A stretch of 63,947 nucleotides of DNA, filler included, from Licmophora abbreviata (taxonomy: Eukaryota), in NCBI GenBank assembly GCA_900291995.1. It is 24 parts of 24 records of this genome, joined end to end, with 100 filler letters (N's around TTAATTAATTAA, not from the genome) between each part and the next. Parts side by side here need not be neighbours in the genome. Positions count along the whole stretch, not along the records: positions 14,365 to 17,386 come from OLMU01006287.1; 23 more parts are not named here. One strand, 5' to 3'. Below the pieces are notes generated by a model. It saw only the letters and a program-made list of their open reading frames with translations, did no database searches and had not been told where the DNA came from. Within the stretch, counting starts at the first letter, position 1. Every line of letters begins with the position of its first letter. A program made the translations under genes and the position numbers. This document shows positions 1 to 63,947 of the stretch, piece after piece.

Positions 1-1
1 C

Positions 2-3000
2 GCTGACACCATTCTAAAAGGGTCCTACCACCACCCTTCAAGTACACAATCGTCAGCACTCTCGGCCTTTCTAAAGGCGTTGGAAGCACCACCAGAGATC
101 CTCGACGGCTCCGCCATCAGCAATGCAACCATTACGCCCGAAGAGTTCTCCAAGGGCATTCAAAAATGGAGAGAATCCACGAGTACATCTCCATCAGGTC
201 GACACCTAGGCATCTACAAAACACTGATCAAAGACGAAGCGATGTTAAACGTCTTAACCGACATGGGCAACCTGTGTTTCGAAAACGGCTTTGCAGCCGA
301 CCGCTGGCTTGTCACGATCCAATGTGTGCTGGAAAAAGATCCCGGAGTTCCCAGACTTCACCGCGTTCGCATCATTCACCTGCTCGAAGCCGACATGAAC
401 CTATTTCTGAAGATACATTGGTCACGACGGATGATAGCCACCGCAGAGAAGTTCGGCTGGTTACACCCTTCACAACATGGTGGTCGCCCAGGCCACATCA
501 CAACCGACCCTACCTTGATTCGTATCCTCAACTGTGATCTGAGCAGGTTAACCCTTTCCGAAATGGCCCTTGCAGATAAAGATGCCATGGCATGCTACGA
601 CCGAATGGTCAACTTTATCATGCTTCTGGCCAGCCGCAGACTCGGCGTCAATCCCCAGGTCATCGACACTTTCCACCAAGTACTCGCTGGCATGAAGTAC
701 CACGTCAAAACGGCACACGGCATCTCCGACAGTTGGTACACAGGTACACCTAACAATCCAACTCAAGGACCAGGACAAGGATCAAGTAATGGACCAGCTC
801 TATGGACGGCGACCTCATCCCCGCTCCTAGAAGCCTTAGCACAGGAAACATTAGGAATGCGCTGGCAAGACCCCAGTCGACAGCTGGACACGACGACACA
901 TGCAATGATGTTCATCGACGACCAAAACTCCGGTGTCAACGACAATCACCAATCAATCTACGAAGCACCAGACCCCACAGACAAGCTCATTCAAGCAATG
1001 GAACATACCGTCGGTACATGGAGTGAGCTACTGTGGCACACGGGAGGCGCCCTCAACCCATCAAAATGCTACTGGTTCCTCATGACTTACCATCCAGACC
1101 AGAAAAACCTTCCAACACTGACAAAACAGGATGGCTACCCCCAACAACTTGTCATCCCCGACCATCAAAGCAACAACATTGTCACCATCAACCGTATCAA
1201 TATCGACGAAGCACGCCGAACATTAGGAATCAGAGTCACCGCCACAGGGAATTATGCAGTACAACGACAGTACCTCAAGGAAAAAGCCGACACAATGGCA
1301 TCTCGCCTCCTCAGATCAGGACTCTCTAGAGCCGCAGCTTGGACCGCTTACCTTGCAGTGTACCTTCCAGCGATGCAATTCTCTCTGTCTCTTGTACCTC
1401 TTTCCCCACAACAGGCCCATACAATCCAAACCAGATCAACCGCGGCTTTCCTTGCCAAAACAGGATTCAACCGCAACATGCCCCGTGCCGTCGTCTACGG
1501 CCCTCTCTCCATGACGGGCATCGACTTCAGGAACCTTTATGTCGAATCGGGTATCTCCCGAATCACATATTACATCGGTCACTTAAGGAAGAACACAGAA
1601 CTGGCAAAACTCTTAGAAATCCAACGACGGTTCCTTCAAATGACGGCTGGAGTATCCTTCGACCTTATGGACGACCCTACCACCGACCTTCCTTATGTCG
1701 ACAATACGTCATGGCTGATGCAACTACGCCACTTTCTACGCCAACATGACCTCTCGTTCAAACATACCACCACTTGGAACACTCAACTCCAACGAGAAGG
1801 CGATTGTTTCCTCATGGACAGATTCAGGACCGAACGCTTCCGACCCCAAGAACTTCGACACCTTAACTATGTAAGGATTCACCTTCAGGTGTGCCTCCTT
1901 TCGGACATGACCACAGGAGACGGACGTCAAATTCTCGATTGTTACAAACAGGGCAGACCCTCGACACAAAGTACTACCAAGCTGACATGGCCGAAATTCA
2001 AATGGCCTCCAAACACCTACCAACTCAAACTTTGGAAACGAGCACTGAAAATATTCACCCGTCATACCCAGAAGGAGAACTTGCACCCACCTTTAGGCAA
2101 ATGGCTCCGCGTACCCAGGCACATCCACTGGCATACACACTACAATCATCGTGAAGACACACTTCAAACGGCCCGCCCATATCGAGCGAAAGTCAACATC
2201 ATTCCCAGACTTCACACAAGACGATGTCGAGGTCTCAAGCACCTTCTCTTTCGAACCGCGGACGCAACTCAACAGCTGTACACCGACACCGACCCGCTGA
2301 CAAGCCCTCTGACACCGGCCACCATCACTATGACGCAGCAACCGGACACATACCAAGCACATACGGCACTCCTACAAGACCAGCACCGCACCATCCCTGC
2401 AGACACCTTCCCACGATACAGACGACTCCTCCCAGGCCCCATTGCACGATGGTTACAAAGTACCCACATGTTGAATAAAGAGGCTCTCCTTCAACATCTC
2501 CAACAAGCGAAACGTCTCACACTTGCAACAGATGGCTCTAACCTGTTTCCCCACGCCTCATTTGCCTTCAATATTGCGGACTCAGCAGGCAACGTCCTCA
2601 TACGTGCTTTCGGCCCCGTGGACGGAAACCCCAAATATATGTCATCCCTACGACCGGAACTATATGGTATCGGAAGCGGTCTCTCCTTTCTGGAGCACTT
2701 CTGCAAGTTCAACGGACTCCCCTCACACGTCATCAACATACGAAACCTTTCCGATAGTAAAGCTGCCATCCTCAGAGCCAGGAAAGCAAATGACCAATTA
2801 CAAAGCATCTTCCAACACATGAGTACCTTCAACAACCCACGCACCGTGAGCGTATCCAAATTGACCCTACCCGAAGAAGACGTCATATGCGAAATACGAG
2901 CCATCCTCATTCGTACTCGAGCCAAAGTCACTTTCGAATGGATCAAAAGCCACCAGGACGACCATCCAACAACACAACCATCCCTCACACTCGATGCTTT

Positions 3001-4228
3001 GCTGAACATTTTAGCTGACCAAGACGCAGGACAATACAGGAAGCACAACACAACAGGACATCGACGGACACACCCAGCTCTCCATTTCCCGGGGGCCCAA
3101 GTCAGCCTCCGCATCGCCAACAACATTGCGACAACCCGAATCCCAGAACAAATACGACACCACATCAATGGTGCCCAATTGAAGGAATACATGACGACCA
3201 AATATGACTGGGACCCACTCACTTGGGATTCAATCGACCTCGACACAATTGGCCAATGCTTTAAGACTCTCAAGTTATCCGAACGGGTCCACACGGTAAA
3301 ATTTCTCCACGGTTGGAGAAACACAGGCCGACAACGGAAACGCATCGATCCCACAGCGAGCGATCGCTGTCCATCATGCAACGCACCCAACGAAGACGCG
3401 AAACACATCCTTTGCTGCCCACACAAACAACGCCGACAGCAACGACAAACTTCATTCACGAAACATCTACGTAGCACCCTCCTCCGACACCACACTGCCC
3501 CCCCATTGTTCAAGACATTCGTAGAAGCACTACAAACATGGACGACACAACCCAACGACCAGCCAATCAACCTACCGGACCCTTCCACCCACGACCCCAT
3601 CCAATCACACATTTCACTAGCGATCGCCGAGCAAAACATCATCGGTTGGGAGTTTTGCCTAAGAGGTTTTATGAGCCGAAGTTGGGCAGAGGCCCAGCGC
3701 CTGTACCTACAAGAACGATTTCCCAACTCTGCAGTACAAAAACTCCTCACATGGAAACGACAGGTTATTTTTGCTATCTGGAAAATAGGAGAAGATGAAT
3801 GGGAAGCACGCAACAAAGCTTTACACGATCGCGATGATGTCAGAGCAAAACAAAAGGCACGCACTCAGATTGCACACTACTTTGACGCACAAGACCAATA
3901 CACACCACAAGACAGACGACTCCTCTTTGGCAACAAAGACCACCTTATGAATTCTCCGCTTCACACTCAACAGGCATGGATCACGAACGCTCAACGCCTC
4001 TCCAGAGCACGCCATGAGATACACTTGAAGAACAGAGACCAGTCTCGCGCCACACACGCAAGGACAACACTCACACAGACAAGCAAGCTACAAACACGAG
4101 CCCGACCATCCGGTCAAGTTAATACCATGGACCGATATATTACCAGAACTCCCCATACACCCAAGTCAACACAACCGACACCCGTGCCAAACCAGGACAC
4201 AACTCCCGATCACCCACCAACGACATAA
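2..4228 (+). CDS. Non-LTR retrotransposon pol, Ambal-like (RT, RNase H, C-terminal CCHC zinc finger); 5'-truncated by the window edge
   Basis: Frame open from nt 2. RT motifs ESTSTSPSGRH, LEKDPG..RIIHLLEAD, DAMACYDR, GPGQGS, MFIDD, RTLGIR. RNase H motifs LATDGS, RPELYG, SDSKAA, WIKSHQD, NILAD. Zinc finger CPSC..EDAKHILCC. Confidence 0.9.
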   Translation, partial: ADTILKGSYHHPSSTQSSALSAFLKALEAPPEILDGSAISNATITPEEFSKGIQKWRESTSTSPSGRHLGIYKTLIKDEAMLNVLTDMGNLCFENGFAADRWLVTIQCVLEKDPGVPRLHRVRIIHLLEADMNLFLKIHWSRRMIATAEKFGWLHPSQHGGRPGHITTDPTLIRILNCDLSRLTLSEMALADKDAMACYDRMVNFIMLLASRRLGVNPQVIDTFHQVLAGMKYHVKTAHGISDSWYTGTPNNPTQGPGQGSSNGPALWTATSSPLLEALAQETLGMRWQDPSRQLDTTTHAMMFIDDQNSGVNDNHQSIYEAPDPTDKLIQAMEHTVGTWSELLWHTGGALNPSKCYWFLMTYHPDQKNLPTLTKQDGYPQQLVIPDHQSNNIVTINRINIDEARRTLGIRVTATGNYAVQRQYLKEKADTMASRLLRSGLSRAAAWTAYLAVYLPAMQFSLSLVPLSPQQAHTIQTRSTAAFLAKTGFNRNMPRAVVYGPLSMTGIDFRNLYVESGISRITYYIGHLRKNTELAKLLEIQRRFLQMTAGVSFDLMDDPTTDLPYVDNTSWLMQLRHFLRQHDLSFKHTTTWNTQLQREGDCFLMDRFRTERFRPQELRHLNYVRIHLQVCLLSDMTTGDGRQILDCYKQGRPSTQSTTKLTWPKFKWPPNTYQLKLWKRALKIFTRHTQKENLHPPLGKWLRVPRHIHWHTHYNHREDTLQTARPYRAKVNIIPRLHTRRCRGLKHLLFRTADATQQLYTDTDPLTSPLTPATITMTQQPDTYQAHTALLQDQHRTIPADTFPRYRRLLPGPIARWLQSTHMLNKEALLQHLQQAKRLTLATDGSNLFPHASFAFNIADSAGNVLIRAFGPVDGNPKYMSSLRPELYGIGSGLSFLEHFCKFNGLPSHVINIRNLSDSKAAILRARKANDQLQSIFQHMSTFNNPRTVSVSKLTLPEEDVICEIRAILIRTRAKVTFEWIKSHQDDHPTTQPSLTLDALLNILADQDAGQYRKHNTTGHRRTHPALHFPGAQVSLRIANNIATTRIPEQIRHHINGAQLKEYMTTKYDWDPLTWDSIDLDTIGQCFKTLKLSERVHTVKFLHGWRNTGRQRKRIDPTASDRCPSCNAPNEDAKHILCCPHKQRRQQRQTSFTKHLRSTLLRHHTAPPLFKTFVEALQTWTTQPNDQPINLPDPSTHDPIQSHISLAIAEQNIIGWEFCLRGFMSRSWAEAQRLYLQERFPNSAVQKLLTWKRQVIFAIWKIGEDEWEARNKALHDRDDVRAKQKARTQIAHYFDAQDQYTPQDRRLLFGNKDHLMNSPLHTQQAWITNAQRLSRARHEIHLKNRDQSRATHARTTLTQTSKLQTRARPSGQVNTMDRYITRTPHTPKSTQPTPVPNQDTTPDHPPTT

Positions 4229-4293
4229 CCTACCAAAGACACATCACAAGCTCACATCAGTAGTCAGCCGCCCTCTAGGGGCCGCAAGTATAA

Positions 4294-4328
4294 GAGGTTC
4301 CTACCTCGAAGACAGGTAGGGTAATCTC
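4294..4328 (+). other. 3' UTR stem-loop of the LINE
   Basis: GAGGTT-CCTACCT [CGAAGAC] AGGTAGG-(GT bulge)-AATCTC; 13 pairs including one G.U. Confidence 0.6.
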
Positions 4329-4354
4329 AATACTATAAAACACATTGCACTATA

Positions 4355-4454
4355 NNNNNNNNNNNNNNNNNNNNNNNNNNNNNNNNNNNNNNNNNNNNTT
4401 AATTAATTAANNNNNNNNNNNNNNNNNNNNNNNNNNNNNNNNNNNNNNNNNNNN
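4355..4454. other. Synthetic 100-bp gap linker N44-TTAATTAATTAA-N44 (first of 23; others start at 7150, 12363, 14265, 17387, 25117, 26409, 28277, 29413, 32155, 39697, 41757, 43014, 45962, 48231, 50647, 53590, 54815, 56902, 58864, 60240, 61376, 62848)
   Basis: Identical N-flanked 12-mer with stops in all six frames at every contig join. Confidence 0.99.
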
Positions 4455-4770
4455 AGGATATTTTGATGCTCGCACAGTCTCAAATGACCTTTCTAAGTGC
4501 TCAAAAAGTCATCTTGCTTTTGATGGGACATTCCAAAGGTGATACCGCTCTATCTGCAAACTTATCAACACCATCATAGCACGCTCATTTCATTGAAGAG
4601 AAGCGATCCAGTACATGGTGCCAAGGAGGTCACACAGTCGTCGCGTTTCTGACTAAAATAGCTGGTAAGGAAAGCAGTTGACCTCTGACAGACTCAATAT
4701 CACACCCTTGGCTAACCGTATTCGCCGCACAACTGCTCCTCATTGCTTTTTTCATGTCATAGTAAGCACC

Positions 4771-7149
4771 ATGATTCACTATTTCATTTCCATCGTGCTC
4801 CTGGCAGTCCTTCCGCACATTGCTCGTGGGCAGTGTATTGCAACAGACTTCACGCTTCACGAAGTCGAGGGCGAGTGTGGCTATGAATCTCTGTACAAGG
4901 CCTTTGAGGCCTTCTACGAGGAGCATTTCAACGCTGCCCTTGGCTGCACCGGCAATGCAACTGGAGAGCTCCTTCAGCTCTTAAATGTGGCCAATGTGGA
5001 CGACGCAATGGTCGCAATCAAGAATACTGTATGTCGCCAGGCCTATGATGACGTTGACAAGTTTCCCTTTGCAAAACTGCCGGGACCTAACTATCCTGAT
5101 GGAAGGACCTTCATCAAGCAGTACTTCAATGGCGGGACAGACTGGAACGAGCAGGTGGAAACGCTAGTTTACGGGTCTGAGGGCGAAGAAGAACGGTCCA
5201 ATCATCTCAAGGCAGACGCAAACAATGTCTATCTCCATTACACTTTCAAGCAAGGCTCCTATGGGGTAACAGAATTTCCGGACTACTTGGATAATTTTGA
5301 CGGTTGTGATCTAAACTCGGTCTACTGCTGCTGGCCACAAGATCGTCAGGCCAGAGATGGCAACGGCAATTGCAATACTCCGTACGACATTGATTGCGTC
5401 GACAAGGATCCAGCTGATAACACCGACCTCTGCTACGTTGAACTATCTGAAGGCCAGATTGCTACAGGCTACAATTCCAACAGTGATGGTCACATCGTGT
5501 TCCCCTTTGATGATGCCAAGACCAAAGACAACCGTGCAGAAGGTCCAATTCACTGCCACGGCCTTGCGTGGGCTAATGATGAGGTCGACACGTCTAGTAT
5601 TTTCAAGGGAAATAATCTCTTCTACGTGTCCATGTATGATCATATGCTCCGTCGCGGATACGTTCGCAATGTTCAAGGGGCTCCCATGTGCGGTTGTTCT
5701 GAATATGTAAGTCACCTACTATACATTGCTTTGTGGGTCGACTTGGTCTTGGTTGTAAGCATCGAGAGGCAATCGTCGCCAATCCATTTTTGTCTCTCAC
5801 CTACTCCATATGTCGACTCCCGTGCCAGATGCCTACTGTGTCTCGAGCTGACTGCACACAAATCGATATTGCAGGTATGAAGCTCACCTACACCTTCCAG
5901 AACGGCGCCTTCACTGCTACAATCAAGCACATCGACATTGACTTCAACTCTTGTCAAGGAAAGGATCGATACGGCCAAATCGACAACAACGACCTTTGGT
6001 CGTACATGAACCGGCTCTACATGGAAGGAAAGCTCGAGGAGGCGAAACTAGTTGGCATCTCGGAGAAGCTAGTCGGTGATGATCCCAACATGTGTCGCCA
6101 CGCGGAGGACAAGTTCATGACTTCCAAGGGATACATCCGTGGATTTGAATTCGACCGTTCTGAATGGACGCTTCTTGCCGGGAGGGGGGCCCTCGATTAC
6201 GATGAGCCTACATTCTACGGAAAGGACGGAGCCAGCTATCTCATAGGAGGTGGCCAGGCTCCCACACCTTTTGAGCCCATGATCATTCGTCGCCTCTGCG
6301 CTTCATGCTATGATACACACCAAGATATTTACTACAAACGACTCACTCCTATTGATGGTATCGACCTTCTCGACAATCTCATGTACTCTACGAGGGAAAC
6401 ACCGGGACAGATCTGGGGCGTGGACTTTCATCTGTTCTCCACTCTCGAAGATGCTCAAATGGATATGAATGCGTGGGAATGTGATTCCTACAGGTACGGG
6501 GACGGCTTTCCGGGAGACTGTGGGCCCTACGGACCAGTGTCGAGTCAGGAGTCCCTTTTCAACAGATGGGATCGTCGCTTCGATGCTGCTTTTTTTAGCC
6601 AGACGCCTCCAAGCGCGCAGTTGTTGCGCAAGGTTGCATCTGCAAATGTCGGCTACAACTACTTTGATGGGGCTGTATACTCCGATGACGACCCGTACGG
6701 TGCAGGAGAGCTACTATACATGACAGCGTCTGGTCGTGATATATGGTATTTGGAAGATGAGTTCAACTCCATGTTCGAGACTCGACCAGCCGATAGTGAC
6801 GCCACCCTGAAGGTCAAGGTTGAGTCCCTAAATGGCAGAGATTCGTGGACGAAAGCGGGCCTCATGATCCGTACTTCCATGGATGCTAATGCTCCATATT
6901 TCGCCGTTCTGCTCAGTTGGAAGAATGGAATTAGTATTCAGTATCGAACGGACACGGGCGATGGATCCAAGTCAAGTGGCAGCACTTTCGGTCTCCAGCT
7001 CAACTCAACATGGCTCATGCTGACCAAACGTATTGACAGGTACACCGGATACAAATCGGAGGATGGAATTGTATGGGAGGAGGTCTCCGGAACTGTTACC
7101 CTCGACTTGAATGATGTCTCTTCCCCATCATTCTGGTACTCAGGACTGG
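4771..7149 (+). CDS. Secreted multi-domain protein (Cys-rich N-terminal domain, second Cys domain, ConA/DUF1349-like beta-sandwich); exons 4771-5706 and 5829->7149; runs into the gap
   Basis: Signal-like MIHYFISIVLLAVLPHIARG. Intron GTAAGT(5707)..CCAG(5828) joins CGCSEY to MPTVSRADC in frame. Motifs CCWPQDRQA..NGNC, IHCHGLAW, RRLCASC..HQDIYYKRLT, ASGRDIW, WTKAGLMIR. Confidence 0.8.
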
Positions 7150-7249
7150 NNNNNNNNNNNNNNNNNNNNNNNNNNNNNNNNNNNNNNNNNNNNTTAATTA
7201 ATTAANNNNNNNNNNNNNNNNNNNNNNNNNNNNNNNNNNNNNNNNNNNN

Positions 7250-7951
7250 CCGTTTGATAACGATCTCTATGAAGCAGGGTTAGCGTGCACAGCAAACACC
7301 AACAGTAATTACACAACATGTGCCTTTCGAGACTTTGAAATCAGTCCTGGGATCCAAGCTGAGGTCTCAAGCCTCATTTCGCAAGATGTTGGAAACGTCG
7401 ACTCTGTGAATTATCCCGGCTCATTTACGCATGACACGATGTCTGACACCTGGGACATCAAGGCTTCTGGCAATAGCATTTGGGGAACGAACTCTGATGG
7501 CTTCTACTATGTCTACTACTCACGACAGTCAGGTGACATTTCTGCCGTAGCTCACCTTGAAAGTGTTGGCTACTCCAATGCATGGGCCAAGGCAGGGCTC
7601 ATGATTCGCGATTCTCTTGATCGTGGTTCTAAATATGCGTTCGTGTTTGTTTCACCTGAGTATGGAATCAGAATGCAGATTCGAAATTCTACCAATGGCG
7701 ACACGAAGGAATACCTCGGTGAAACCTGGGGCTGGGTATTAGATCGAACTGTTCGAAGCGGTTGGCTGAAGATAGAGAAGGTCGGCAACACTTTTTCTGG
7801 CTACAAGTCCCCGGACGGCGACAACTGGATCAAGATTTTCTCCGAAACCTTCTCCTTTGACAATGATCTTTTCGAAGTTGGAATGGCTGCATCTTCACGT
7901 TCCATGTCGGCTTACACGACAGCTGTTTTTCACAATTTCACAGTTGCGTGA
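7250..7951 (+). CDS. Probable C-terminal part of the same secreted protein (end of one ConA/DUF1349-like repeat plus one complete repeat)
   Basis: Frame open from the contig start (PFDNDLYEAGLACTA..). Repeats ASGNSIWG, WAKAGLMIR, GYKSPDG..W and FDNDLFEVGMA, paralogous to 6720-7149. Confidence 0.75.
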   Translation, partial: PFDNDLYEAGLACTANTNSNYTTCAFRDFEISPGIQAEVSSLISQDVGNVDSVNYPGSFTHDTMSDTWDIKASGNSIWGTNSDGFYYVYYSRQSGDISAVAHLESVGYSNAWAKAGLMIRDSLDRGSKYAFVFVSPEYGIRMQIRNSTNGDTKEYLGETWGWVLDRTVRSGWLKIEKVGNTFSGYKSPDGDNWIKIFSETFSFDNDLFEVGMAASSRSMSAYTTAVFHNFTVA

Positions 7952-8660
7952 AGGCCGAACAGCTGATTCACGCTCTTGAGGATCGCATTGCTACCGGTAC
8001 GACTTTTGTCAATGCCACATGTGCGCTTGGGTTCGATTGGGCACACCGTATCAAGTAGGAAACTACGAGTATACCTTTCTCGTGACTATCAATTACTGTA
8101 CATTTTATGTTCGTGTAGTACCATACCGAATACAGCTAGACTTCACAATGCAGATGTTACATTATGTTGCGTCGTTCACACAGTGAAAATACCTCACAAA
8201 ATTCGGTGTGGGTGCTAAGACAGCACGCTAGAAGATCCAACCTGTAAGGAGCATGGTGCCAAATACTGGTTGGTGCATAATAGTCCTGGGTCGGTCAACT
8301 AGACCAATAGATTTCGAAGGCTGGAAAGATGATTCAACCTTATCCAATGTGCTGCAATGCTCCAAACGTTAGCTGCACACTGTCCAATAGAGTGAGTGAC
8401 GCCACAGAGACTGGCGCATGAACGAGGGTGGGGAGATGATAGAAGTGACAGAGAAGCCGCCCATGCGTATTGGATCGATGCGTGCCCGTGGATGCTGACT
8501 GGCGCGACTGGACGCACAAGCGACGATAGTCCCTGACAGCTTCTAGCTATGTTATGAAATTTCTTTTGGCGCTATTGGCCACCATTGGCGTTCGTTCCAG
8601 TGTCCCTTTTCGTCTGCGTTCGACCGGCCACGGAAAATCTGCTCTACCTGGTCTGGTACT

Positions 8661-10316
8661 CTAGAATGCAACATCGTTCATCACACGCTTGCCTTTGACA
8701 TAGCTCTTGTTAGTATTGCGCGATCGAAAGGCTTGCTGTCGCCCCTTCTTCTTTTTGCGATCTTCCAAATGACGTCTGACGCGCTCTCGTGCAGATTCTT
8801 CCGCAAATGCTCGACTCTGTTCGGTGAATACTGACGCATCATCCGTGGTCACGATAGCCGTAGTCGAGTATGTATTCCTGTCGTGGGGAAGCGCATCCTC
8901 ATCCTCATCCTCATCTTGCTCAGATAGTGAGCAGCATTCGAACTCATCGTCCAAGTTAGAAACTCTCGAAACTCTTCCCTGTTTTCCTTCGTCCACGTTT
9001 GCCTCGGACGATGACGCATCCTGTACCTCGCGGTTCATAAAATAATACAGTTCCATGTCACGATCAGCATCCTGAGGAGAGTAGCCACTCGCGCGAAGCT
9101 CCTCATCTAAACGAATCTGAGGCTCGGAACTACCAAAAATGGAGTCCTCTTCTTCTTTGGACTCCAACAAGTCGTTTCTGACTTGAGTTATGGCCGTCCA
9201 GGTAGGAATCAATTCATCCCAACCATCCTCTGGAACACACTTGAGTTTGGATACAAAGAATCGTTTCAGGCATTCCAAGTCTCGTTCGTAAAGTTCCTGG
9301 GCATTCGGGTGTTGTGTGCTGACCATTTGAGGAAAGTCAATCAAAGTGACAATTGGTTTTGGCTCGCCTGTTTGTAAGAATTCGCTCGGTTCAGGGGGCG
9401 CTTCCGTGACAATCTCGCCGGTTCCATCGAGGTGATGCTTCTGCAATGGCCCATGAGCGCTCAGTGCCCCACGGGTAGTAACCGACATTCCCGAGTGGCG
9501 GACATAGTGTTCGGCAACATCGCTCCCACTGACATGATCCTGAATACCGCTCAAGTCGACCATGAGATTGAATTCGTTCAAGTCACAATGGACCAGGCCG
9601 TGTTGCGCTAGTCGCGTCGCCAGTCGAGTACTTTGTTCAAAAATACTTTCCGCTTGAGCGGCTGAGATGCGATTGGAGTGAACTTGATAGAGAGGAACCC
9701 CTCTGACGAGCCCCATGGCGACGATGTGTCGACTGTGTCCAATGGGAGTGGGCGTTGGGTACTCCACAGCATGTAAAGCTTTCATGAAAGAATACTCCTT
9801 CAAGGCACTGATGCGACTGAGAAAGAGCCAACTGTTGGGCTGTTCCTTCACGACGAGTCCTTTCTTCTTATTCTTGGACACGGCATTGACCGCAAAGTAG
9901 TCGCGCTTCTTCTTGACATCTCGAAAGGACGTTCGTCCGAGTCGATGAAACTTGAGTACGACTTGTTTGTTCTGCGGCGATACGGCCAAGTACACGTCAC
10001 TCTCCTTTCCAGTTCCGATTTTGTCTCCGAGAGCGGTGATCATGCCACGACTCTTGAGGTTGTGAAGGGCCAGAATATCGTATCCTGAGTTGGTGAGACG
10101 ATATCCGTCGTAGCCACAGCTGCAGTCATGACTGAGAAGTTTGTCTCTGAGAAGTGAACTGAGAATTTTCGAAACGCCGCCGTGCCTCAAATTGGCGATA
10201 CTGCTAACCAGGGGTGCAGGGACCAAGGCGTGATTCTTCATGCCCGTCTCGACGGCCGCCAGGACTCGAAAGTCCTGGCGGTTCATCGTTCTCATGACGG
10301 TCGGGTCCAACTTCAT
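8661..10316 (-). CDS. RIO2: Serine/threonine kinase RIO2 (40S ribosome maturation)
   Basis: Winged-helix N-terminus DFRVLAAVETGMKNHALVP and YDGYRLTNSGYD; kinase motifs IGTGKESDVY, KFHRLGRTSF, VHCDLNEFN, LIDFPQMVS; acidic then basic tail. ATG at 10316. Confidence 0.95.
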   Translation of the reverse strand: MKLDPTVMRTMNRQDFRVLAAVETGMKNHALVPAPLVSSIANLRHGGVSKILSSLLRDKLLSHDCSCGYDGYRLTNSGYDILALHNLKSRGMITALGDKIGTGKESDVYLAVSPQNKQVVLKFHRLGRTSFRDVKKKRDYFAVNAVSKNKKKGLVVKEQPNSWLFLSRISALKEYSFMKALHAVEYPTPTPIGHSRHIVAMGLVRGVPLYQVHSNRISAAQAESIFEQSTRLATRLAQHGLVHCDLNEFNLMVDLSGIQDHVSGSDVAEHYVRHSGMSVTTRGALSAHGPLQKHHLDGTGEIVTEAPPEPSEFLQTGEPKPIVTLIDFPQMVSTQHPNAQELYERDLECLKRFFVSKLKCVPEDGWDELIPTWTAITQVRNDLLESKEEEDSIFGSSEPQIRLDEELRASGYSPQDADRDMELYYFMNREVQDASSSEANVDEGKQGRVSRVSNLDDEFECCSLSEQDEDEDEDALPHDRNTYSTTAIVTTDDASVFTEQSRAFAEESARERVRRHLEDRKKKKGRQQAFRSRNTNKSYVKGKRVMNDVAF

Positions 10317-10797
10317 CTTGAAAAGAAGTAGAAAGTTCACAGCAGGAGTCAGAGTCGCGTCGCGTCTTTTGTATGGAATGATGTTTTCGTGTGATGATTT
10401 GCATGGCTGATGTGCTCGCAGTGCACAAAAAGGTTATGGTACGTACATCTTTTATCTCGCTAAAAAATCTCTTTGTATGATACCTGAAGCACGGGAGGTG
10501 CGAGTTTCTCTCAAGGTGTTCAGTAATGTTGTCTTCTGCCCATCGCCCATAACAGGGTTTAAGTGATCTGATCTACTAATTTTATTAACTCTCAAGGCAG
10601 TAAACTGGAATGGAGTGCCATCCATGGACCCATGGTTGGGCTAACAGGGATATCTGGTTCGAGTCACCTAGTTGGGCAGTTTCCGATCTGGGTACCAGGG
10701 AAGGCTAAAATACATAAGTACGGTACGACGTGCCAGGGTACAGACGAATACTACAAAGTCCAACAACCAACAACTATCTCTGCAGGATGCAATCATC

Positions 10798-12097
10798 CTA
10801 ATGTCTTGCGTTTAGTAATCCACCTCTTCTCATCATTTCCGCATGAGTTCGATCCCCAACAGGACAGAAACTTGCCGCGGCCGTGTAGAGTTGAACCGCA
10901 CTGCTAGTGTACCATGGACTCGCAGCCAGAACATTTTCAGCAGCAACGGCTGGTCGTTCTTTCACTGCAGGATGATGAAAGCTATCAAACAAGCGCATCA
11001 AGTTCCGTTCCAGCATTGCCACAGTGACTTTTCCCACTGCTGGTACATAAACAACGCCGGGTATCTTGAGCAAGGCCTCCTTGTCCACATTCTTGAAGGA
11101 TGCGACATTGACAACCGTAGTATTGGGTTGAATCCATTCGGTCGGCAGACGGTAGGCTTTGGTAGGAACACCCGTCACCACCACGGAAGCCTTGCGGACA
11201 CAGGTCTCTGGCGTCGTGTCAGAGCTGCATTGAGTGAGTCGTCCTCCTCGAAACAAGTAGATGCTGTTGATATCAATGGAATAGACATCGGCACCATCGT
11301 TGGCCAGCATGGCAGCAAGAGGTCGTCCGACAATTTCGCTTCGATTAATGACGACAACCACATTTCCCTCCATACGCCGGCCAATGGGCTTGGACTGGTC
11401 GTAACATCCCGGACACTGTTCCAGAATCTTGACGACAGACAGGGCTGTACAAGGCAAAAGACACTTTTGGGTATTCGCGGGATAATCTAGGAATCTGACG
11501 TTGCGATACAGATTGGTTCGGTAGGTGTGACACAGTCCCTCCACATCACACTTGAATGACACAGTATCCCGCAGGTAATCATCCTGACTGGCTCCACTAA
11601 AACTCTCTTCCTGTCCAAAGATGGGATAGTAGACAATGATGCCGTGAACACGTGGATCTTCGTTTGCATCCACCAACGCATTCTCAACATCGATTGGGTC
11701 CTCAATGACTCGGAGGTCGTAACGCAAGCCGTCCGCACGGCAGGCCTTGCCGGTCCATTCCGCGTACTGCCTGGCGGAGGGGTCCTTGTTGGCCAAGAGA
11801 CCTACCAAGAGTGGCGCTTCTGTTTTGCGGTGTGGAGCGACGACGAACATGAGAAAACAAGCGGTTGGACACAGAGTTCCATCGGAGAGCAAAAGCTAGC
11901 TCAGCAGTAAATACGAGGAATTGGAACGCACCGATGCCTATTTTGTTGAGGTCTTTCACTCGTTCCTTGATTTCGGCTCGGAATGGCTTTGCCACAAGAG
12001 AAGCGTCGAAGACAGTGGATGTTTTCGTCGTTTTCGTCGTTTCGCCATCCTTCTGCGTGCCACTTTGAGTACTACCGCTCTTGTTGACTTCGCTCAT
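10798..12097 (-). CDS. MTD1: NAD-dependent methylenetetrahydrofolate dehydrogenase (MTD1-like, FolD family); exons 12097-11932 and 11819-10798
   Basis: Motifs ARQYAEWT, GIIVYYPIF, DVEGL, LPCTALSVVKILE, INRSEIVGRPLAAMLANDGA, VGKVTVAML as in yeast Mtd1. Intron GTGCGT(11931)..ACAG(11820) joins KIGI-E-APLL in frame. Confidence 0.88.
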
Positions 12098-12288
12098 AGT
12101 GGAATCGTTCGCTATGAGGAAGGATCAAAGAGAGAAAAGACCTCCAGACAACAACAAACCACGAACTGATGAACACTTCGAGTATCCTTCCTTCCATATC
12201 TTCCGCGCCATTCCGAATTTGAAATTCGGCTCGATTACATGAGTGGCCTCTCAAAGGTCGGTAGTCTGTCTGTCTAACCTCAAAGTGT

Positions 12289-12336
12289 ATCACGCGTGAT
12301 CCGTTCGAGGCTCGGTCTCTCGTGACTGAGTCAGTC
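12289..12336. promoter_or_regulatory. Two palindromes upstream of MTD1: ATCACGCGTGAT and GACTGAGTCAGTC (contains AP-1/GCN4-type TGAGTCA)
   Basis: Perfect 12-bp palindrome at 12289-12300 and 13-bp odd palindrome at 12324-12336, about 190-240 nt upstream of the ATG. Confidence 0.3.
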
Positions 12337-12462
12337 GAGTCGTGAACTGAGTTTCTTTTCATNNNNNNNNNNNNNNNNNNNNNNNNNNNNNNNNNNNNNN
12401 NNNNNNTTAATTAATTAANNNNNNNNNNNNNNNNNNNNNNNNNNNNNNNNNNNNNNNNNNNN

Positions 12463-14264
12463 GACTTTAGGAGAGACTTCATCTGCGTTTCCCCGTATAC
12501 GCCTCAGCTACTTGCTTGTAGCCATCATCATCATGGACATCCTCGCGAGCGCCCCTGCTCTCGCCCAACACACTTGGCCGTACCCCGTGCTCACGAGGTG
12601 CCATGAGCCTAATCAACGCCCCACTCGTGAGCGAGTCCTCCAGACCATTCTGGAAGTCAATGCGGATGCCGCTTCCGTTCAAACTTTCACCATGGCAGGT
12701 GCTCCCGGTTTCGGCCTCCTTGGCCTGACAGTAAGCCCCAACGAGTATCTTGCTGCCACTGGTCAACCATGGGCTCGACCTCCTCAGCTACCCAACCAGC
12801 CTGTCCTCCCACAGAATGCCACAGGTGCCATCATTGCCGAAACCAACCGTAGACATCAGCAAGAGTGGAATCAGTATAACCTCCTAGACCAAGAATGCCC
12901 TCAGGAACCAGCTCCTCAGCTCCGCCGACGACGTGTTCTGGTCGCCACTCCGCCAAACCATCACTGGATACGGGCGACGCAGCCCCCGCGAGTTTGTGGC
13001 TCATCTCACAAGTGAGTACGCCGATTTTGACGAAGCCACCTCGGACGCACTTCAAACCGCTATGGACGTCGCCTGGTCTGGTGCCCCTTTCGAGTATGTC
13101 ATCGCTCAGATCGAAGACGGTGCCCGTGCATTTGCAGAGGCCAATCAGCCTATGCCCGACCACCAAAAAATCATGAAGCTCTACACAATTGTCAAACAAA
13201 GTGGGCTTCTAGACTCCGCCTGCGAAAAATGGCGACTCAAAGAGCCAGTCTCCAAAACGTGGGCAGAGTGCAAGAATCATTTTGGAAAGTATGCAAAGGA
13301 CCGGGCGAGCATGGCCACCGCGAGCACCCAGGGATACGCTGCTCACACCGATGCGAGCGCACTCACCGATGCAACTGCGGCCCTGATTGAAGCCACTACC
13401 AACATGGCTTTGATGGCGAAGCAAGGAGGAACCTCGGGCGAGGACACCACCATTTTGAAACTACAGGCCGACCTGGCCATCACCAAAGCGCAGCTCGTGG
13501 CCCTCCAGGATCTCACCAACACTCGAGGCGGCCCCCGTCGTGGCAACCGTAAATTTCGAAAGCCACCGGGAAATCCAAAGAATCACCCATTCTATTGTTG
13601 GACACATGGTCACAATGCGACCCACGATGGCCCAGGATGCAAGCGCCCCGCCGAACACCACCGCAATGAGGCAACCGTTGCAAATCCAATGAACGGTTGT
13701 GGCTACGACCACGCCAGTGCCTGACCCAGCGGGACGGAAGAAATACAAGACAGCAGTAACGACAATAAAAACACTCCACCGTCTTATCCTTCCCCCTCCC
13801 CGCCTACGTTGTCGGCTCTTTCGTCAAGCCACCCACCCAAAGTCCCCACCGTGATTGATGCAGACCGTCGTCCAATTCTCGATTCTGGCACCACCGGTCA
13901 CTACTTCGTCCTCGACCCCACCACACCGGTGTTCGCCATAACAGACACCCCCACACCCTTGCAAGTCGGCCTCCCCGACGGCAACACCATGACCAGCAAC
14001 CAAGTAGGACAGCTGCGCATTCCCGGTCTCCCCTTGGCTGCCCAGACAGCACACCTATTTCCTAGTATGACTGCCTCCCTCTTGTCCGTCGCCCAACTTT
14101 GCGACCACGGGTGTATCGTCACCTTCATCAAAGATGCAGCAACCGTCCTGTACAACAACACAATCGTTCTGACAGCGGAACGCGACCCCGTTTCTCGCCT
14201 ATGGCGCGCCCAGCTTCAGCACTCTGCGTCCATGCCAGGCCCCAATATCATCCAGCACGCAGCC
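12463..14264 (+). mobile_element. Ty1/copia (diatom CoDi-type) fragment: gag 12533-13724 (frameshift near 12885), then in-frame protease 13725->14264
   Basis: Gag motifs ALRNQLL..DD..W..L....TGY and YCWTHG..H.G..C..P..HH..EAT..NPM.G; protease ILDSGTTGHY, LLSVAQLCDHGC.V.F, RDP..RLW. Confidence 0.85.
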
Positions 14265-14364
14265 NNNNNNNNNNNNNNNNNNNNNNNNNNNNNNNNNNNN
14301 NNNNNNNNTTAATTAATTAANNNNNNNNNNNNNNNNNNNNNNNNNNNNNNNNNNNNNNNNNNNN

Positions 14365-16159
14365 AGCAGCAACATTGGTGGAAACAGTGATTATTTGTGT
14401 ATAACTCAAAAACGGACCAGGATTACAACGGCGGAGGAACCAGAGGAAACGGGGCGGGGGAGGAAGAAGGCAAGACCACACAGGGGCAAACGAGGGCAGC
14501 GTAGAAGAGCTCACCGGCTGCCAGCAGGGTCGACCAGGAGCAATGAGGTGGCGCCAGCAACAGGGGGGGTTCCTGCGGATGAGGATTTCGGCGACGACAT
14601 GGCGAAACGACCGTCGGGCACCACACGCCTCGCGTTCGCAAATGTGGATAACTTCCCAGCGGTGTCCATCAACAACCCGAAAGTGATGGCACTTAAGGCG
14701 TTTGCACGGCAATGGGGGACAGACCTCCTGGCCGGATGCGAAGCAGGCCTAGCATGGAACAGGATGCCCGCCGCGGGCCGCCTTCCGCAGATGTTTCGGA
14801 CGGAATCAGCTCTCAAATCAGTCGCGGCGTACAACGAACACGAGACAACGGGGAGGAGGCAACGGGGCGGGACCTTCGTCCTAGCGTTTGGACAGACGGC
14901 GGCAAGGGCCACCCAAACCGGGCGAGATCCTTCAGGGCTAGGACGATGGGCGTGGATGCGCTTCCAGGGGAAGACAGGACTAGTCACCAGAGTCGTGGCC
15001 GCCTACCAACCTTGCCAGTCGGCGCGAGAGCAGCTCCTCAAAGTATACAACCAACAGGCACGATACTGGAGAAGCAAGCGGAGGACACGGTGTCCGAGGG
15101 AGGCATTCAAGGAGGACCTCGTGGCGGAACTGCGAGCGTGGAGAAGGCAGGGGGAGAGACTGATCTAATGGTAGACGCGAACGAGGACACGTCGTCGGGG
15201 CCCCTTCAACGCTTACTGGATACGGAGGGATTGGACATGAGGGAGCGCATCCAAGCAAAGCACCACCACCTGCCGACCACAGCTACATTCAACAGAGGAG
15301 GACGCGAGGGTCGACACCCGGTTGATGGCATCTTCACAACCCCGGATCTACCGATTGCACAGGGAGCTTGGCTGGCGGTTGACAAAGGGGTAGCCGATCA
15401 CCGCACAGGGATGATCGACATTCGCACAGATGTTCTCCTCGGCGAAGACACTCTCCGCATCGAACGCCCAAAGGCACGGAAATTGGCCTGCTCGGTCCCG
15501 AGATCAGTGACGAAATACGAAGCGTACGTGGAAGCCCAGTTCGCCCGACACCAGCTTCTACCCAAATTACACGACATCTACATCCACCGAGGCGCGGCGT
15601 TGGGCACAACGCACAAGGCAGATCTGAACCGGTTGGAACAGATTCGTACGGCAGAGATCATGCGAGCGGCAGAGAAGCGGTGTAGACAGCTGAGAATGGG
15701 CGACATCGACTTCTCACCGGAGATCAATCGGGCACGACAAACCAAGCTCCTGTGGCGTCTTATCGTGAAAAAGAAAGAAGGGGGGAAGGTCAATGCGTCA
15801 CTCATCCAGAGGAAAGCTAAGCTCTGCCACATCACTGGACCGATGGGCTGTACCCTCGACCAGGCGAAGGCGGCCTCACTGGAAGCGGACACAGCATGGC
15901 GGGATCTCAAGCCCCGAAGCGGCCCTTACCGACAGGCTTTCCTCCAGGAGAGGGCAACCAACCTGGAAGGACTGCTTTCCGCCGAGGAGCAAACGGCGGC
16001 AGAGAGACTCCTGCGCCAAGAAAAGCAACGCGACACGTACCGCCTCATCAACAGCGTCCTTAAGAAACGAGCGGCAGGAAGTGTGTCCAAGATCGAGGCC
16101 GCGGGCGAAGGGGGATGGGTTACACACGAGGACCAAGCGTCGGTAGAAGAGCATATCAT
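14365..16159 (+). mobile_element. Ambal-like LINE fragment: APE-type endonuclease and linker, frameshifted near 15165, interrupted at 16159 by an LTR element
   Basis: RLAFANVDN, DLLAGCE, QRGGT, DPSGLGRWAW, VVAAYQPC, LI-(fs)-MVDANE, VDGIF, ADHR, FSPE. Confidence 0.85.
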
Positions 16160-16333
16160 TGTTGGGAGATGTCTTTTTATCAATTCTAGGCGAAGAAAGC
16201 CTCTTGGGATCGATGACTCTCGCTGCAAAGGCGCAGCTCTCTCAAGCTCACTTCTATCGAATAATCTAGTAGACAACAGTGATTTAGTGTAGACTACTTC
16301 CGATCATCCTAGTGTTTGAGCTCACTTGCAACA
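16160..16333 (+). repeat. 5' LTR (174 bp) of a copia element inserted into the LINE
   Basis: Starts TGTTG and ends CAACA (5-bp terminal inverted repeat). LINE coding similarity stops at its left edge, and gag follows downstream. Confidence 0.8.
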
Positions 16334-16347
16334 TTATTCGATAGAAG
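16333..16347 (+). promoter_or_regulatory. Non-tRNA primer-binding site complementary to LTR nt 16251-16265
   Basis: ATTATTCGATAGAAG is the exact reverse complement of CTTCTATCGAATAAT; no TGG tRNA-type start. Confidence 0.75.
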
Positions 16348-16551
16348 CCCTCAGGAGCCGTATCGGAACATAGGAACGAGGTGGCCTTGATACAGGAACA
16401 TCATTGCCAGAGTAATTGTGCGGTCATTCTCAACGGACGAGAATCACGCCCAACGGTGCATCACATCACGCATCATCACATCACGACAACGATAGCAACA
16501 TCGACATCGTGAGACAAGTGAACAGCGTACACAAAGTAATCCTCTAACACC

Positions 16552-17386
16552 ATGAGTGCTAGAGGTGGACGCGGCCAAGGTGGCCGTAGCAGCGGTCGAG
16601 GACGTGGCCGCGGCAGGAACTACACCAGCCCGAGGAAGACAGCGAAGAAAGGACTTTGCGAAGCACTCGGAGCGAACGTGTTCGATTACGGACAGAAGGC
16701 GTCGGCAGACCTCATGCGAACTACATGGGAGAAGTTGGTACAATACGTCGGCACCAACTACGGAACAGAGATCAACGAGGAGTTGAAGACGAAGACGAGA
16801 GTAACGATTCCAGCACCAGCACCAGCATACAACGCATCAATCATGACGCGCCATGCAGCCAGGGAAGCAATGGTTCGAGCAGGTCAGAACAACATCCAGG
16901 CGGTTCGCAGGACAAAGCTTGCAAGGCTTCAGGCAGTAGACCCCGAAGTCGACCCGGATGTTGACATCAAAGTGGCAAACCTCATGAACGAGATCGCCGA
17001 GACAGAATATGAGATGCAACAGGACATTCCCATCAAGCTGACGGAAAGTGAGAAGTCAGAACGGGACAGCGAGCTCCGCACGTATCGTGAACTCCAGAAC
17101 CAGCTGAAGAAGCAGCGTGGTCAAGTGTTCAATCTCATGCACGGTCAGTGCACTCAGTTGCTCCAGGACAAGATGAAGCAGGATCTTGACTGGCATGCAA
17201 CCAACTCGTCGAACGATCCACTCACCCTTTACCGATTGATCGAGAAGACGGTACTAGCTCAGACGGAGGATCAATACCCGTTTGCGACCGTCTATGAACA
17301 GGAAACAGGACTGTATTCCTTTCGTCAGGACTCCCTGACCAATCCAGAGCTACTGGAAAGACAAGGAGTGTTACAAGTGTGGTCAG
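16552..17386 (+). CDS. Copia (CoDi-type) Gag N-terminus, truncated by gap
   Basis: RGG-rich start; G.CEALG.NVFDYG...AD.M..TWE.LV.YVG..YG; GQCT.LLQDKMKQD..W; DPL.LY.LIE. Confidence 0.8.
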
Positions 17387-17553
17387 NNNNNNNNNNNNNN
17401 NNNNNNNNNNNNNNNNNNNNNNNNNNNNNNTTAATTAATTAANNNNNNNNNNNNNNNNNNNNNNNNNNNNNNNNNNNNNNNNNNNNCCCAGGATGAGCGA
17501 AACCTTCTCACAGATCACAGTGCACAGCCCATCATCGCTTCCTCGTTCCATCC

Positions 17554-20500
17554 ATGGTGCTTTCTCGGATCACACGCTCCCCGGCGAGCCCCACGGGCCC
17601 TGGACCACCTCTCTTTTCTCCTTCTCTCTACGCTTTTCTTCGGAAGGACTCATCCTTTTTCGATTCCACTTTCGTTTATCTCTTTCCCTCCTCCTTCTGG
17701 TTACCCGCCTTTGTCTCGGCTCCGCCACCTCCAATTCGTGCATCTCCCAACCCCTCTGGCGCCCACTCTCACCCTTACCCCCTCCTTTCCCCCTCTCGGA
17801 TCCTCCCGCCACCCCTCCGGTTCCCTACTCTTATTCCCTCCTACCCCCCTCCCCCATTTTCCCTCTCCCGCTGGCCGTTCAGCTTCTTCCTACATTGGCC
17901 TTCGTTTCGCTCGGTTTGGACACTCCTTCGGATCCCATCGACAACACCACCATATTACTTAAGGGCTGCTGCCCTCTTTGTATCAATCCCTTATCCCACG
18001 AAACATTTATGGCTTTCCCACGCAGTGCTTCCCATACGCGCCCCCCACACTTATGCCTCCCCCCACCCATTGTGTACCTTTCTCCACAGCTTTCTACACA
18101 AGTCCCTCGTTCCACACCGCACTCTTCCCCCCTCCTTCACCCATGCTTCATTCCCGCGTTACCCCAGCACCCGCGACACCCACACCTCATTCCCACGTTA
18201 TTCCACCCGTGACTCACCGCTTCCTTCCACACACAACCCCCCTCGGTATTCCCTAACTCCCACACGCGACACCCAAGCCTCATCCCCGCGTTGTTTCACT
18301 CGCGACTCACTTTCCCTTCCCGCTCGCGACTCCTTTTCGAACTCACTCACTCACATCCAACACGCCTCCTCACAATTTTCATTCTTTCGCGTCGCTCCTT
18401 CCTTCTCGCTCAACACTATGCCGGACGACACCTTCTCCCCTTTCCAACACCCTTTCCCACCGCTTCTCCCGCCTGACGGCCCAGCTGATTTTCGTTGCCT
18501 CGATGCCCGCCTCCACCTACAGGACAGGTTTGGGCTTTCTCCTCCGGCCACCGAATTTTCCCTGGATGATTTGTCCGCCATCATTACCAAGTCTATCCGC
18601 GCTCACACTGACCACCTGGAAATGGACCCCACTGCTCTGGTCTATGACGTCTCTTCCGGCCCCATCCACCAGGAACAAATCTCATCCCGCCCCACCTACT
18701 GCCAACGCTTCCGTATCATTTTAGCACCCGCTCCCACCGAAGACCAATACGACAGCGGTGTCTTCGAAGACGTCGTGGTCGCGCTTGTCACCCAACGTTG
18801 GCACCACTTTCACCCCAACGACCCCCCACTTCACATCGCTCCCACCCCCACCCACCCTCTACCAACCTGTGGGCACCGTTCTTGGATCTATTCCTCCCAC
18901 CCGTCAACACATACGAACACCGTCTGCACGGTCTCCTACTTGGTCCGGCTCCCCCTCGCTTCGGAACGTCTTTTCGCGCTCTGCAGGGTCTACTCTACAC
19001 CATCTGGGAGCAACACGCCGCTTATCAAGACACCCTAGCAGAGTTCTCATCCTCCCCTCCACCAGCAGCGGTCTCTCTTGGTATCGATTACTTTGATTTC
19101 TCTCGCTTCCTGGGCCTTCGCGTCTTGTCTCGCTACGGCCCCAAACAACTCGCTTTCTATGGAGTGCACGCACAGTCTCCTGCACATTTCAAGCTTTTCT
19201 CCTCTTTCCTTGGCTCCCAAAATTTGTCTTACTTTGGCGTCCCAATCGGGGTCGAGTCCATTTCGACGCCACATTCCCTCTCCGTTGCCACCACTGAGCA
19301 AATGGCCATCTCTGCCCAACTCCACCCTGATCACACTTTCTGGCGACCGCTGCCCCTACGCATTCAACTCCAACAGGACATAGACCGTATCCTGGGTCTC
19401 GCGGCGGTTCGATGCCTCGCTCCTACCTTCGATGATGACAGTGCGCTCCCCACCGGCTGGCAGGTCGGCTTCTATGTCACCCAAACCACACTCCGCCTCG
19501 GCCGCACTAACTCCCTATGCAACCTCATCCCTTCGGACCTACTCATGCGGGACCCGCCACCCTCTGGCGCAAGCGGCAAACAGCCCACTGTCCCATCACC
19601 TTCCCGCTCCAACCTGCTAGCTGACTCTCCCAGCTCCAAGAACTCTCTTCGTTCTCATCGGTCCGTCCGCTCTGCTCGCTTCCAGGCGTTTATTGCGGGC
19701 CATTCCCACCCCTCCTCTCACCATACGGACACGCCCGACCATGACACAGTGTCCACCACTGCATCTCTTGCCTCAACGACTTCCCCCAAACGACAACGCG
19801 CCACACCCACTCCTTCTACCCCACCTCCAAACACAAATGCCCAGCCTTCGCCTCCTTCACGCCGACCTCCTTGCCACTGTACCCCCGGTTGCTATTCTCG
19901 GGTAGCTTCTTTACCTTTCACATGTCCCTTTTGCAATTGCATCCACCGAGCAGACGGATCAATTTCGTTTCAACCCATCACTCCCGATCCCCTTTCTCCC
20001 TCTCTGCCCGCATGCCCTCCCCACGCGCGGTCTTCCACCAAGGACTCTTCTTCCACCCCCAGTATGGCCCCACACGACACTTCACCTTCGCTTGGTACAT
20101 CCCAGCCGTCTCCTCGACCTTCCCCGCGCTCTTCTCCTCGAACTACTCCCTATCCTCCTGCGCCTTCTTTTGGTCGTGACCCTGCTTCTTCTTCGTCTAC
20201 GCCCTCGCCCCCACAGACCGAGCCGTCAGATCCTGCATCGTCTCCCCCCCTTTCGCCCCCTCGGACACAGACACCGGTTCCTGCATCACCTCCCCTCCTT
20301 TCCTCTGTGGCTCGAGCCCACCCACAACCTATTCATTCGGCCATCACTGATCCCCCACGCATGCCTCCTGCGGAACGCCCCTCCTCGCCTATGACCATTG
20401 ACTTTCTTGACGACGACAGTCACTCCACCATTCAAAACACTGCCTCGTCTTCCCCAAGCGACACCTCTGTCGACCTTCTCATCGACTCAGAAGACCCGCC

Positions 20501-21086
20501 GTATACCCAGGACTCATCCACTCCCCCAGATCCATCGCTTCGCCCCAGTCAATTCACAGTTGAATCCACCTCTCCACATCCATCCCCGGAAAGCCTCCTG
20601 CCCGTTTCACTGCAGCTGGATCACATTTCGCCTCGGGACAAAGCCATCCTCGGTCGTCTAATGTCTCGCTGCACTTTGCACCGTCGTCACCTCACCTGGT
20701 TCCGTACCTTGGCTCACATTGGCACTAATCCCGACACACACTCCCTGTTCCCTCTACCTTGTTTACAAAACTTTGTGGATGCGCTTCACCCTCCGACCCC
20801 TGGTTACAAGGTCGATCTCTCCGACACTTCTACACATCTATTACAGCTTGCCCACAATCCGACAGTGGCGCCGCATTTCACGATCAGGGATTTTTCTTGC
20901 TTTTTATCGGAGATTACTTTACCTACAGTTTCATCCACTACATCGGTTGACCATCCCCCAGAGACAGCAGACCCAGTTACCGACCCCATTCCTCAGCACG
21001 TCACCACCACCACTACGTCCCCCATTTGTACCCAGCTACCGCGCCACGACAACGATTCCGATGGCCCGGCAGCGAATGCAACATGA
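17554..21086 (+). CDS. CRE copy A ORF1, unknown protein (frameshift near 18845; alternative start ATG 18418)
   Basis: Blocks shared with copy B: PTGPGPP, SPF.H.FPP.LPPDGPADFRCL.ARLHLQDRFG, WAPFLD.FLPPVNTYEH, C.C..GCY...PFTCPFC...H, AANAT-stop. Confidence 0.7.
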
Positions 21087-24000
21087 GTTCATCCGGTACT
21101 GATGGGCTCTTACGTTGTCCCATTCCGTCTTGCGGATGGACTACGCTTGACACCCGTCTGTCTTCTCCTTCGACCCAACGAAACGAAGGCCTCAAACTTC
21201 TTCGCTCGCATCTACGCAGCACCACACATCACTCTTCCTGTCCTTCAGACCTACCCTCCACTCATACCTGTCCACTTTCATTTTGCATGGATTGCAACCA
21301 TCCCTTTAGTTCCGACCCTAACTTAGTCTACCTACACCCCTCTGGCTTACGAAATCATCAACGCTCCACACACTCCTACACCCGTTCCACCACCACTTCC
21401 GACATCTTCCTTCAACATTTCCCGGACTCCTCACCGGACGCATGGTTCCACAGCTTCTCCTGGTTGCACACCCAGTTTACGCAACGACCCCCTACCCCGC
21501 CCAACATACGTCGCAACATCTACTATTCCCTCTCCAGGGCGACGCAACGCCATCTCTTCCGGACTTTAGCTCAGCTTCATCGTGCCTGTGCTGCTTCTAT
21601 TACTCCCATGGCTCCTGTCCCACCGACACTCCTCAGTCCTTCTTTCCAACGCACATCGGACCTCCCTTTCGTCTTACTCTTTCTGTTCCAGCCCCTCATC
21701 CTCCACCCCGGCGGCAACACCACGTCCCGCACTCCTGACTTGGTAGTAGCGGCCCGCCTCAAACTGTTCACTGAAGGCAATCTCCGCCCCCTCTACACCC
21801 AATTGTATGCACTATCCCCCCCTTCCACACCTGTTCGTTCCCGAGATGACCAGCTTGATGCCCAGTTTGATGCCCACTCTCATGAATACGATGAATACAG
21901 CCCTCGGTCCAACCGCCATGCACAAGCGGCAGCGGATCTTGACAATTTCACCGCCTGTGCCTCCCGGATTAACTCCACGTTACCAGTCGCCGACCTCACA
22001 CCGGACAATCTTGATCTCATCGGCGCACTTTATCCTCCGCGACGCCAGTTCCCTAACCAACAACCCTACTGCGTCGACATCTCGCCCAAGCACTCGTTCC
22101 CAAACTCGCTCGGCCGAGTCTGCTTCTCCCATCTCCATTACTCGCTCATCTTTATTCGCCGCTTGCCGTAAATTGAAGCGTGGCTCCGCGGCTGGTCCTT
22201 TTGGCGACTACACTGATGTCTTGCGAGACATGGTTCTTCACTCCGTTCCTCCCCTCAACCCAGGTGATCCTCCTACATACCCTCACGCCGATGCGTTCAT
22301 CTCGATAGCTGACGCCATCTTTGCCGGTACTATCCCCTCTAGCGCTGCTGCTCTACTGCGCAGTAATTATTTCCTCGCGCTCCACAAGGACCCTGCTGAT
22401 CCTTCCAAGCTCCGCCCCATCGGTGCCGGCACCAGCTACCGCCGAGTCCTTGGCGCCCTCATCATGGAACTCTTCAAGACACAATTTTCTGCTCTACTTA
22501 TCACTGAAGGCCAACTTGGGATTGGCATACCAGGAGGCATGGACGCAATTATTCATACGGCCCACTCTGCAGTTTCTCATTTTCTCTCTCCCCGACTTGA
22601 CTCGGTCCCGTCACATGTCCTGTTGACCTTGGATATCACGAACATGTTCAACGCCTGCTCACGCGACAGTTGTCGCGCCATGCTTGCCTCCCACTTTCCT
22701 TTCATGCTTCCCTTCTTTGATCTTATTTACTCTCAAGACAATCTATGCTGGTTTCGTGACACGGAGAACTGCTGGACTTCTTTTCCCCAACAGGAAGGTT
22801 TTGCACAAGGCGACCCGCTAGCCCCTTTTTATGCTTCCCTGGTACTTCATACCGTTTTAACTCCACTCCACGCCGAATTGCAATCCCGGGCGCTGAACCG
22901 TTCCTCAAGTCCTATCCCCCTTCATCAGCACGATACCCCCATCAATCACGTTTCTTCTTCGCTCCAATATCTTGATGACATTCTGGCTATGCTACCAACT
23001 ATTGATCTTCCCTTCTTCTTGCAACGTTTTGTCGAGCTCGGCCTTCCACACGGCATAGAACTCAACCGATCCAAGACCAAGTTTCTTACCAGTATTGACG
23101 ATGCTTCTCCCACAACGCACATGATGTGTCCTCCTGCTATTTCATCTTCCATTCGCCAATCCCTTGCTTTCCTTTCCCCCGACGCCGAGCTCACATCCGG
23201 GCTCCGATTGCTTGGCCATCCCATTGGCAGCGCCCCTTTTGCGCAAGCGTTCCTTCTACAAAAGGCTGATGAACTGCTTCACTACGTTAACAATCTTCTA
23301 CGTACTCTTCCCGACCTTCAAACACAAACTACAGTTTACCGACTATGCCTCCAAACCAAACTTAATCATCTCCTTGCTTCCGATGTTTACCACCACGCAT
23401 CTCTGCCATCAACCCCACCACCACCTTATGGCGCTTCTGCTGATTCTTTTGTTCAACCTCTTTTCCAGTGGCACTCCCCGTTTGTTGACCGTGCAAACAC
23501 CATTCTTTCTTCCTTTCTGTCTCGCATCTGCGACCACCCCGACACCCTTCCACCTCATGCCAGTCACCTCGCGGTACTTCCCACAAACCTAGGTGGCTTA
23601 GGTTTCCGAGCTCCTTCCATCTCGGCGGTTCCTGCCTTCACCATTTCGATCACCCGTTCCCTTCGCATCGTATCCAACGGTGTCATTGTCCCCGGATCAC
23701 CACCCTCTCATCTTCCCGCCCCGATACGAGCGTTTTTTGCAACTTGGTCCTCCCCTTCAACACGTTTACTACGTTTGTACCATTTTTATGGTACCTCCCT
23801 GGCGCGCTTTCATATTCGCCCTCCACCTCGTGGCACCACCCCTTCCTCTCCCCCTCCCCCTGATGAACATTTGGTGCAATTGGTCAAACGCCTTAATCTC
23901 CCGGGTCTACAGCGGGACGTCTGTCGTAAATTTTTTCGGCACTCCCGTCATTCGCCGCTTCACTCTTCACCTGCCCTATCGGCCAATGCACAAGCCACTA

Positions 24001-25073
24001 CCACTCCATGGCTCAGCTTCGCTCTCACTCAAACATCTCGACGCACCATAGCAAACCGCCTTGACAACCGTACATTTCGTCTTGCGGTACAACGAAAACT
24101 TCGTTTACCTTGCCTCCCACCCGCGCTCCTTCTTCAACGATGCACCTGCGGTAAAGACCTTGATCCTCTCGGTGACCATCTCTTTCAGTGTCAGCATTCA
24201 AGCAAATCTCCCCTCCACCACACTATACGGGATACTCTTACCCTCCTTTGTCGCAAGTTATGTCCCCTTGCAGGATTCGCCTCCTCCCATCACTGTGTGG
24301 TCTCTGAACCCACACATCTTGTTCCCGATTCCAACACTCGCCCTGCAGATGTCGGCATTCGCTTATCTCCCACCTACCTGCCCCGCGTTTCTTCCACTCC
24401 ATCACGATATGTTGCCATTGATGTTACCATTCCTCCACCTCCGACTCCATCCCTTTCTCATGCCCCCTCCCCAAGAGCGGTTTCCGCTAAAACGAGGCAT
24501 GAACAAGCGGCTAAACGGAAGTTCGAAGGTCGGGCAAACAACCCCAACAGCCACTTGGACATTGCAGCCCTCACCGACAGCCGCGTTCAGCTTCTCCCTT
24601 TCACAGTCGGACATCTTGGTGACCTAGGCCACTTTGCTCATTCTTTCCTGTTCGGTAAACACAACCGTTCCTTTCCGTGCCCTCCTGCACCAAATTGGTC
24701 CGATGCTACCTTCACTACCTCTATGGCCGCCAAAGCTCATAGACTTGCTTCCGGTTCCCTTGCAGTGTGTGGCCTTCTCCCAACCGCTGATCAACTGTGG
24801 ACACACCGCGCTGATCGTTCCCATTTTTACGGTGATTCATACCATGATGCTCTTCCTTCCCATTGGGCTCTTCACACGTTGGGCCTGAACCTGGTTCGCG
24901 GTTTCAGCCATCACCTGGCCCGCAACTTCGATCGCATCCTTGCGTCTCGCTTGTCTCCCCCTTCTCGGCTAGCTTCGCCATCCATTGCTGTTGCTCCTCC
25001 CTTTCATGCTCCTCCAGTGCGTCCTCTGACTGTGGATCCGCATCAAGCGTTCACAGGTCGTGCCCCGCTGTAG
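21083..25073 (+). CDS. CRE copy A ORF2: two C2H2-type zinc fingers, RT, CCHC finger and restriction-like endonuclease (one frameshift ~22040-22075)
   Basis: CPIPSCGW..HLRSTTH, CMDC..LRNHQRSTH; KLRPIG, QLGIG..GG, LDITNMFN, GFAQGDP, YLDD, LNRSKT, LLGHPIG, LP..LGGLG; CTCG..D.LGDHLFQC, HH.IRD, EP, RPAD, AIDVT, K.KF. Confidence 0.9.
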
Positions 25074-25216
25074 GTCTGCACCCACTACTCCAAGTAGCTC
25101 ATAACCATATCATAGGNNNNNNNNNNNNNNNNNNNNNNNNNNNNNNNNNNNNNNNNNNNNTTAATTAATTAANNNNNNNNNNNNNNNNNNNNNNNNNNNN
25201 NNNNNNNNNNNNNNNN

Positions 25217-26408
25217 AGACCGGTTGAATGTCGCTGCCTCCACCAAGCTGGGCGCACCTACTCCTTGTTGCATCAGCTGGTACCGCTCTATCGTTTCGTA
25301 GGCGGCCGCGCGTTCGACCGCTGTCTGAAAACCGAAAGTGAAGCAGTGGATGCCCGTGCTCAGGTCGTCGTTGTTCGTCATTTCGAACGACAAGTTTCGT
25401 ATCTTGGTGACGATGTCTGGGGTGATTGGTACGTCACTTCCAGGTAGATTGAGCTCCTGATGCGCCATGGCATTGAACGTCTGCTGAATGACCAACACGT
25501 CTTGCTTCTTGGGGGAACTTGCTAAGTCCTTCCACAATTGAGGCAAGGCGTCTTCATTGGCCACTTGACAGACCCGGAGAAGCTTGGATACCCCAACCAT
25601 CCCGAAGTACTTGGTTGGAGTCTTGGCACCATCCACGAGGCGGCGATCCAGGTCCGCCTGACGACTCGCCCTGTTGTCTGCCACCAACTCATTCAGGCCC
25701 GCCGCAATAGCGTTGCCCGCCGCTTGGGTAGCGCCCCCTCCGAGTGCTGGTAGGTCCCGCACTACTAGATCACACCGCCGCTCCACGAGGGCAGGCAGCG
25801 CGAGAGGAATCTCTGGGAAGGCACGACCGATACGCGAGATGGGCATCCCCGCATCCTTTACCAAAGCCACGCGAAGCCAGTCCAGAACCGGAGCACAGTC
25901 CTCTGCGTTACCGTCGTTCACGATAGCGCCACCGACTTGGATCCACGCTTCTTTAGGGGAGAGTGGCCTCGCTAGCAACAGCTTCACATAACGGAACGGG
26001 AGGAGGACAGTATTCCTCACCCGCACCACTTCGGTCCCCGCATCTGCTGGATCCGGAGGATCAAACAACTCCACGGCGGGGTCGGCCAGTGCCTGGTCGA
26101 TGGCTTCTCGTGTCGGTACTCTCACCCCACCGCCGTTGGCCTGATGGAGAAACCCCGCTTCCCAACGCACTGTAGGCGGAGCTTGCCCCCGCACCACATC
26201 GCCAACGAAAGCATAACCTTGGTTGTCGAACACAGTAGCCCGACCCAATTGTGGCTCGTATCGCTGGAGGCGATGGAAGAGTGTAACTTGCCCGCCTGGA
26301 TGCTTGGGCCCTTCGATGAGAAGCATGAAAGCTTGCGGGTCAACCGTGGCCGATTGATACACAGCCGTAGTGATGACATGAGGCGGGGGCGCCCCAACAA
26401 AAGGCACT
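25217..26408 (-). mobile_element. Gag-like ORF1 fragment of a DIRS/Ngaro-type tyrosine-recombinase retrotransposon (copy A)
   Basis: Open frame across the whole contig; close paralog of 29513-30765, which lies directly upstream of a DIRS-type RT. Confidence 0.65.
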
Positions 26409-26522
26409 NNNNNNNNNNNNNNNNNNNNNNNNNNNNNNNNNNNNNNNNNNNNTTAATTAATTAANNNNNNNNNNNNNNNNNNNNNNNNNNNNNNNNNNNN
26501 NNNNNNNNAAGGGGGTCGTGAC

Positions 26523-27930
26523 TTAACTTCCGTCCTTTTTGAAGGCAACAAGGGCACTCATTAAGTCAGATGAATAACTAAACTGTGTCTTAATCACTGC
26601 AACGTTGGCGTATTGAGCCACAGCAAGATCTTTTGAAGAAAGAAAAAGAAAGCTGTGAGTAGGGTTTAATATTAAAAAAGCTTCACTTTGGCCAATGACC
26701 AAAGAGACAAACAAAACTTTAGTCGGAGCATTGCTCACCTTCAAAATAACCAGTTCCTGCAAAAGCTCCGTGCTCGTCCCTAAAGGAGCTTCCACTGTGA
26801 TGGTTTGCAATCACAGGATCACAGTGATATTCGCTTTTGACTGTTTTGGAAAGGCGCTGGAGAGTCTCGTTACGATCTGACATGATAACAATGGAACAAG
26901 GTCTTGGCAACAACGAGGACGACGACAAATTACCGGAAACGTTTTCATTGCCGGCCACGAAAACAGATCGAAATGCCTCATTTAAGCAATCCTCTTCCCT
27001 ACTGATATTGTTTCCAATATCGATGCTGTTCATGTGCCGAGAGTGAATAGCAATGGAAAAACCCAGATCTCTGGACTTGATTAATTTTTTCTGGACGGAT
27101 GGCGGCGGAAACATTTTTGGATGCAACCGAAATACAGCATTGAAAAGCGCTCCATACGCAAACGCTGTCCCTGCAATGAATAATTGTGTTGCTTTCAGAT
27201 GCCCACTCTCTCCAAGGATTCTCCTGGACTCCAGCAAGGCGAAAGTAGATCCAATCTGCCCTTCAATGATAAGAGACAAGACCTGATCTTGAAAATCATT
27301 TGGGTCTAGATCTAGATCTAAAATATCTTGTTCTCGCCCTGGTCGACCACCAAAGAGCTTGACTGGATCAGCCAGCCTATGGCTCCATGTTTCATAGTCA
27401 GAAGAAGGGACCCACGAGGCCATTTCGAGGATGTTTAAACACTCAGAGAGGAGACCAACCCGGTTATAGTCGCCTCGTGGATAGCTCCACATCAAGGTAC
27501 GATTCGTCATGATTGCGAAAGCGAATGAGTTGAGAAAGCTTTGTAGCCGATTCCCAGCTTGAAAAGGACAAGAAAAATCGCCTTTCACAAAGCGACGGTT
27601 TGCAAAATCTCCATTTCTAGACGTTGTGTACTCATGCTGCAATATTTCTGCCCCATGCATTCGGGTGTAGTCATCCAGTAATTTCACAACTACAGATTCA
27701 GCATCAGTGAAGTGACGCCGAGGAATGTCGCTTATGCCCTGTTCCCACATTTCATCAATGATTTGGTCATCGTCGAGACCTTTATTCCTTGATTCTTGTT
27801 TGGATCGCATGGTTGTACTATTTGCCGAGGTGCCAGCATACTCGTACATCAGAAAATGGATGACTCCCAGGAAAGAAAGAAGCATAATGATCATTGGAGC
27901 TCCGACCCATTCTTTGCAGTAGTGTGTCAT
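26523..27930 (-). CDS. Putative Golgi type II membrane fucosyltransferase-like glycosyltransferase; exons 27930-26739 and 26629-26523
   Basis: N-terminal TM (MIIMLLSFLGVIHFLMY); SCP.QAGNRL..F.N.F..AI.TNRTL, IAIHSRH, IMSDR. Intron GTGAGC(26738)..AAAG(26630) joins EHGAFAGTGYFE-D-LAVA. Start codon uncertain. Confidence 0.55.
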
Positions 27931-28376
27931 GTTTACCCTGCGTGGTACTGTACCTGCGGTATGAATCACCTGACAGGACTCGGGAAAGACTAATTTCTTT
28001 TGTCGGTCCTATTGTCATACTAAGAAGTATACCGGTAGGTCACCAACATCTTGTCGAATTTTTTGTCTGAACAAAAGTTTTGTGTTTGAGTTTTATTGCT
28101 ACGAATCCGCTACTACGAATTCGCTAACAATTGATATTTTTTAAAAACGAAGTTCTCTGAAGTTATTTTATTTTTTATTTTATTTTATTTTTACAAGCTT
28201 GAATTTTTTTACTTTACCACGAATCCGCTAACAATTGAAAAAAAGAAAAAGTTAAGTAAAGTTTCGTACAACGGACNNNNNNNNNNNNNNNNNNNNNNNN
28301 NNNNNNNNNNNNNNNNNNNNTTAATTAATTAANNNNNNNNNNNNNNNNNNNNNNNNNNNNNNNNNNNNNNNNNNNN

Positions 28377-28540
28377 GGAAACCAATACCTTGGAGGTTTC
28401 ATCGGAGAACCGAAAGAGCTCGACGGATGGATCAAGGGGAAGACCAACGAATGGAAGGAGGCTGTTGAAGCCCTAACAATCGCCGCTCCATCTTTCCCAC
28501 AATCGGCATATGCAGGCATGCAAAAATCCGTTCAGCGCGA
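28377..28540 (+). mobile_element. RT thumb fragment of a third, different CRE-clade family
   Basis: Manual translation GNQYLGGFIGEPKELDGWIKGKTNEWKEAVEALTIAAPSFPQSAYAGMQKSVQRE fits the CRE-type pattern YLG.FIG..W...K..EW...V..L...A...PQ.AY. Confidence 0.65.
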
Positions 28541-29412
28541 ATTAGGAGGTTCGTGACGTCGGCTACCGTCTTGGTGGCGGCACAGAAGTACGGTGGCGAG
28601 CTCACCCACCCCATTGGGAGTACCAATGGGAAAGCTACTACCTGCTCGCCGGCGACTTCCGAGGGAAAACTGACTCCCAACTTAGGAATGTCCTCCGCCC
28701 GAAGCTTGATCCGGTAGAACCCATCCGCGATGTCAATCTTGCATAGGTGGACTGGACCGTGTCGGGGGTCTGCATTAACAATGTCTACGAGAAGGCGCTG
28801 GAAGGCTTGCCCGAAGCGCATGGCCTCCGCAGGTGCTAATGGTAGTGTATTGGCGTTGATCCCGTGGAAGGTGTAGTCAACGATCGTTTGAGGTCGTCTG
28901 TCCCTCTGCGGGACCACGCCGATGGGGCTAAGTCGGAGCCCGGGCAGTGCCTTAACCGCGTGGTACGGTAGCACTACCCATTGGTTACGTAGGATCATGT
29001 CAGCCATTTCGTGTCGAAGAAATTCTTCGTGTTCTCGGGCCGATTGATGTGGGCCGGGCAAGGCAGCTGCGTGTATTCGATGTGGATCCCAGGGGGGCGT
29101 AGTAAATAGGACTGGTGCCCCATTAGTGGAAAGGTGTCGTAGTAAATGCTTGGCAGGGTGGACGATGTGGAGCAACCCCAAATCGCCTGGTCCTTGGCGC
29201 TGCTGGACGAACGGCTTCCAGCCGTGGCTAGAAAGTAGTCGTGAGTCTCGCAACATGTACTTACGTAGAGAACTATTTCTTGTCTCGGCCTCTTGAGTGC
29301 GCTGTTTCATCGATTCGTGGTTTCGTTTTCGTGTTCGTGCGACTGTCGACGGCAAGGCAGGTGCAGGGGGCGCGTCAGAGCAGACTGTGCAAAAATGCGT
29401 AGTCCACTCCCG
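28541..29412 (-). mobile_element. DIRS/Ngaro-type reverse transcriptase, N-terminal half, truncated before YxDD
   Basis: LRLSPIGVVPQRDRRP..IVDY, KIDIADGFYRI, PLVLPMGW.SSPPYFC. Confidence 0.8.
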
Positions 29413-29512
29413 NNNNNNNNNNNNNNNNNNNNNNNNNNNNNNNNNNNNNNNNNNNNTTAATTAATTAANNNNNNNNNNNNNNNNNNNNNNNNNNNNNNNN
29501 NNNNNNNNNNNN

Positions 29513-30765
29513 CTCGATCTGCTCATACGCGGCGGCCCTCTCGACGGCTGTCTGGTAGCCGAAAGTAAAGCAGTGTACCCCTGTAGTGAGGTCGTCAGCG
29601 TTGGTCATCTCGAACGACAGGTTCCTGAGTTTCGTGACGATGTCGGGAGTGATAGGCACGTCGCAACCAGGGAGATCCAACTCTTGTTGAGCCATCGCAT
29701 TGAAGGCTTGCTGGATGACAAGGATGTCTTGCTTCTTGGGCGAGCTCGACAGGTCCTTCCACAAGGCTGGCAGTGCCATCTCCTCCGCCACCTGGCAGAG
29801 AAGTAGGAGCTTCGTTACTCCCACGCTGCCGAAATACTTCGTAGGCGTCTTAGCACTGTCGGCCTGGCGGCGGACTAAGTCGGCGTGCCGGCTGGCCCGG
29901 TTGTCTGCGACTAGATCGTTGAGCCCGGCTGCGATCGCATTGTTGGCCGCATGTGCAGCTCCTGCGCCGAGTACCGGAAGGTCTCTCACTACCAGGTCCC
30001 ACCGGCGCTCGATCAGAGCCGGCAAGGCCAAGGGGACAGTTGGGTGTGCACGCCCGAGCCGAGATACGAGTGCCCCTGCGTCCTTCACCATGGCTACGCG
30101 AAGCCAATCTAGCACCGGTGCGCACGACATTTCGTTGCCATCGTTAATGATGGCCCCCCCCCGACCTGCTCCCATGCTGCCCTCGGGGAGAGCGGTCCCG
30201 CTAGTAACAACCTCACGTAGCGGAACGGGAGCAAGACGCAGTTTCGTACTCTCACCACCTCGGTAGCATCGTCGCCTGGATCCGGAGGGTCAAAAGTCAC
30301 AATGGCAGGGTCTGCCAGCGCTTGATCAATGGCCACTCGGGTAGGAACGCGAACGCCGCCCCCGTTGACCTGATGGAAGTTCATCGCCTCCCAAAGCACC
30401 GTCGGTGGAGCCTGCCCGCGCACGACATCTCCAACGAAAGCATATCCCTGACCATCGTAGGGAGTGGTCCTTCCCAGCTGCGTCTCGTAGCGCTGGAGCC
30501 AATGGAAAAGCGTGACTTGACCTTCCGGATGTTCTGGGCCTTCGACGAGCAACAAGAATGCCTGGGGATTGATCATGGCCGACTGATAGATGGCAGTAGC
30601 TATCGCCTGAGGCTGTGGTGCCCCATGCATAGGGACGCGGAACGTCCCCATGATACCGGCATAATTCCCACTGGCCTGGTCCTTAGAGTCATCGTTGTAG
30701 AAGGAAGAGTAGTTCTGGTGTGGCATCACACCAGCTCCTCCCATCGGCGGCACGGGCGCCGCCAT
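29513..30765 (-). mobile_element. DIRS/Ngaro-type gag-like ORF1 (copy B), ATG 30765, frameshift in the C-run near 30155-30162
   Basis: Paralog of 25217-26408 (LQRYE.QLGR, GYAFVGDV.RGQ.P, VLLPFRYV, LP.LWKDL.SSPKKQD); same strand as and upstream of the RT contig. Confidence 0.7.
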
Positions 30766-31000
30766 CTCGCAGAGTGAAAAGCGCCGGTGTTGTCGTACCG
30801 ACACTTAAAACTATTCTAGGAGAGAGGAACCGTCGTACACAGTTCCTCCGTCTCGACACTCGGCTCCGTCTTGAGCCGGCAAAGAAACTGGCAAGGCTTA
30901 CAATTTCAGAGTAAACATTTTTCAATATACGTACAATTCTACATACTATGTTTTAGTAATCTTTCTACGGCAAGACCGGCACCAGGATCAGCTTCTCACC

Positions 31001-32037
31001 ATGGTACAGAAACGGAAAAGTCCCACGATACGCAAGGGTCCCCACCAACCTGCTATCAAGAAACCTGACCAAAAAGGAACTCCAACCAAACCTCCAAAAA
31101 GAGCGGAGTCGGCTCAAGCTTTGAAGGCTGATATCAGGGATTTTCTGACTCCGACGGCTGACAACATGGTAGGAGCCATGCAACAGCAACCAACGTACTC
31201 TCGAGTCTTGCAGGCCTCCTTGGAGGCCGCTTCTTCACCCATCACGTCTCCCCATCGGCAGGAGTCTGAGGATCCAAATATTCTGGCTGGGGAGCGTAAA
31301 CGGGCGGCAATTCCGGATTCGCAGTTGGATTCTGTTGCCCTCCAGGATACCGCGACACAAGATTCCCCGGAGCGCATGATCATTGCGACTCATAACCTCA
31401 CCCCTTTCCACGGCAACCAGCGGGCCACGGGCAAACCTACCCATTCCAGCGGACGTAGTGGACGAGGGGGACGGGGCGGTCGCGACGGTCGCACCAGGAC
31501 CAATTCTAGAGGATGTTCCCGCAGTCGCTCCCAGGGTAGCAACTCTCTATTGGCTCGAACGCGCCGCATCGCTCAGCTTATGCAGGACACTGCCTCGGAC
31601 GAAGAAAGTAAGGAACGTACGGCCACCAAGTCTCGTAGTCCTCCGGTCTCCAACACGGAGTTTAAGTCGGTGCTCACTCTCCTTCAGCCCAAACCGACGG
31701 GCAGGGAGGCGGGGAAGACGAGGGCGTTCTCTTCTACCCAGCGGACCCGCTCCACCGGTGCATCGGCGGCTAAGGCGATTGCTCGGTCTTTCTCGTCCGG
31801 GTCGGACGCAGTCTCCGAGACTTCGGACCACTCGCTCAGCAGCCAGTCCTCGGGTACGTCGATAACCCTATCCCCAGGGAAACAATTCAGGATGGCCACG
31901 GCAAGAAAGGAATGGGGGACGATTCTTCCGTGATGACAGAGGTGGCGGACAACTCGAGCCGTAAAGTGGGCAGTCGGAAGGCAGCGCTGACAGGACAAGA
32001 TTTTCAGGAAGGCTTGCAACAGACAACGTGTCCACCC
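31001..32037 (+). CDS. Low-complexity S/R/K-rich ORF, possibly the N-terminus of a retroelement ORF1; appears to continue in another frame after ~31880
   Basis: 310-aa ORF with an RGG tract; a shifted frame (ETIQDGHGKKGMGDDSS..) stays open to 32037. No recognisable domain. Confidence 0.3.
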
Positions 32038-32154
32038 TTCCCGCAGTCGCTCCCAGGGTAGCAACTCTCTATTGGCTCGAACGCGCCGCATCGCTCAGCT
32101 TATGCAGGACACTGCCTCGGACGAAGAAAGTAAGGAACGTACGGCCACCAAGTC
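31516..32154 (+). repeat. 117-bp identical direct repeat (31516-31632 = 32038-32154)
   Basis: TTCCCGCAGTCGCTCCCAGG...GGCCACCAAGTC occurs twice; the second copy ends at the contig end. Confidence 0.9.
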
Positions 32155-32292
32155 NNNNNNNNNNNNNNNNNNNNNNNNNNNNNNNNNNNNNNNNNNNNTT
32201 AATTAATTAANNNNNNNNNNNNNNNNNNNNNNNNNNNNNNNNNNNNNNNNNNNNACGTCGTTGGCATGAAAGAATGGCAGAATTGTCCCACC

Positions 32293-35200
32293 ATGATCCT
32301 TTTTTCGCCTTCCTTCCCGCTGTGCCCCACGGGCCCCGGACCTCCACCCTCCTCTCCCTCTCCGCATCTACCTGAGAGGGACTCTTCCCCTTTTCCCGTC
32401 TCCTTGAGGCCGTTATTTGGCTCTTTCCCTCACCTTACCCTACGCAGCTACTTCATCCTCCCTTTCGCTGCCTATCTCCTCCTTGCCATTGGCCTTCCCC
32501 ATTCCATTCCTCCACACGGGCCATGCTGGACAACGCGACACCCCTTCCGTCAGGCGCCTACCTTTCTTCACCCCTTCCCTGGCTCCCCCATCGACACCCT
32601 TCACGCCGGCTCACCGACCGTCGACACCATCCTACCGATCAGCCTTCCTACGTCTCCGGCTGAACGTACGCCAGTTATTGTTAAATCCGAGACCTTATTG
32701 GTTCACCTTATCTATTTAAGGACCCTCCTACCCTTTCGTCCACCTTCACGACTGGGGCTTAACCCCTCTCAATTTCGGCACTATACACCTATCCCTGCCT
32801 GGAGATCATCAGTCCCCATCTCACTCCCGAGTTCAGTCATTCCCTCTACTGGCACCCACGCCCTACAGCGTTTCATCCGGGACTCAACCTTCACGAGGGA
32901 TTCAACCCTCTGTCCTACACGCGATTTGACTTTCATTCCCTCCGCCGATACTCATGCCCTACAACAACTCATTCGTGACTCAACCTTCACGCGGGATTCA
33001 GCCTTCTGCCCCATGATCCGTGATTTGACGTTATTTCATTTCGCGTCTCTTCTCTCCCATCAACTTTTGATCTCACATTGTTTCCATCACGTTATCACCC
33101 AATACTACCGTCGCACCATGCCCTCCCCTGCAGCCACCTACTCCCCATTCAAGCATCAGTTTCCGCCACCACTTCCACCCGATGGACCGGCTGACTTCCG
33201 CTGCCTGGAGGCCCGGCTTCATCTCCAGGATCGTTTCGGCCTCTCTCCTCCCTCATCGGAATTCACTTCCGACAACCTCATTACCATCATCAACAAGTCC
33301 TTTGTCGCTCATACTCAAGCTTTAGGAATGGACCCTTCTGCCTCAGTATACGACGTTTCCGCCGGCCCAATCCACCAAGAAACGATCTCCTCCCGGTCCA
33401 TCTATTGCCAACGCTACCGGTTCATCATTGCTCCCGCTGCCTCTGCGGATCAATTCGATAGTGGTGTCTTCGAAGACCTCATTATTGCTTTCGTTACTCA
33501 ACGTTGGCATCACTTTCACCCCCTGGATCAGCCAGCCTCTAACAGAACCCACCCAAATCCTCCTTCTGGTAACCCGTGGGCCCCGTTTCTAGACATTTTC
33601 CTACCGCCGGTCAACACCTACGAACATCAGCTCTACGGCCTCCTTCTGGGACCCGATCCCACACGGCATGGGACATCCTATCGCGCTCTCCAAGGCCTAC
33701 TATACACGTTGTGGGAGCAGTATGCAGCTCTCCAAGACTCTCCTCCGCCACCGAGCGGCTCCTCCCCCAAGGCCACACTCGGTATTGATTACTTCGATTT
33801 CAACAGAGTTCTCGGCCTCCGCTCGCTCTCCCGATATGGCCCCAAGCACATTCCGTTTTACGGCGTTCACGCCCAATCACCGGTTCACTATAAGATCTTT
33901 TCTCAGCTGTTGGGCTCCCAGAATTTCACTTACTATGGCGTCCCGGTGGGCACGGAACCCACCTCCACTCCTCACTCCGTCTCCGTCGCCACGACGGAAC
34001 AACTACGTCTCTCTACGCAGCTTCACCCTCACCACACCTTCTGGCATGAGCTCCCCTTACACCTACAAACTACTACAGACGTTGACCGACTCCTGGGAAT
34101 TCCGTCTGTGCGATGTCTAGCTCCCCTCTTTCAAGATGACAGCGCCCTCCCTACACGTTTCAAAGTCGGCTTCTTTGTTACACAGATGACTCTTCGCCTT
34201 GCCCGAACCAACTCACTTGGCACCCTCATCCCCAATGATTTGCTTCTCTCCAGTAATACCCATGTCTCTCCATCGACAGAGACAGTCAAGACGTCCTATG
34301 ATGATCCGTACTCTCTCCCTGCCTCTGACGCCACCGGAACCCAGCGGTCGCAACGTTTGGTCCGCGCAGCCCGTTTCCAAGCTTTCTGCTCTGATCATCC
34401 CATGCATCACACAGCGACCGACGCGCTTCCTGACCCTGACCATGACACTGTCTCGACGGCTTCCTCTACCACCCCTGCTTCCTCTCCTAAACGCCGCCGC
34501 CCTGACCCTTTGCCACCTAATACACACGGCTTCACGGCATCCCCTACACAGGCGAGGCCCTCTTCTGCTACTTTGCCCAGCTCCCCCACCCCAAACCATT
34601 GGGAGGATCGGTCCACTTCTCCAGCCAACTCACCCTCCACACAGCCAACTACCCCTAACATACCCCGTCCAGCATGTTCCTGCTATTCGGGATGCTACGC
34701 AACTGCACCCCTTCCTTTCACCTGCCCCTTCTGTCAATGGGTCCATCATCAAGACCGACGCATCACAGCCCCTACTCTCTGCGCCACAGTCTCTCCCCAA
34801 CCTCCGCAAACTCCTACTACTACCACTACCACACCTACTCGACAGGCGGCTACTACCCCTGGCTCCAACCTTGCCACACCTCCCTCTAATACTACCCCTA
34901 CGATGACACCAACTGCCACCAGCACTTCGGCTCCTATTCCAGTATCAGTACAACCCGCCTCCCCTCCCCGACTTTCCTCTTTGGCTCGCGCCAGCCAAGG
35001 TATCCCTTTGCCTGCTCCTTTACCCGACACTCAAATGACGGATGCGCCCCCTCCTTCATCCCCCATGACAGTCGACATGACCCTAGATGACAACCAGCAC
35101 ACTGACAGCGACTCCCACAGCGATCCCAATGACATTGCGACCCCAGCCGACGACGCATCCGATGACTTGCTAGTCCCCTCCTCCGATTCCCCATACACCT

Positions 35201-35682
35201 ACGATGACTCCCTTCCTGACGACAGCCCTCTCCCGCCCAGCCAATTCACCCAAGAATCAACTGCGCATCAGCTTTCCCCCGAATCCCTCCTTCCGGTCTC
35301 CCTCCGCGGCAACCACATTACCCTACGTGACCAAGCCATCCTTGGACGCCTTCAATCGCGGTGTGATCACCCGCGTCATCTTAAATGGTTTCGAACATTG
35401 GCACACACTGCTACCAGCCCAGCCACCATGCACCTGTTTCCCTTTGCGCACCTTCAGCGCTTTGTCGATGCGCTATATCCTTCAGCTGCTGGCATTTCTG
35501 ACCCCGACTGCGCCGAGACCTCCCAGCTACTGATTGGCCTTGCTCAGCATCCTACCGTCGCCTCTCATTTTGCGTTGCATGACGTTGCGTCCTTTCTCAG
35601 CGACGTAGCCAGTGCAGTGACCCCTTCCCAGCAACCGCCTCCGCCCGCATCGGGCCCGAGGACGGCAGCGAATGCAACATGA
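32293..35682 (+). CDS. CRE copy B ORF1, uninterrupted, unknown protein (alternative starts 32266 and 33118)
   Basis: 1138-aa open frame homologous to copy A ORF1. Confidence 0.75.
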   Translation: MILFSPSFPLCPTGPGPPPSSPSPHLPERDSSPFPVSLRPLFGSFPHLTLRSYFILPFAAYLLLAIGLPHSIPPHGPCWTTRHPFRQAPTFLHPFPGSPIDTLHAGSPTVDTILPISLPTSPAERTPVIVKSETLLVHLIYLRTLLPFRPPSRLGLNPSQFRHYTPIPAWRSSVPISLPSSVIPSTGTHALQRFIRDSTFTRDSTLCPTRDLTFIPSADTHALQQLIRDSTFTRDSAFCPMIRDLTLFHFASLLSHQLLISHCFHHVITQYYRRTMPSPAATYSPFKHQFPPPLPPDGPADFRCLEARLHLQDRFGLSPPSSEFTSDNLITIINKSFVAHTQALGMDPSASVYDVSAGPIHQETISSRSIYCQRYRFIIAPAASADQFDSGVFEDLIIAFVTQRWHHFHPLDQPASNRTHPNPPSGNPWAPFLDIFLPPVNTYEHQLYGLLLGPDPTRHGTSYRALQGLLYTLWEQYAALQDSPPPPSGSSPKATLGIDYFDFNRVLGLRSLSRYGPKHIPFYGVHAQSPVHYKIFSQLLGSQNFTYYGVPVGTEPTSTPHSVSVATTEQLRLSTQLHPHHTFWHELPLHLQTTTDVDRLLGIPSVRCLAPLFQDDSALPTRFKVGFFVTQMTLRLARTNSLGTLIPNDLLLSSNTHVSPSTETVKTSYDDPYSLPASDATGTQRSQRLVRAARFQAFCSDHPMHHTATDALPDPDHDTVSTASSTTPASSPKRRRPDPLPPNTHGFTASPTQARPSSATLPSSPTPNHWEDRSTSPANSPSTQPTTPNIPRPACSCYSGCYATAPLPFTCPFCQWVHHQDRRITAPTLCATVSPQPPQTPTTTTTTPTRQAATTPGSNLATPPSNTTPTMTPTATSTSAPIPVSVQPASPPRLSSLARASQGIPLPAPLPDTQMTDAPPPSSPMTVDMTLDDNQHTDSDSHSDPNDIATPADDASDDLLVPSSDSPYTYDDSLPDDSPLPPSQFTQESTAHQLSPESLLPVSLRGNHITLRDQAILGRLQSRCDHPRHLKWFRTLAHTATSPATMHLFPFAHLQRFVDALYPSAAGISDPDCAETSQLLIGLAQHPTVASHFALHDVASFLSDVASAVTPSQQPPPPASGPRTAANAT
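32857..33040 (+). repeat. Imperfect tandem duplication (~96-bp unit) in the CRE copy B 5' region
   Basis: CAYGCCCTACA..ATYCGKGACTCAACCTTCACGMGGGATTCA..CGYGATTTGAC twice; translates as HALQ..IRDSTFTRDS..CP..RDLT x2. Confidence 0.8.
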
Positions 35683-38600
35683 CTCCTTCACTCTCCCAAG
35701 CGGACTTCGTTAGCTGCCCTTTTCCTTCCTGTGGATGGAGGACGCCTGACACCCGCTCTGCCCTTACTCCGACACCTCAACGAACTGAGTGCCTCAAACT
35801 TCTACGGTCACACCTTCGCACCACTCATGCCCGGCAACAACCCGACTCCTTGCCAGAGTCCTACTCCTGTCCTCTATCTTTTTGTCACAAGTGCAACAAC
35901 AACTTTAACTCCGATCCTAATACTATATATTTACATCCTTCCGGTCTACGCAACCACCAACGCTCTGTCCATTCCCCCTACCGCTCCTTCACCACGTCGG
36001 AGGTCTTTACCCAGCATTTTCCGGACGCTCCCCCCGGTACATGGCAATCAGCTTTCTCGTGGCTCCACGCACACACCGCGGTTCACCCCCCCCGTCCCAC
36101 CAAACGTTCGCAGTAACCTCTACTACTCTCTCTCCAGGACAACACAACGGGAACTCTACTCCACTCTGTCCACCCTCCATCAAGCATGCGCCGAGACCAT
36201 CCCTCCCATGGACTCCTCCCCTTCCACGTTGCGTATATCCACCTTCCAACGTTCTTCCGACCTTCCCTTTGTTCTCCTCTTCCTTTTCCAACCTCTTATC
36301 CTTCACCCAGGACACTCCTCTTCCCGGTCCCACGATGCCACGGTCGCCGCCCGTCTCAAGATGTTCTCTACAGGTCGCATCCGTGATTTGTATACAGACC
36401 TCTATGCAATTGAGCCCCCTTCCTCGCTCACCCGTCACAATACTGATACAAGTGATTCTCGGCTTCTTGCTACCGATGAATACAGCCCTACCTCTAATCG
36501 GCATGCCCAAGCTGCAGCTGATTTGGACAACTTTTCTGCTTGCGCTTCACGCATCAACTCCACCCTCCCAGTGGCCTCCCTTACTCCGACCACGCTGGAC
36601 CGCATCTCCTCCTTATATCCACCCAGGTATCCCAGTCGCCATACCTCGACGTCTGATGGGCCTACCACCCGCTCACAGACACGGCTTCTACTCCCACTTC
36701 TACCATTTCGATACCGCATCATTCCATGCTCTCCTCCTGTCGCAAGTTGAAACGCGGCTCCGCTGCTGGACCCTACGGCGATTATACTGACGTTTTGCGT
36801 GACATGGTCCTTCATTCTGTCCCGCCGCTAAATCCAGGTGACCCTCCTACTTACCCTTACGTCGCTAGCTTTGTTGCCATAGCCGAAGCTATCTTTGCCG
36901 GTTCCGTTCCTACCCTTGCCTCAACTATCCTACGCAGCAATTACTTCCTTGCATTACACAAGGACCCTTCCGATCTTTCCAAACTTCGCCCTATTGGCGC
37001 TGGTACTAGCTATCGCCGTGTTCTAGGGGCTCTCCTTATGCATATCTACGGAGAACAATTTGCCGGCCTTCTTATTACGGAAGGTCAATTGGGGATCGGT
37101 ATTCCTGGAGGCATGGATACTATTATTCATGCCGCTCACACCTTTATTTCCAAGGCCCTATCTCCCTCCGAAGACATTTCCGCCCCACCTCCTGCTTCTA
37201 CACTTCTTGCTCTTGATATCACCAACATGTTCAATGCCTGCTCCCGGGATTCTTGCCGCGACATGCTGCTCTCCCACTTTCCTTTCCTTGTCCCATTCTT
37301 TGACCTTATCTACTCTGACGACAACACCTGCTGGTATCGTGATACCTCCAACTCTTGGGCTTCCTTCACTCAACCAGAAGGCTTTGCCCAAGGCGACCCT
37401 ATGGCCCCCTTTTACGCTTCCTTGGTTTTATTCATGGTCTTACGCCCACTACACTCTGAGCTCCGTGATCGATCCCTACAACGTTCCCCCTCTGGCTCTA
37501 CCCGGCTTACTACTTCTACTGCCATTGACTCAATTAATACCTCCCTTCAATACTTGGACGATACGATGGCTTTACTGCCCACAGTTGACCTCCCTTTTTT
37601 TCTTCGACGATTTGAGGAGCTCGGGGCACCTCATGGTGTCCGCTTAAATCGCGCAAAGACCAAATTCCTTTCTAACATCAATGGTACCTCCCCATGCTCT
37701 CATATGCTTTGTCCGCCGGCTATCGCGGATGCTTTACAGCAAGCCACGACTTGGTTGTCACCTTCCGCTGAATGCACTGACGGCTTACGACTACTAGGAC
37801 ACCCGGTTGGCGGCCTCCCTTTCGCTAATCGTTTTCTTCAAGACAAGGCGGACGAACTACTCCATTACGTCAACAACCTCCTTCGGACCCTACCTGACCT
37901 ACAAACGCAGACCACTGTGTATCGACTCTGCCTACAAACTAAAATCAACCATCTCCTGGCAACCGATGTCTACCATAACGCTACCCTACCTCCGTCGCAA
38001 TCGCCATCCACTTCGATTCCCACTTCTGACACCCAACACCTTCACGCCACACTTTTCTCGTGGCGTTCCCCTTTTGTTGACCGAGCCACCAACATTCTTC
38101 ACGCTTTCCTCTCTCGCATTACTGACACTTCTGATGCGTTGCCTCCACACGCTTGTCATTTGGCTGTTCTCCCTTCCAACCTGGGCGGCCTAGGATACCG
38201 TGCACCTTCGATTTCGGCCATCCCTGCATTTGTCATCTCTGTTACCCGGTCCCTGCGAATTGTTACCAACGGTATTGTCCTACCCGGCATTCCTCCTACC
38301 CATCTACCTGCACCCGTTCGCTCTTTACTTCACGATTGGCGCTCTCCCACCACTCGACTTCTTCAGCTGTATCGCCAATTTGGAACCCCTCTTGCACGCT
38401 TCCATATCCGACCACCTCGACACGGCCCTGATCCTGCCATCACTGATCCTCTGTTTCATCTCACTTCTCTTGCCACACGCCTCAATCTACCTGGCTTGCA
38501 ACGCGACATTTGTCGAAAATACTTCAAGCAATCCCGGCACACTTTGCTACACACCGACCCCTCCTTATCAGCGAACGCTCATGCCACAACCACCCCATGG

Positions 38601-39659
38601 CTCAGTTTAGCGCTCACACAGACGTCCCGTCGCATCCTTGCCAACCGGCTGGACAATGACACCTTCCGCATTGCTGTACAACGCAAATTGCGCCTTCCCT
38701 GCCTCCCTCCCGCTTTACACGACAAGCCCTGCACGTGTGGCAAACCCCTTGACTTGCTCGGTGATCATCTATTCCAATGTCGGCATGCCAGTAAATCACC
38801 TCTTCACCATACCATCCGCGACACCCTAACATTACTATGTCGCAAGCTTGGCCCGCTTGCCGGCTACACTTCCTCCCATCACTCTGTGGTATCTGAACCA
38901 ACGCACCTTATTCCAGACTCCAACTCTCGCCCGGCCGATGTGGGCATTCGGCTCTCTCCTACCTACCTTCCCTCAGCTTCACTTCACCCGTCTCGGTATC
39001 TTGCCATTGACGTAACCATTCCCTCGCCTCCGACTCCGTCGCTGTCTCATGCCCCAACACCCAGAGCGGTTTCCGCTAAGACTCGGCATGAACACGCGAT
39101 GAAGCAGAAGTTTGAAGGACGTGCTAACAACCCCAACAGCCACCTCGACATTGCCGCTTTGACCAGAAGCCGCGTACAACTCCTCCCATTCACCGTCGGA
39201 CACCTCGGTGATCTTGGCCATTTTGCGCATGCCTTCCTTTTTGGTAAACATGACTCTTCCTTCCCTTGTCCTCCGGCACCCAATTGGACCTCCGCTACCT
39301 TCACGACATCTACGGCAGCTGATGCCTTCCAACTAGCATCTGGCTCTCTATCGGTCCGTGGCCTCCTTCCTGCGGCCGACCAACACTGGACTCACCAAGC
39401 TGATCGCTCCCGTTTCTATGGCGACTCCTACCATGCTGCACTCCCCAGTCACTGGGCACTTCACACTCTTGGACTGAATCTCATCCGCGGCCTCAGTCAC
39501 CATCTCTACCGCAACTTTGATCGCATCCTTTCGGCTCGCCTTACTCCCCCCTCTCGGCTTGCCTCCCCGTCCATTGCGGTTGCTCCTCCCTTTTATGCTC
39601 CTCCGGCGCGCCCCTCCGTTGTTGATCCGCAACGCGTGATCCACGGTGGGCGGTCTTAG
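35679..39659 (+). CDS. CRE copy B ORF2: zinc fingers, RT and RLE endonuclease (frameshifts near 36090 and ~36690)
   Basis: CPFPSCGW, KLRPIG, LDITNMFN, GFAQGDP, YLDD, CTCG..LGDHLFQC, RPAD, AIDVT. Confidence 0.9.
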
Positions 39660-39936
39660 GTTCTCTCCCACTTTCCCCGTAGCCCATAACCATTTANNNN
39701 NNNNNNNNNNNNNNNNNNNNNNNNNNNNNNNNNNNNNNNNTTAATTAATTAANNNNNNNNNNNNNNNNNNNNNNNNNNNNNNNNNNNNNNNNNNNNCAAT
39801 AAGTCACGAAAGATTTCATTTCTTGTGGAAACGCCACTGTATTTGCATTCGAAGAACATTAACGCACTACTGCTACTACTAATACGTACCCAATTTAGTT
39901 ATGCTTTGGCTTGTTCGTTTGTTTGCAATTCTTGAT

Positions 39937-41756
39937 TCAACTGAACTGATATACACGGGCGTAGCCTGGCGGTTCTTCGGTATTCATGAACTGATCCGCA
40001 CCCGCCGACACGATCGTACCATTGGCCGACATGGCCACCGAAATGCCAAAGCGATCGTCAATGCCCAATCCAGGGATCGTTTGTGCCACTTGCGCCCATG
40101 CACCCTCCAACCATCGGAATACGCGCACGTGACCCGAAAAGCTTCCAAAGTCCTGATTCCTATTTGCACCCACGGCTAGGGTGCTCCCGCCGGATGACAG
40201 AGAGACCGCCCAACCAAACTGATCCGTGGCATTCGCTCCGACAAGAGGCTGGCCCAGCTGCACCCAACTACTTGATTCGTTATTCAGTACTTGTAGTTGG
40301 TACACTCGCACGTGGCCAGAATCAGCTCCGTTCCCGTTATTGTAAGGAGCACCCACGGCCATAATACTGCCGTCGGATGACAAGGAGGTCGAAATTCCTA
40401 ACCGATCGCCGGACTCCTCCCCCACGAGAGGATCCCCCAATGGAACCCATATGCTTTCCTTCAGCTGGAACACCCTCAAATGACCAGAATCTTCTCCGTT
40501 GCCGTCATGTCCGTCTGCACCCGCTGCCAGGATGCTGCCATCCGAGGACAAGGAGACCGAGAAGCCAAACCGATCAAAGGAGCTCTCCCCAACGAGAGCC
40601 TGGCCCAATGGCACCCAACTTGTCTCGTTCAACTTGTGAAACACTTGCACTTGGCCAGCATTTTTTCCGTTGTTGTCATTCAACTGCGCACCAACTGCAA
40701 GGATGTGACCGTCGGAGGACAACGCGGTAGACCAGCCAAACCTATCTCCAGCAGTGTCCCCGACAAGAGTTTTCCCGAAAGGGACCCATACCGAACCATT
40801 CAGCTGAAAAACTCGTACATGACCCGCATCCTTTCGATTTGCTGCCCCCACCGCCAGAATACTGGCGTCGGAGGACAAAGAGACTGAGCGACCAAACTCA
40901 TCGCCAGCAACTTCCCCGACAAGGGTTTGCCCCCTTTGGACCCAACTAGAGCCATTCCATCGGAACACTCTAGCTTGTCCAGCGTTCATTCCATTGACGT
41001 CGTTGAATATTCCACCCACGGCCACGACACTGCCGTCGGCCGAAACGGCAATGGACCATCCGAACAGATCACCACCACCAGTTCCAACGATATCTTGACC
41101 CAGCTGTGACCATTCACCAGGGAGTCGTTGCACGAGTGACGATTGAAGGGGTGAGACTGACTCAAAATTGGCAAAAGCCGAATGGCCAGTCTCTTTCAAT
41201 GCTGTCAGATAGGCGTCTCGTTTCATTGCCGAGTCGAATGGAGTAGCGGCAATCTCGGTCGAATTGAATAACGATGAAATGGTACGGTAGGAGACCTTTT
41301 GATCGAATACTATCTGGACCTCGTAGGCGCGACGATCCTGCACTGCAAACATGTAGGAAGATGTCACATCCGAAATGTTCGGGTTACTGCTGACTGCCTC
41401 GAGAAAGAAGTTGGCAGTCGTTTCTTCCCAAATTGCAATGGTTTCAGTTGTCATTAGGGCCCCCTCCATTCCAGTGAAGGTAAAGAACAGATCCGTGAGT
41501 GTCTCGCTCTGCGAACCGGGGGATGACGCATCCGATCCAGTGGTCAGTGCGATCACGACGCCAGCGATGGCCCCAACGAGCAGCAGGCAGCCTCCTCCAA
41601 TCAGGAATTTGTTGCGCTTCCTATGGTCTTTGACGGCCTGCCCCGTAACAACCTGATTGGGCAATGGATCCTCTTCATCGACGACAGGACGGGCAGTCAT
41701 GAGAGTAGTTGACACTGGGTGCTGTTGTATATCTGACACTGGGTCCTGTTCTACCT
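39937..41756 (-). CDS. Type II membrane protein with an FG-GAP/integrin-alpha-like seven-bladed beta-propeller; 5'-truncated by gap
   Basis: Basic patch then TM (RKRNKFLIGGGCLLLVGAIAGVVIAL); seven repeats of D.FG.SVSLS.DG..LAVGA..N....GHVRVF...W. Confidence 0.85.
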
Positions 41757-42182
41757 NNNNNNNNNNNNNNNNNNNNNNNNNNNNNNNNNNNNNNNNNNNN
41801 TTAATTAATTAANNNNNNNNNNNNNNNNNNNNNNNNNNNNNNNNNNNNNNNNNNNNGCGAGTGGAATTGATACGTCACGCGCACCCAATGGATACGTCAA
41901 CCCGTACCCATCAGAGGACCCCAACGCAGGTATTATAGTGTATCTACGAGTTTCTACACGCCGGGTATCGTACCACTTGGGTGGAATATTGGGGGTAAAT
42001 GGTGTGACGTACGATACGAGTATGTAGTCACGACTATCGTGACATCGTGATGTCTAGAATATCCTCAACCCGTATGTAGTCACGAGTATCGTGACGTCTT
42101 GAACTGGAACATCTAATCTTTTGTTTGCACTCCAAAACCCGACGTTTATCAGGTTGCTAATTCCGAATATTGATTAATGATG

Positions 42183-43013
42183 TTACTGCTCTAGCTGAAA
42201 AATACTAACGTAGCCGCGTTCTGTGTTGGCCCGTGGCGCACCTATTGCCACGATCGAGCCATCGGCTGACAGAGCCACTCCACCTCCAAACTGATCCCGT
42301 TCACTCTGACCATCAAAGTCAGTTCCCAGCTGCGCCCAAGTTCCATTCACCAATTGAAACACGCGCACATGACCAGCGTTGGTTCCCTTGCCGGAATTAA
42401 ATGGTGCGCCTACGGCCAGGACAGTGCCTCCGGCTGACAAGGAGACCGCGAAGCCGAACTCATCGCCGGCATTCTCCCCCACAAGGGTCTGACCCAGCGG
42501 GACCCAGCGCATTCCTTCCAACTGAAATACGCGTACATGCCCGGAATCGATCCCATTTGCGTCATTCTGAGGTCCGCCAACAGCCAAGATGGTGCCATCT
42601 GCTGACAAGGCGATTGCCTCACCAAACCGATCACTAGAGTTCTCCCCATCAAGACTCTCGCCCAAGGGCGTCCAAGTCGTTGCATCCAATCGAAACACAC
42701 GAACATTGCCGGAAGAGAATTCTGCGCCACTTCTCAACCTTGCACCCGCCGCCAAGACAGTTCCGTCGGACGAGAGAGAAACCGACAAACCAAACCAGTC
42801 CCCAATATTCTCCCCGGCGATCGTCTGACCGAAAGGCACCCAGCTCGCTCCATCCGACCGAAATACACGCACATGACCGGAATTAAGTCCATTGTCATCA
42901 TTGTACTGTGCACCAGCCGCCAAGACGGTGCCATCAGCCGATATGGAAACGGCGGCGCCAAAAAGATCACCGGCGTTCTCGCCCATAATAGTTTGGCCCG
43001 CCGGAGGCCAATT
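42183..43013 (-). CDS. Second FG-GAP/beta-propeller protein, C-terminal repeats (tandem paralog)
   Basis: Five repeats of GD.FG..V.LS.DG..LA.GA..GHVRVF; frame open to the contig edge. Confidence 0.85.
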   Translation of the reverse strand, partial: NWPPAGQTIMGENAGDLFGAAVSISADGTVLAAGAQYNDDNGLNSGHVRVFRSDGASWVPFGQTIAGENIGDWFGLSVSLSSDGTVLAAGARLRSGAEFSSGNVRVFRLDATTWTPLGESLDGENSSDRFGEAIALSADGTILAVGGPQNDANGIDSGHVRVFQLEGMRWVPLGQTLVGENAGDEFGFAVSLSAGGTVLAVGAPFNSGKGTNAGHVRVFQLVNGTWAQLGTDFDGQSERDQFGGGVALSADGSIVAIGAPRANTERGYVSIFQLEQ

Positions 43014-43113
43014 NNNNNNNNNNNNNNNNNNNNNNNNNNNNNNNNNNNNNNNNNNNNTTAATTAATTAANNNNNNNNNNNNNNNNNNNNNNNNNNNNNNN
43101 NNNNNNNNNNNNN

Positions 43114-43616
43114 AACAGTTTCTTCGGTGAGGGCAACATTACCAGTGACAACGTTGGGTAGTTCTTCTGTAGAGGACCCGAGATAGTCGTCATTGCAAGT
43201 AGGTTCTTCGGTTCGTCGTTCTATAGGTGAGGCCGCGGGCGAGTTAGGTGACGCCAGTTCAAGCTCTTTGGTTCGTTTGCGACCTGTCGCAAAGCCTGCG
43301 GCAGGCTCGGAAACACGATTCGGGGAGCTAGTTTTAGCCGTCGTCGCAGAAGTAAGAGGTCGGTGATGTCGAGAATCTTCCTTTTGTGGTTCGATTGAGA
43401 AGCACCGCGCCTGCGCGAGGGGGGCTTGGAGCTTCCCCCGTCCAAACTACTATCGGGTTCTCCGAAACGACCCTTCGCTGGCCTCTTCGCAGATACCGGT
43501 ACGGCAGCAGGTATAGCCGAATTCTCGAATTTCCGGAGTTTCCGTTCCTTGTTGTCGGATTCATTCCTCGCTTTCTTCTCGGTTGACTTGCTTCTCTCGT
43601 TGCCTTTATCATTCAT
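43114..43616 (-). CDS. Probable disordered N-terminus of the second beta-propeller protein (ATG 43616, one frameshift ~43385-43440)
   Basis: The shifted frame ends ...EELPNVVTGNVALTEETV, resembling the pre-TM EDPLPNQVVTGQAV of the 39937-41756 paralog; same strand and directly upstream across the gap. Confidence 0.4.
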
Positions 43617-44099
43617 GGTGACGAGATGTTGAACAACATCGTAGAGAGACGATGGAATCAATTCGATGCGGACTGACTCTTGTAATATAAGATACGCCCA
43701 GAGAATGGCTCCTGTCCGATTGAATTCCCGTATGTACTTGCGCTCGTTGAGTGCAACGTGGCGAGAGGCCCGCGATTGTTTGTCAGCTGGCTTGTCTGTT
43801 AGCCAGCATGTCACCGCCCGACCGACACTATGATACTTCTTTTGGCTGTGCATACGTCACAGACACTTCCGAACTCGAAATGTCGAAACAACGCGCATCG
43901 TTCAAATTCAAAATGCAGAAGGAGATTACAGATTACCGAAGTCGGGGACGATGTTATCCAGACCAAGGAACCCAAGGCGAGCATTATTCCTATGGACCAT
44001 CTCAATTGGCTTGGGCGGAACCCACCAAGGGATTGTTGGGAGTAAGTTCTGCTGTGGCATGTCCTAGCTACTGCTCTTGAGTTGTATAGACGACGCACA

Positions 44100-44570
44100 T
44101 GCCGCTATTGCGTCGACAGGAAATCTCGGTTTATGAAGATCATCCTGGTCTGGGAGGAGAGTGCTCTTTTTTAGGAATACTGCAGTCTCTCTTGCTTTTG
44201 GCCTAGTCTCGCTCCTCTTGCCGTGGTCATTTATTCTCACATGGACAAGTCGTATGATTGTTTGGGGTCTTTTCGGTCCCCACGTTCTCTTTGTCGACTT
44301 GATTCTTCAAACACACGTTAAGGACGACAGTATGAAAAAGTTGGTTGCCAATTTTCAAAAGGTATTCCAAGCCGCTCGCATTCGTCGTCAGTGTGCGCTC
44401 AAGTTGAAGGCCGTCAAATGTTTGCGATTTGGACGTACATTACCCGTGTTCCGGAATACAATCTCGCGCGTCATTTCGAACGACCCCTTCCAAGTTCGAC
44501 GGCACGACTTTTGACACGTCATGAGGATCCCCTCCAGCCAACCCTGTGGCGCCCGGGTCAACAACTCAAA
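44100..44570 (+). pseudogene. Degenerate fragment resembling the membrane C-terminus (PRT_C-like) of diatom C2-domain proteins
   Basis: WEE followed by hydrophobic LLLPWSFILTWTSRMIVWGLFGPH, then ALKLKAVK..RFG and frameshifted YITRVP..NL.RH.ERPLPSS.A. Recognised from memory only. Confidence 0.3.
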
Positions 44571-44950
44571 TTACTACATTGCAAGAACTCCACATGAGCA
44601 GGCGTTAAAACGCCTTGTGATGGCTTCATCCAGCCATGCAGTGCAGCCAGGATTCCCGACTGGGATATGTCAGATCGATATTATGCACAATTGGTCGCCG
44701 CGGTGCCAACAGCCTGGAGGATAGGATGACAGAGAATAGGAAGAAAGGATGTCAGGACAAAAGAGGAGAACTCAGAACGAGACTGTACCACGTAGTCGTT
44801 GCAGTCGTACCTCGGAATCGAACTACTCGCTCGACCATGAATACAGAAGCGGAAACCAACTCTGGCACCGCCGCATCAACAACAAGCAATGAGAGTCGAT
44901 AGGAAACTGTGACCGAAAAGCTCACTGTCACACGATTTTGTCACACTTAC

Positions 44951-45410
44951 GTAGTCCATCCCATCGTCTCATTTTCGGTCGGGATTGTTCCGTCGATCTT
45001 GGAGTTGCGACTTATTGCGAACGGCCTGGTAGCGAAGAGCTAGTTGAGAAAGCACGTCCAATAGTTCATACACCGCGAGTAGGCTGACAATGAGTCAAGA
45101 GTACTTACGCATGGCTTGGAGGTTGCCAAGCTCCGTTGGGAGAGTTCCTTCCATGTTATTATCTGAAAGAAGATTGTTTCCTGTCATCGACGACCACGAG
45201 ATTACATTAGGTGCGACGGGAAGCGTGTGTATTTATTTTGACAAAGAGCACTTACGAAGCCTCCCAAGTCCTCCCAATTCAATAGGTATGGTCCCTTGAA
45301 ATCGACATTGAACTGCATCGAGGTTTTCTGTGCAGACACGGCAAGGCGAGAGTAATAGAGGTGGGAGCAGAAGTCAGCGTGGCCGATAAAACGGCTGGTG
45401 CTTGCTTACC
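44951..45410 (-). pseudogene. Leucine-rich-repeat gene or pseudogene built from one-repeat exons (45327-45256, 45180-45109, 45025-44951; upstream exon ends at 45410)
   Basis: 72-, 72- and 75-bp segments bounded by CAG and GTAAG, encoding NLDAVQCRFQGTIPIELGGLGRL, NLLSDNNMEGTLPTELGNLQAM and (frame-disturbed) FAISRNSKIDGTIPTE. Confidence 0.7.
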
Positions 45411-46061
45411 GAGTTGCGGCCAATTTAGAGTTGAAGACGAAATGTATGGCGTTCGACGGAACGACGTGTACGGTGGACGTGTAGGAGTTTGTTCGATCGC
45501 TAGGTCGTGTGCCGCGGTAACTGTGACCAATGGTGACACGGAAGCTTTGCAGAATCTTGCATTTAGTTAGTATTACATTTTTGGATATTCCTGGATTGTA
45601 TTCCTGAGGAGGTTAAGAGCTACTGTAGTTCCTTATTCTCTACTCAGTACCTGGTACACTATCTCAATGCTGGTAAGCAAACGATTATCGACAATGTATG
45701 CCTCGCCATCAGCAGTCGCCTTTTAATATATAGTGTGGTGATAAGTATCCAGAGCAAAGCGGGACTGCTTTCGGAAGTTGCGACGAAGCTTGCGAGCCAA
45801 ACTTGTACGACGCCCGTCACTGCCGGACTGTGTGAGCTACTAGTACAGTGTCTAATGTTGTACTACAAGAGTAGAGATATCGGAGTGATTGCACTGAGTT
45901 TGTAGGTTGGGTTTCCGCAAGCTTTGTCGCTAGCTAGCTGAGGCCCGTGTTGTCTAAAAATNNNNNNNNNNNNNNNNNNNNNNNNNNNNNNNNNNNNNNN
46001 NNNNNTTAATTAATTAANNNNNNNNNNNNNNNNNNNNNNNNNNNNNNNNNNNNNNNNNNNN

Positions 46062-48230
46062 GCCGCGGCTTGGTTCCGAATATCCGCGTGTCGCTGTCGT
46101 CGCTCCGCATTCAGTATATTTAGGAGCTGACGTTGCTTGAATATCAGAGGCGACGCAGCTTCGAAGTGGTCGATGGCCTGCTGGCCTTCAGCAGTGACCG
46201 TTCTAGGCAGGGCAGGAGAGAGGTCGATCGGAAATGGAAACTCTCTGCCGATGGCAACCTGGGCACGTGGAATGTCCGTACCGTCAACAGGACTCGCGTT
46301 CCATGCATACGTTGCGAACAGAACCCCTTGTTTCCATCGCCATTGCGACCCGGTGTCTGCCGTGTTGATTCGTTCCACCTTGTTCAAGTACCGATGAAAG
46401 TTCTCATTTCGGATCGCTTTGTGGTTGCCCCGCGAAACTGCTTGTACCGGGATCCGCATGAGCCTGAAGGTCTTGACAAACAGGTCGCCGAACAGCGAGT
46501 CGGCGTCCACTACGATGAGCCTGGGTAGGCCCATTGTCGTAAAGAACGTGCTCATAGCGGCATCAGCCACGCGCTCCGTGTCGATGTCTCCGAGACCTAT
46601 GAAGGAGGCAAGCGCAAAGCCAGTCATCCCGTCGAGGTAGGTAAGCACTTTGACATTACCGCGCTTGTCAACCATCTCTCCTGGCGACCAGAAGTCGATG
46701 AAGACCACATCAAACGGGCCGTCGCACGCCATGGAATGAAGCTTCAGCTGTTCTTCGTGTGACACCGCATTCGCAAGGTTGCAATGAGCGCATCCGCCAA
46801 CGCCTTCTCGGATGTCGCGGGTCATCCCCGGCCACCAGTACCTGGCTTGGATCCGATGGCGGGTGCGTGTAATCCCGCTGTGCCCACCAAATGGTGAGCT
46901 GTGGCACGCTACCACGACTACTCTTCGCAGGCCTATGGGAACCACCCTCGTACGCAGTTGCCGCACCTGTGCCGTGCGCGATTGTTCGTAGCAGTATAGC
47001 AGCCCGTCCTCTTCCTCAAACCGTCCGGACCGGAAAGGCTCGAGGTAGCGACGATCGGATAGAGCTGCCTCTGCAAGTTGCTGCCCCGTTGTCAGAGCGA
47101 GCCTGACGGCTCGGTTATCTTGGTCTGCTTCGCTAGCGTCTTTCCACTGCTGTATGGTTGGCAAAGGCAGGACTGTGGACGGGGTAGGATCTGCGAGTAA
47201 AATGGGGACCGCTACCGTGTCGCTTCGGTGCTCTGCCTGCAGTTCCGCCTTGAGTAGGACGTCGCAGGCATGCCACATCGCTGATAACCCCGGCGCGGTT
47301 CTTGCCCTTGCCACCAGCATGTCTGGCGGCAATAGCGGCCATGCTGCCATTCGCTCCTCGTCCACTCCGAGCATACGATAGATTTCGGGTAGCCGCACCG
47401 GCCTGCACACTGGTCCCGCTGTACGGTCGTACCAAATGCCAAACGCTCCGTTGACCAGCTCTTCTTCCGACCGTGGCCGAAAGATCGACGGGGCTGGGTG
47501 CTCGATCGAGAACACGGGGTATCCTCCTACGGGTGTAGGCGACCCTCGAAGCTGGATCGTGTGTTCGGCTCTTGGGGTCCCCGGAGCTTCGCCCCACGCT
47601 TGCCTTTGTAGCTCCGATGGACGCGCCACCGTCAGGTCGCTTAGGTCGATGGCGTCGGCTATCCATCCTGTATCCGGGTCTAGATGCGGTGACATTGGCA
47701 ACGCGTTCTTCCGATCCGGTGGCGATACCTTCTTTGTATCGAGGACGTCTCCCACAGGCTTGGGGACGATGAACAATACTTCATGGGCCGTTTCGATAGG
47801 GCCTTCCCGGTTGTCGAAAGAGATGTGGCGCAGTCCCCAGCCGCCCGGTAGAGTGGGAACGCGGCTCTTGAACTCCTTTAGGCCCGACGGGACTCGCCTA
47901 GGAATCCAGAGAATCGCCGCTCGCAAGTTCGTTGCTGTCACTAGCGCCGCAATGTGTCGAAGCTGTTCTAGTAGCCATGGTCGAAGGCCTCGGTCCGGTG
48001 ACCCATCCGAGACGTATGTGCCGTTGTAACAACTCACATACCAGTCTACGCTCATGTTTTCCTGCGAGAGCCCTACGGCTTCCCAGAACGCGGAGCCGTC
48101 CGACGCTCCCGCCTCGCGACGGCGCCTCTCTCCGTCGGCATCCTGTCCGAAGTCCTCCAACAATATCGGTGGTGACGCTAACATGCCCAGTCCTCGGACG
48201 GCTTCCGGCAGTGGAGTGGCGAAGCACCCC
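46062..48230 (-). CDS. Gypsy pol C-terminal part: degenerate C5-methyltransferase-like region (~48230-47250) followed by integrase
   Basis: Integrase HSSPFGGH..WWPGM..CAHC, VFIDFW, IVVDAD, NENFHRYL, YAWNA.P. The upstream ~330 aa show DNMT-like motif order (this part is lower confidence). Confidence 0.8.
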
Positions 48231-48330
48231 NNNNNNNNNNNNNNNNNNNNNNNNNNNNNNNNNNNNNNNNNNNNTTAATTAATTAANNNNNNNNNNNNNN
48301 NNNNNNNNNNNNNNNNNNNNNNNNNNNNNN

Positions 48331-50646
48331 AATCCGTTGCTGCATTGTACCGGCTGAGCATGTCGCACTCCGTGAGCATCTCTGCGGGTCGATGAACCAG
48401 GGTGAACTCGAACAGGAGTAGTTCCATGCGCCACCGCTGGAGCATGGATCGGGGGACGTCTCCTGGGTCCGTTTCGAAAAACCTTTTCAGACCACTGCAG
48501 TCGGCTAGCCAGGTGAATGGCCGGCCTAGCAGCCATTTCTTGAATTTTTGCATGGCCCAACGGCCGCAAGCCGCTTCCCCTACGTAGGAGTGCATGGAGG
48601 CCTCACTCTTGGTGTTGGGGGTCCTCGAGATGAAGGCTATGGGTCGTAGACGGAGTCTCCTGCTAGTCTTGTCCATTCCGCACGCCTTACCCATTCCTTC
48701 CTCGGACTCGGCACGGCGAGCTTCGGGCGTGTCGTCCGCCTGGAGCAGAGCCGCGCCCATGCCATGCTTGGACCAGTCTGTCTTGAGATAGAATCGACGA
48801 TCCGGGTCCGGTCGTGCCAATACCGGCTCAGACAAAATATCGTTCTTGAGCTCGTCGAGCAGGGAGTCGAGCTTGCTCGCATTCTCCTCCCAAGCGGCGT
48901 GAAACTGTGCTCGCTCTTCCGAAAAGGAGAGAGAGCCTGGCCTGGGCTGCTTAGCCTGGAGCCGACGGAAGGGCTGTATGCGGAGTTCGTAATTGTAGAG
49001 CCAAAGCTGGTAAAAGCCGAAAACGCCGATCAGCATCCGCAAGTCCGACCACGTGTGAGGGCGGGTGAGCGCCCTGAAGCCATCGGCCTTTGATCGTGCT
49101 GGTGAATTTCCTCCCGGCCGTGTGTCAATGCCCACGAACTCTACCCCCGATGGGTCCAGGAACCTACACTTCCGAAGATTTACCGTGGCGCGGTAAAAGC
49201 GGAGCACTCCCAACAGACACTTCCAATACTCCATCAGCGTAGGGATGTCTTTGGCGAAGGCGAGGATGTCGTCGACGATCACCTTTGAACCGGCGGAGGT
49301 AATGCTCAACGCGCCTGCCTTCGCCTCCCACTCCTGTCGCATGAGCGCCATCATAGCGACGAAGATGGCATGGGAGTTGAGGAAGCCCATGGGCATCACT
49401 GTCCATCGCTTTTTCCCACTGGCTGTGAAGAAAGCAAGTTTGGATCTAGAGCCCGGTTCCAACTCGACCTGCCAATACCCCGCGTCCAGGTCCATAGTGA
49501 GAAACCAGATAGCCCAGGGTGGGATCTCACTGACGGCGTCGTCGCAGCGCGGAACCGGATATTCGAACGCCCGCGTCACTTGGTTCACCCGTCGGTAGGA
49601 GACACAGAAGCGCCAAACATATTTGTCCCAGGGTGTATTTGCTTGACCTGGTTTTCCGGCTAAAACCACTTGCGATCCCCACGGGCCGTCGTCGTCCTCA
49701 ATCATACCATTGTCCTCCAGCCGAGCCGAAAGCTGATCCATGATCCGGGATTCGTGAGGACCGTACCGGGGAGGACGACAACAAACGGGTTTACACGTGC
49801 CAGTGTCGACCCTGCAGGAAAATCCTCGAATGTTGCGCCTCAGGCCTTCGCTCGCAAAGACGTCCCAGAATTGCCGGATGATCGACAGGATCTCATCTCG
49901 GTGCTCGGGCGGGCAATTGGCCCACCTGATGTTCCTATCGATCTCGGGTTGGTGACGGTCTGCATCAAACTCGATGAGATCGGTCCGCGGTCCAAGCGGC
50001 ACGACTCGTTTCCGGAGGGACTTGCCGTGCTCTCCGAAGATGATCTCCATGCCGTCCAATAGGTCCGGTCCCAGGTCCGGCTCCTCATACTCCGACGGCA
50101 GCTTCGGCCGGTACACCTTTCGTCCGGTTTCAATAGTGCTGGGGCCTACCGCACTAAAGACTGCCACTCCCTGGTCTTCGTCGTCTTCGAACCACGCCGT
50201 TTCGGCGTCGCCAACGCTCTCATCCTCGAAGTCGCCTTCTGAGTCGCTATCACTGTCGCTGTCGAACTGACCCTCTAATAAGTCTGGGATATCGAGGTCG
50301 AGGGCGTCTGGTTCCATCGTCGGGGCTACTCTGGCCGTGCCGTCCTCCGAGTCCTCGTCTGAATCGGGGTCTGGAGCGGCGGGAGGCCTCTCCGTGATCG
50401 CAAGCCGTGGTGTGGATGACGCATCTTCGGAGCCTGATGTGGCTCGTCCTTCTCGCATCGCAAATCCAGTCGGCTGTTGAAATTCCTCGATCACACCTTC
50501 CTCGTCCTCCGTTGTTGCTGACTCCACCATCAACTGCAGTCTCTCAGCCTTCGTCCATAGCACACCCCGCATGTGGTCGCGGAGAACCGCCGCGTAAGCC
50601 CGTGACAATCGCAGCGGGGCCCCGGACTGTCATTCGTGCCAGGCTG
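48331..50646 (-). CDS. Gypsy RT and RNase H, preceded by an acidic linker
   Basis: RFCVSYRRVN, LDAGYWQV, VMPMGFLNS, IVDDIL, KCRF, LKTDWS, GEAAC, ADCSGL, DMLSRY. Confidence 0.92.
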
Positions 50647-50746
50647 NNNNNNNNNNNNNNNNNNNNNNNNNNNNNNNNNNNNNNNNNNNNTTAATTAATT
50701 AANNNNNNNNNNNNNNNNNNNNNNNNNNNNNNNNNNNNNNNNNNNN

Positions 50747-52943
50747 GAATTGGCTGCGGCGCCCTCCGAGAGAGCAAAGGAGACTAGGACCGGCGATCCC
50801 TTGATACGAAACGGGGTCTTGTACGTGATCAGCGCAGTGACTTTGAGGCCTGGTGCTTCCGCCGCTACGCCGCCAATGTCAAACTCGCGGACATTGTCAA
50901 GATCCTTGATGTAGGAGAACTGGTGGACAATCTCCGGGCGCGCCGCGTAGATGGACTTGTGATAGCTCAGCCGCCCCAAGTTGAGACCGGCGCACGAATC
51001 GGTCATGACACTGAGGAGCGCTTCGCGCTTGGTTCCGATGGGCAACTTGATGTGAGGCATGGCTTGAGTCACCCCTAAGTGCGCGTCGAACTGACGCTTG
51101 ATTGCTTCCATGACTCGGATTGCCTGCATCACCGGATAAAACATGAAAAACACGGGGGGCTTGTCATCCTGCTTCTTTGGCCGTTTCTTTGGTGCTAGCT
51201 GGTAAGCGCCGGCACCGCCTGTGTCAGCAGCCGGGTCTGTGCGATGCATCAATTCTCGACACAAACTCTTGCGAACAGAACCTGTGGTCTGGGGTTGAGC
51301 GATAGCAACAATGAGTTCGGCCGCCTTCTTGCTAGGGAACCCTTGGTTCTCCCAGTCCCCGACCGATGCCGTCGCCAAGGAAGCTGACGCCGCTGGTTTA
51401 CGTTCCTGTTGGCTTCCTCTCTGCTCCAGGAATGCTTTCAGCGCCGCCGCCTTGTTCTGTCGCACGATGGGGTCGGATTTGTGTGGGCACTCGGCGAAAC
51501 GATGGAAGCGCGACTCGTGGTACACCGGGTGATTCGTGCATCCCCAGCATTCCATCGGCGGTGCCACCACCCCCGTGGCGCGCCGCATTGCATCTTCGCA
51601 AACACTCATGTGCACGGCTGCCAGGGTCTCTGCTTCCTCAAACATGTCTCCCGGGCTGGCTCCACTTTGATCGACCTGTGCGGGAGGCGCCGCCCAAAAG
51701 CTTGGTATCGCCGGATGTCCGTCCCCGTCTGGGTTCTCCTCCTGAAACCCGGGGATAGCGGCGAAAGCCTGGGCGCGAGTCGCTCCGCGGAAGCCTGCCC
51801 CGCGAGCCCGATTGACTTGGGTCCGGACATTCTCAATTTTCCGCTCGTAGCTCTCCGCGATCGTCTTGACCTGACGGAGTCTCTCCAGGGCACCTTCGTT
51901 CGATTCGCCTGGGGGTCGGGCCGGCGGTGTGTATCCATCGGCTAGTCCCGCGTTTTGGATATCGGTACTGCAGTTGCCCCAGAAAGCCATCGCGGGGTCG
52001 AATCCAAACAATTGGTCCGCTGGGTGCAAATTGAGGCATCTGGTGAATTCGATGTGAAACTCCTCGATCGACCGGATTTTACTGGAGCGGGTTCGGGAAT
52101 CAAACTTGTATTGCCTGATCTTCATCAATTCCTGCTGTATGGCCGCCGGGCTCTGGACAAAGGCGCCGATATACTCGCGGCGCATGAGCACCTTGAGCAT
52201 GCGGAATCGACATTCATGGAAGAAGTCCATGAACTGCTCTCGGAACTTGGCGTCGTCGATGGACGCCGCAAACGCATCCCGATGACGCGAGGCAAAGCCA
52301 AGAAGGGGGGGAACCCAGTAATATTCTCCAGCAGGGTCAAAGCGTTGGGCGGGCTGAGCAACACGTGCGCCTCGAGGTCCGGGTGGAGTGTACTGCCGCC
52401 GGCGGGGGTCGGTACAGTGGGCAAGTCCACTCCTACCGTCCATCGCTTGGTCGGGAGCTGGGCAGCCGTGACGTCCTCTGCTCTACCAGTGTACGCCAAG
52501 GCCGGGGAGACCGTCACCTGGAAAGTGAGGTATCGGGCGGCAGCTCGCGTGGGCGGGGCCAACGGATTTCCAGCCGTTAACGCCAGGGTGTTGCCTTGGG
52601 AATTCCGGAGGGCAATATCGGAGAAGGCAAAAACCATCGGCCAAGTCAGACGAATTGGCCCGCCAAAACCCGTGGTTGCATTGAAGAGCCGAGAGAAACC
52701 CCCGTTGATTTCGGTGGCCAGGCTGACATGTTCGAAGCGTGACTGGAAGACGTTAAACTTAGTCAACCAGCCCGCCGAGGCTGAATCCAGGCTGCTCGCA
52801 GTCTCGAGAAAGTATTGGTTTTTCTCGGCATTGCTGACTTGACCTTTGGGTTTCCTGGGGAGGTGAAAGGTCGCCCTGTCCCATGGGACGTCCTCGTAGT
52901 TGTCAGAGGTTGCCATCTTGGACGGTAGACTGGGGTATGACAT
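50747..52943 (-). CDS. Gypsy Gag plus aspartic protease (ATG 52943, frameshift near 52345)
   Basis: Knuckle-like CWGC-x11-H-x4-C and protease-like VMTDSCAGLNLG, downstream of the LTR and PBS. Confidence 0.7.
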
Positions 52944-53398
52944 GGTCAGGTCTGAAGAAATCGGCGTTGACAATCGGCTGACGGCTCTGACCACTTCCGT
53001 AGACTGCGACGGCAAAAAGTACAGTAGCACTTCCCGACAAGAACGGTATTTCTCTGGGGTGCTACTGCGATTTTGCTCGTAGAATTCTACGCGGTTGTCG
53101 CGGCCAAAAAGATATGGTCGTGCGCTTCTTCCGTGAGCCGAAGGGAAGCCGATGAGGCGAGGTCCGCCGTTTGCTTCTCTATCCGCGCCTGGTCCAATCG
53201 CTCGCTCCGGTCTTTATCGCGCCGGTACTACGAGGGTGGTTGCAAGCGATTTTGCAGGCGTGGGTAGATGAGTCTGAAAGAGGGTGAATCAATCAGGAAG
53301 CAAACAGGCAAGACGGACTGAGTGAATGGCAGGGCTGTTTCACGTTGCACGCAGCCAGGATCGGTTCAGCAAATGTGTACTTTCCTTGTGTTTAAACA

Positions 53399-53439
53399 GA
53401 ATCAGGAGATTCCGGGTTCGAATCCCGGGCGGAATTCCA
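53399..53439 (-). promoter_or_regulatory. Extended primer-binding site complementary to tRNA positions 36-76 (probably tRNA-Arg NCG)
   Basis: + strand reads GAA-TCAGG-AGATT-CCGGG-TTCGAAT-CCCGG-GCGGAAT-T-CCA, directly abutting the LTR. Confidence 0.85.
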
Positions 53440-53589
53440 TGTAACGGAAGAAGGGGAAACAACTACTAGGAGCAACGATGGTCTCTGGATGATTGTCGAG
53501 TGACAAAGCATCGAGTGTCGGGATTGTGGGAGTCCGCCCCCGAGCACTGTCAGCCCTGTGTCGTACGCCTGACAGACGCTCACGTTACA
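53440..53589 (-). repeat. 5' LTR of the Gypsy element (150 bp)
   Basis: TGTAACG...CGTTACA 7-bp terminal inverted repeat, followed immediately by the TGG-starting PBS. Confidence 0.85.
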
Positions 53590-53689
53590 NNNNNNNNNNN
53601 NNNNNNNNNNNNNNNNNNNNNNNNNNNNNNNNNTTAATTAATTAANNNNNNNNNNNNNNNNNNNNNNNNNNNNNNNNNNNNNNNNNNNN

Positions 53690-54814
53690 GTTTCATTGCA
53701 CGTAGATGACCTTCACGGGGACAACTAGAATAGCATGCCATAGTAGAAGCAGCATGATGGACGTCAAAGCGGCCGAGAGTGACCAGCCAGTTCAGACTGC
53801 CGACCATCATGCGGTACTTGGAGACGTCATCGCCAACAAGGAGATCAGACTCATCAATCTCAGGAGAATAGTCGGGTTCTTCAGGAGAGTGATACTGGCC
53901 GAGGCGCCATTCCATCAGCTTCTCAATACGGTCGACAACACGTAGGATGTATGTCTTCGCAGAGGTAGCTAGGAGGCGGCGACCATCGCGATCAATGTAT
54001 CGGATGTCACTGCCCAGGTAGTACTCTGGCATGCCGACACCCTTGAACTCATAGACACCTTCTAGGGCCTTGAGGTACTGCATAGGATCCTTGGACATAA
54101 TAAGGAGGTCATCAACCCATGTTGCAATGTATTCGTAGTGCTCACCACAATCCTTCATCCAGAGATCTGGATCAGCATATGATGGCTTGAATCCCAGCGC
54201 AGTGAGACGCACTGCAAGGTGCTGATGGAAGGTAGAGCTGGCCGTCTTGAGTCCATACAAGGCCTTGTTGAAGACAAGGGCACGACCGGCGAGGTCGCCA
54301 AACTCAGGACCAGCCCTGGTGAAGATCTTCTCACGGCATATGCCATGCAGGAAAGCACTGGAGACGTCGGCGGCGCAAACATGCAGGTCGTTGAGTTGCG
54401 CGAGAAACAAAGCAATTCGAACAGACTCAATACCGACCATGCCAGAGTACACATCCTCTTGGGGTACTTCAGTGCAACTACAATTTGCAACAAGTCAACA
54501 CTTGCGTCGAAGGTCGAATTTACAGTCCCAACACATGTGGAGGGGGACATAGGTATACTCGGACTTGTCCACGAACTCCCCGGCATTTAAAACATGAAAG
54601 GTGTCGAACTCAAGAAGAGAGCTGATCTCTCGATCCATGGCGTCACGCCACAGGTTGTTTCCATTCGCCTTGTCCAATGCCAAGGCGTGTTTGACGTTAC
54701 GAGGGATCTCGACGCCGAACTTGTACTTGGGAGAGAGACGATCATTCTTCTTGGTGCCTTTCATCAGGCGCAGGAGACGAGCTAATTTCTTGGGATTCTT
54801 GGCAATTTTCTTTG
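53690..54814 (-). pseudogene. Copia (CoDi-type) RT fragment, disrupted by stop/frameshift near 54450-54500
   Basis: YKFGVEIPR.V.HAL.LD..NGN.LW.DA..E, DVSSAFL, KALYGLK, WVDDLL, YYLG, YRMMVGSLNWLVTLGRFDV. Confidence 0.88.
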
Positions 54815-54914
54815 NNNNNNNNNNNNNNNNNNNNNNNNNNNNNNNNNNNNNNNNNNNNTTAATTAATTAANNNNNNNNNNNNNNNNNNNNNNNNNNNNNN
54901 NNNNNNNNNNNNNN

Positions 54915-56901
54915 CTGTGTGCCAACAAATAATTGTGCACAAGTCGAGCCGCCGAGCGCCTTCTCAGAACTGAAAAGCGTATCGGTCGCAAACGTCTCAG
55001 CAAGACAACGATGATTCAACTGAGGGAATCGTGACTTGGTATGCCACTGGAGAGGGAAACAAAGAGGAACCTTGCCTGCAAGCTGTGTCGTAGCTTCAAA
55101 AGTGCAACGAACGGTGTCAAGCGGTAACCACCCAAGCTTGGAACGGAACTTGTCGTAGTTGGGCAGACGGGTTGTCGCTTTTATCGCAAAAATCGACATG
55201 ACAGACTGAGCCACAGAGACACCAAGGAGGAGACTCGAATAAGCCGCTACAAGAAAGCGGACGGTCTCATTCTGACGTCCGGACTCTTTGGCCCACTGAT
55301 CGGCAGTAGTGATTTCTTCCATCGACGCGTGCTGAATATTCTGCTCACCTTCGGGAGTAAAGACCGGAAGGAAACGCGTAGTATCTTCATCATCAAGGAC
55401 TCGTGGGTTCCACGGTTCGGCATCGGAGGTCAGCCAGACAACTGGGAGGTTCTCAAACTCGTCGTCAGTAGGGTAACGGGAGTCTAGGTTCAACAGTCCA
55501 TTCGCCAAAAAGAGGTCAAAATGGACGTCAAAACCATCTTCATTAGGAGCACAGATAGACTGTGTGCCACCATGACGACGCAAGCGGTCGTCAACCCATA
55601 CACGGTTCTCACGAGATTGACCGGTAGAAAGCAGACTGTGGGCATTGTTAGGAAGATACGGCGCCTCATGTAGTCCCACGAGGTATTTCATACCGTCAGT
55701 CTCTACCACAGTCACACCAGAAGCCACAGGGATGTCATCTTTGACCAAACCGTTGGCAAAACCCTCCATATCGACGCGGCGGGAGGTCTCTTTGACAATG
55801 CGAAAGGAACGACCCATAACGGAGACGTTGGTGCCACCATCGACACAGATATGTCCAGTCGCAGTGGACGCTAGCGCGTAGCTCTGCACGGAGAGTGCAT
55901 CTTTGACAACGGGCGAAAGGCGATAGGTCGCCCGGCGCACGATCATATGCGCGTGGTTCACGTGGGTTCCGGTAATGAGCCGAGCCGCGCGGGCCACGTT
56001 GCCAGGATTGGCTTGCGTGGTACCAGCGCTTGTGCCGCTGGCCGCAACTTGTCAAGCGGTAACCACCCGAGCTTAGAGCGGAACTTGTCATAGTCAGGCA
56101 GACGAGTCGTCGCCTTTGTCGCAAAAATCGACATGACAGACTGAGCCACAGAGACACCAAGGAGGAGACTCGAATAAGCCGCTACAAGAAAGCGGACGGT
56201 CTCATTCTGACGTCCGGACTCTTTGGCCCATTGATCAGCAGTAGTGATTTCTTCCATCGACGCGTGCTGAATATTCAGCTCACCTTCGGGAGTAAAGACC
56301 GGAAGGAAACGCGTAGTATCTTCATCATCAAGGACTCGTGGGTTCCACGGTTCGGCATCGGAGGTCAGCCAGACAACTGGGAGGTTCTCAAACTCGTCGT
56401 CAGTAGGGTAACGTGAGTCTAGATTCAACAGTCCATTCGCCGAAAATAGGTCGAAATGGACGTCGAAACCATCCTCATTAGGAGCACAGATAGACTGTGT
56501 GCCACCATGACGACGCAAGCGGTCGTCAACCCATACACGGTTCTCGCGAGATTGACCGGTAGAAAGCAAACTGTGGGCATTGTTAGGGAGATACGGCGCC
56601 TCATGGAGTCCCACGAGGTATTTCATACCGTCAGTCTCTACCACAGTCACACCAGAAGCCACAGGGATGTCATCTTTGACCAATCCGTTGGCAAAACCCT
56701 CCATATCGATGCGGCGGGAGGTCTCTTTGACAATGCGAAAGGAACGACCCATAACGGAGACGTTGGTGCCACCATCGACACAGATATGTCCAGTCGCAGT
56801 GGACGCCAGTGCGTAACTCTGCACGGAGAGTGCATCTTTAACAACGGGCGAAAGGCGATAGGTCGCCCGGCGCACAATCATACGCGCATGGTTCACGTGG
56901 G
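54915..56901 (-). mobile_element. Copia gag-end, protease and integrase-start region, present as two slightly divergent tandem copies (offset 935 bp, junction ~56050)
   Basis: ICVDGGTN, SLLSTGQ, R.PTD.E, WLTSD.EPWNP, LGWLP, SRFPQLN, TDTLFS, TCAQLFVG. Confidence 0.85.
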
Positions 56902-57001
56902 NNNNNNNNNNNNNNNNNNNNNNNNNNNNNNNNNNNNNNNNNNNNTTAATTAATTAANNNNNNNNNNNNNNNNNNNNNNNNNNNNNNNNNNNNNNNNNNN
57001 N

Positions 57002-57117
57002 CTCTTGGCTAAGTAATCGACTTGTCGCCTAAACAACATCGTGATTAGCGCGTGCTCGGTAGTCGCGCGCTGGAGAATGATTAGTCTGGTGGACGGACAG
57101 ACTTGACTCTCCCTCTC
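57002..57117 (-). repeat. Polypurine tract (57117-57107) and probable start of the 3' LTR
   Basis: GAGAGGGAGAG about 170 nt after the pol stop, followed by TCAAGTC... running to the contig end. Confidence 0.55.
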
Positions 57118-57288
57118 AGATGTGTGAATGAAGTTGATGTGATTTCTTGAGAAATAAATAAAAGATGAAAGATGAAGTGGGACTGAGTGAACAGAGACCT
57201 TGTTGAACATGTGAGCAAGTTCCAAAGAGCGGGGCTCGATGTACATCTTGATCGGGAAGGTCTCGACATATAATGATGGCGCCTCATG

Positions 57289-58863
57289 TCACCAACGTTG
57301 AACCAGGAGACGATTGTGCTCAAAGCCGTCGTGGGGAAGGCCCTTGGTGAGATAATCGGCACGCTGGTCAACGGAGGCGACCTTGAGAAGCAGGAATTCG
57401 GAGGAGTGCTGCCAGAACCAGTGCCACTTGACGAGGAAGTACTTCGTGCGGTTGGTGACACGGTGATTGGAGGCGAGGGTCAGAGCACCTTGGTTGTCTT
57501 CGAAGACGCGGGCTTGAACGGAAGAGCTGATTTCCTGATCAATACTGAGAGCGGCGACGAGTTCAAGGAGGATGCGTTTGAGAGGAATGAGTGTTTTCAA
57601 GGAATAAGATAAAGCCGAATACTCAGCCTCAAGCGTAGAAAGGGAAATGTGGGTCTGGAGTTGGGATTTCCACAGGAGAGGTACGCCACTCAGCAGGATG
57701 ATGTATCCCGTGCGCGAGCGCGCAGAGTTGACATCACGCGAATCCTCGCGACCGTGAAGTGAACAGAAATCGGCGTCGACGAACAAGTCGAGGTTGAGTC
57801 TTCCTGTTGGTCGGATGATCGTGCCTTCGTCACGAGTCCCAGCAAGGTACCAAATGATGGTCTTGACGGCCGTGGCGTGGCTCTGTCGAGGGGCGGAGGT
57901 GAATCGGCAAACCTGGCTGACAGCGAAGGCGATGTCTGGGCGGCTGTTGCCTGACAGGTACAGCAGCATGCCGACGATCGACGGGTAGCTCCAGCACTCG
58001 TTCATTGCGGGTCCATCGACGTCGGCGCCGAGTGCGAGCTGGGTCGCCGGCAGTAGATTCGGCTTGCAGTTCTCGAGGCCGGCGGCTCCGATTACCTTGT
58101 CGATGAGGCCGCGCTGTGTGAGCTTGTACTCGCGATTGTCCTGCTGGGTGAACTTGATGCCGAGGAAGTCAGCGAAGCTGCCTTCCTTGGTGAGATCGAA
58201 CCCTTTGGCTTGTAGGTCGGCGATGAACTTGTTGGCAATGCTTGGGTGTCGGGAAGCGATGCCGCCGTCATCGGCGTAGAGGACAAGGATGAGATCGTGT
58301 CGGAAGAAGAGGCAGGGGTCGACGGAGCTCTGGATGAGGCCCAGTTCGAGGATTGCCTTGAGGAGGTGACTGAACCAGAGTTTGGGGGCTCGGGCCAATC
58401 CGTAGAGAGACTTCGTGAGCCGTAGGCAGGTGTCCTTGCCTTGGGTGGACGTGAATCCTCGGGGAAGGTGGATCCAGATGGGACTGTCGAGTGTGGCTTT
58501 CACGAACGCGTTGGTGAAGTCGATTGAGATGGCTGGCCAGCTCAGGATGAGGGAGAGGGTCAGGAAGAGTCTCACAGTAGGCCAACCAACAACAGGTGAG
58601 AAATTGTCGTCAGTTGTTTCTTCTAGATCTCCTCTAACACAGTATCTTGCCTTTTTGCGACGAAAGGTCCATGTGCCAGGTAGGATCTTGGCCTTGGCGT
58701 CGCTGGTGGGGACCTCAGTCCAGGTGTCTTTGGTGATGAGGGAGTCTAGTTCGTCTTGGGCGGCCTTCTGCCACAGTGGGCGCTCATGGGAGTGCATGGC
58801 TTGGTCGTAGGTGAGCGTGTCTGGGTCAGGGTTGCGGGAGGCGGCGAGCGAGACTGGAAGACG
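57289..58863 (-). CDS. Copia RT and RNase H of another family (short in-frame deletion after WTFRRK)
   Basis: PDTLTYDQAM, KARYCVRGD, DFTNAF, KSLYGL, YADD, SRPDIAFAV, FVDADF, STLEAEY, FEDNQGA, ADYLTK. Confidence 0.92.
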   Translation of the reverse strand, partial: RLPVSLAASRNPDPDTLTYDQAMHSHERPLWQKAAQDELDSLITKDTWTEVPTSDAKAKILPGTWTFRRKKARYCVRGDLEETTDDNFSPVVGWPTVRLFLTLSLILSWPAISIDFTNAFVKATLDSPIWIHLPRGFTSTQGKDTCLRLTKSLYGLARAPKLWFSHLLKAILELGLIQSSVDPCLFFRHDLILVLYADDGGIASRHPSIANKFIADLQAKGFDLTKEGSFADFLGIKFTQQDNREYKLTQRGLIDKVIGAAGLENCKPNLLPATQLALGADVDGPAMNECWSYPSIVGMLLYLSGNSRPDIAFAVSQVCRFTSAPRQSHATAVKTIIWYLAGTRDEGTIIRPTGRLNLDLFVDADFCSLHGREDSRDVNSARSRTGYIILLSGVPLLWKSQLQTHISLSTLEAEYSALSYSLKTLIPLKRILLELVAALSIDQEISSSVQARVFEDNQGALTLASNHRVTNRTKYFLVKWHWFWQHSSEFLLLKVASVDQRADYLTKGLPHDGFEHNRLLVQRW

Positions 58864-58963
58864 NNNNNNNNNNNNNNNNNNNNNNNNNNNNNNNNNNNNN
58901 NNNNNNNTTAATTAATTAANNNNNNNNNNNNNNNNNNNNNNNNNNNNNNNNNNNNNNNNNNNN

Positions 58964-60239
58964 GAGGGCGTGGGCATCTTGATTGTCTTGGACGCGACGG
59001 GCATGGATGGCGCCGGCACGTGCGTTCTGGCGGCGTTGGTTTCGAGATGGATTCGGCTTGTGGCGGCGACGGAGGCGGCGGCCATGGGCTCGTCCTTGAC
59101 GAGTCCAGTAGCGTGGAACAGGGCGGTCGGGTGGCTTGCGTCGGCGCAGCCAGAGGACGGTCGCGTGGAGGACGCAGTAGTGGGCCACGGCGACGTAGCT
59201 TCTCCAGTGGGAAGTGAGATGCGTCAGTAGTTCGGTGATGGAAGGCATGATGGGCTGGAGAGGGATGAGGCCGAAGAGGAGGATCAGGACGAGCCAGAGA
59301 CGGCTCGTGGGAAAGTCAACAATCAACCTTGGTGGAGGCGACGGCTCGGACACGGCATGGAAGGCAGTCCATGCGGACTGGTCGAGGAGGAGGCTGTTGG
59401 CTTGGGGTTTCTTCGGCTTGTCTTGGTTCTTGGGTCCGGTGTGTGTCGCTGTGCCGTGGGTCGTCGACCAGCGCTGACAGTGATCGCACCACTGGATGGC
59501 GAGACCTTCGTACGTTTTCGACTGGGGTTCGTCAGGGCCGGGCTTGGTGAGAGAGCGGAGAGAGATGCGCTTCGTGGGACGGCCGGGGCGAGACGGGCGG
59601 CTGTTGCGGCGGTTGGCTTGACCAGAGGAGGAGGGTCCGGTGCGCTGTCCTTGCTTTTTCTTGGGACAGTTGCGGGCCCAGTGACCCTTCTCGCCGCAAT
59701 GGAGACAGACGTCGTCGGGCTTCCCGGTCGTCTTGATGGCGGCCTGGATCAAAGCGTTGACCTGACGGACGGAGGCACCTTGCTCGAAGGTCGAGGGGGC
59801 AGCCTTGGAGTCGGGGTTGTTTCGAGCTGGGGGCCACTTTCCGTTGGAGATGGCGTCTCGGTAGCGGTCCGTCACATCTTCAAGGATGCGGCGGTAGGTC
59901 AGTGCTTCCGATTGCATTCGGCGATTGGCGTCGTCAGGATCGAGGAACGGGATTTCGAGGAGAACCTTGTGGAGCTTTTCCTTGAGGGTCCGGAGGGGGT
60001 GGCGGAAGTCTTTGTTACCTTCGCCGCCGGCTGAGAGGAACGTCTCGAGCATCACGAGTGTGAGCTTGTGATCGTACTGCCCAGCGGACGATAGCTCGTT
60101 GGCGTCCTCGCGATAGTCGTTGGCGAGGGCGACAAGGTTCTGGCCGGAGTACTGGGTGGCACGGCGGCTCTCAATTCGCCTCTTCACGTTGTTGAATCGG
60201 AGGATGGATGCGCTGCGGATGATCTTCATGGTCCGTAGG
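58964..60239 (-). CDS. Copia Gag C-terminal half with a CCHC knuckle, a second C2H2-like knuckle and hydrophobic segments
   Basis: CLHCGEKGHWARNC; WCDHCQRWSTTHGTATH; GKWPPA..DSKA.P. Confidence 0.8.
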
Positions 60240-60339
60240 NNNNNNNNNNNNNNNNNNNNNNNNNNNNNNNNNNNNNNNNNNNNTTAATTAATTAANNNNN
60301 NNNNNNNNNNNNNNNNNNNNNNNNNNNNNNNNNNNNNNN

Positions 60340-61375
60340 TCATATCTCTTCCCATCGTGTTTGCATTCTTTCCATTGAAGAGCCGAATTTGGATCATGTT
60401 TCTTGCAGATTCGAAATCCTGTTGTTGTGTTCTCCAAGCCCTAATCAACGCAAGGATGTTGAAGCATGTCCAGGGTCCACAATCCTGCCGGACTTGTTGT
60501 GTTACCGACATTCTTATCCAGCGTGGACGCCTGAAAGTCGCCGTGTTCCATAGCGGCGTGCTTCGAAGCAGATTTTTTGCATCCGTTTCATCCTCCGGCG
60601 ATTCAAGAGAGTTCATGTAAAGGAATACCGTAGACTCGTCTTCCATTCTTAGCCGAACTACGGCATACCAGTGTCCGCCGTTGACAGCTCCAACAAAGGT
60701 TGGCATTATAAGGACGGGCGCATCCATTCGTGGGAGTTTCTGGACGCGTTGTAGATGGCGCCCTGAGGGTCTCTTTCTGGCCTGTACATCTCCGTCTCGA
60801 AAAAGTTTCTGAATCATGGGGTCGTCCCATCCGTCGGCTAGGTTGCGAAGGTTCCTCATAAAGAAACATCCCAAACTGAAGACCCCTTGTTGTTGCCCAT
60901 ATTCTGATAAGACAGCATTGGAGATGAAGCCGTCGATGTGGGAGTCGTTGAGTCTGACTCCCTGATCAATGATGTTCTCACAAGGCCAAGGGACGGTGTT
61001 CCTTGGTATCAGATTCCCTGCTGTCTCATCATTGTCCTTTGCCGTTTCGCAAAGATCCACTATAGCTGATTCCTCGGGCATGGTCATGTCAATGATTTCG
61101 CTGTGCTCCGGTCTCCTTTTGCAACTTGTATATATGTTCATTTGGACCGTCTGTCTCATGTCGTTCAAGGTCATTGTTCTTTCCGATATGCATCGTTTTT
61201 TACCTTGTTTCCATTCATTCGATGGTTGCTCTTTATCAACTAATCTCCGAATGAAATTTTCTTTGGCAAAACGCGGTCGCTTCCGCCGATGTTCTGGTGG
61301 GTTCCGATCCTCATTTGTCCTCTTCCTCTTCAGACAGCTAGCCATGACTTGGGGTGTCTCACCGCGGCGTTGGAC
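60340..61375 (-). CDS. Ulp1/SENP-like (peptidase C48) domain fragment, probably transposon-borne
   Basis: RLNDSHIDGF, LIMPTF..GHWYAVV, YMNSL, QQVRQDCGPW. Confidence 0.7.
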
Positions 61376-61475
61376 NNNNNNNNNNNNNNNNNNNNNNNNN
61401 NNNNNNNNNNNNNNNNNNNTTAATTAATTAANNNNNNNNNNNNNNNNNNNNNNNNNNNNNNNNNNNNNNNNNNNN

Positions 61476-62847
61476 CTTCTAGACGTTTGCAGTTGCACAG
61501 GGTTGTTGCCTCCTTGCGAATTGCTTCCCTGTTTGCCAGCGTAGGCATCGGGGCTGCCCTATCGCAGTCAGTCACCAATAGACACGTATCCGCAATTCGT
61601 TGAGCGGCGTTGCGCAGATATACATTGAGGGCGTATCTACCCTTTGATCTCTCTGTGGGGTTTGGCCATATCGAATCATTATCCACCGTGATATGAGCTA
61701 ATTCCGCAATCGCCCAAAGCATATGCTTCTTCGTGGTTGCTCGAGTTTCGGCAATGAAGAGAGTCCTATCGATGCGCGAGTTGTAAAGTCTTCGCTCGAG
61801 GGCTTGCGCTCGTTGAATCTCCTTTTGGAACTGTGTGCACTTGGGACACTGCTTTGTTCCACTCCTAATAAATCCGACTCGAAGATCTTCTCCAGTTGTT
61901 CGTCGAATTACACACCCAGTTGCAGTGCATTCCTCCGTTGTAGCCAATGTCTTCAACTCGGTTCTGTACTGATCCGTCGAGTCGCTTCTTGCCCTGACTT
62001 CAGCATTGTCAGTTGACATACTTTGAGCCAAGTCTCCTGCTGTTTTCTTGATGGTTGCACCAGTTTCTCCAGCCTGATCTTCCTCCCTTTTCTCATTTTC
62101 TTCGTCCTCAGTGACCTCTTCAGCTGTGATTTCGTCCTTGAAATCTTTGACACGATCTCGAATAATGCGTTGCAGGACGTTGGTTTTGTAAAAGAAAAGG
62201 GCTGCGACTCGTTTTCACGCTTGCTTAATCGCGTTCTCTCCATAATCTTTCGTGCATTTACGGGCGTCTTTACAAATGTCATCGATCCATTGATAGTAAA
62301 CATCTGGGAGGACGCCGAGATATGTGATGTCCATTGCGGATGCGACACTGTCCGCGATTTCTCCATCTGAGGCGGTGGTGAGTAGACGAAGCTGACATAT
62401 CGATGGCCACCGAATACTCCATTCTCCCCACCATGGATAGCCGTCCCCTGATTGCAACTCGTCCATCTCGGTCTGTGTGCGCACTGAAACATTGGTTGTG
62501 GGTTGTGTGATCTTCATTTTGTTGATATGCTTGCACATTGACCCACGACTTCTCAGTTCCAAATGTCGAAGTCTCAGCTGTAGATCTTGAATGATACCGG
62601 CTCTGTATTCTGTGTTAAATGTGAGTTCAATCTCGGATAATAGGGCCTCAGCGGCCATTTCCAAGTACCAAAGTATTCCCTCTCGTGCTGTAGAGATTCC
62701 CGAGTCAGTGCAGAATTGATGTAGGTGCGGCATGTTGCCTACCCCTAGGCCACAGAACGGGCACAATCGATGCCGCTGGGCTAAGCCATTCGAGTCTCGC
62801 GCTTCGTCCATTGCAGTTGTTGTCACGTCCTTGTCATATCTCGTGAT
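61476..62847 (-). pseudogene. Probable C-terminal region of a non-LTR pol (zinc finger, charged linker, second Cys cluster); two frameshifts
   Basis: LCPFCGLGVGNMPHLHQFC..I..AR, TYLGVLP, CTATGC..CPKC across three overlapping frames. Confidence 0.45.
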
Positions 62848-62947
62848 NNNNNNNNNNNNNNNNNNNNNNNNNNNNNNNNNNNNNNNNNNNNTTAATTAAT
62901 TAANNNNNNNNNNNNNNNNNNNNNNNNNNNNNNNNNNNNNNNNNNNN

Positions 62948-63947
62948 CATCCTCGAGGAACTTGATCTCTGCATCGATTTTGTCCGGATCAGCGCCACAG
63001 CCAGCCTTCGCCGTCATGTACTCCTCTAGATCGCGGAGCTCCCTGGTGTATCGCTCAAAGGCACTCCGGGCATCAGAGCGAAGAATTTCCATTTCTTCTT
63101 CGGTAGCATCGTGGAACGATGTAATCTCGCGTGCCGCAAAGCGAGTAATGACAGTCAAAGAGTGACCCATCGGTCCGAACGAGAACGGTGCACAATAACT
63201 CTTGCACATAAGGAAATTGTGGCCAAGCGTGGGCACATTGAACGACCAAAAGCAGAAGCCGTCGCCAAGGATCTCTTTAGACGAGAACCCTCCTGCTTCG
63301 ATTTCCTCTTCAATCATCTCCTTCATTCGACAAGCGCTTTCCTTCGATGCTGGGGCTTCTTCCTGGACCTGTTCATAGCTCTGCAGCCAATACTCTTTCT
63401 GTCGTCCCGTCCTCCCGAGATTCCCGTATAGAGAAGCGATCACTAACGATACGCGGAACGTGTTTGCGTGTGGTGCCAACCTATCAATCACCGCTCTACT
63501 GATGTACTGTATTTGAGCGGGAGTACAGACGTCGAAAACGACATCCGAAAGTGCCGGGCAGTAAACACTTATCTGCTGGCCACAGCCAGTTCCCGGTTCC
63601 AGCTTGATAAGGTATAAGTCCTCCATCTCTGCTGTCATTGACTCGAGTGAAACCGTTTGCCCTCCATTGTCCCCGTCGTCGGCAATGAGATCATACAGAA
63701 CTTGCGTCATCAGTCCCATTGGACACTTGAACTGACAACAGCGATTGACCAGCGTCACAACTTTCATGAATGTCTGGAAGCGGGGCGGCAACTCGTCGTA
63801 GATCTGTGTGTAACGCATGGAGAGCTCCGCACTGACCGTCATGACGTTTATGCGCTTGTTCAGACGAGCCATTTTGGGCGGGACGAAAAGCGAAAGGCTC
63901 TCTGTCACAGCCGAGACGCCCTCTTTGCCTTGCGTAAGGCGCTGTGA
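62948..63947 (-). CDS. Host protein fragment, likely the C-terminal region of a diatom ADCY10-like adenylate/guanylate cyclase-NTPase
   Basis: Open across the contig; MRYTQIYDELPPRFQTFMKV, VLYDLI, PALSDV..DVCTP.QI, Y.APFSFGPMGHSL. Catalytic domain not in the window; assignment from memory. Confidence 0.4.

Follow-up and report, generated by a model that had tools for sequence, protein, structure and literature searches.

The window analysed here, a stretch of 63,947 bases, consists of 24 contigs of 1.0–7.6 kb joined at 23 sites by linkers (N44-TTAATTAATTAA-N44; for example, at 14265–14364 and 17387–17486), and neighbouring stretches may be unlinked in the genome. The element under study lies in the fifth contig (14365–17386, 3022 bp), which contains one 5′ LTR, a leader, and a truncated gag gene (Table 1). 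The contig ends within gag, and nothing beyond 17386 comes from the same molecule as the element. Repeat searches of the whole window found no second copy of the LTR, a search of the contig against Rfam gave no match at E ≤ 1, and tRNA gene scans of the window and of 14 of the 79 related loci (see below) found none. A 69-copy repeat family of the window, D1, was rejected as an artefact of the N-linker spacers.

Table 1. Features of the LTR element and its flank (window coordinates)
Feature	Position	Strand	Basis
Frameshifted LINE-like fragment (endonuclease and RVT_1 type), insertion target	14365..16159	+	translation, homology to P0099
5′ LTR, 174 nt, TGTTG...CAACA	16160..16333	+	sequence; borders from relatives
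Putative U3, ending in initiator-like CTCA (16247–16250)	16160..16250	+	U3/R border predicted
Candidate self-primer arm CTTCTATCGAATAAT, putative first 15 nt of the transcript and start of R	16251..16265	+	complement, covariation
Remaining R-U5, 67 nt, beginning with conserved CTAGTAGACAACAG	16266..16332	+	alignment A2, fold
Primer binding site (PBS) ATTATTCGATAGAAG	16333..16347	+	sequence, complement, alignment A2
Untranslated leader	16348..16551	+	sequence, translation
gag ORF P0002, cut by the contig end	16552..17386	+	ORF call, relatives' consensus

Several other retroelements are present in the window. The two contigs at 17487–25116 and 32255–39696 carry copies, 71–79% identical, of one large element, which covers the repeat families D4, D5, D8–D11, and D15; it has a weak RVT_1 match, and its long ORFs are otherwise without a Pfam family. 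Further retroelement fragments (46062–50646, 53690–54814, and 57002–60239) include a gypsy-type pol with RVT_1, RNase H, and Integrase_H2C2, as well as two RVT_2 copia-type pieces and a gag that has a CCHC knuckle. This gag is not related to P0002, which showed no similarity to the other gag-like contig (58964–60238).

Upstream of the LTR, residues 152–466 of the LINE-like ORF (14697–16157) share 38% identity with residues 255–569 of P0099, a protein of 1904 aa in which Exo_endo_phos (83–338) and RVT_1 (733–962) both score slightly below the Pfam cut-offs. P0099 and P0100, the relatives of this ORF, are ~1900 aa long and carry RVT_1; the ORF showed no similarity to the other contigs of the window. 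The fragment contains one frameshift near 15150–15170, and the LTR interrupts it ~160 residues ahead of the RT domain. Because the LINE-like homology ends near 16094, well short of the RT, and the LTR begins at 16160, the LTR element is, judging from these homologies, inserted in an older retroelement that was cut off before its RT.

The LTR itself opens with TGTTGGGAG at 16160 and closes with GCAACA at 16333. Since the window lacks a second copy, its borders rest on relatives: in L012, L004, L033, and L028 the LTR begins with TGTTGG directly after a conserved tract, CCACAGGAGTG, and in L007 and L040 it closes with CAACA followed by unrelated flank. Both ends fit those given in an earlier note on this DNA, which had placed the LTR between TGTTG and CAACA on inspection of the window copy. 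The element thus shows TG..CA ends, and the purine-rich tract CCACAGGAGTG before the 3′ LTR is seen in its relatives. Across the family, LTRs measure ~170–200 nt and repeats occur with a period of ~5.2–5.9 kb. The first A of the PBS (16333) doubles as the last base of the LTR, and no TGG-type tRNA site follows the LTR in the window copy. The sequence TCACTTC, which spans the junction of CTCA and the arm, agrees with the initiator consensus YYANWYY; no TATA box is evident.

Two blocks of R-U5 are kept across the family, at 16266–16280 and 16298–16315 (columns 30–45 and 100–113 of alignment A2, see below). The block right after the primer arm is CTAGTAGACAACAG, and the one near the LTR end reads CATCCTAG(T/A)G(A/T)TTGA. 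These blocks might serve as a recognition structure comparable to the U5-IR stem found in Tf1 and in retroviruses; RNAalifold gave no consensus pairing for the two of them.

The gag ORF, P0002, extends for 278 aa up to the contig end and contains no Pfam family. It has 93 longer relatives (E down to 7e-100), many of them 1700–1800 aa long and many with PF07727. These gag relatives are gag-pol polyproteins of ~1750 aa in which RVT_2 lies at about 1180–1460 (three proteins); the RVT_2 (PF07727) scores were 56.2 bits for P0017, 52.7 for P0046, and 37.6 for P0004, with a cut-off of 31.6. A copia-type RT is therefore present in relatives that share the gag, the window copy itself being cut within gag. 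As the full-length relatives carry RVT_2, P0002 is, by homology, the gag end of a copia-type gag-pol polyprotein, and the assignment of the element to copia in the earlier note is upheld. No integrase was detected in the relatives by Pfam or by PDB sequence/profile search. Ty1/copia elements (Pseudoviridae) encode their integrase ahead of the RT, in the order PR-IN-RT-RH. Some 700 aa lie between the zinc knuckle and the RT in these proteins, and in the A3 consensus a D..D..E-like set (D755, D812, and E844/E852) was seen by eye ahead of the RT, with HVDD plus WVDASFA beyond it.

The window copy departs from this plan at its 3′ end. The last 36 nt of the contig (17351–17386) encode the zinc-knuckle motif, YWKDKECYKCGQ, in a frame other than that of gag; FRQDSLTNP in the window gag is followed by YWKDKECYKCGQ at once, whereas in the relatives the motif comes ~145–180 residues later. 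This jump at 17320–17386 would be explained by an internal deletion and a frameshift, or by a chimeric contig end. Given that the motif follows early and in another frame, the window copy is, by comparison with its relatives, probably defective, with an internal gag deletion and a frameshift.

Complementary arms in the window copy and in related loci

The earlier note had reported an exact 15-nt complementarity between the LTR and the PBS, which was reproduced here: the arm CTTCTATCGAATAAT and the PBS ATTATTCGATAGAAG are exact reverse complements (15/15). They form the only exact inverted repeat of at least 13 nt with a gap of 30–260 nt on both strands of the 63,947 bases, where, by our own estimate, ~0.01 such 15-mers would be expected by chance. 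The RNA fold of 16250–16350 closes on the 15-bp helix (MFE −26.8 kcal/mol, z = −3.5), and one of 200 shuffles folded as well; its centroid is essentially the helix alone, plus one 2-bp stem. A search of sequencing runs for the stretch listed no RNA run and a single DNA run, X1 (0.05 share of words), which gave five short contigs over the stretch, with no molecule ends. A ~95%-identical contig from this run spans 16199–16505 and differs by 15 substitutions and one insertion, none of which falls in either arm; this conservation lends weak support to self-priming.

Metagenome contigs were scanned with the gag alignment, which yielded 79 loci (L001–L079) with 36–65% gag identity. In most loci, an exact 14–17-nt pair was the best inverted repeat of the 800 nt upstream of gag, with the left arm within the LTR, the right arm directly after ..AAC, and an arm gap of 55–153 nt. 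The arm matched the PBS at 13 or more of the 15 positions in 51 of the 79 loci, in the same position throughout: 38 loci matched at 15/15, 10 at 14/15, and three at 13/15. Among the remainder, no pair was detectable in 20 loci with <300 nt upstream of gag, and no pair was found in eight loci with at least 300 nt there. The feature is kept in relatives down to ~42% gag identity. The left arms are diverse, with 32 distinct sequences among the 51 loci, to which the arm of the window copy adds one. CTCA precedes the arm in 39 of the 51 loci, and the initiator-like TCA that had been pointed out before the arm of the window copy is thus conserved.

The eight loci of this last class, with at least 300 nt upstream and no pair, call for individual comment. 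The contig of L033 starts 3 nt into the left arm and so cuts it, and the match is 15/15 through the 3′ LTR; we took this start within the arm as an assembly break. The PBS of L028, at position 65, matches the arm of the 3′ LTR at 3460 at 15/15. L007 and L065 have a leader longer than the sequence available upstream of gag, and no recognisable LTR was found in the sequence upstream of gag (at least 360 nt) in L049, L055, L063, and L074. No locus among the 79 has an LTR–PBS junction lacking complementarity, and the loss of complementarity in relatives, which the earlier note had named as evidence that would count against self-priming, was encountered in none of the loci with such a junction.

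Two contigs hold more than one family member. L051 contains two adjacent elements (186–368 and 5789–5982) whose arms differ, each fitting the PBS of its own element, and L063 contains a further matched element at 13249–13358; these are tandem or nested family members in one contig with unlike primer/PBS pairs. The leader from PBS to gag is usually 20–520 nt long, and the sublineage of L028 (65–1335) and L065 has a leader of ~1270 nt with repeated CGACCGTAACGTCGGCAG-like units. Upstream of gag in L049, at about 300–560, are several copies of a tRNA T-arm-like motif, GGGTTCAACTCC; ARAGORN called no tRNA in this region, and the repeats may represent a SINE-like or tRNA-derived repeat in place of the LTR. 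No poly(A)-tailed or transcript-like contigs were found among the 79 loci. Imperfect arms proved uninformative as a mark of dead copies, and arm perfection does not follow ORF intactness: the ORF is open in 19 of 40 perfect-arm copies and in five of 13 imperfect-arm copies.

One could suspect a chance match or an assembly artefact of a short metagenome contig, given that the contig is just 3022 bp long and carries one LTR and a rearranged gag. However, the inverted repeat is the single one of its kind in 63.9 kb and recurs in 51–53 independently assembled loci. Its uniqueness in the window and its recurrence across loci refute this explanation, to which we assign practically no probability.

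Covariation of the LTR arm and the PBS

Window positions 16237–16355 were aligned with 37 non-identical locus stretches to give alignment A2 (38 rows). RNAalifold on A2 returned exactly the 15-bp helix and no other pair, with both-side changes in 11 of the 15 pairs. Of 564 cells, 99.1% were paired, a percentage biased upward by the choice of rows with at least 13/15 complementarity, and the corresponding values were 36.0–53.0% when the partner was slid by 1–3 columns. Double changes occupied 94 cells, compared with 11–23 for a slid partner; there were six one-sided (wobble) changes and five unpaired cells, and none of 500 shuffles reached any of the pairing measures. An indel is likewise mirrored in the two arms: relative to L023 and L038, the loci L024, L071, and L076 have one T less in the T-run of the arm and one A less in the A-run of the PBS.

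The helix has sharp edges. Of the 38 rows, none pairs at the inner neighbour positions, 11 form the outer A:U pair, and two form the next pair out. The helix is bounded by the conserved initiator-like CTCA at one edge and by the LTR end at the other. Within the arm, the 5′ CTTCT and the AAT at the predicted cut site hardly vary, and the middle is free.

We also performed an unselected check that used flank motifs only, namely, CTCA, then 15 nt ending in AT, then CTA, CAT, or CAC on the left side, and the first AACAT 40–200 nt further on for the right side. Applied to the 79 loci and the window, it gave 45 candidates, of which 31 matched at 15/15, five at 14, two at 13, and seven at 3–8. Three of the low scorers (L001, L018, and L041) have a premature AACAT, and their true junction matches at 15/15; the other four (L007, L033, L040, and L056; 4–8/15) are LTR copies followed by flank, without a PBS. 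The scores fall into two separate groups, and the LTR copies before flank serve as a natural negative control. The earlier note had suggested examining family members for covariation between the LTR 15-mer and the PBS, and the outcome is strongly positive, with 11 of 15 pairs double-changed, 32 arms, and a mirrored deletion.

These data bear on what the helix is for. With 32 distinct arms among 51 loci, a single shared host primer cannot explain the pattern, and with only six one-sided changes, copying of one arm from the other fits better than slow selection on an RNA stem. It could nevertheless be argued that the helix is a selected structural RNA that acts in packaging, dimerisation, or translation control, and that the true primer is another host RNA, for example, a tRNA half. 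Precedent for this comes from the fungal GalEa copia elements, which have hairpins at the PBS position for which the published description of that site offers no known priming model (PMC5445492). Against it, the right arm stands at the PBS position, from the last base of the LTR, in 51 of 51 loci; no TGG-type site follows the LTR; six one-sided changes contrast with 94 double changes; the indel is mirrored in both arms; and the pairing stops exactly at the initiator-like motif. Moreover, with 32 different arms, priming by such an RNA would call for another conserved primer site, and A2 shows none. We therefore regard a purely structural helix as very improbable.

Candidate self-priming route

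The locus probably comprises the 5′ LTR, PBS, and leader of a copia-type retrotransposon with Tf1-like self-priming of reverse transcription. This reading, first put forward in the earlier note, gains support from the family-wide covariation; the RNA-level steps, namely, where transcription starts, where the RNA is cleaved, its use as a primer, and the confinement of priming to one RNA molecule, are inferred. The conserved initiator-like CTCA and the sharp outer edge of the helix lend indirect support to the predicted start. Transcription would start at the conserved CTCA|C initiator (16250/16251); because the outer A:U pair occurs in only 11 of 38 rows, the start could be A or C. The first 15–16 nt of the RNA would then pair with the PBS in a fold-back that leaves the 67-nt R-U5 as a loop, and the element's RNase H would cleave after the invariant AAU (16265/16266). 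The freed 3′ OH would prime minus-strand strong-stop DNA across U5-R, with synthesis beginning at the last-but-one base of the LTR.

By this route, the PBS of a new copy would be copied from the primer, i.e., from the RNA's own 5′ end, and a change in the LTR arm would pass into the PBS within one replication round. Such copying would explain why the family has many differing arm pairs that are almost always perfect. It would also account for the scarcity of wobble pairs, for the mirrored deletion, and for the fact that complementarity stops at the presumed 5′ end of the RNA. The comparative evidence for the predicted self-priming is unusually strong.

The same arms and the same primer could also work in trans, if a second co-packaged RNA or a short LTR transcript annealed to the PBS. 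LTR elements package RNA dimers, which is compatible with this variant, and all of the covariation fits priming both in cis and in trans, which sequence alone does not separate. On the other hand, every locus has its arms within 55–153 nt of each other, a single molecule folds favourably, and priming in Tf1 is described as a fold-back. Priming in trans appears unlikely, though it merits more weight than the structural alternative, and self-priming within one RNA is the reading that we carry forward.

Significance and comparison with known systems

Self-priming has been shown experimentally for Tf1 and is predicted elsewhere, in the Tf1/sushi gypsy elements and in one plant copia lineage (PMC7175516, PMC4600332, and PMC6317226). 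A broader proposal, which we advance tentatively and with somewhat less than even confidence, is that a widespread clade of aquatic-protist copia elements gained self-priming independently of Tf1/sushi and of the plant TAR lineage, with the PBS re-copied in each cycle and the primer free to drift. A second, deeply divergent self-priming copia clade would mean that LTR elements evolved, or retained, tRNA-independent priming on more than one occasion. If self-priming holds, the element would no longer depend on host tRNAs and might also escape host small RNAs directed at tRNA-type primer sites, and both the transcription start and the RNase H cut site could be read from the sequence, with single-nucleotide precision, at the edges of the complementarity. 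In addition, the family would offer a natural experiment on the constraints that act at each primer position. For annotation, pipelines that seek only tRNA-type primer sites will miss the PBS of this family in protist genomes and metagenomes.

By description, the family can be likened to the diatom CoDi elements of marine protists, which have LTRs of 153–844 bp and total lengths of 5.2–8.1 kb (PMC2806351, Maumus et al., 2009). Like them, the family described here is copia-like and has short LTRs with TG..CA ends (PMC2806351). The earlier note mentioned a self-priming proposal for a Phaeodactylum CoDi element; no such proposal was found, and the main text of that paper contains nothing on primer sites or self-priming (PMC2806351). 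A search of the full text of articles likewise turned up no paper that describes self-priming in copia elements of diatoms or of other algae.

The fungal GalEa copia elements are described as having no tRNA-type PBS and as carrying a Conserved Hairpin Site at the PBS position (PMC5445492). The present family resembles them as a copia group without a tRNA-type PBS and with a conserved structure at that position (PMC5445492). The GalEa site, however, is a local palindrome just past the LTR, for which the account of the site reports no LTR-internal complement (PMC5445492), whereas the present site is no palindrome and finds its partner within the LTR.

The likeness to Tf1 and Tf2 of Schizosaccharomyces pombe, and to the Tf1/sushi elements Tj1 and Tcn1, lies in an LTR-adjacent PBS that complements an LTR-internal stretch (PMC7175516 and PMC4600332). 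In Tf1/sushi, that stretch is the known or proposed 5′ end of the mRNA (PMC7175516 and PMC4600332). The absence of a tRNA-type site is shared as well, as would be fold-back and RNase H cleavage, which are predicted here (PMC7175516 and PMC4600332). In Tf1, pairing with the PBS involves the first 11 bases, and the RNase H cleavage falls between bases 11 and 12 (PMC7175516); the primer predicted here is 15–16 nt long, and its PBS overlaps the last base of the LTR. Priming in Tf1 was shown experimentally, while the present family is known from sequence. The two also differ in their pol: the Tf1/sushi elements are Ty3/gypsy chromoviruses with a gypsy-type pol (RVT_1, with the integrase after the RT), whereas the relatives of our element carry a copia-type pol with RVT_2 near the C-terminus. 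Because of this RVT_2, the element, judged by the domains of its relatives, would work like Tf1 yet falls outside the Tf1/sushi gypsy clade.

Self-priming in copia is itself not a new idea, having already been proposed for plants. It is predicted for the TAR lineage of plant Ty1/copia elements, which includes Houba and Osr-1 (PMC6317226, Neumann et al., 2019), and these authors cite earlier self-priming proposals for Houba and Osr-1 (PMC6317226). They looked for a 5′ LTR region complementary to at least 10 bp starting 0–5 bp past the LTR (PMC6317226). Our element likewise belongs to the copia superfamily and has an LTR complement of this kind (PMC6317226). Unlike the plant TAR elements, its relatives were recovered from metagenome contigs of marine, sediment, and other origin, and the evidence consists of family-wide covariation with 32 arm variants, which we set beside TAR by description only. 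The family is best regarded as a second copia lineage that is predicted to self-prime.
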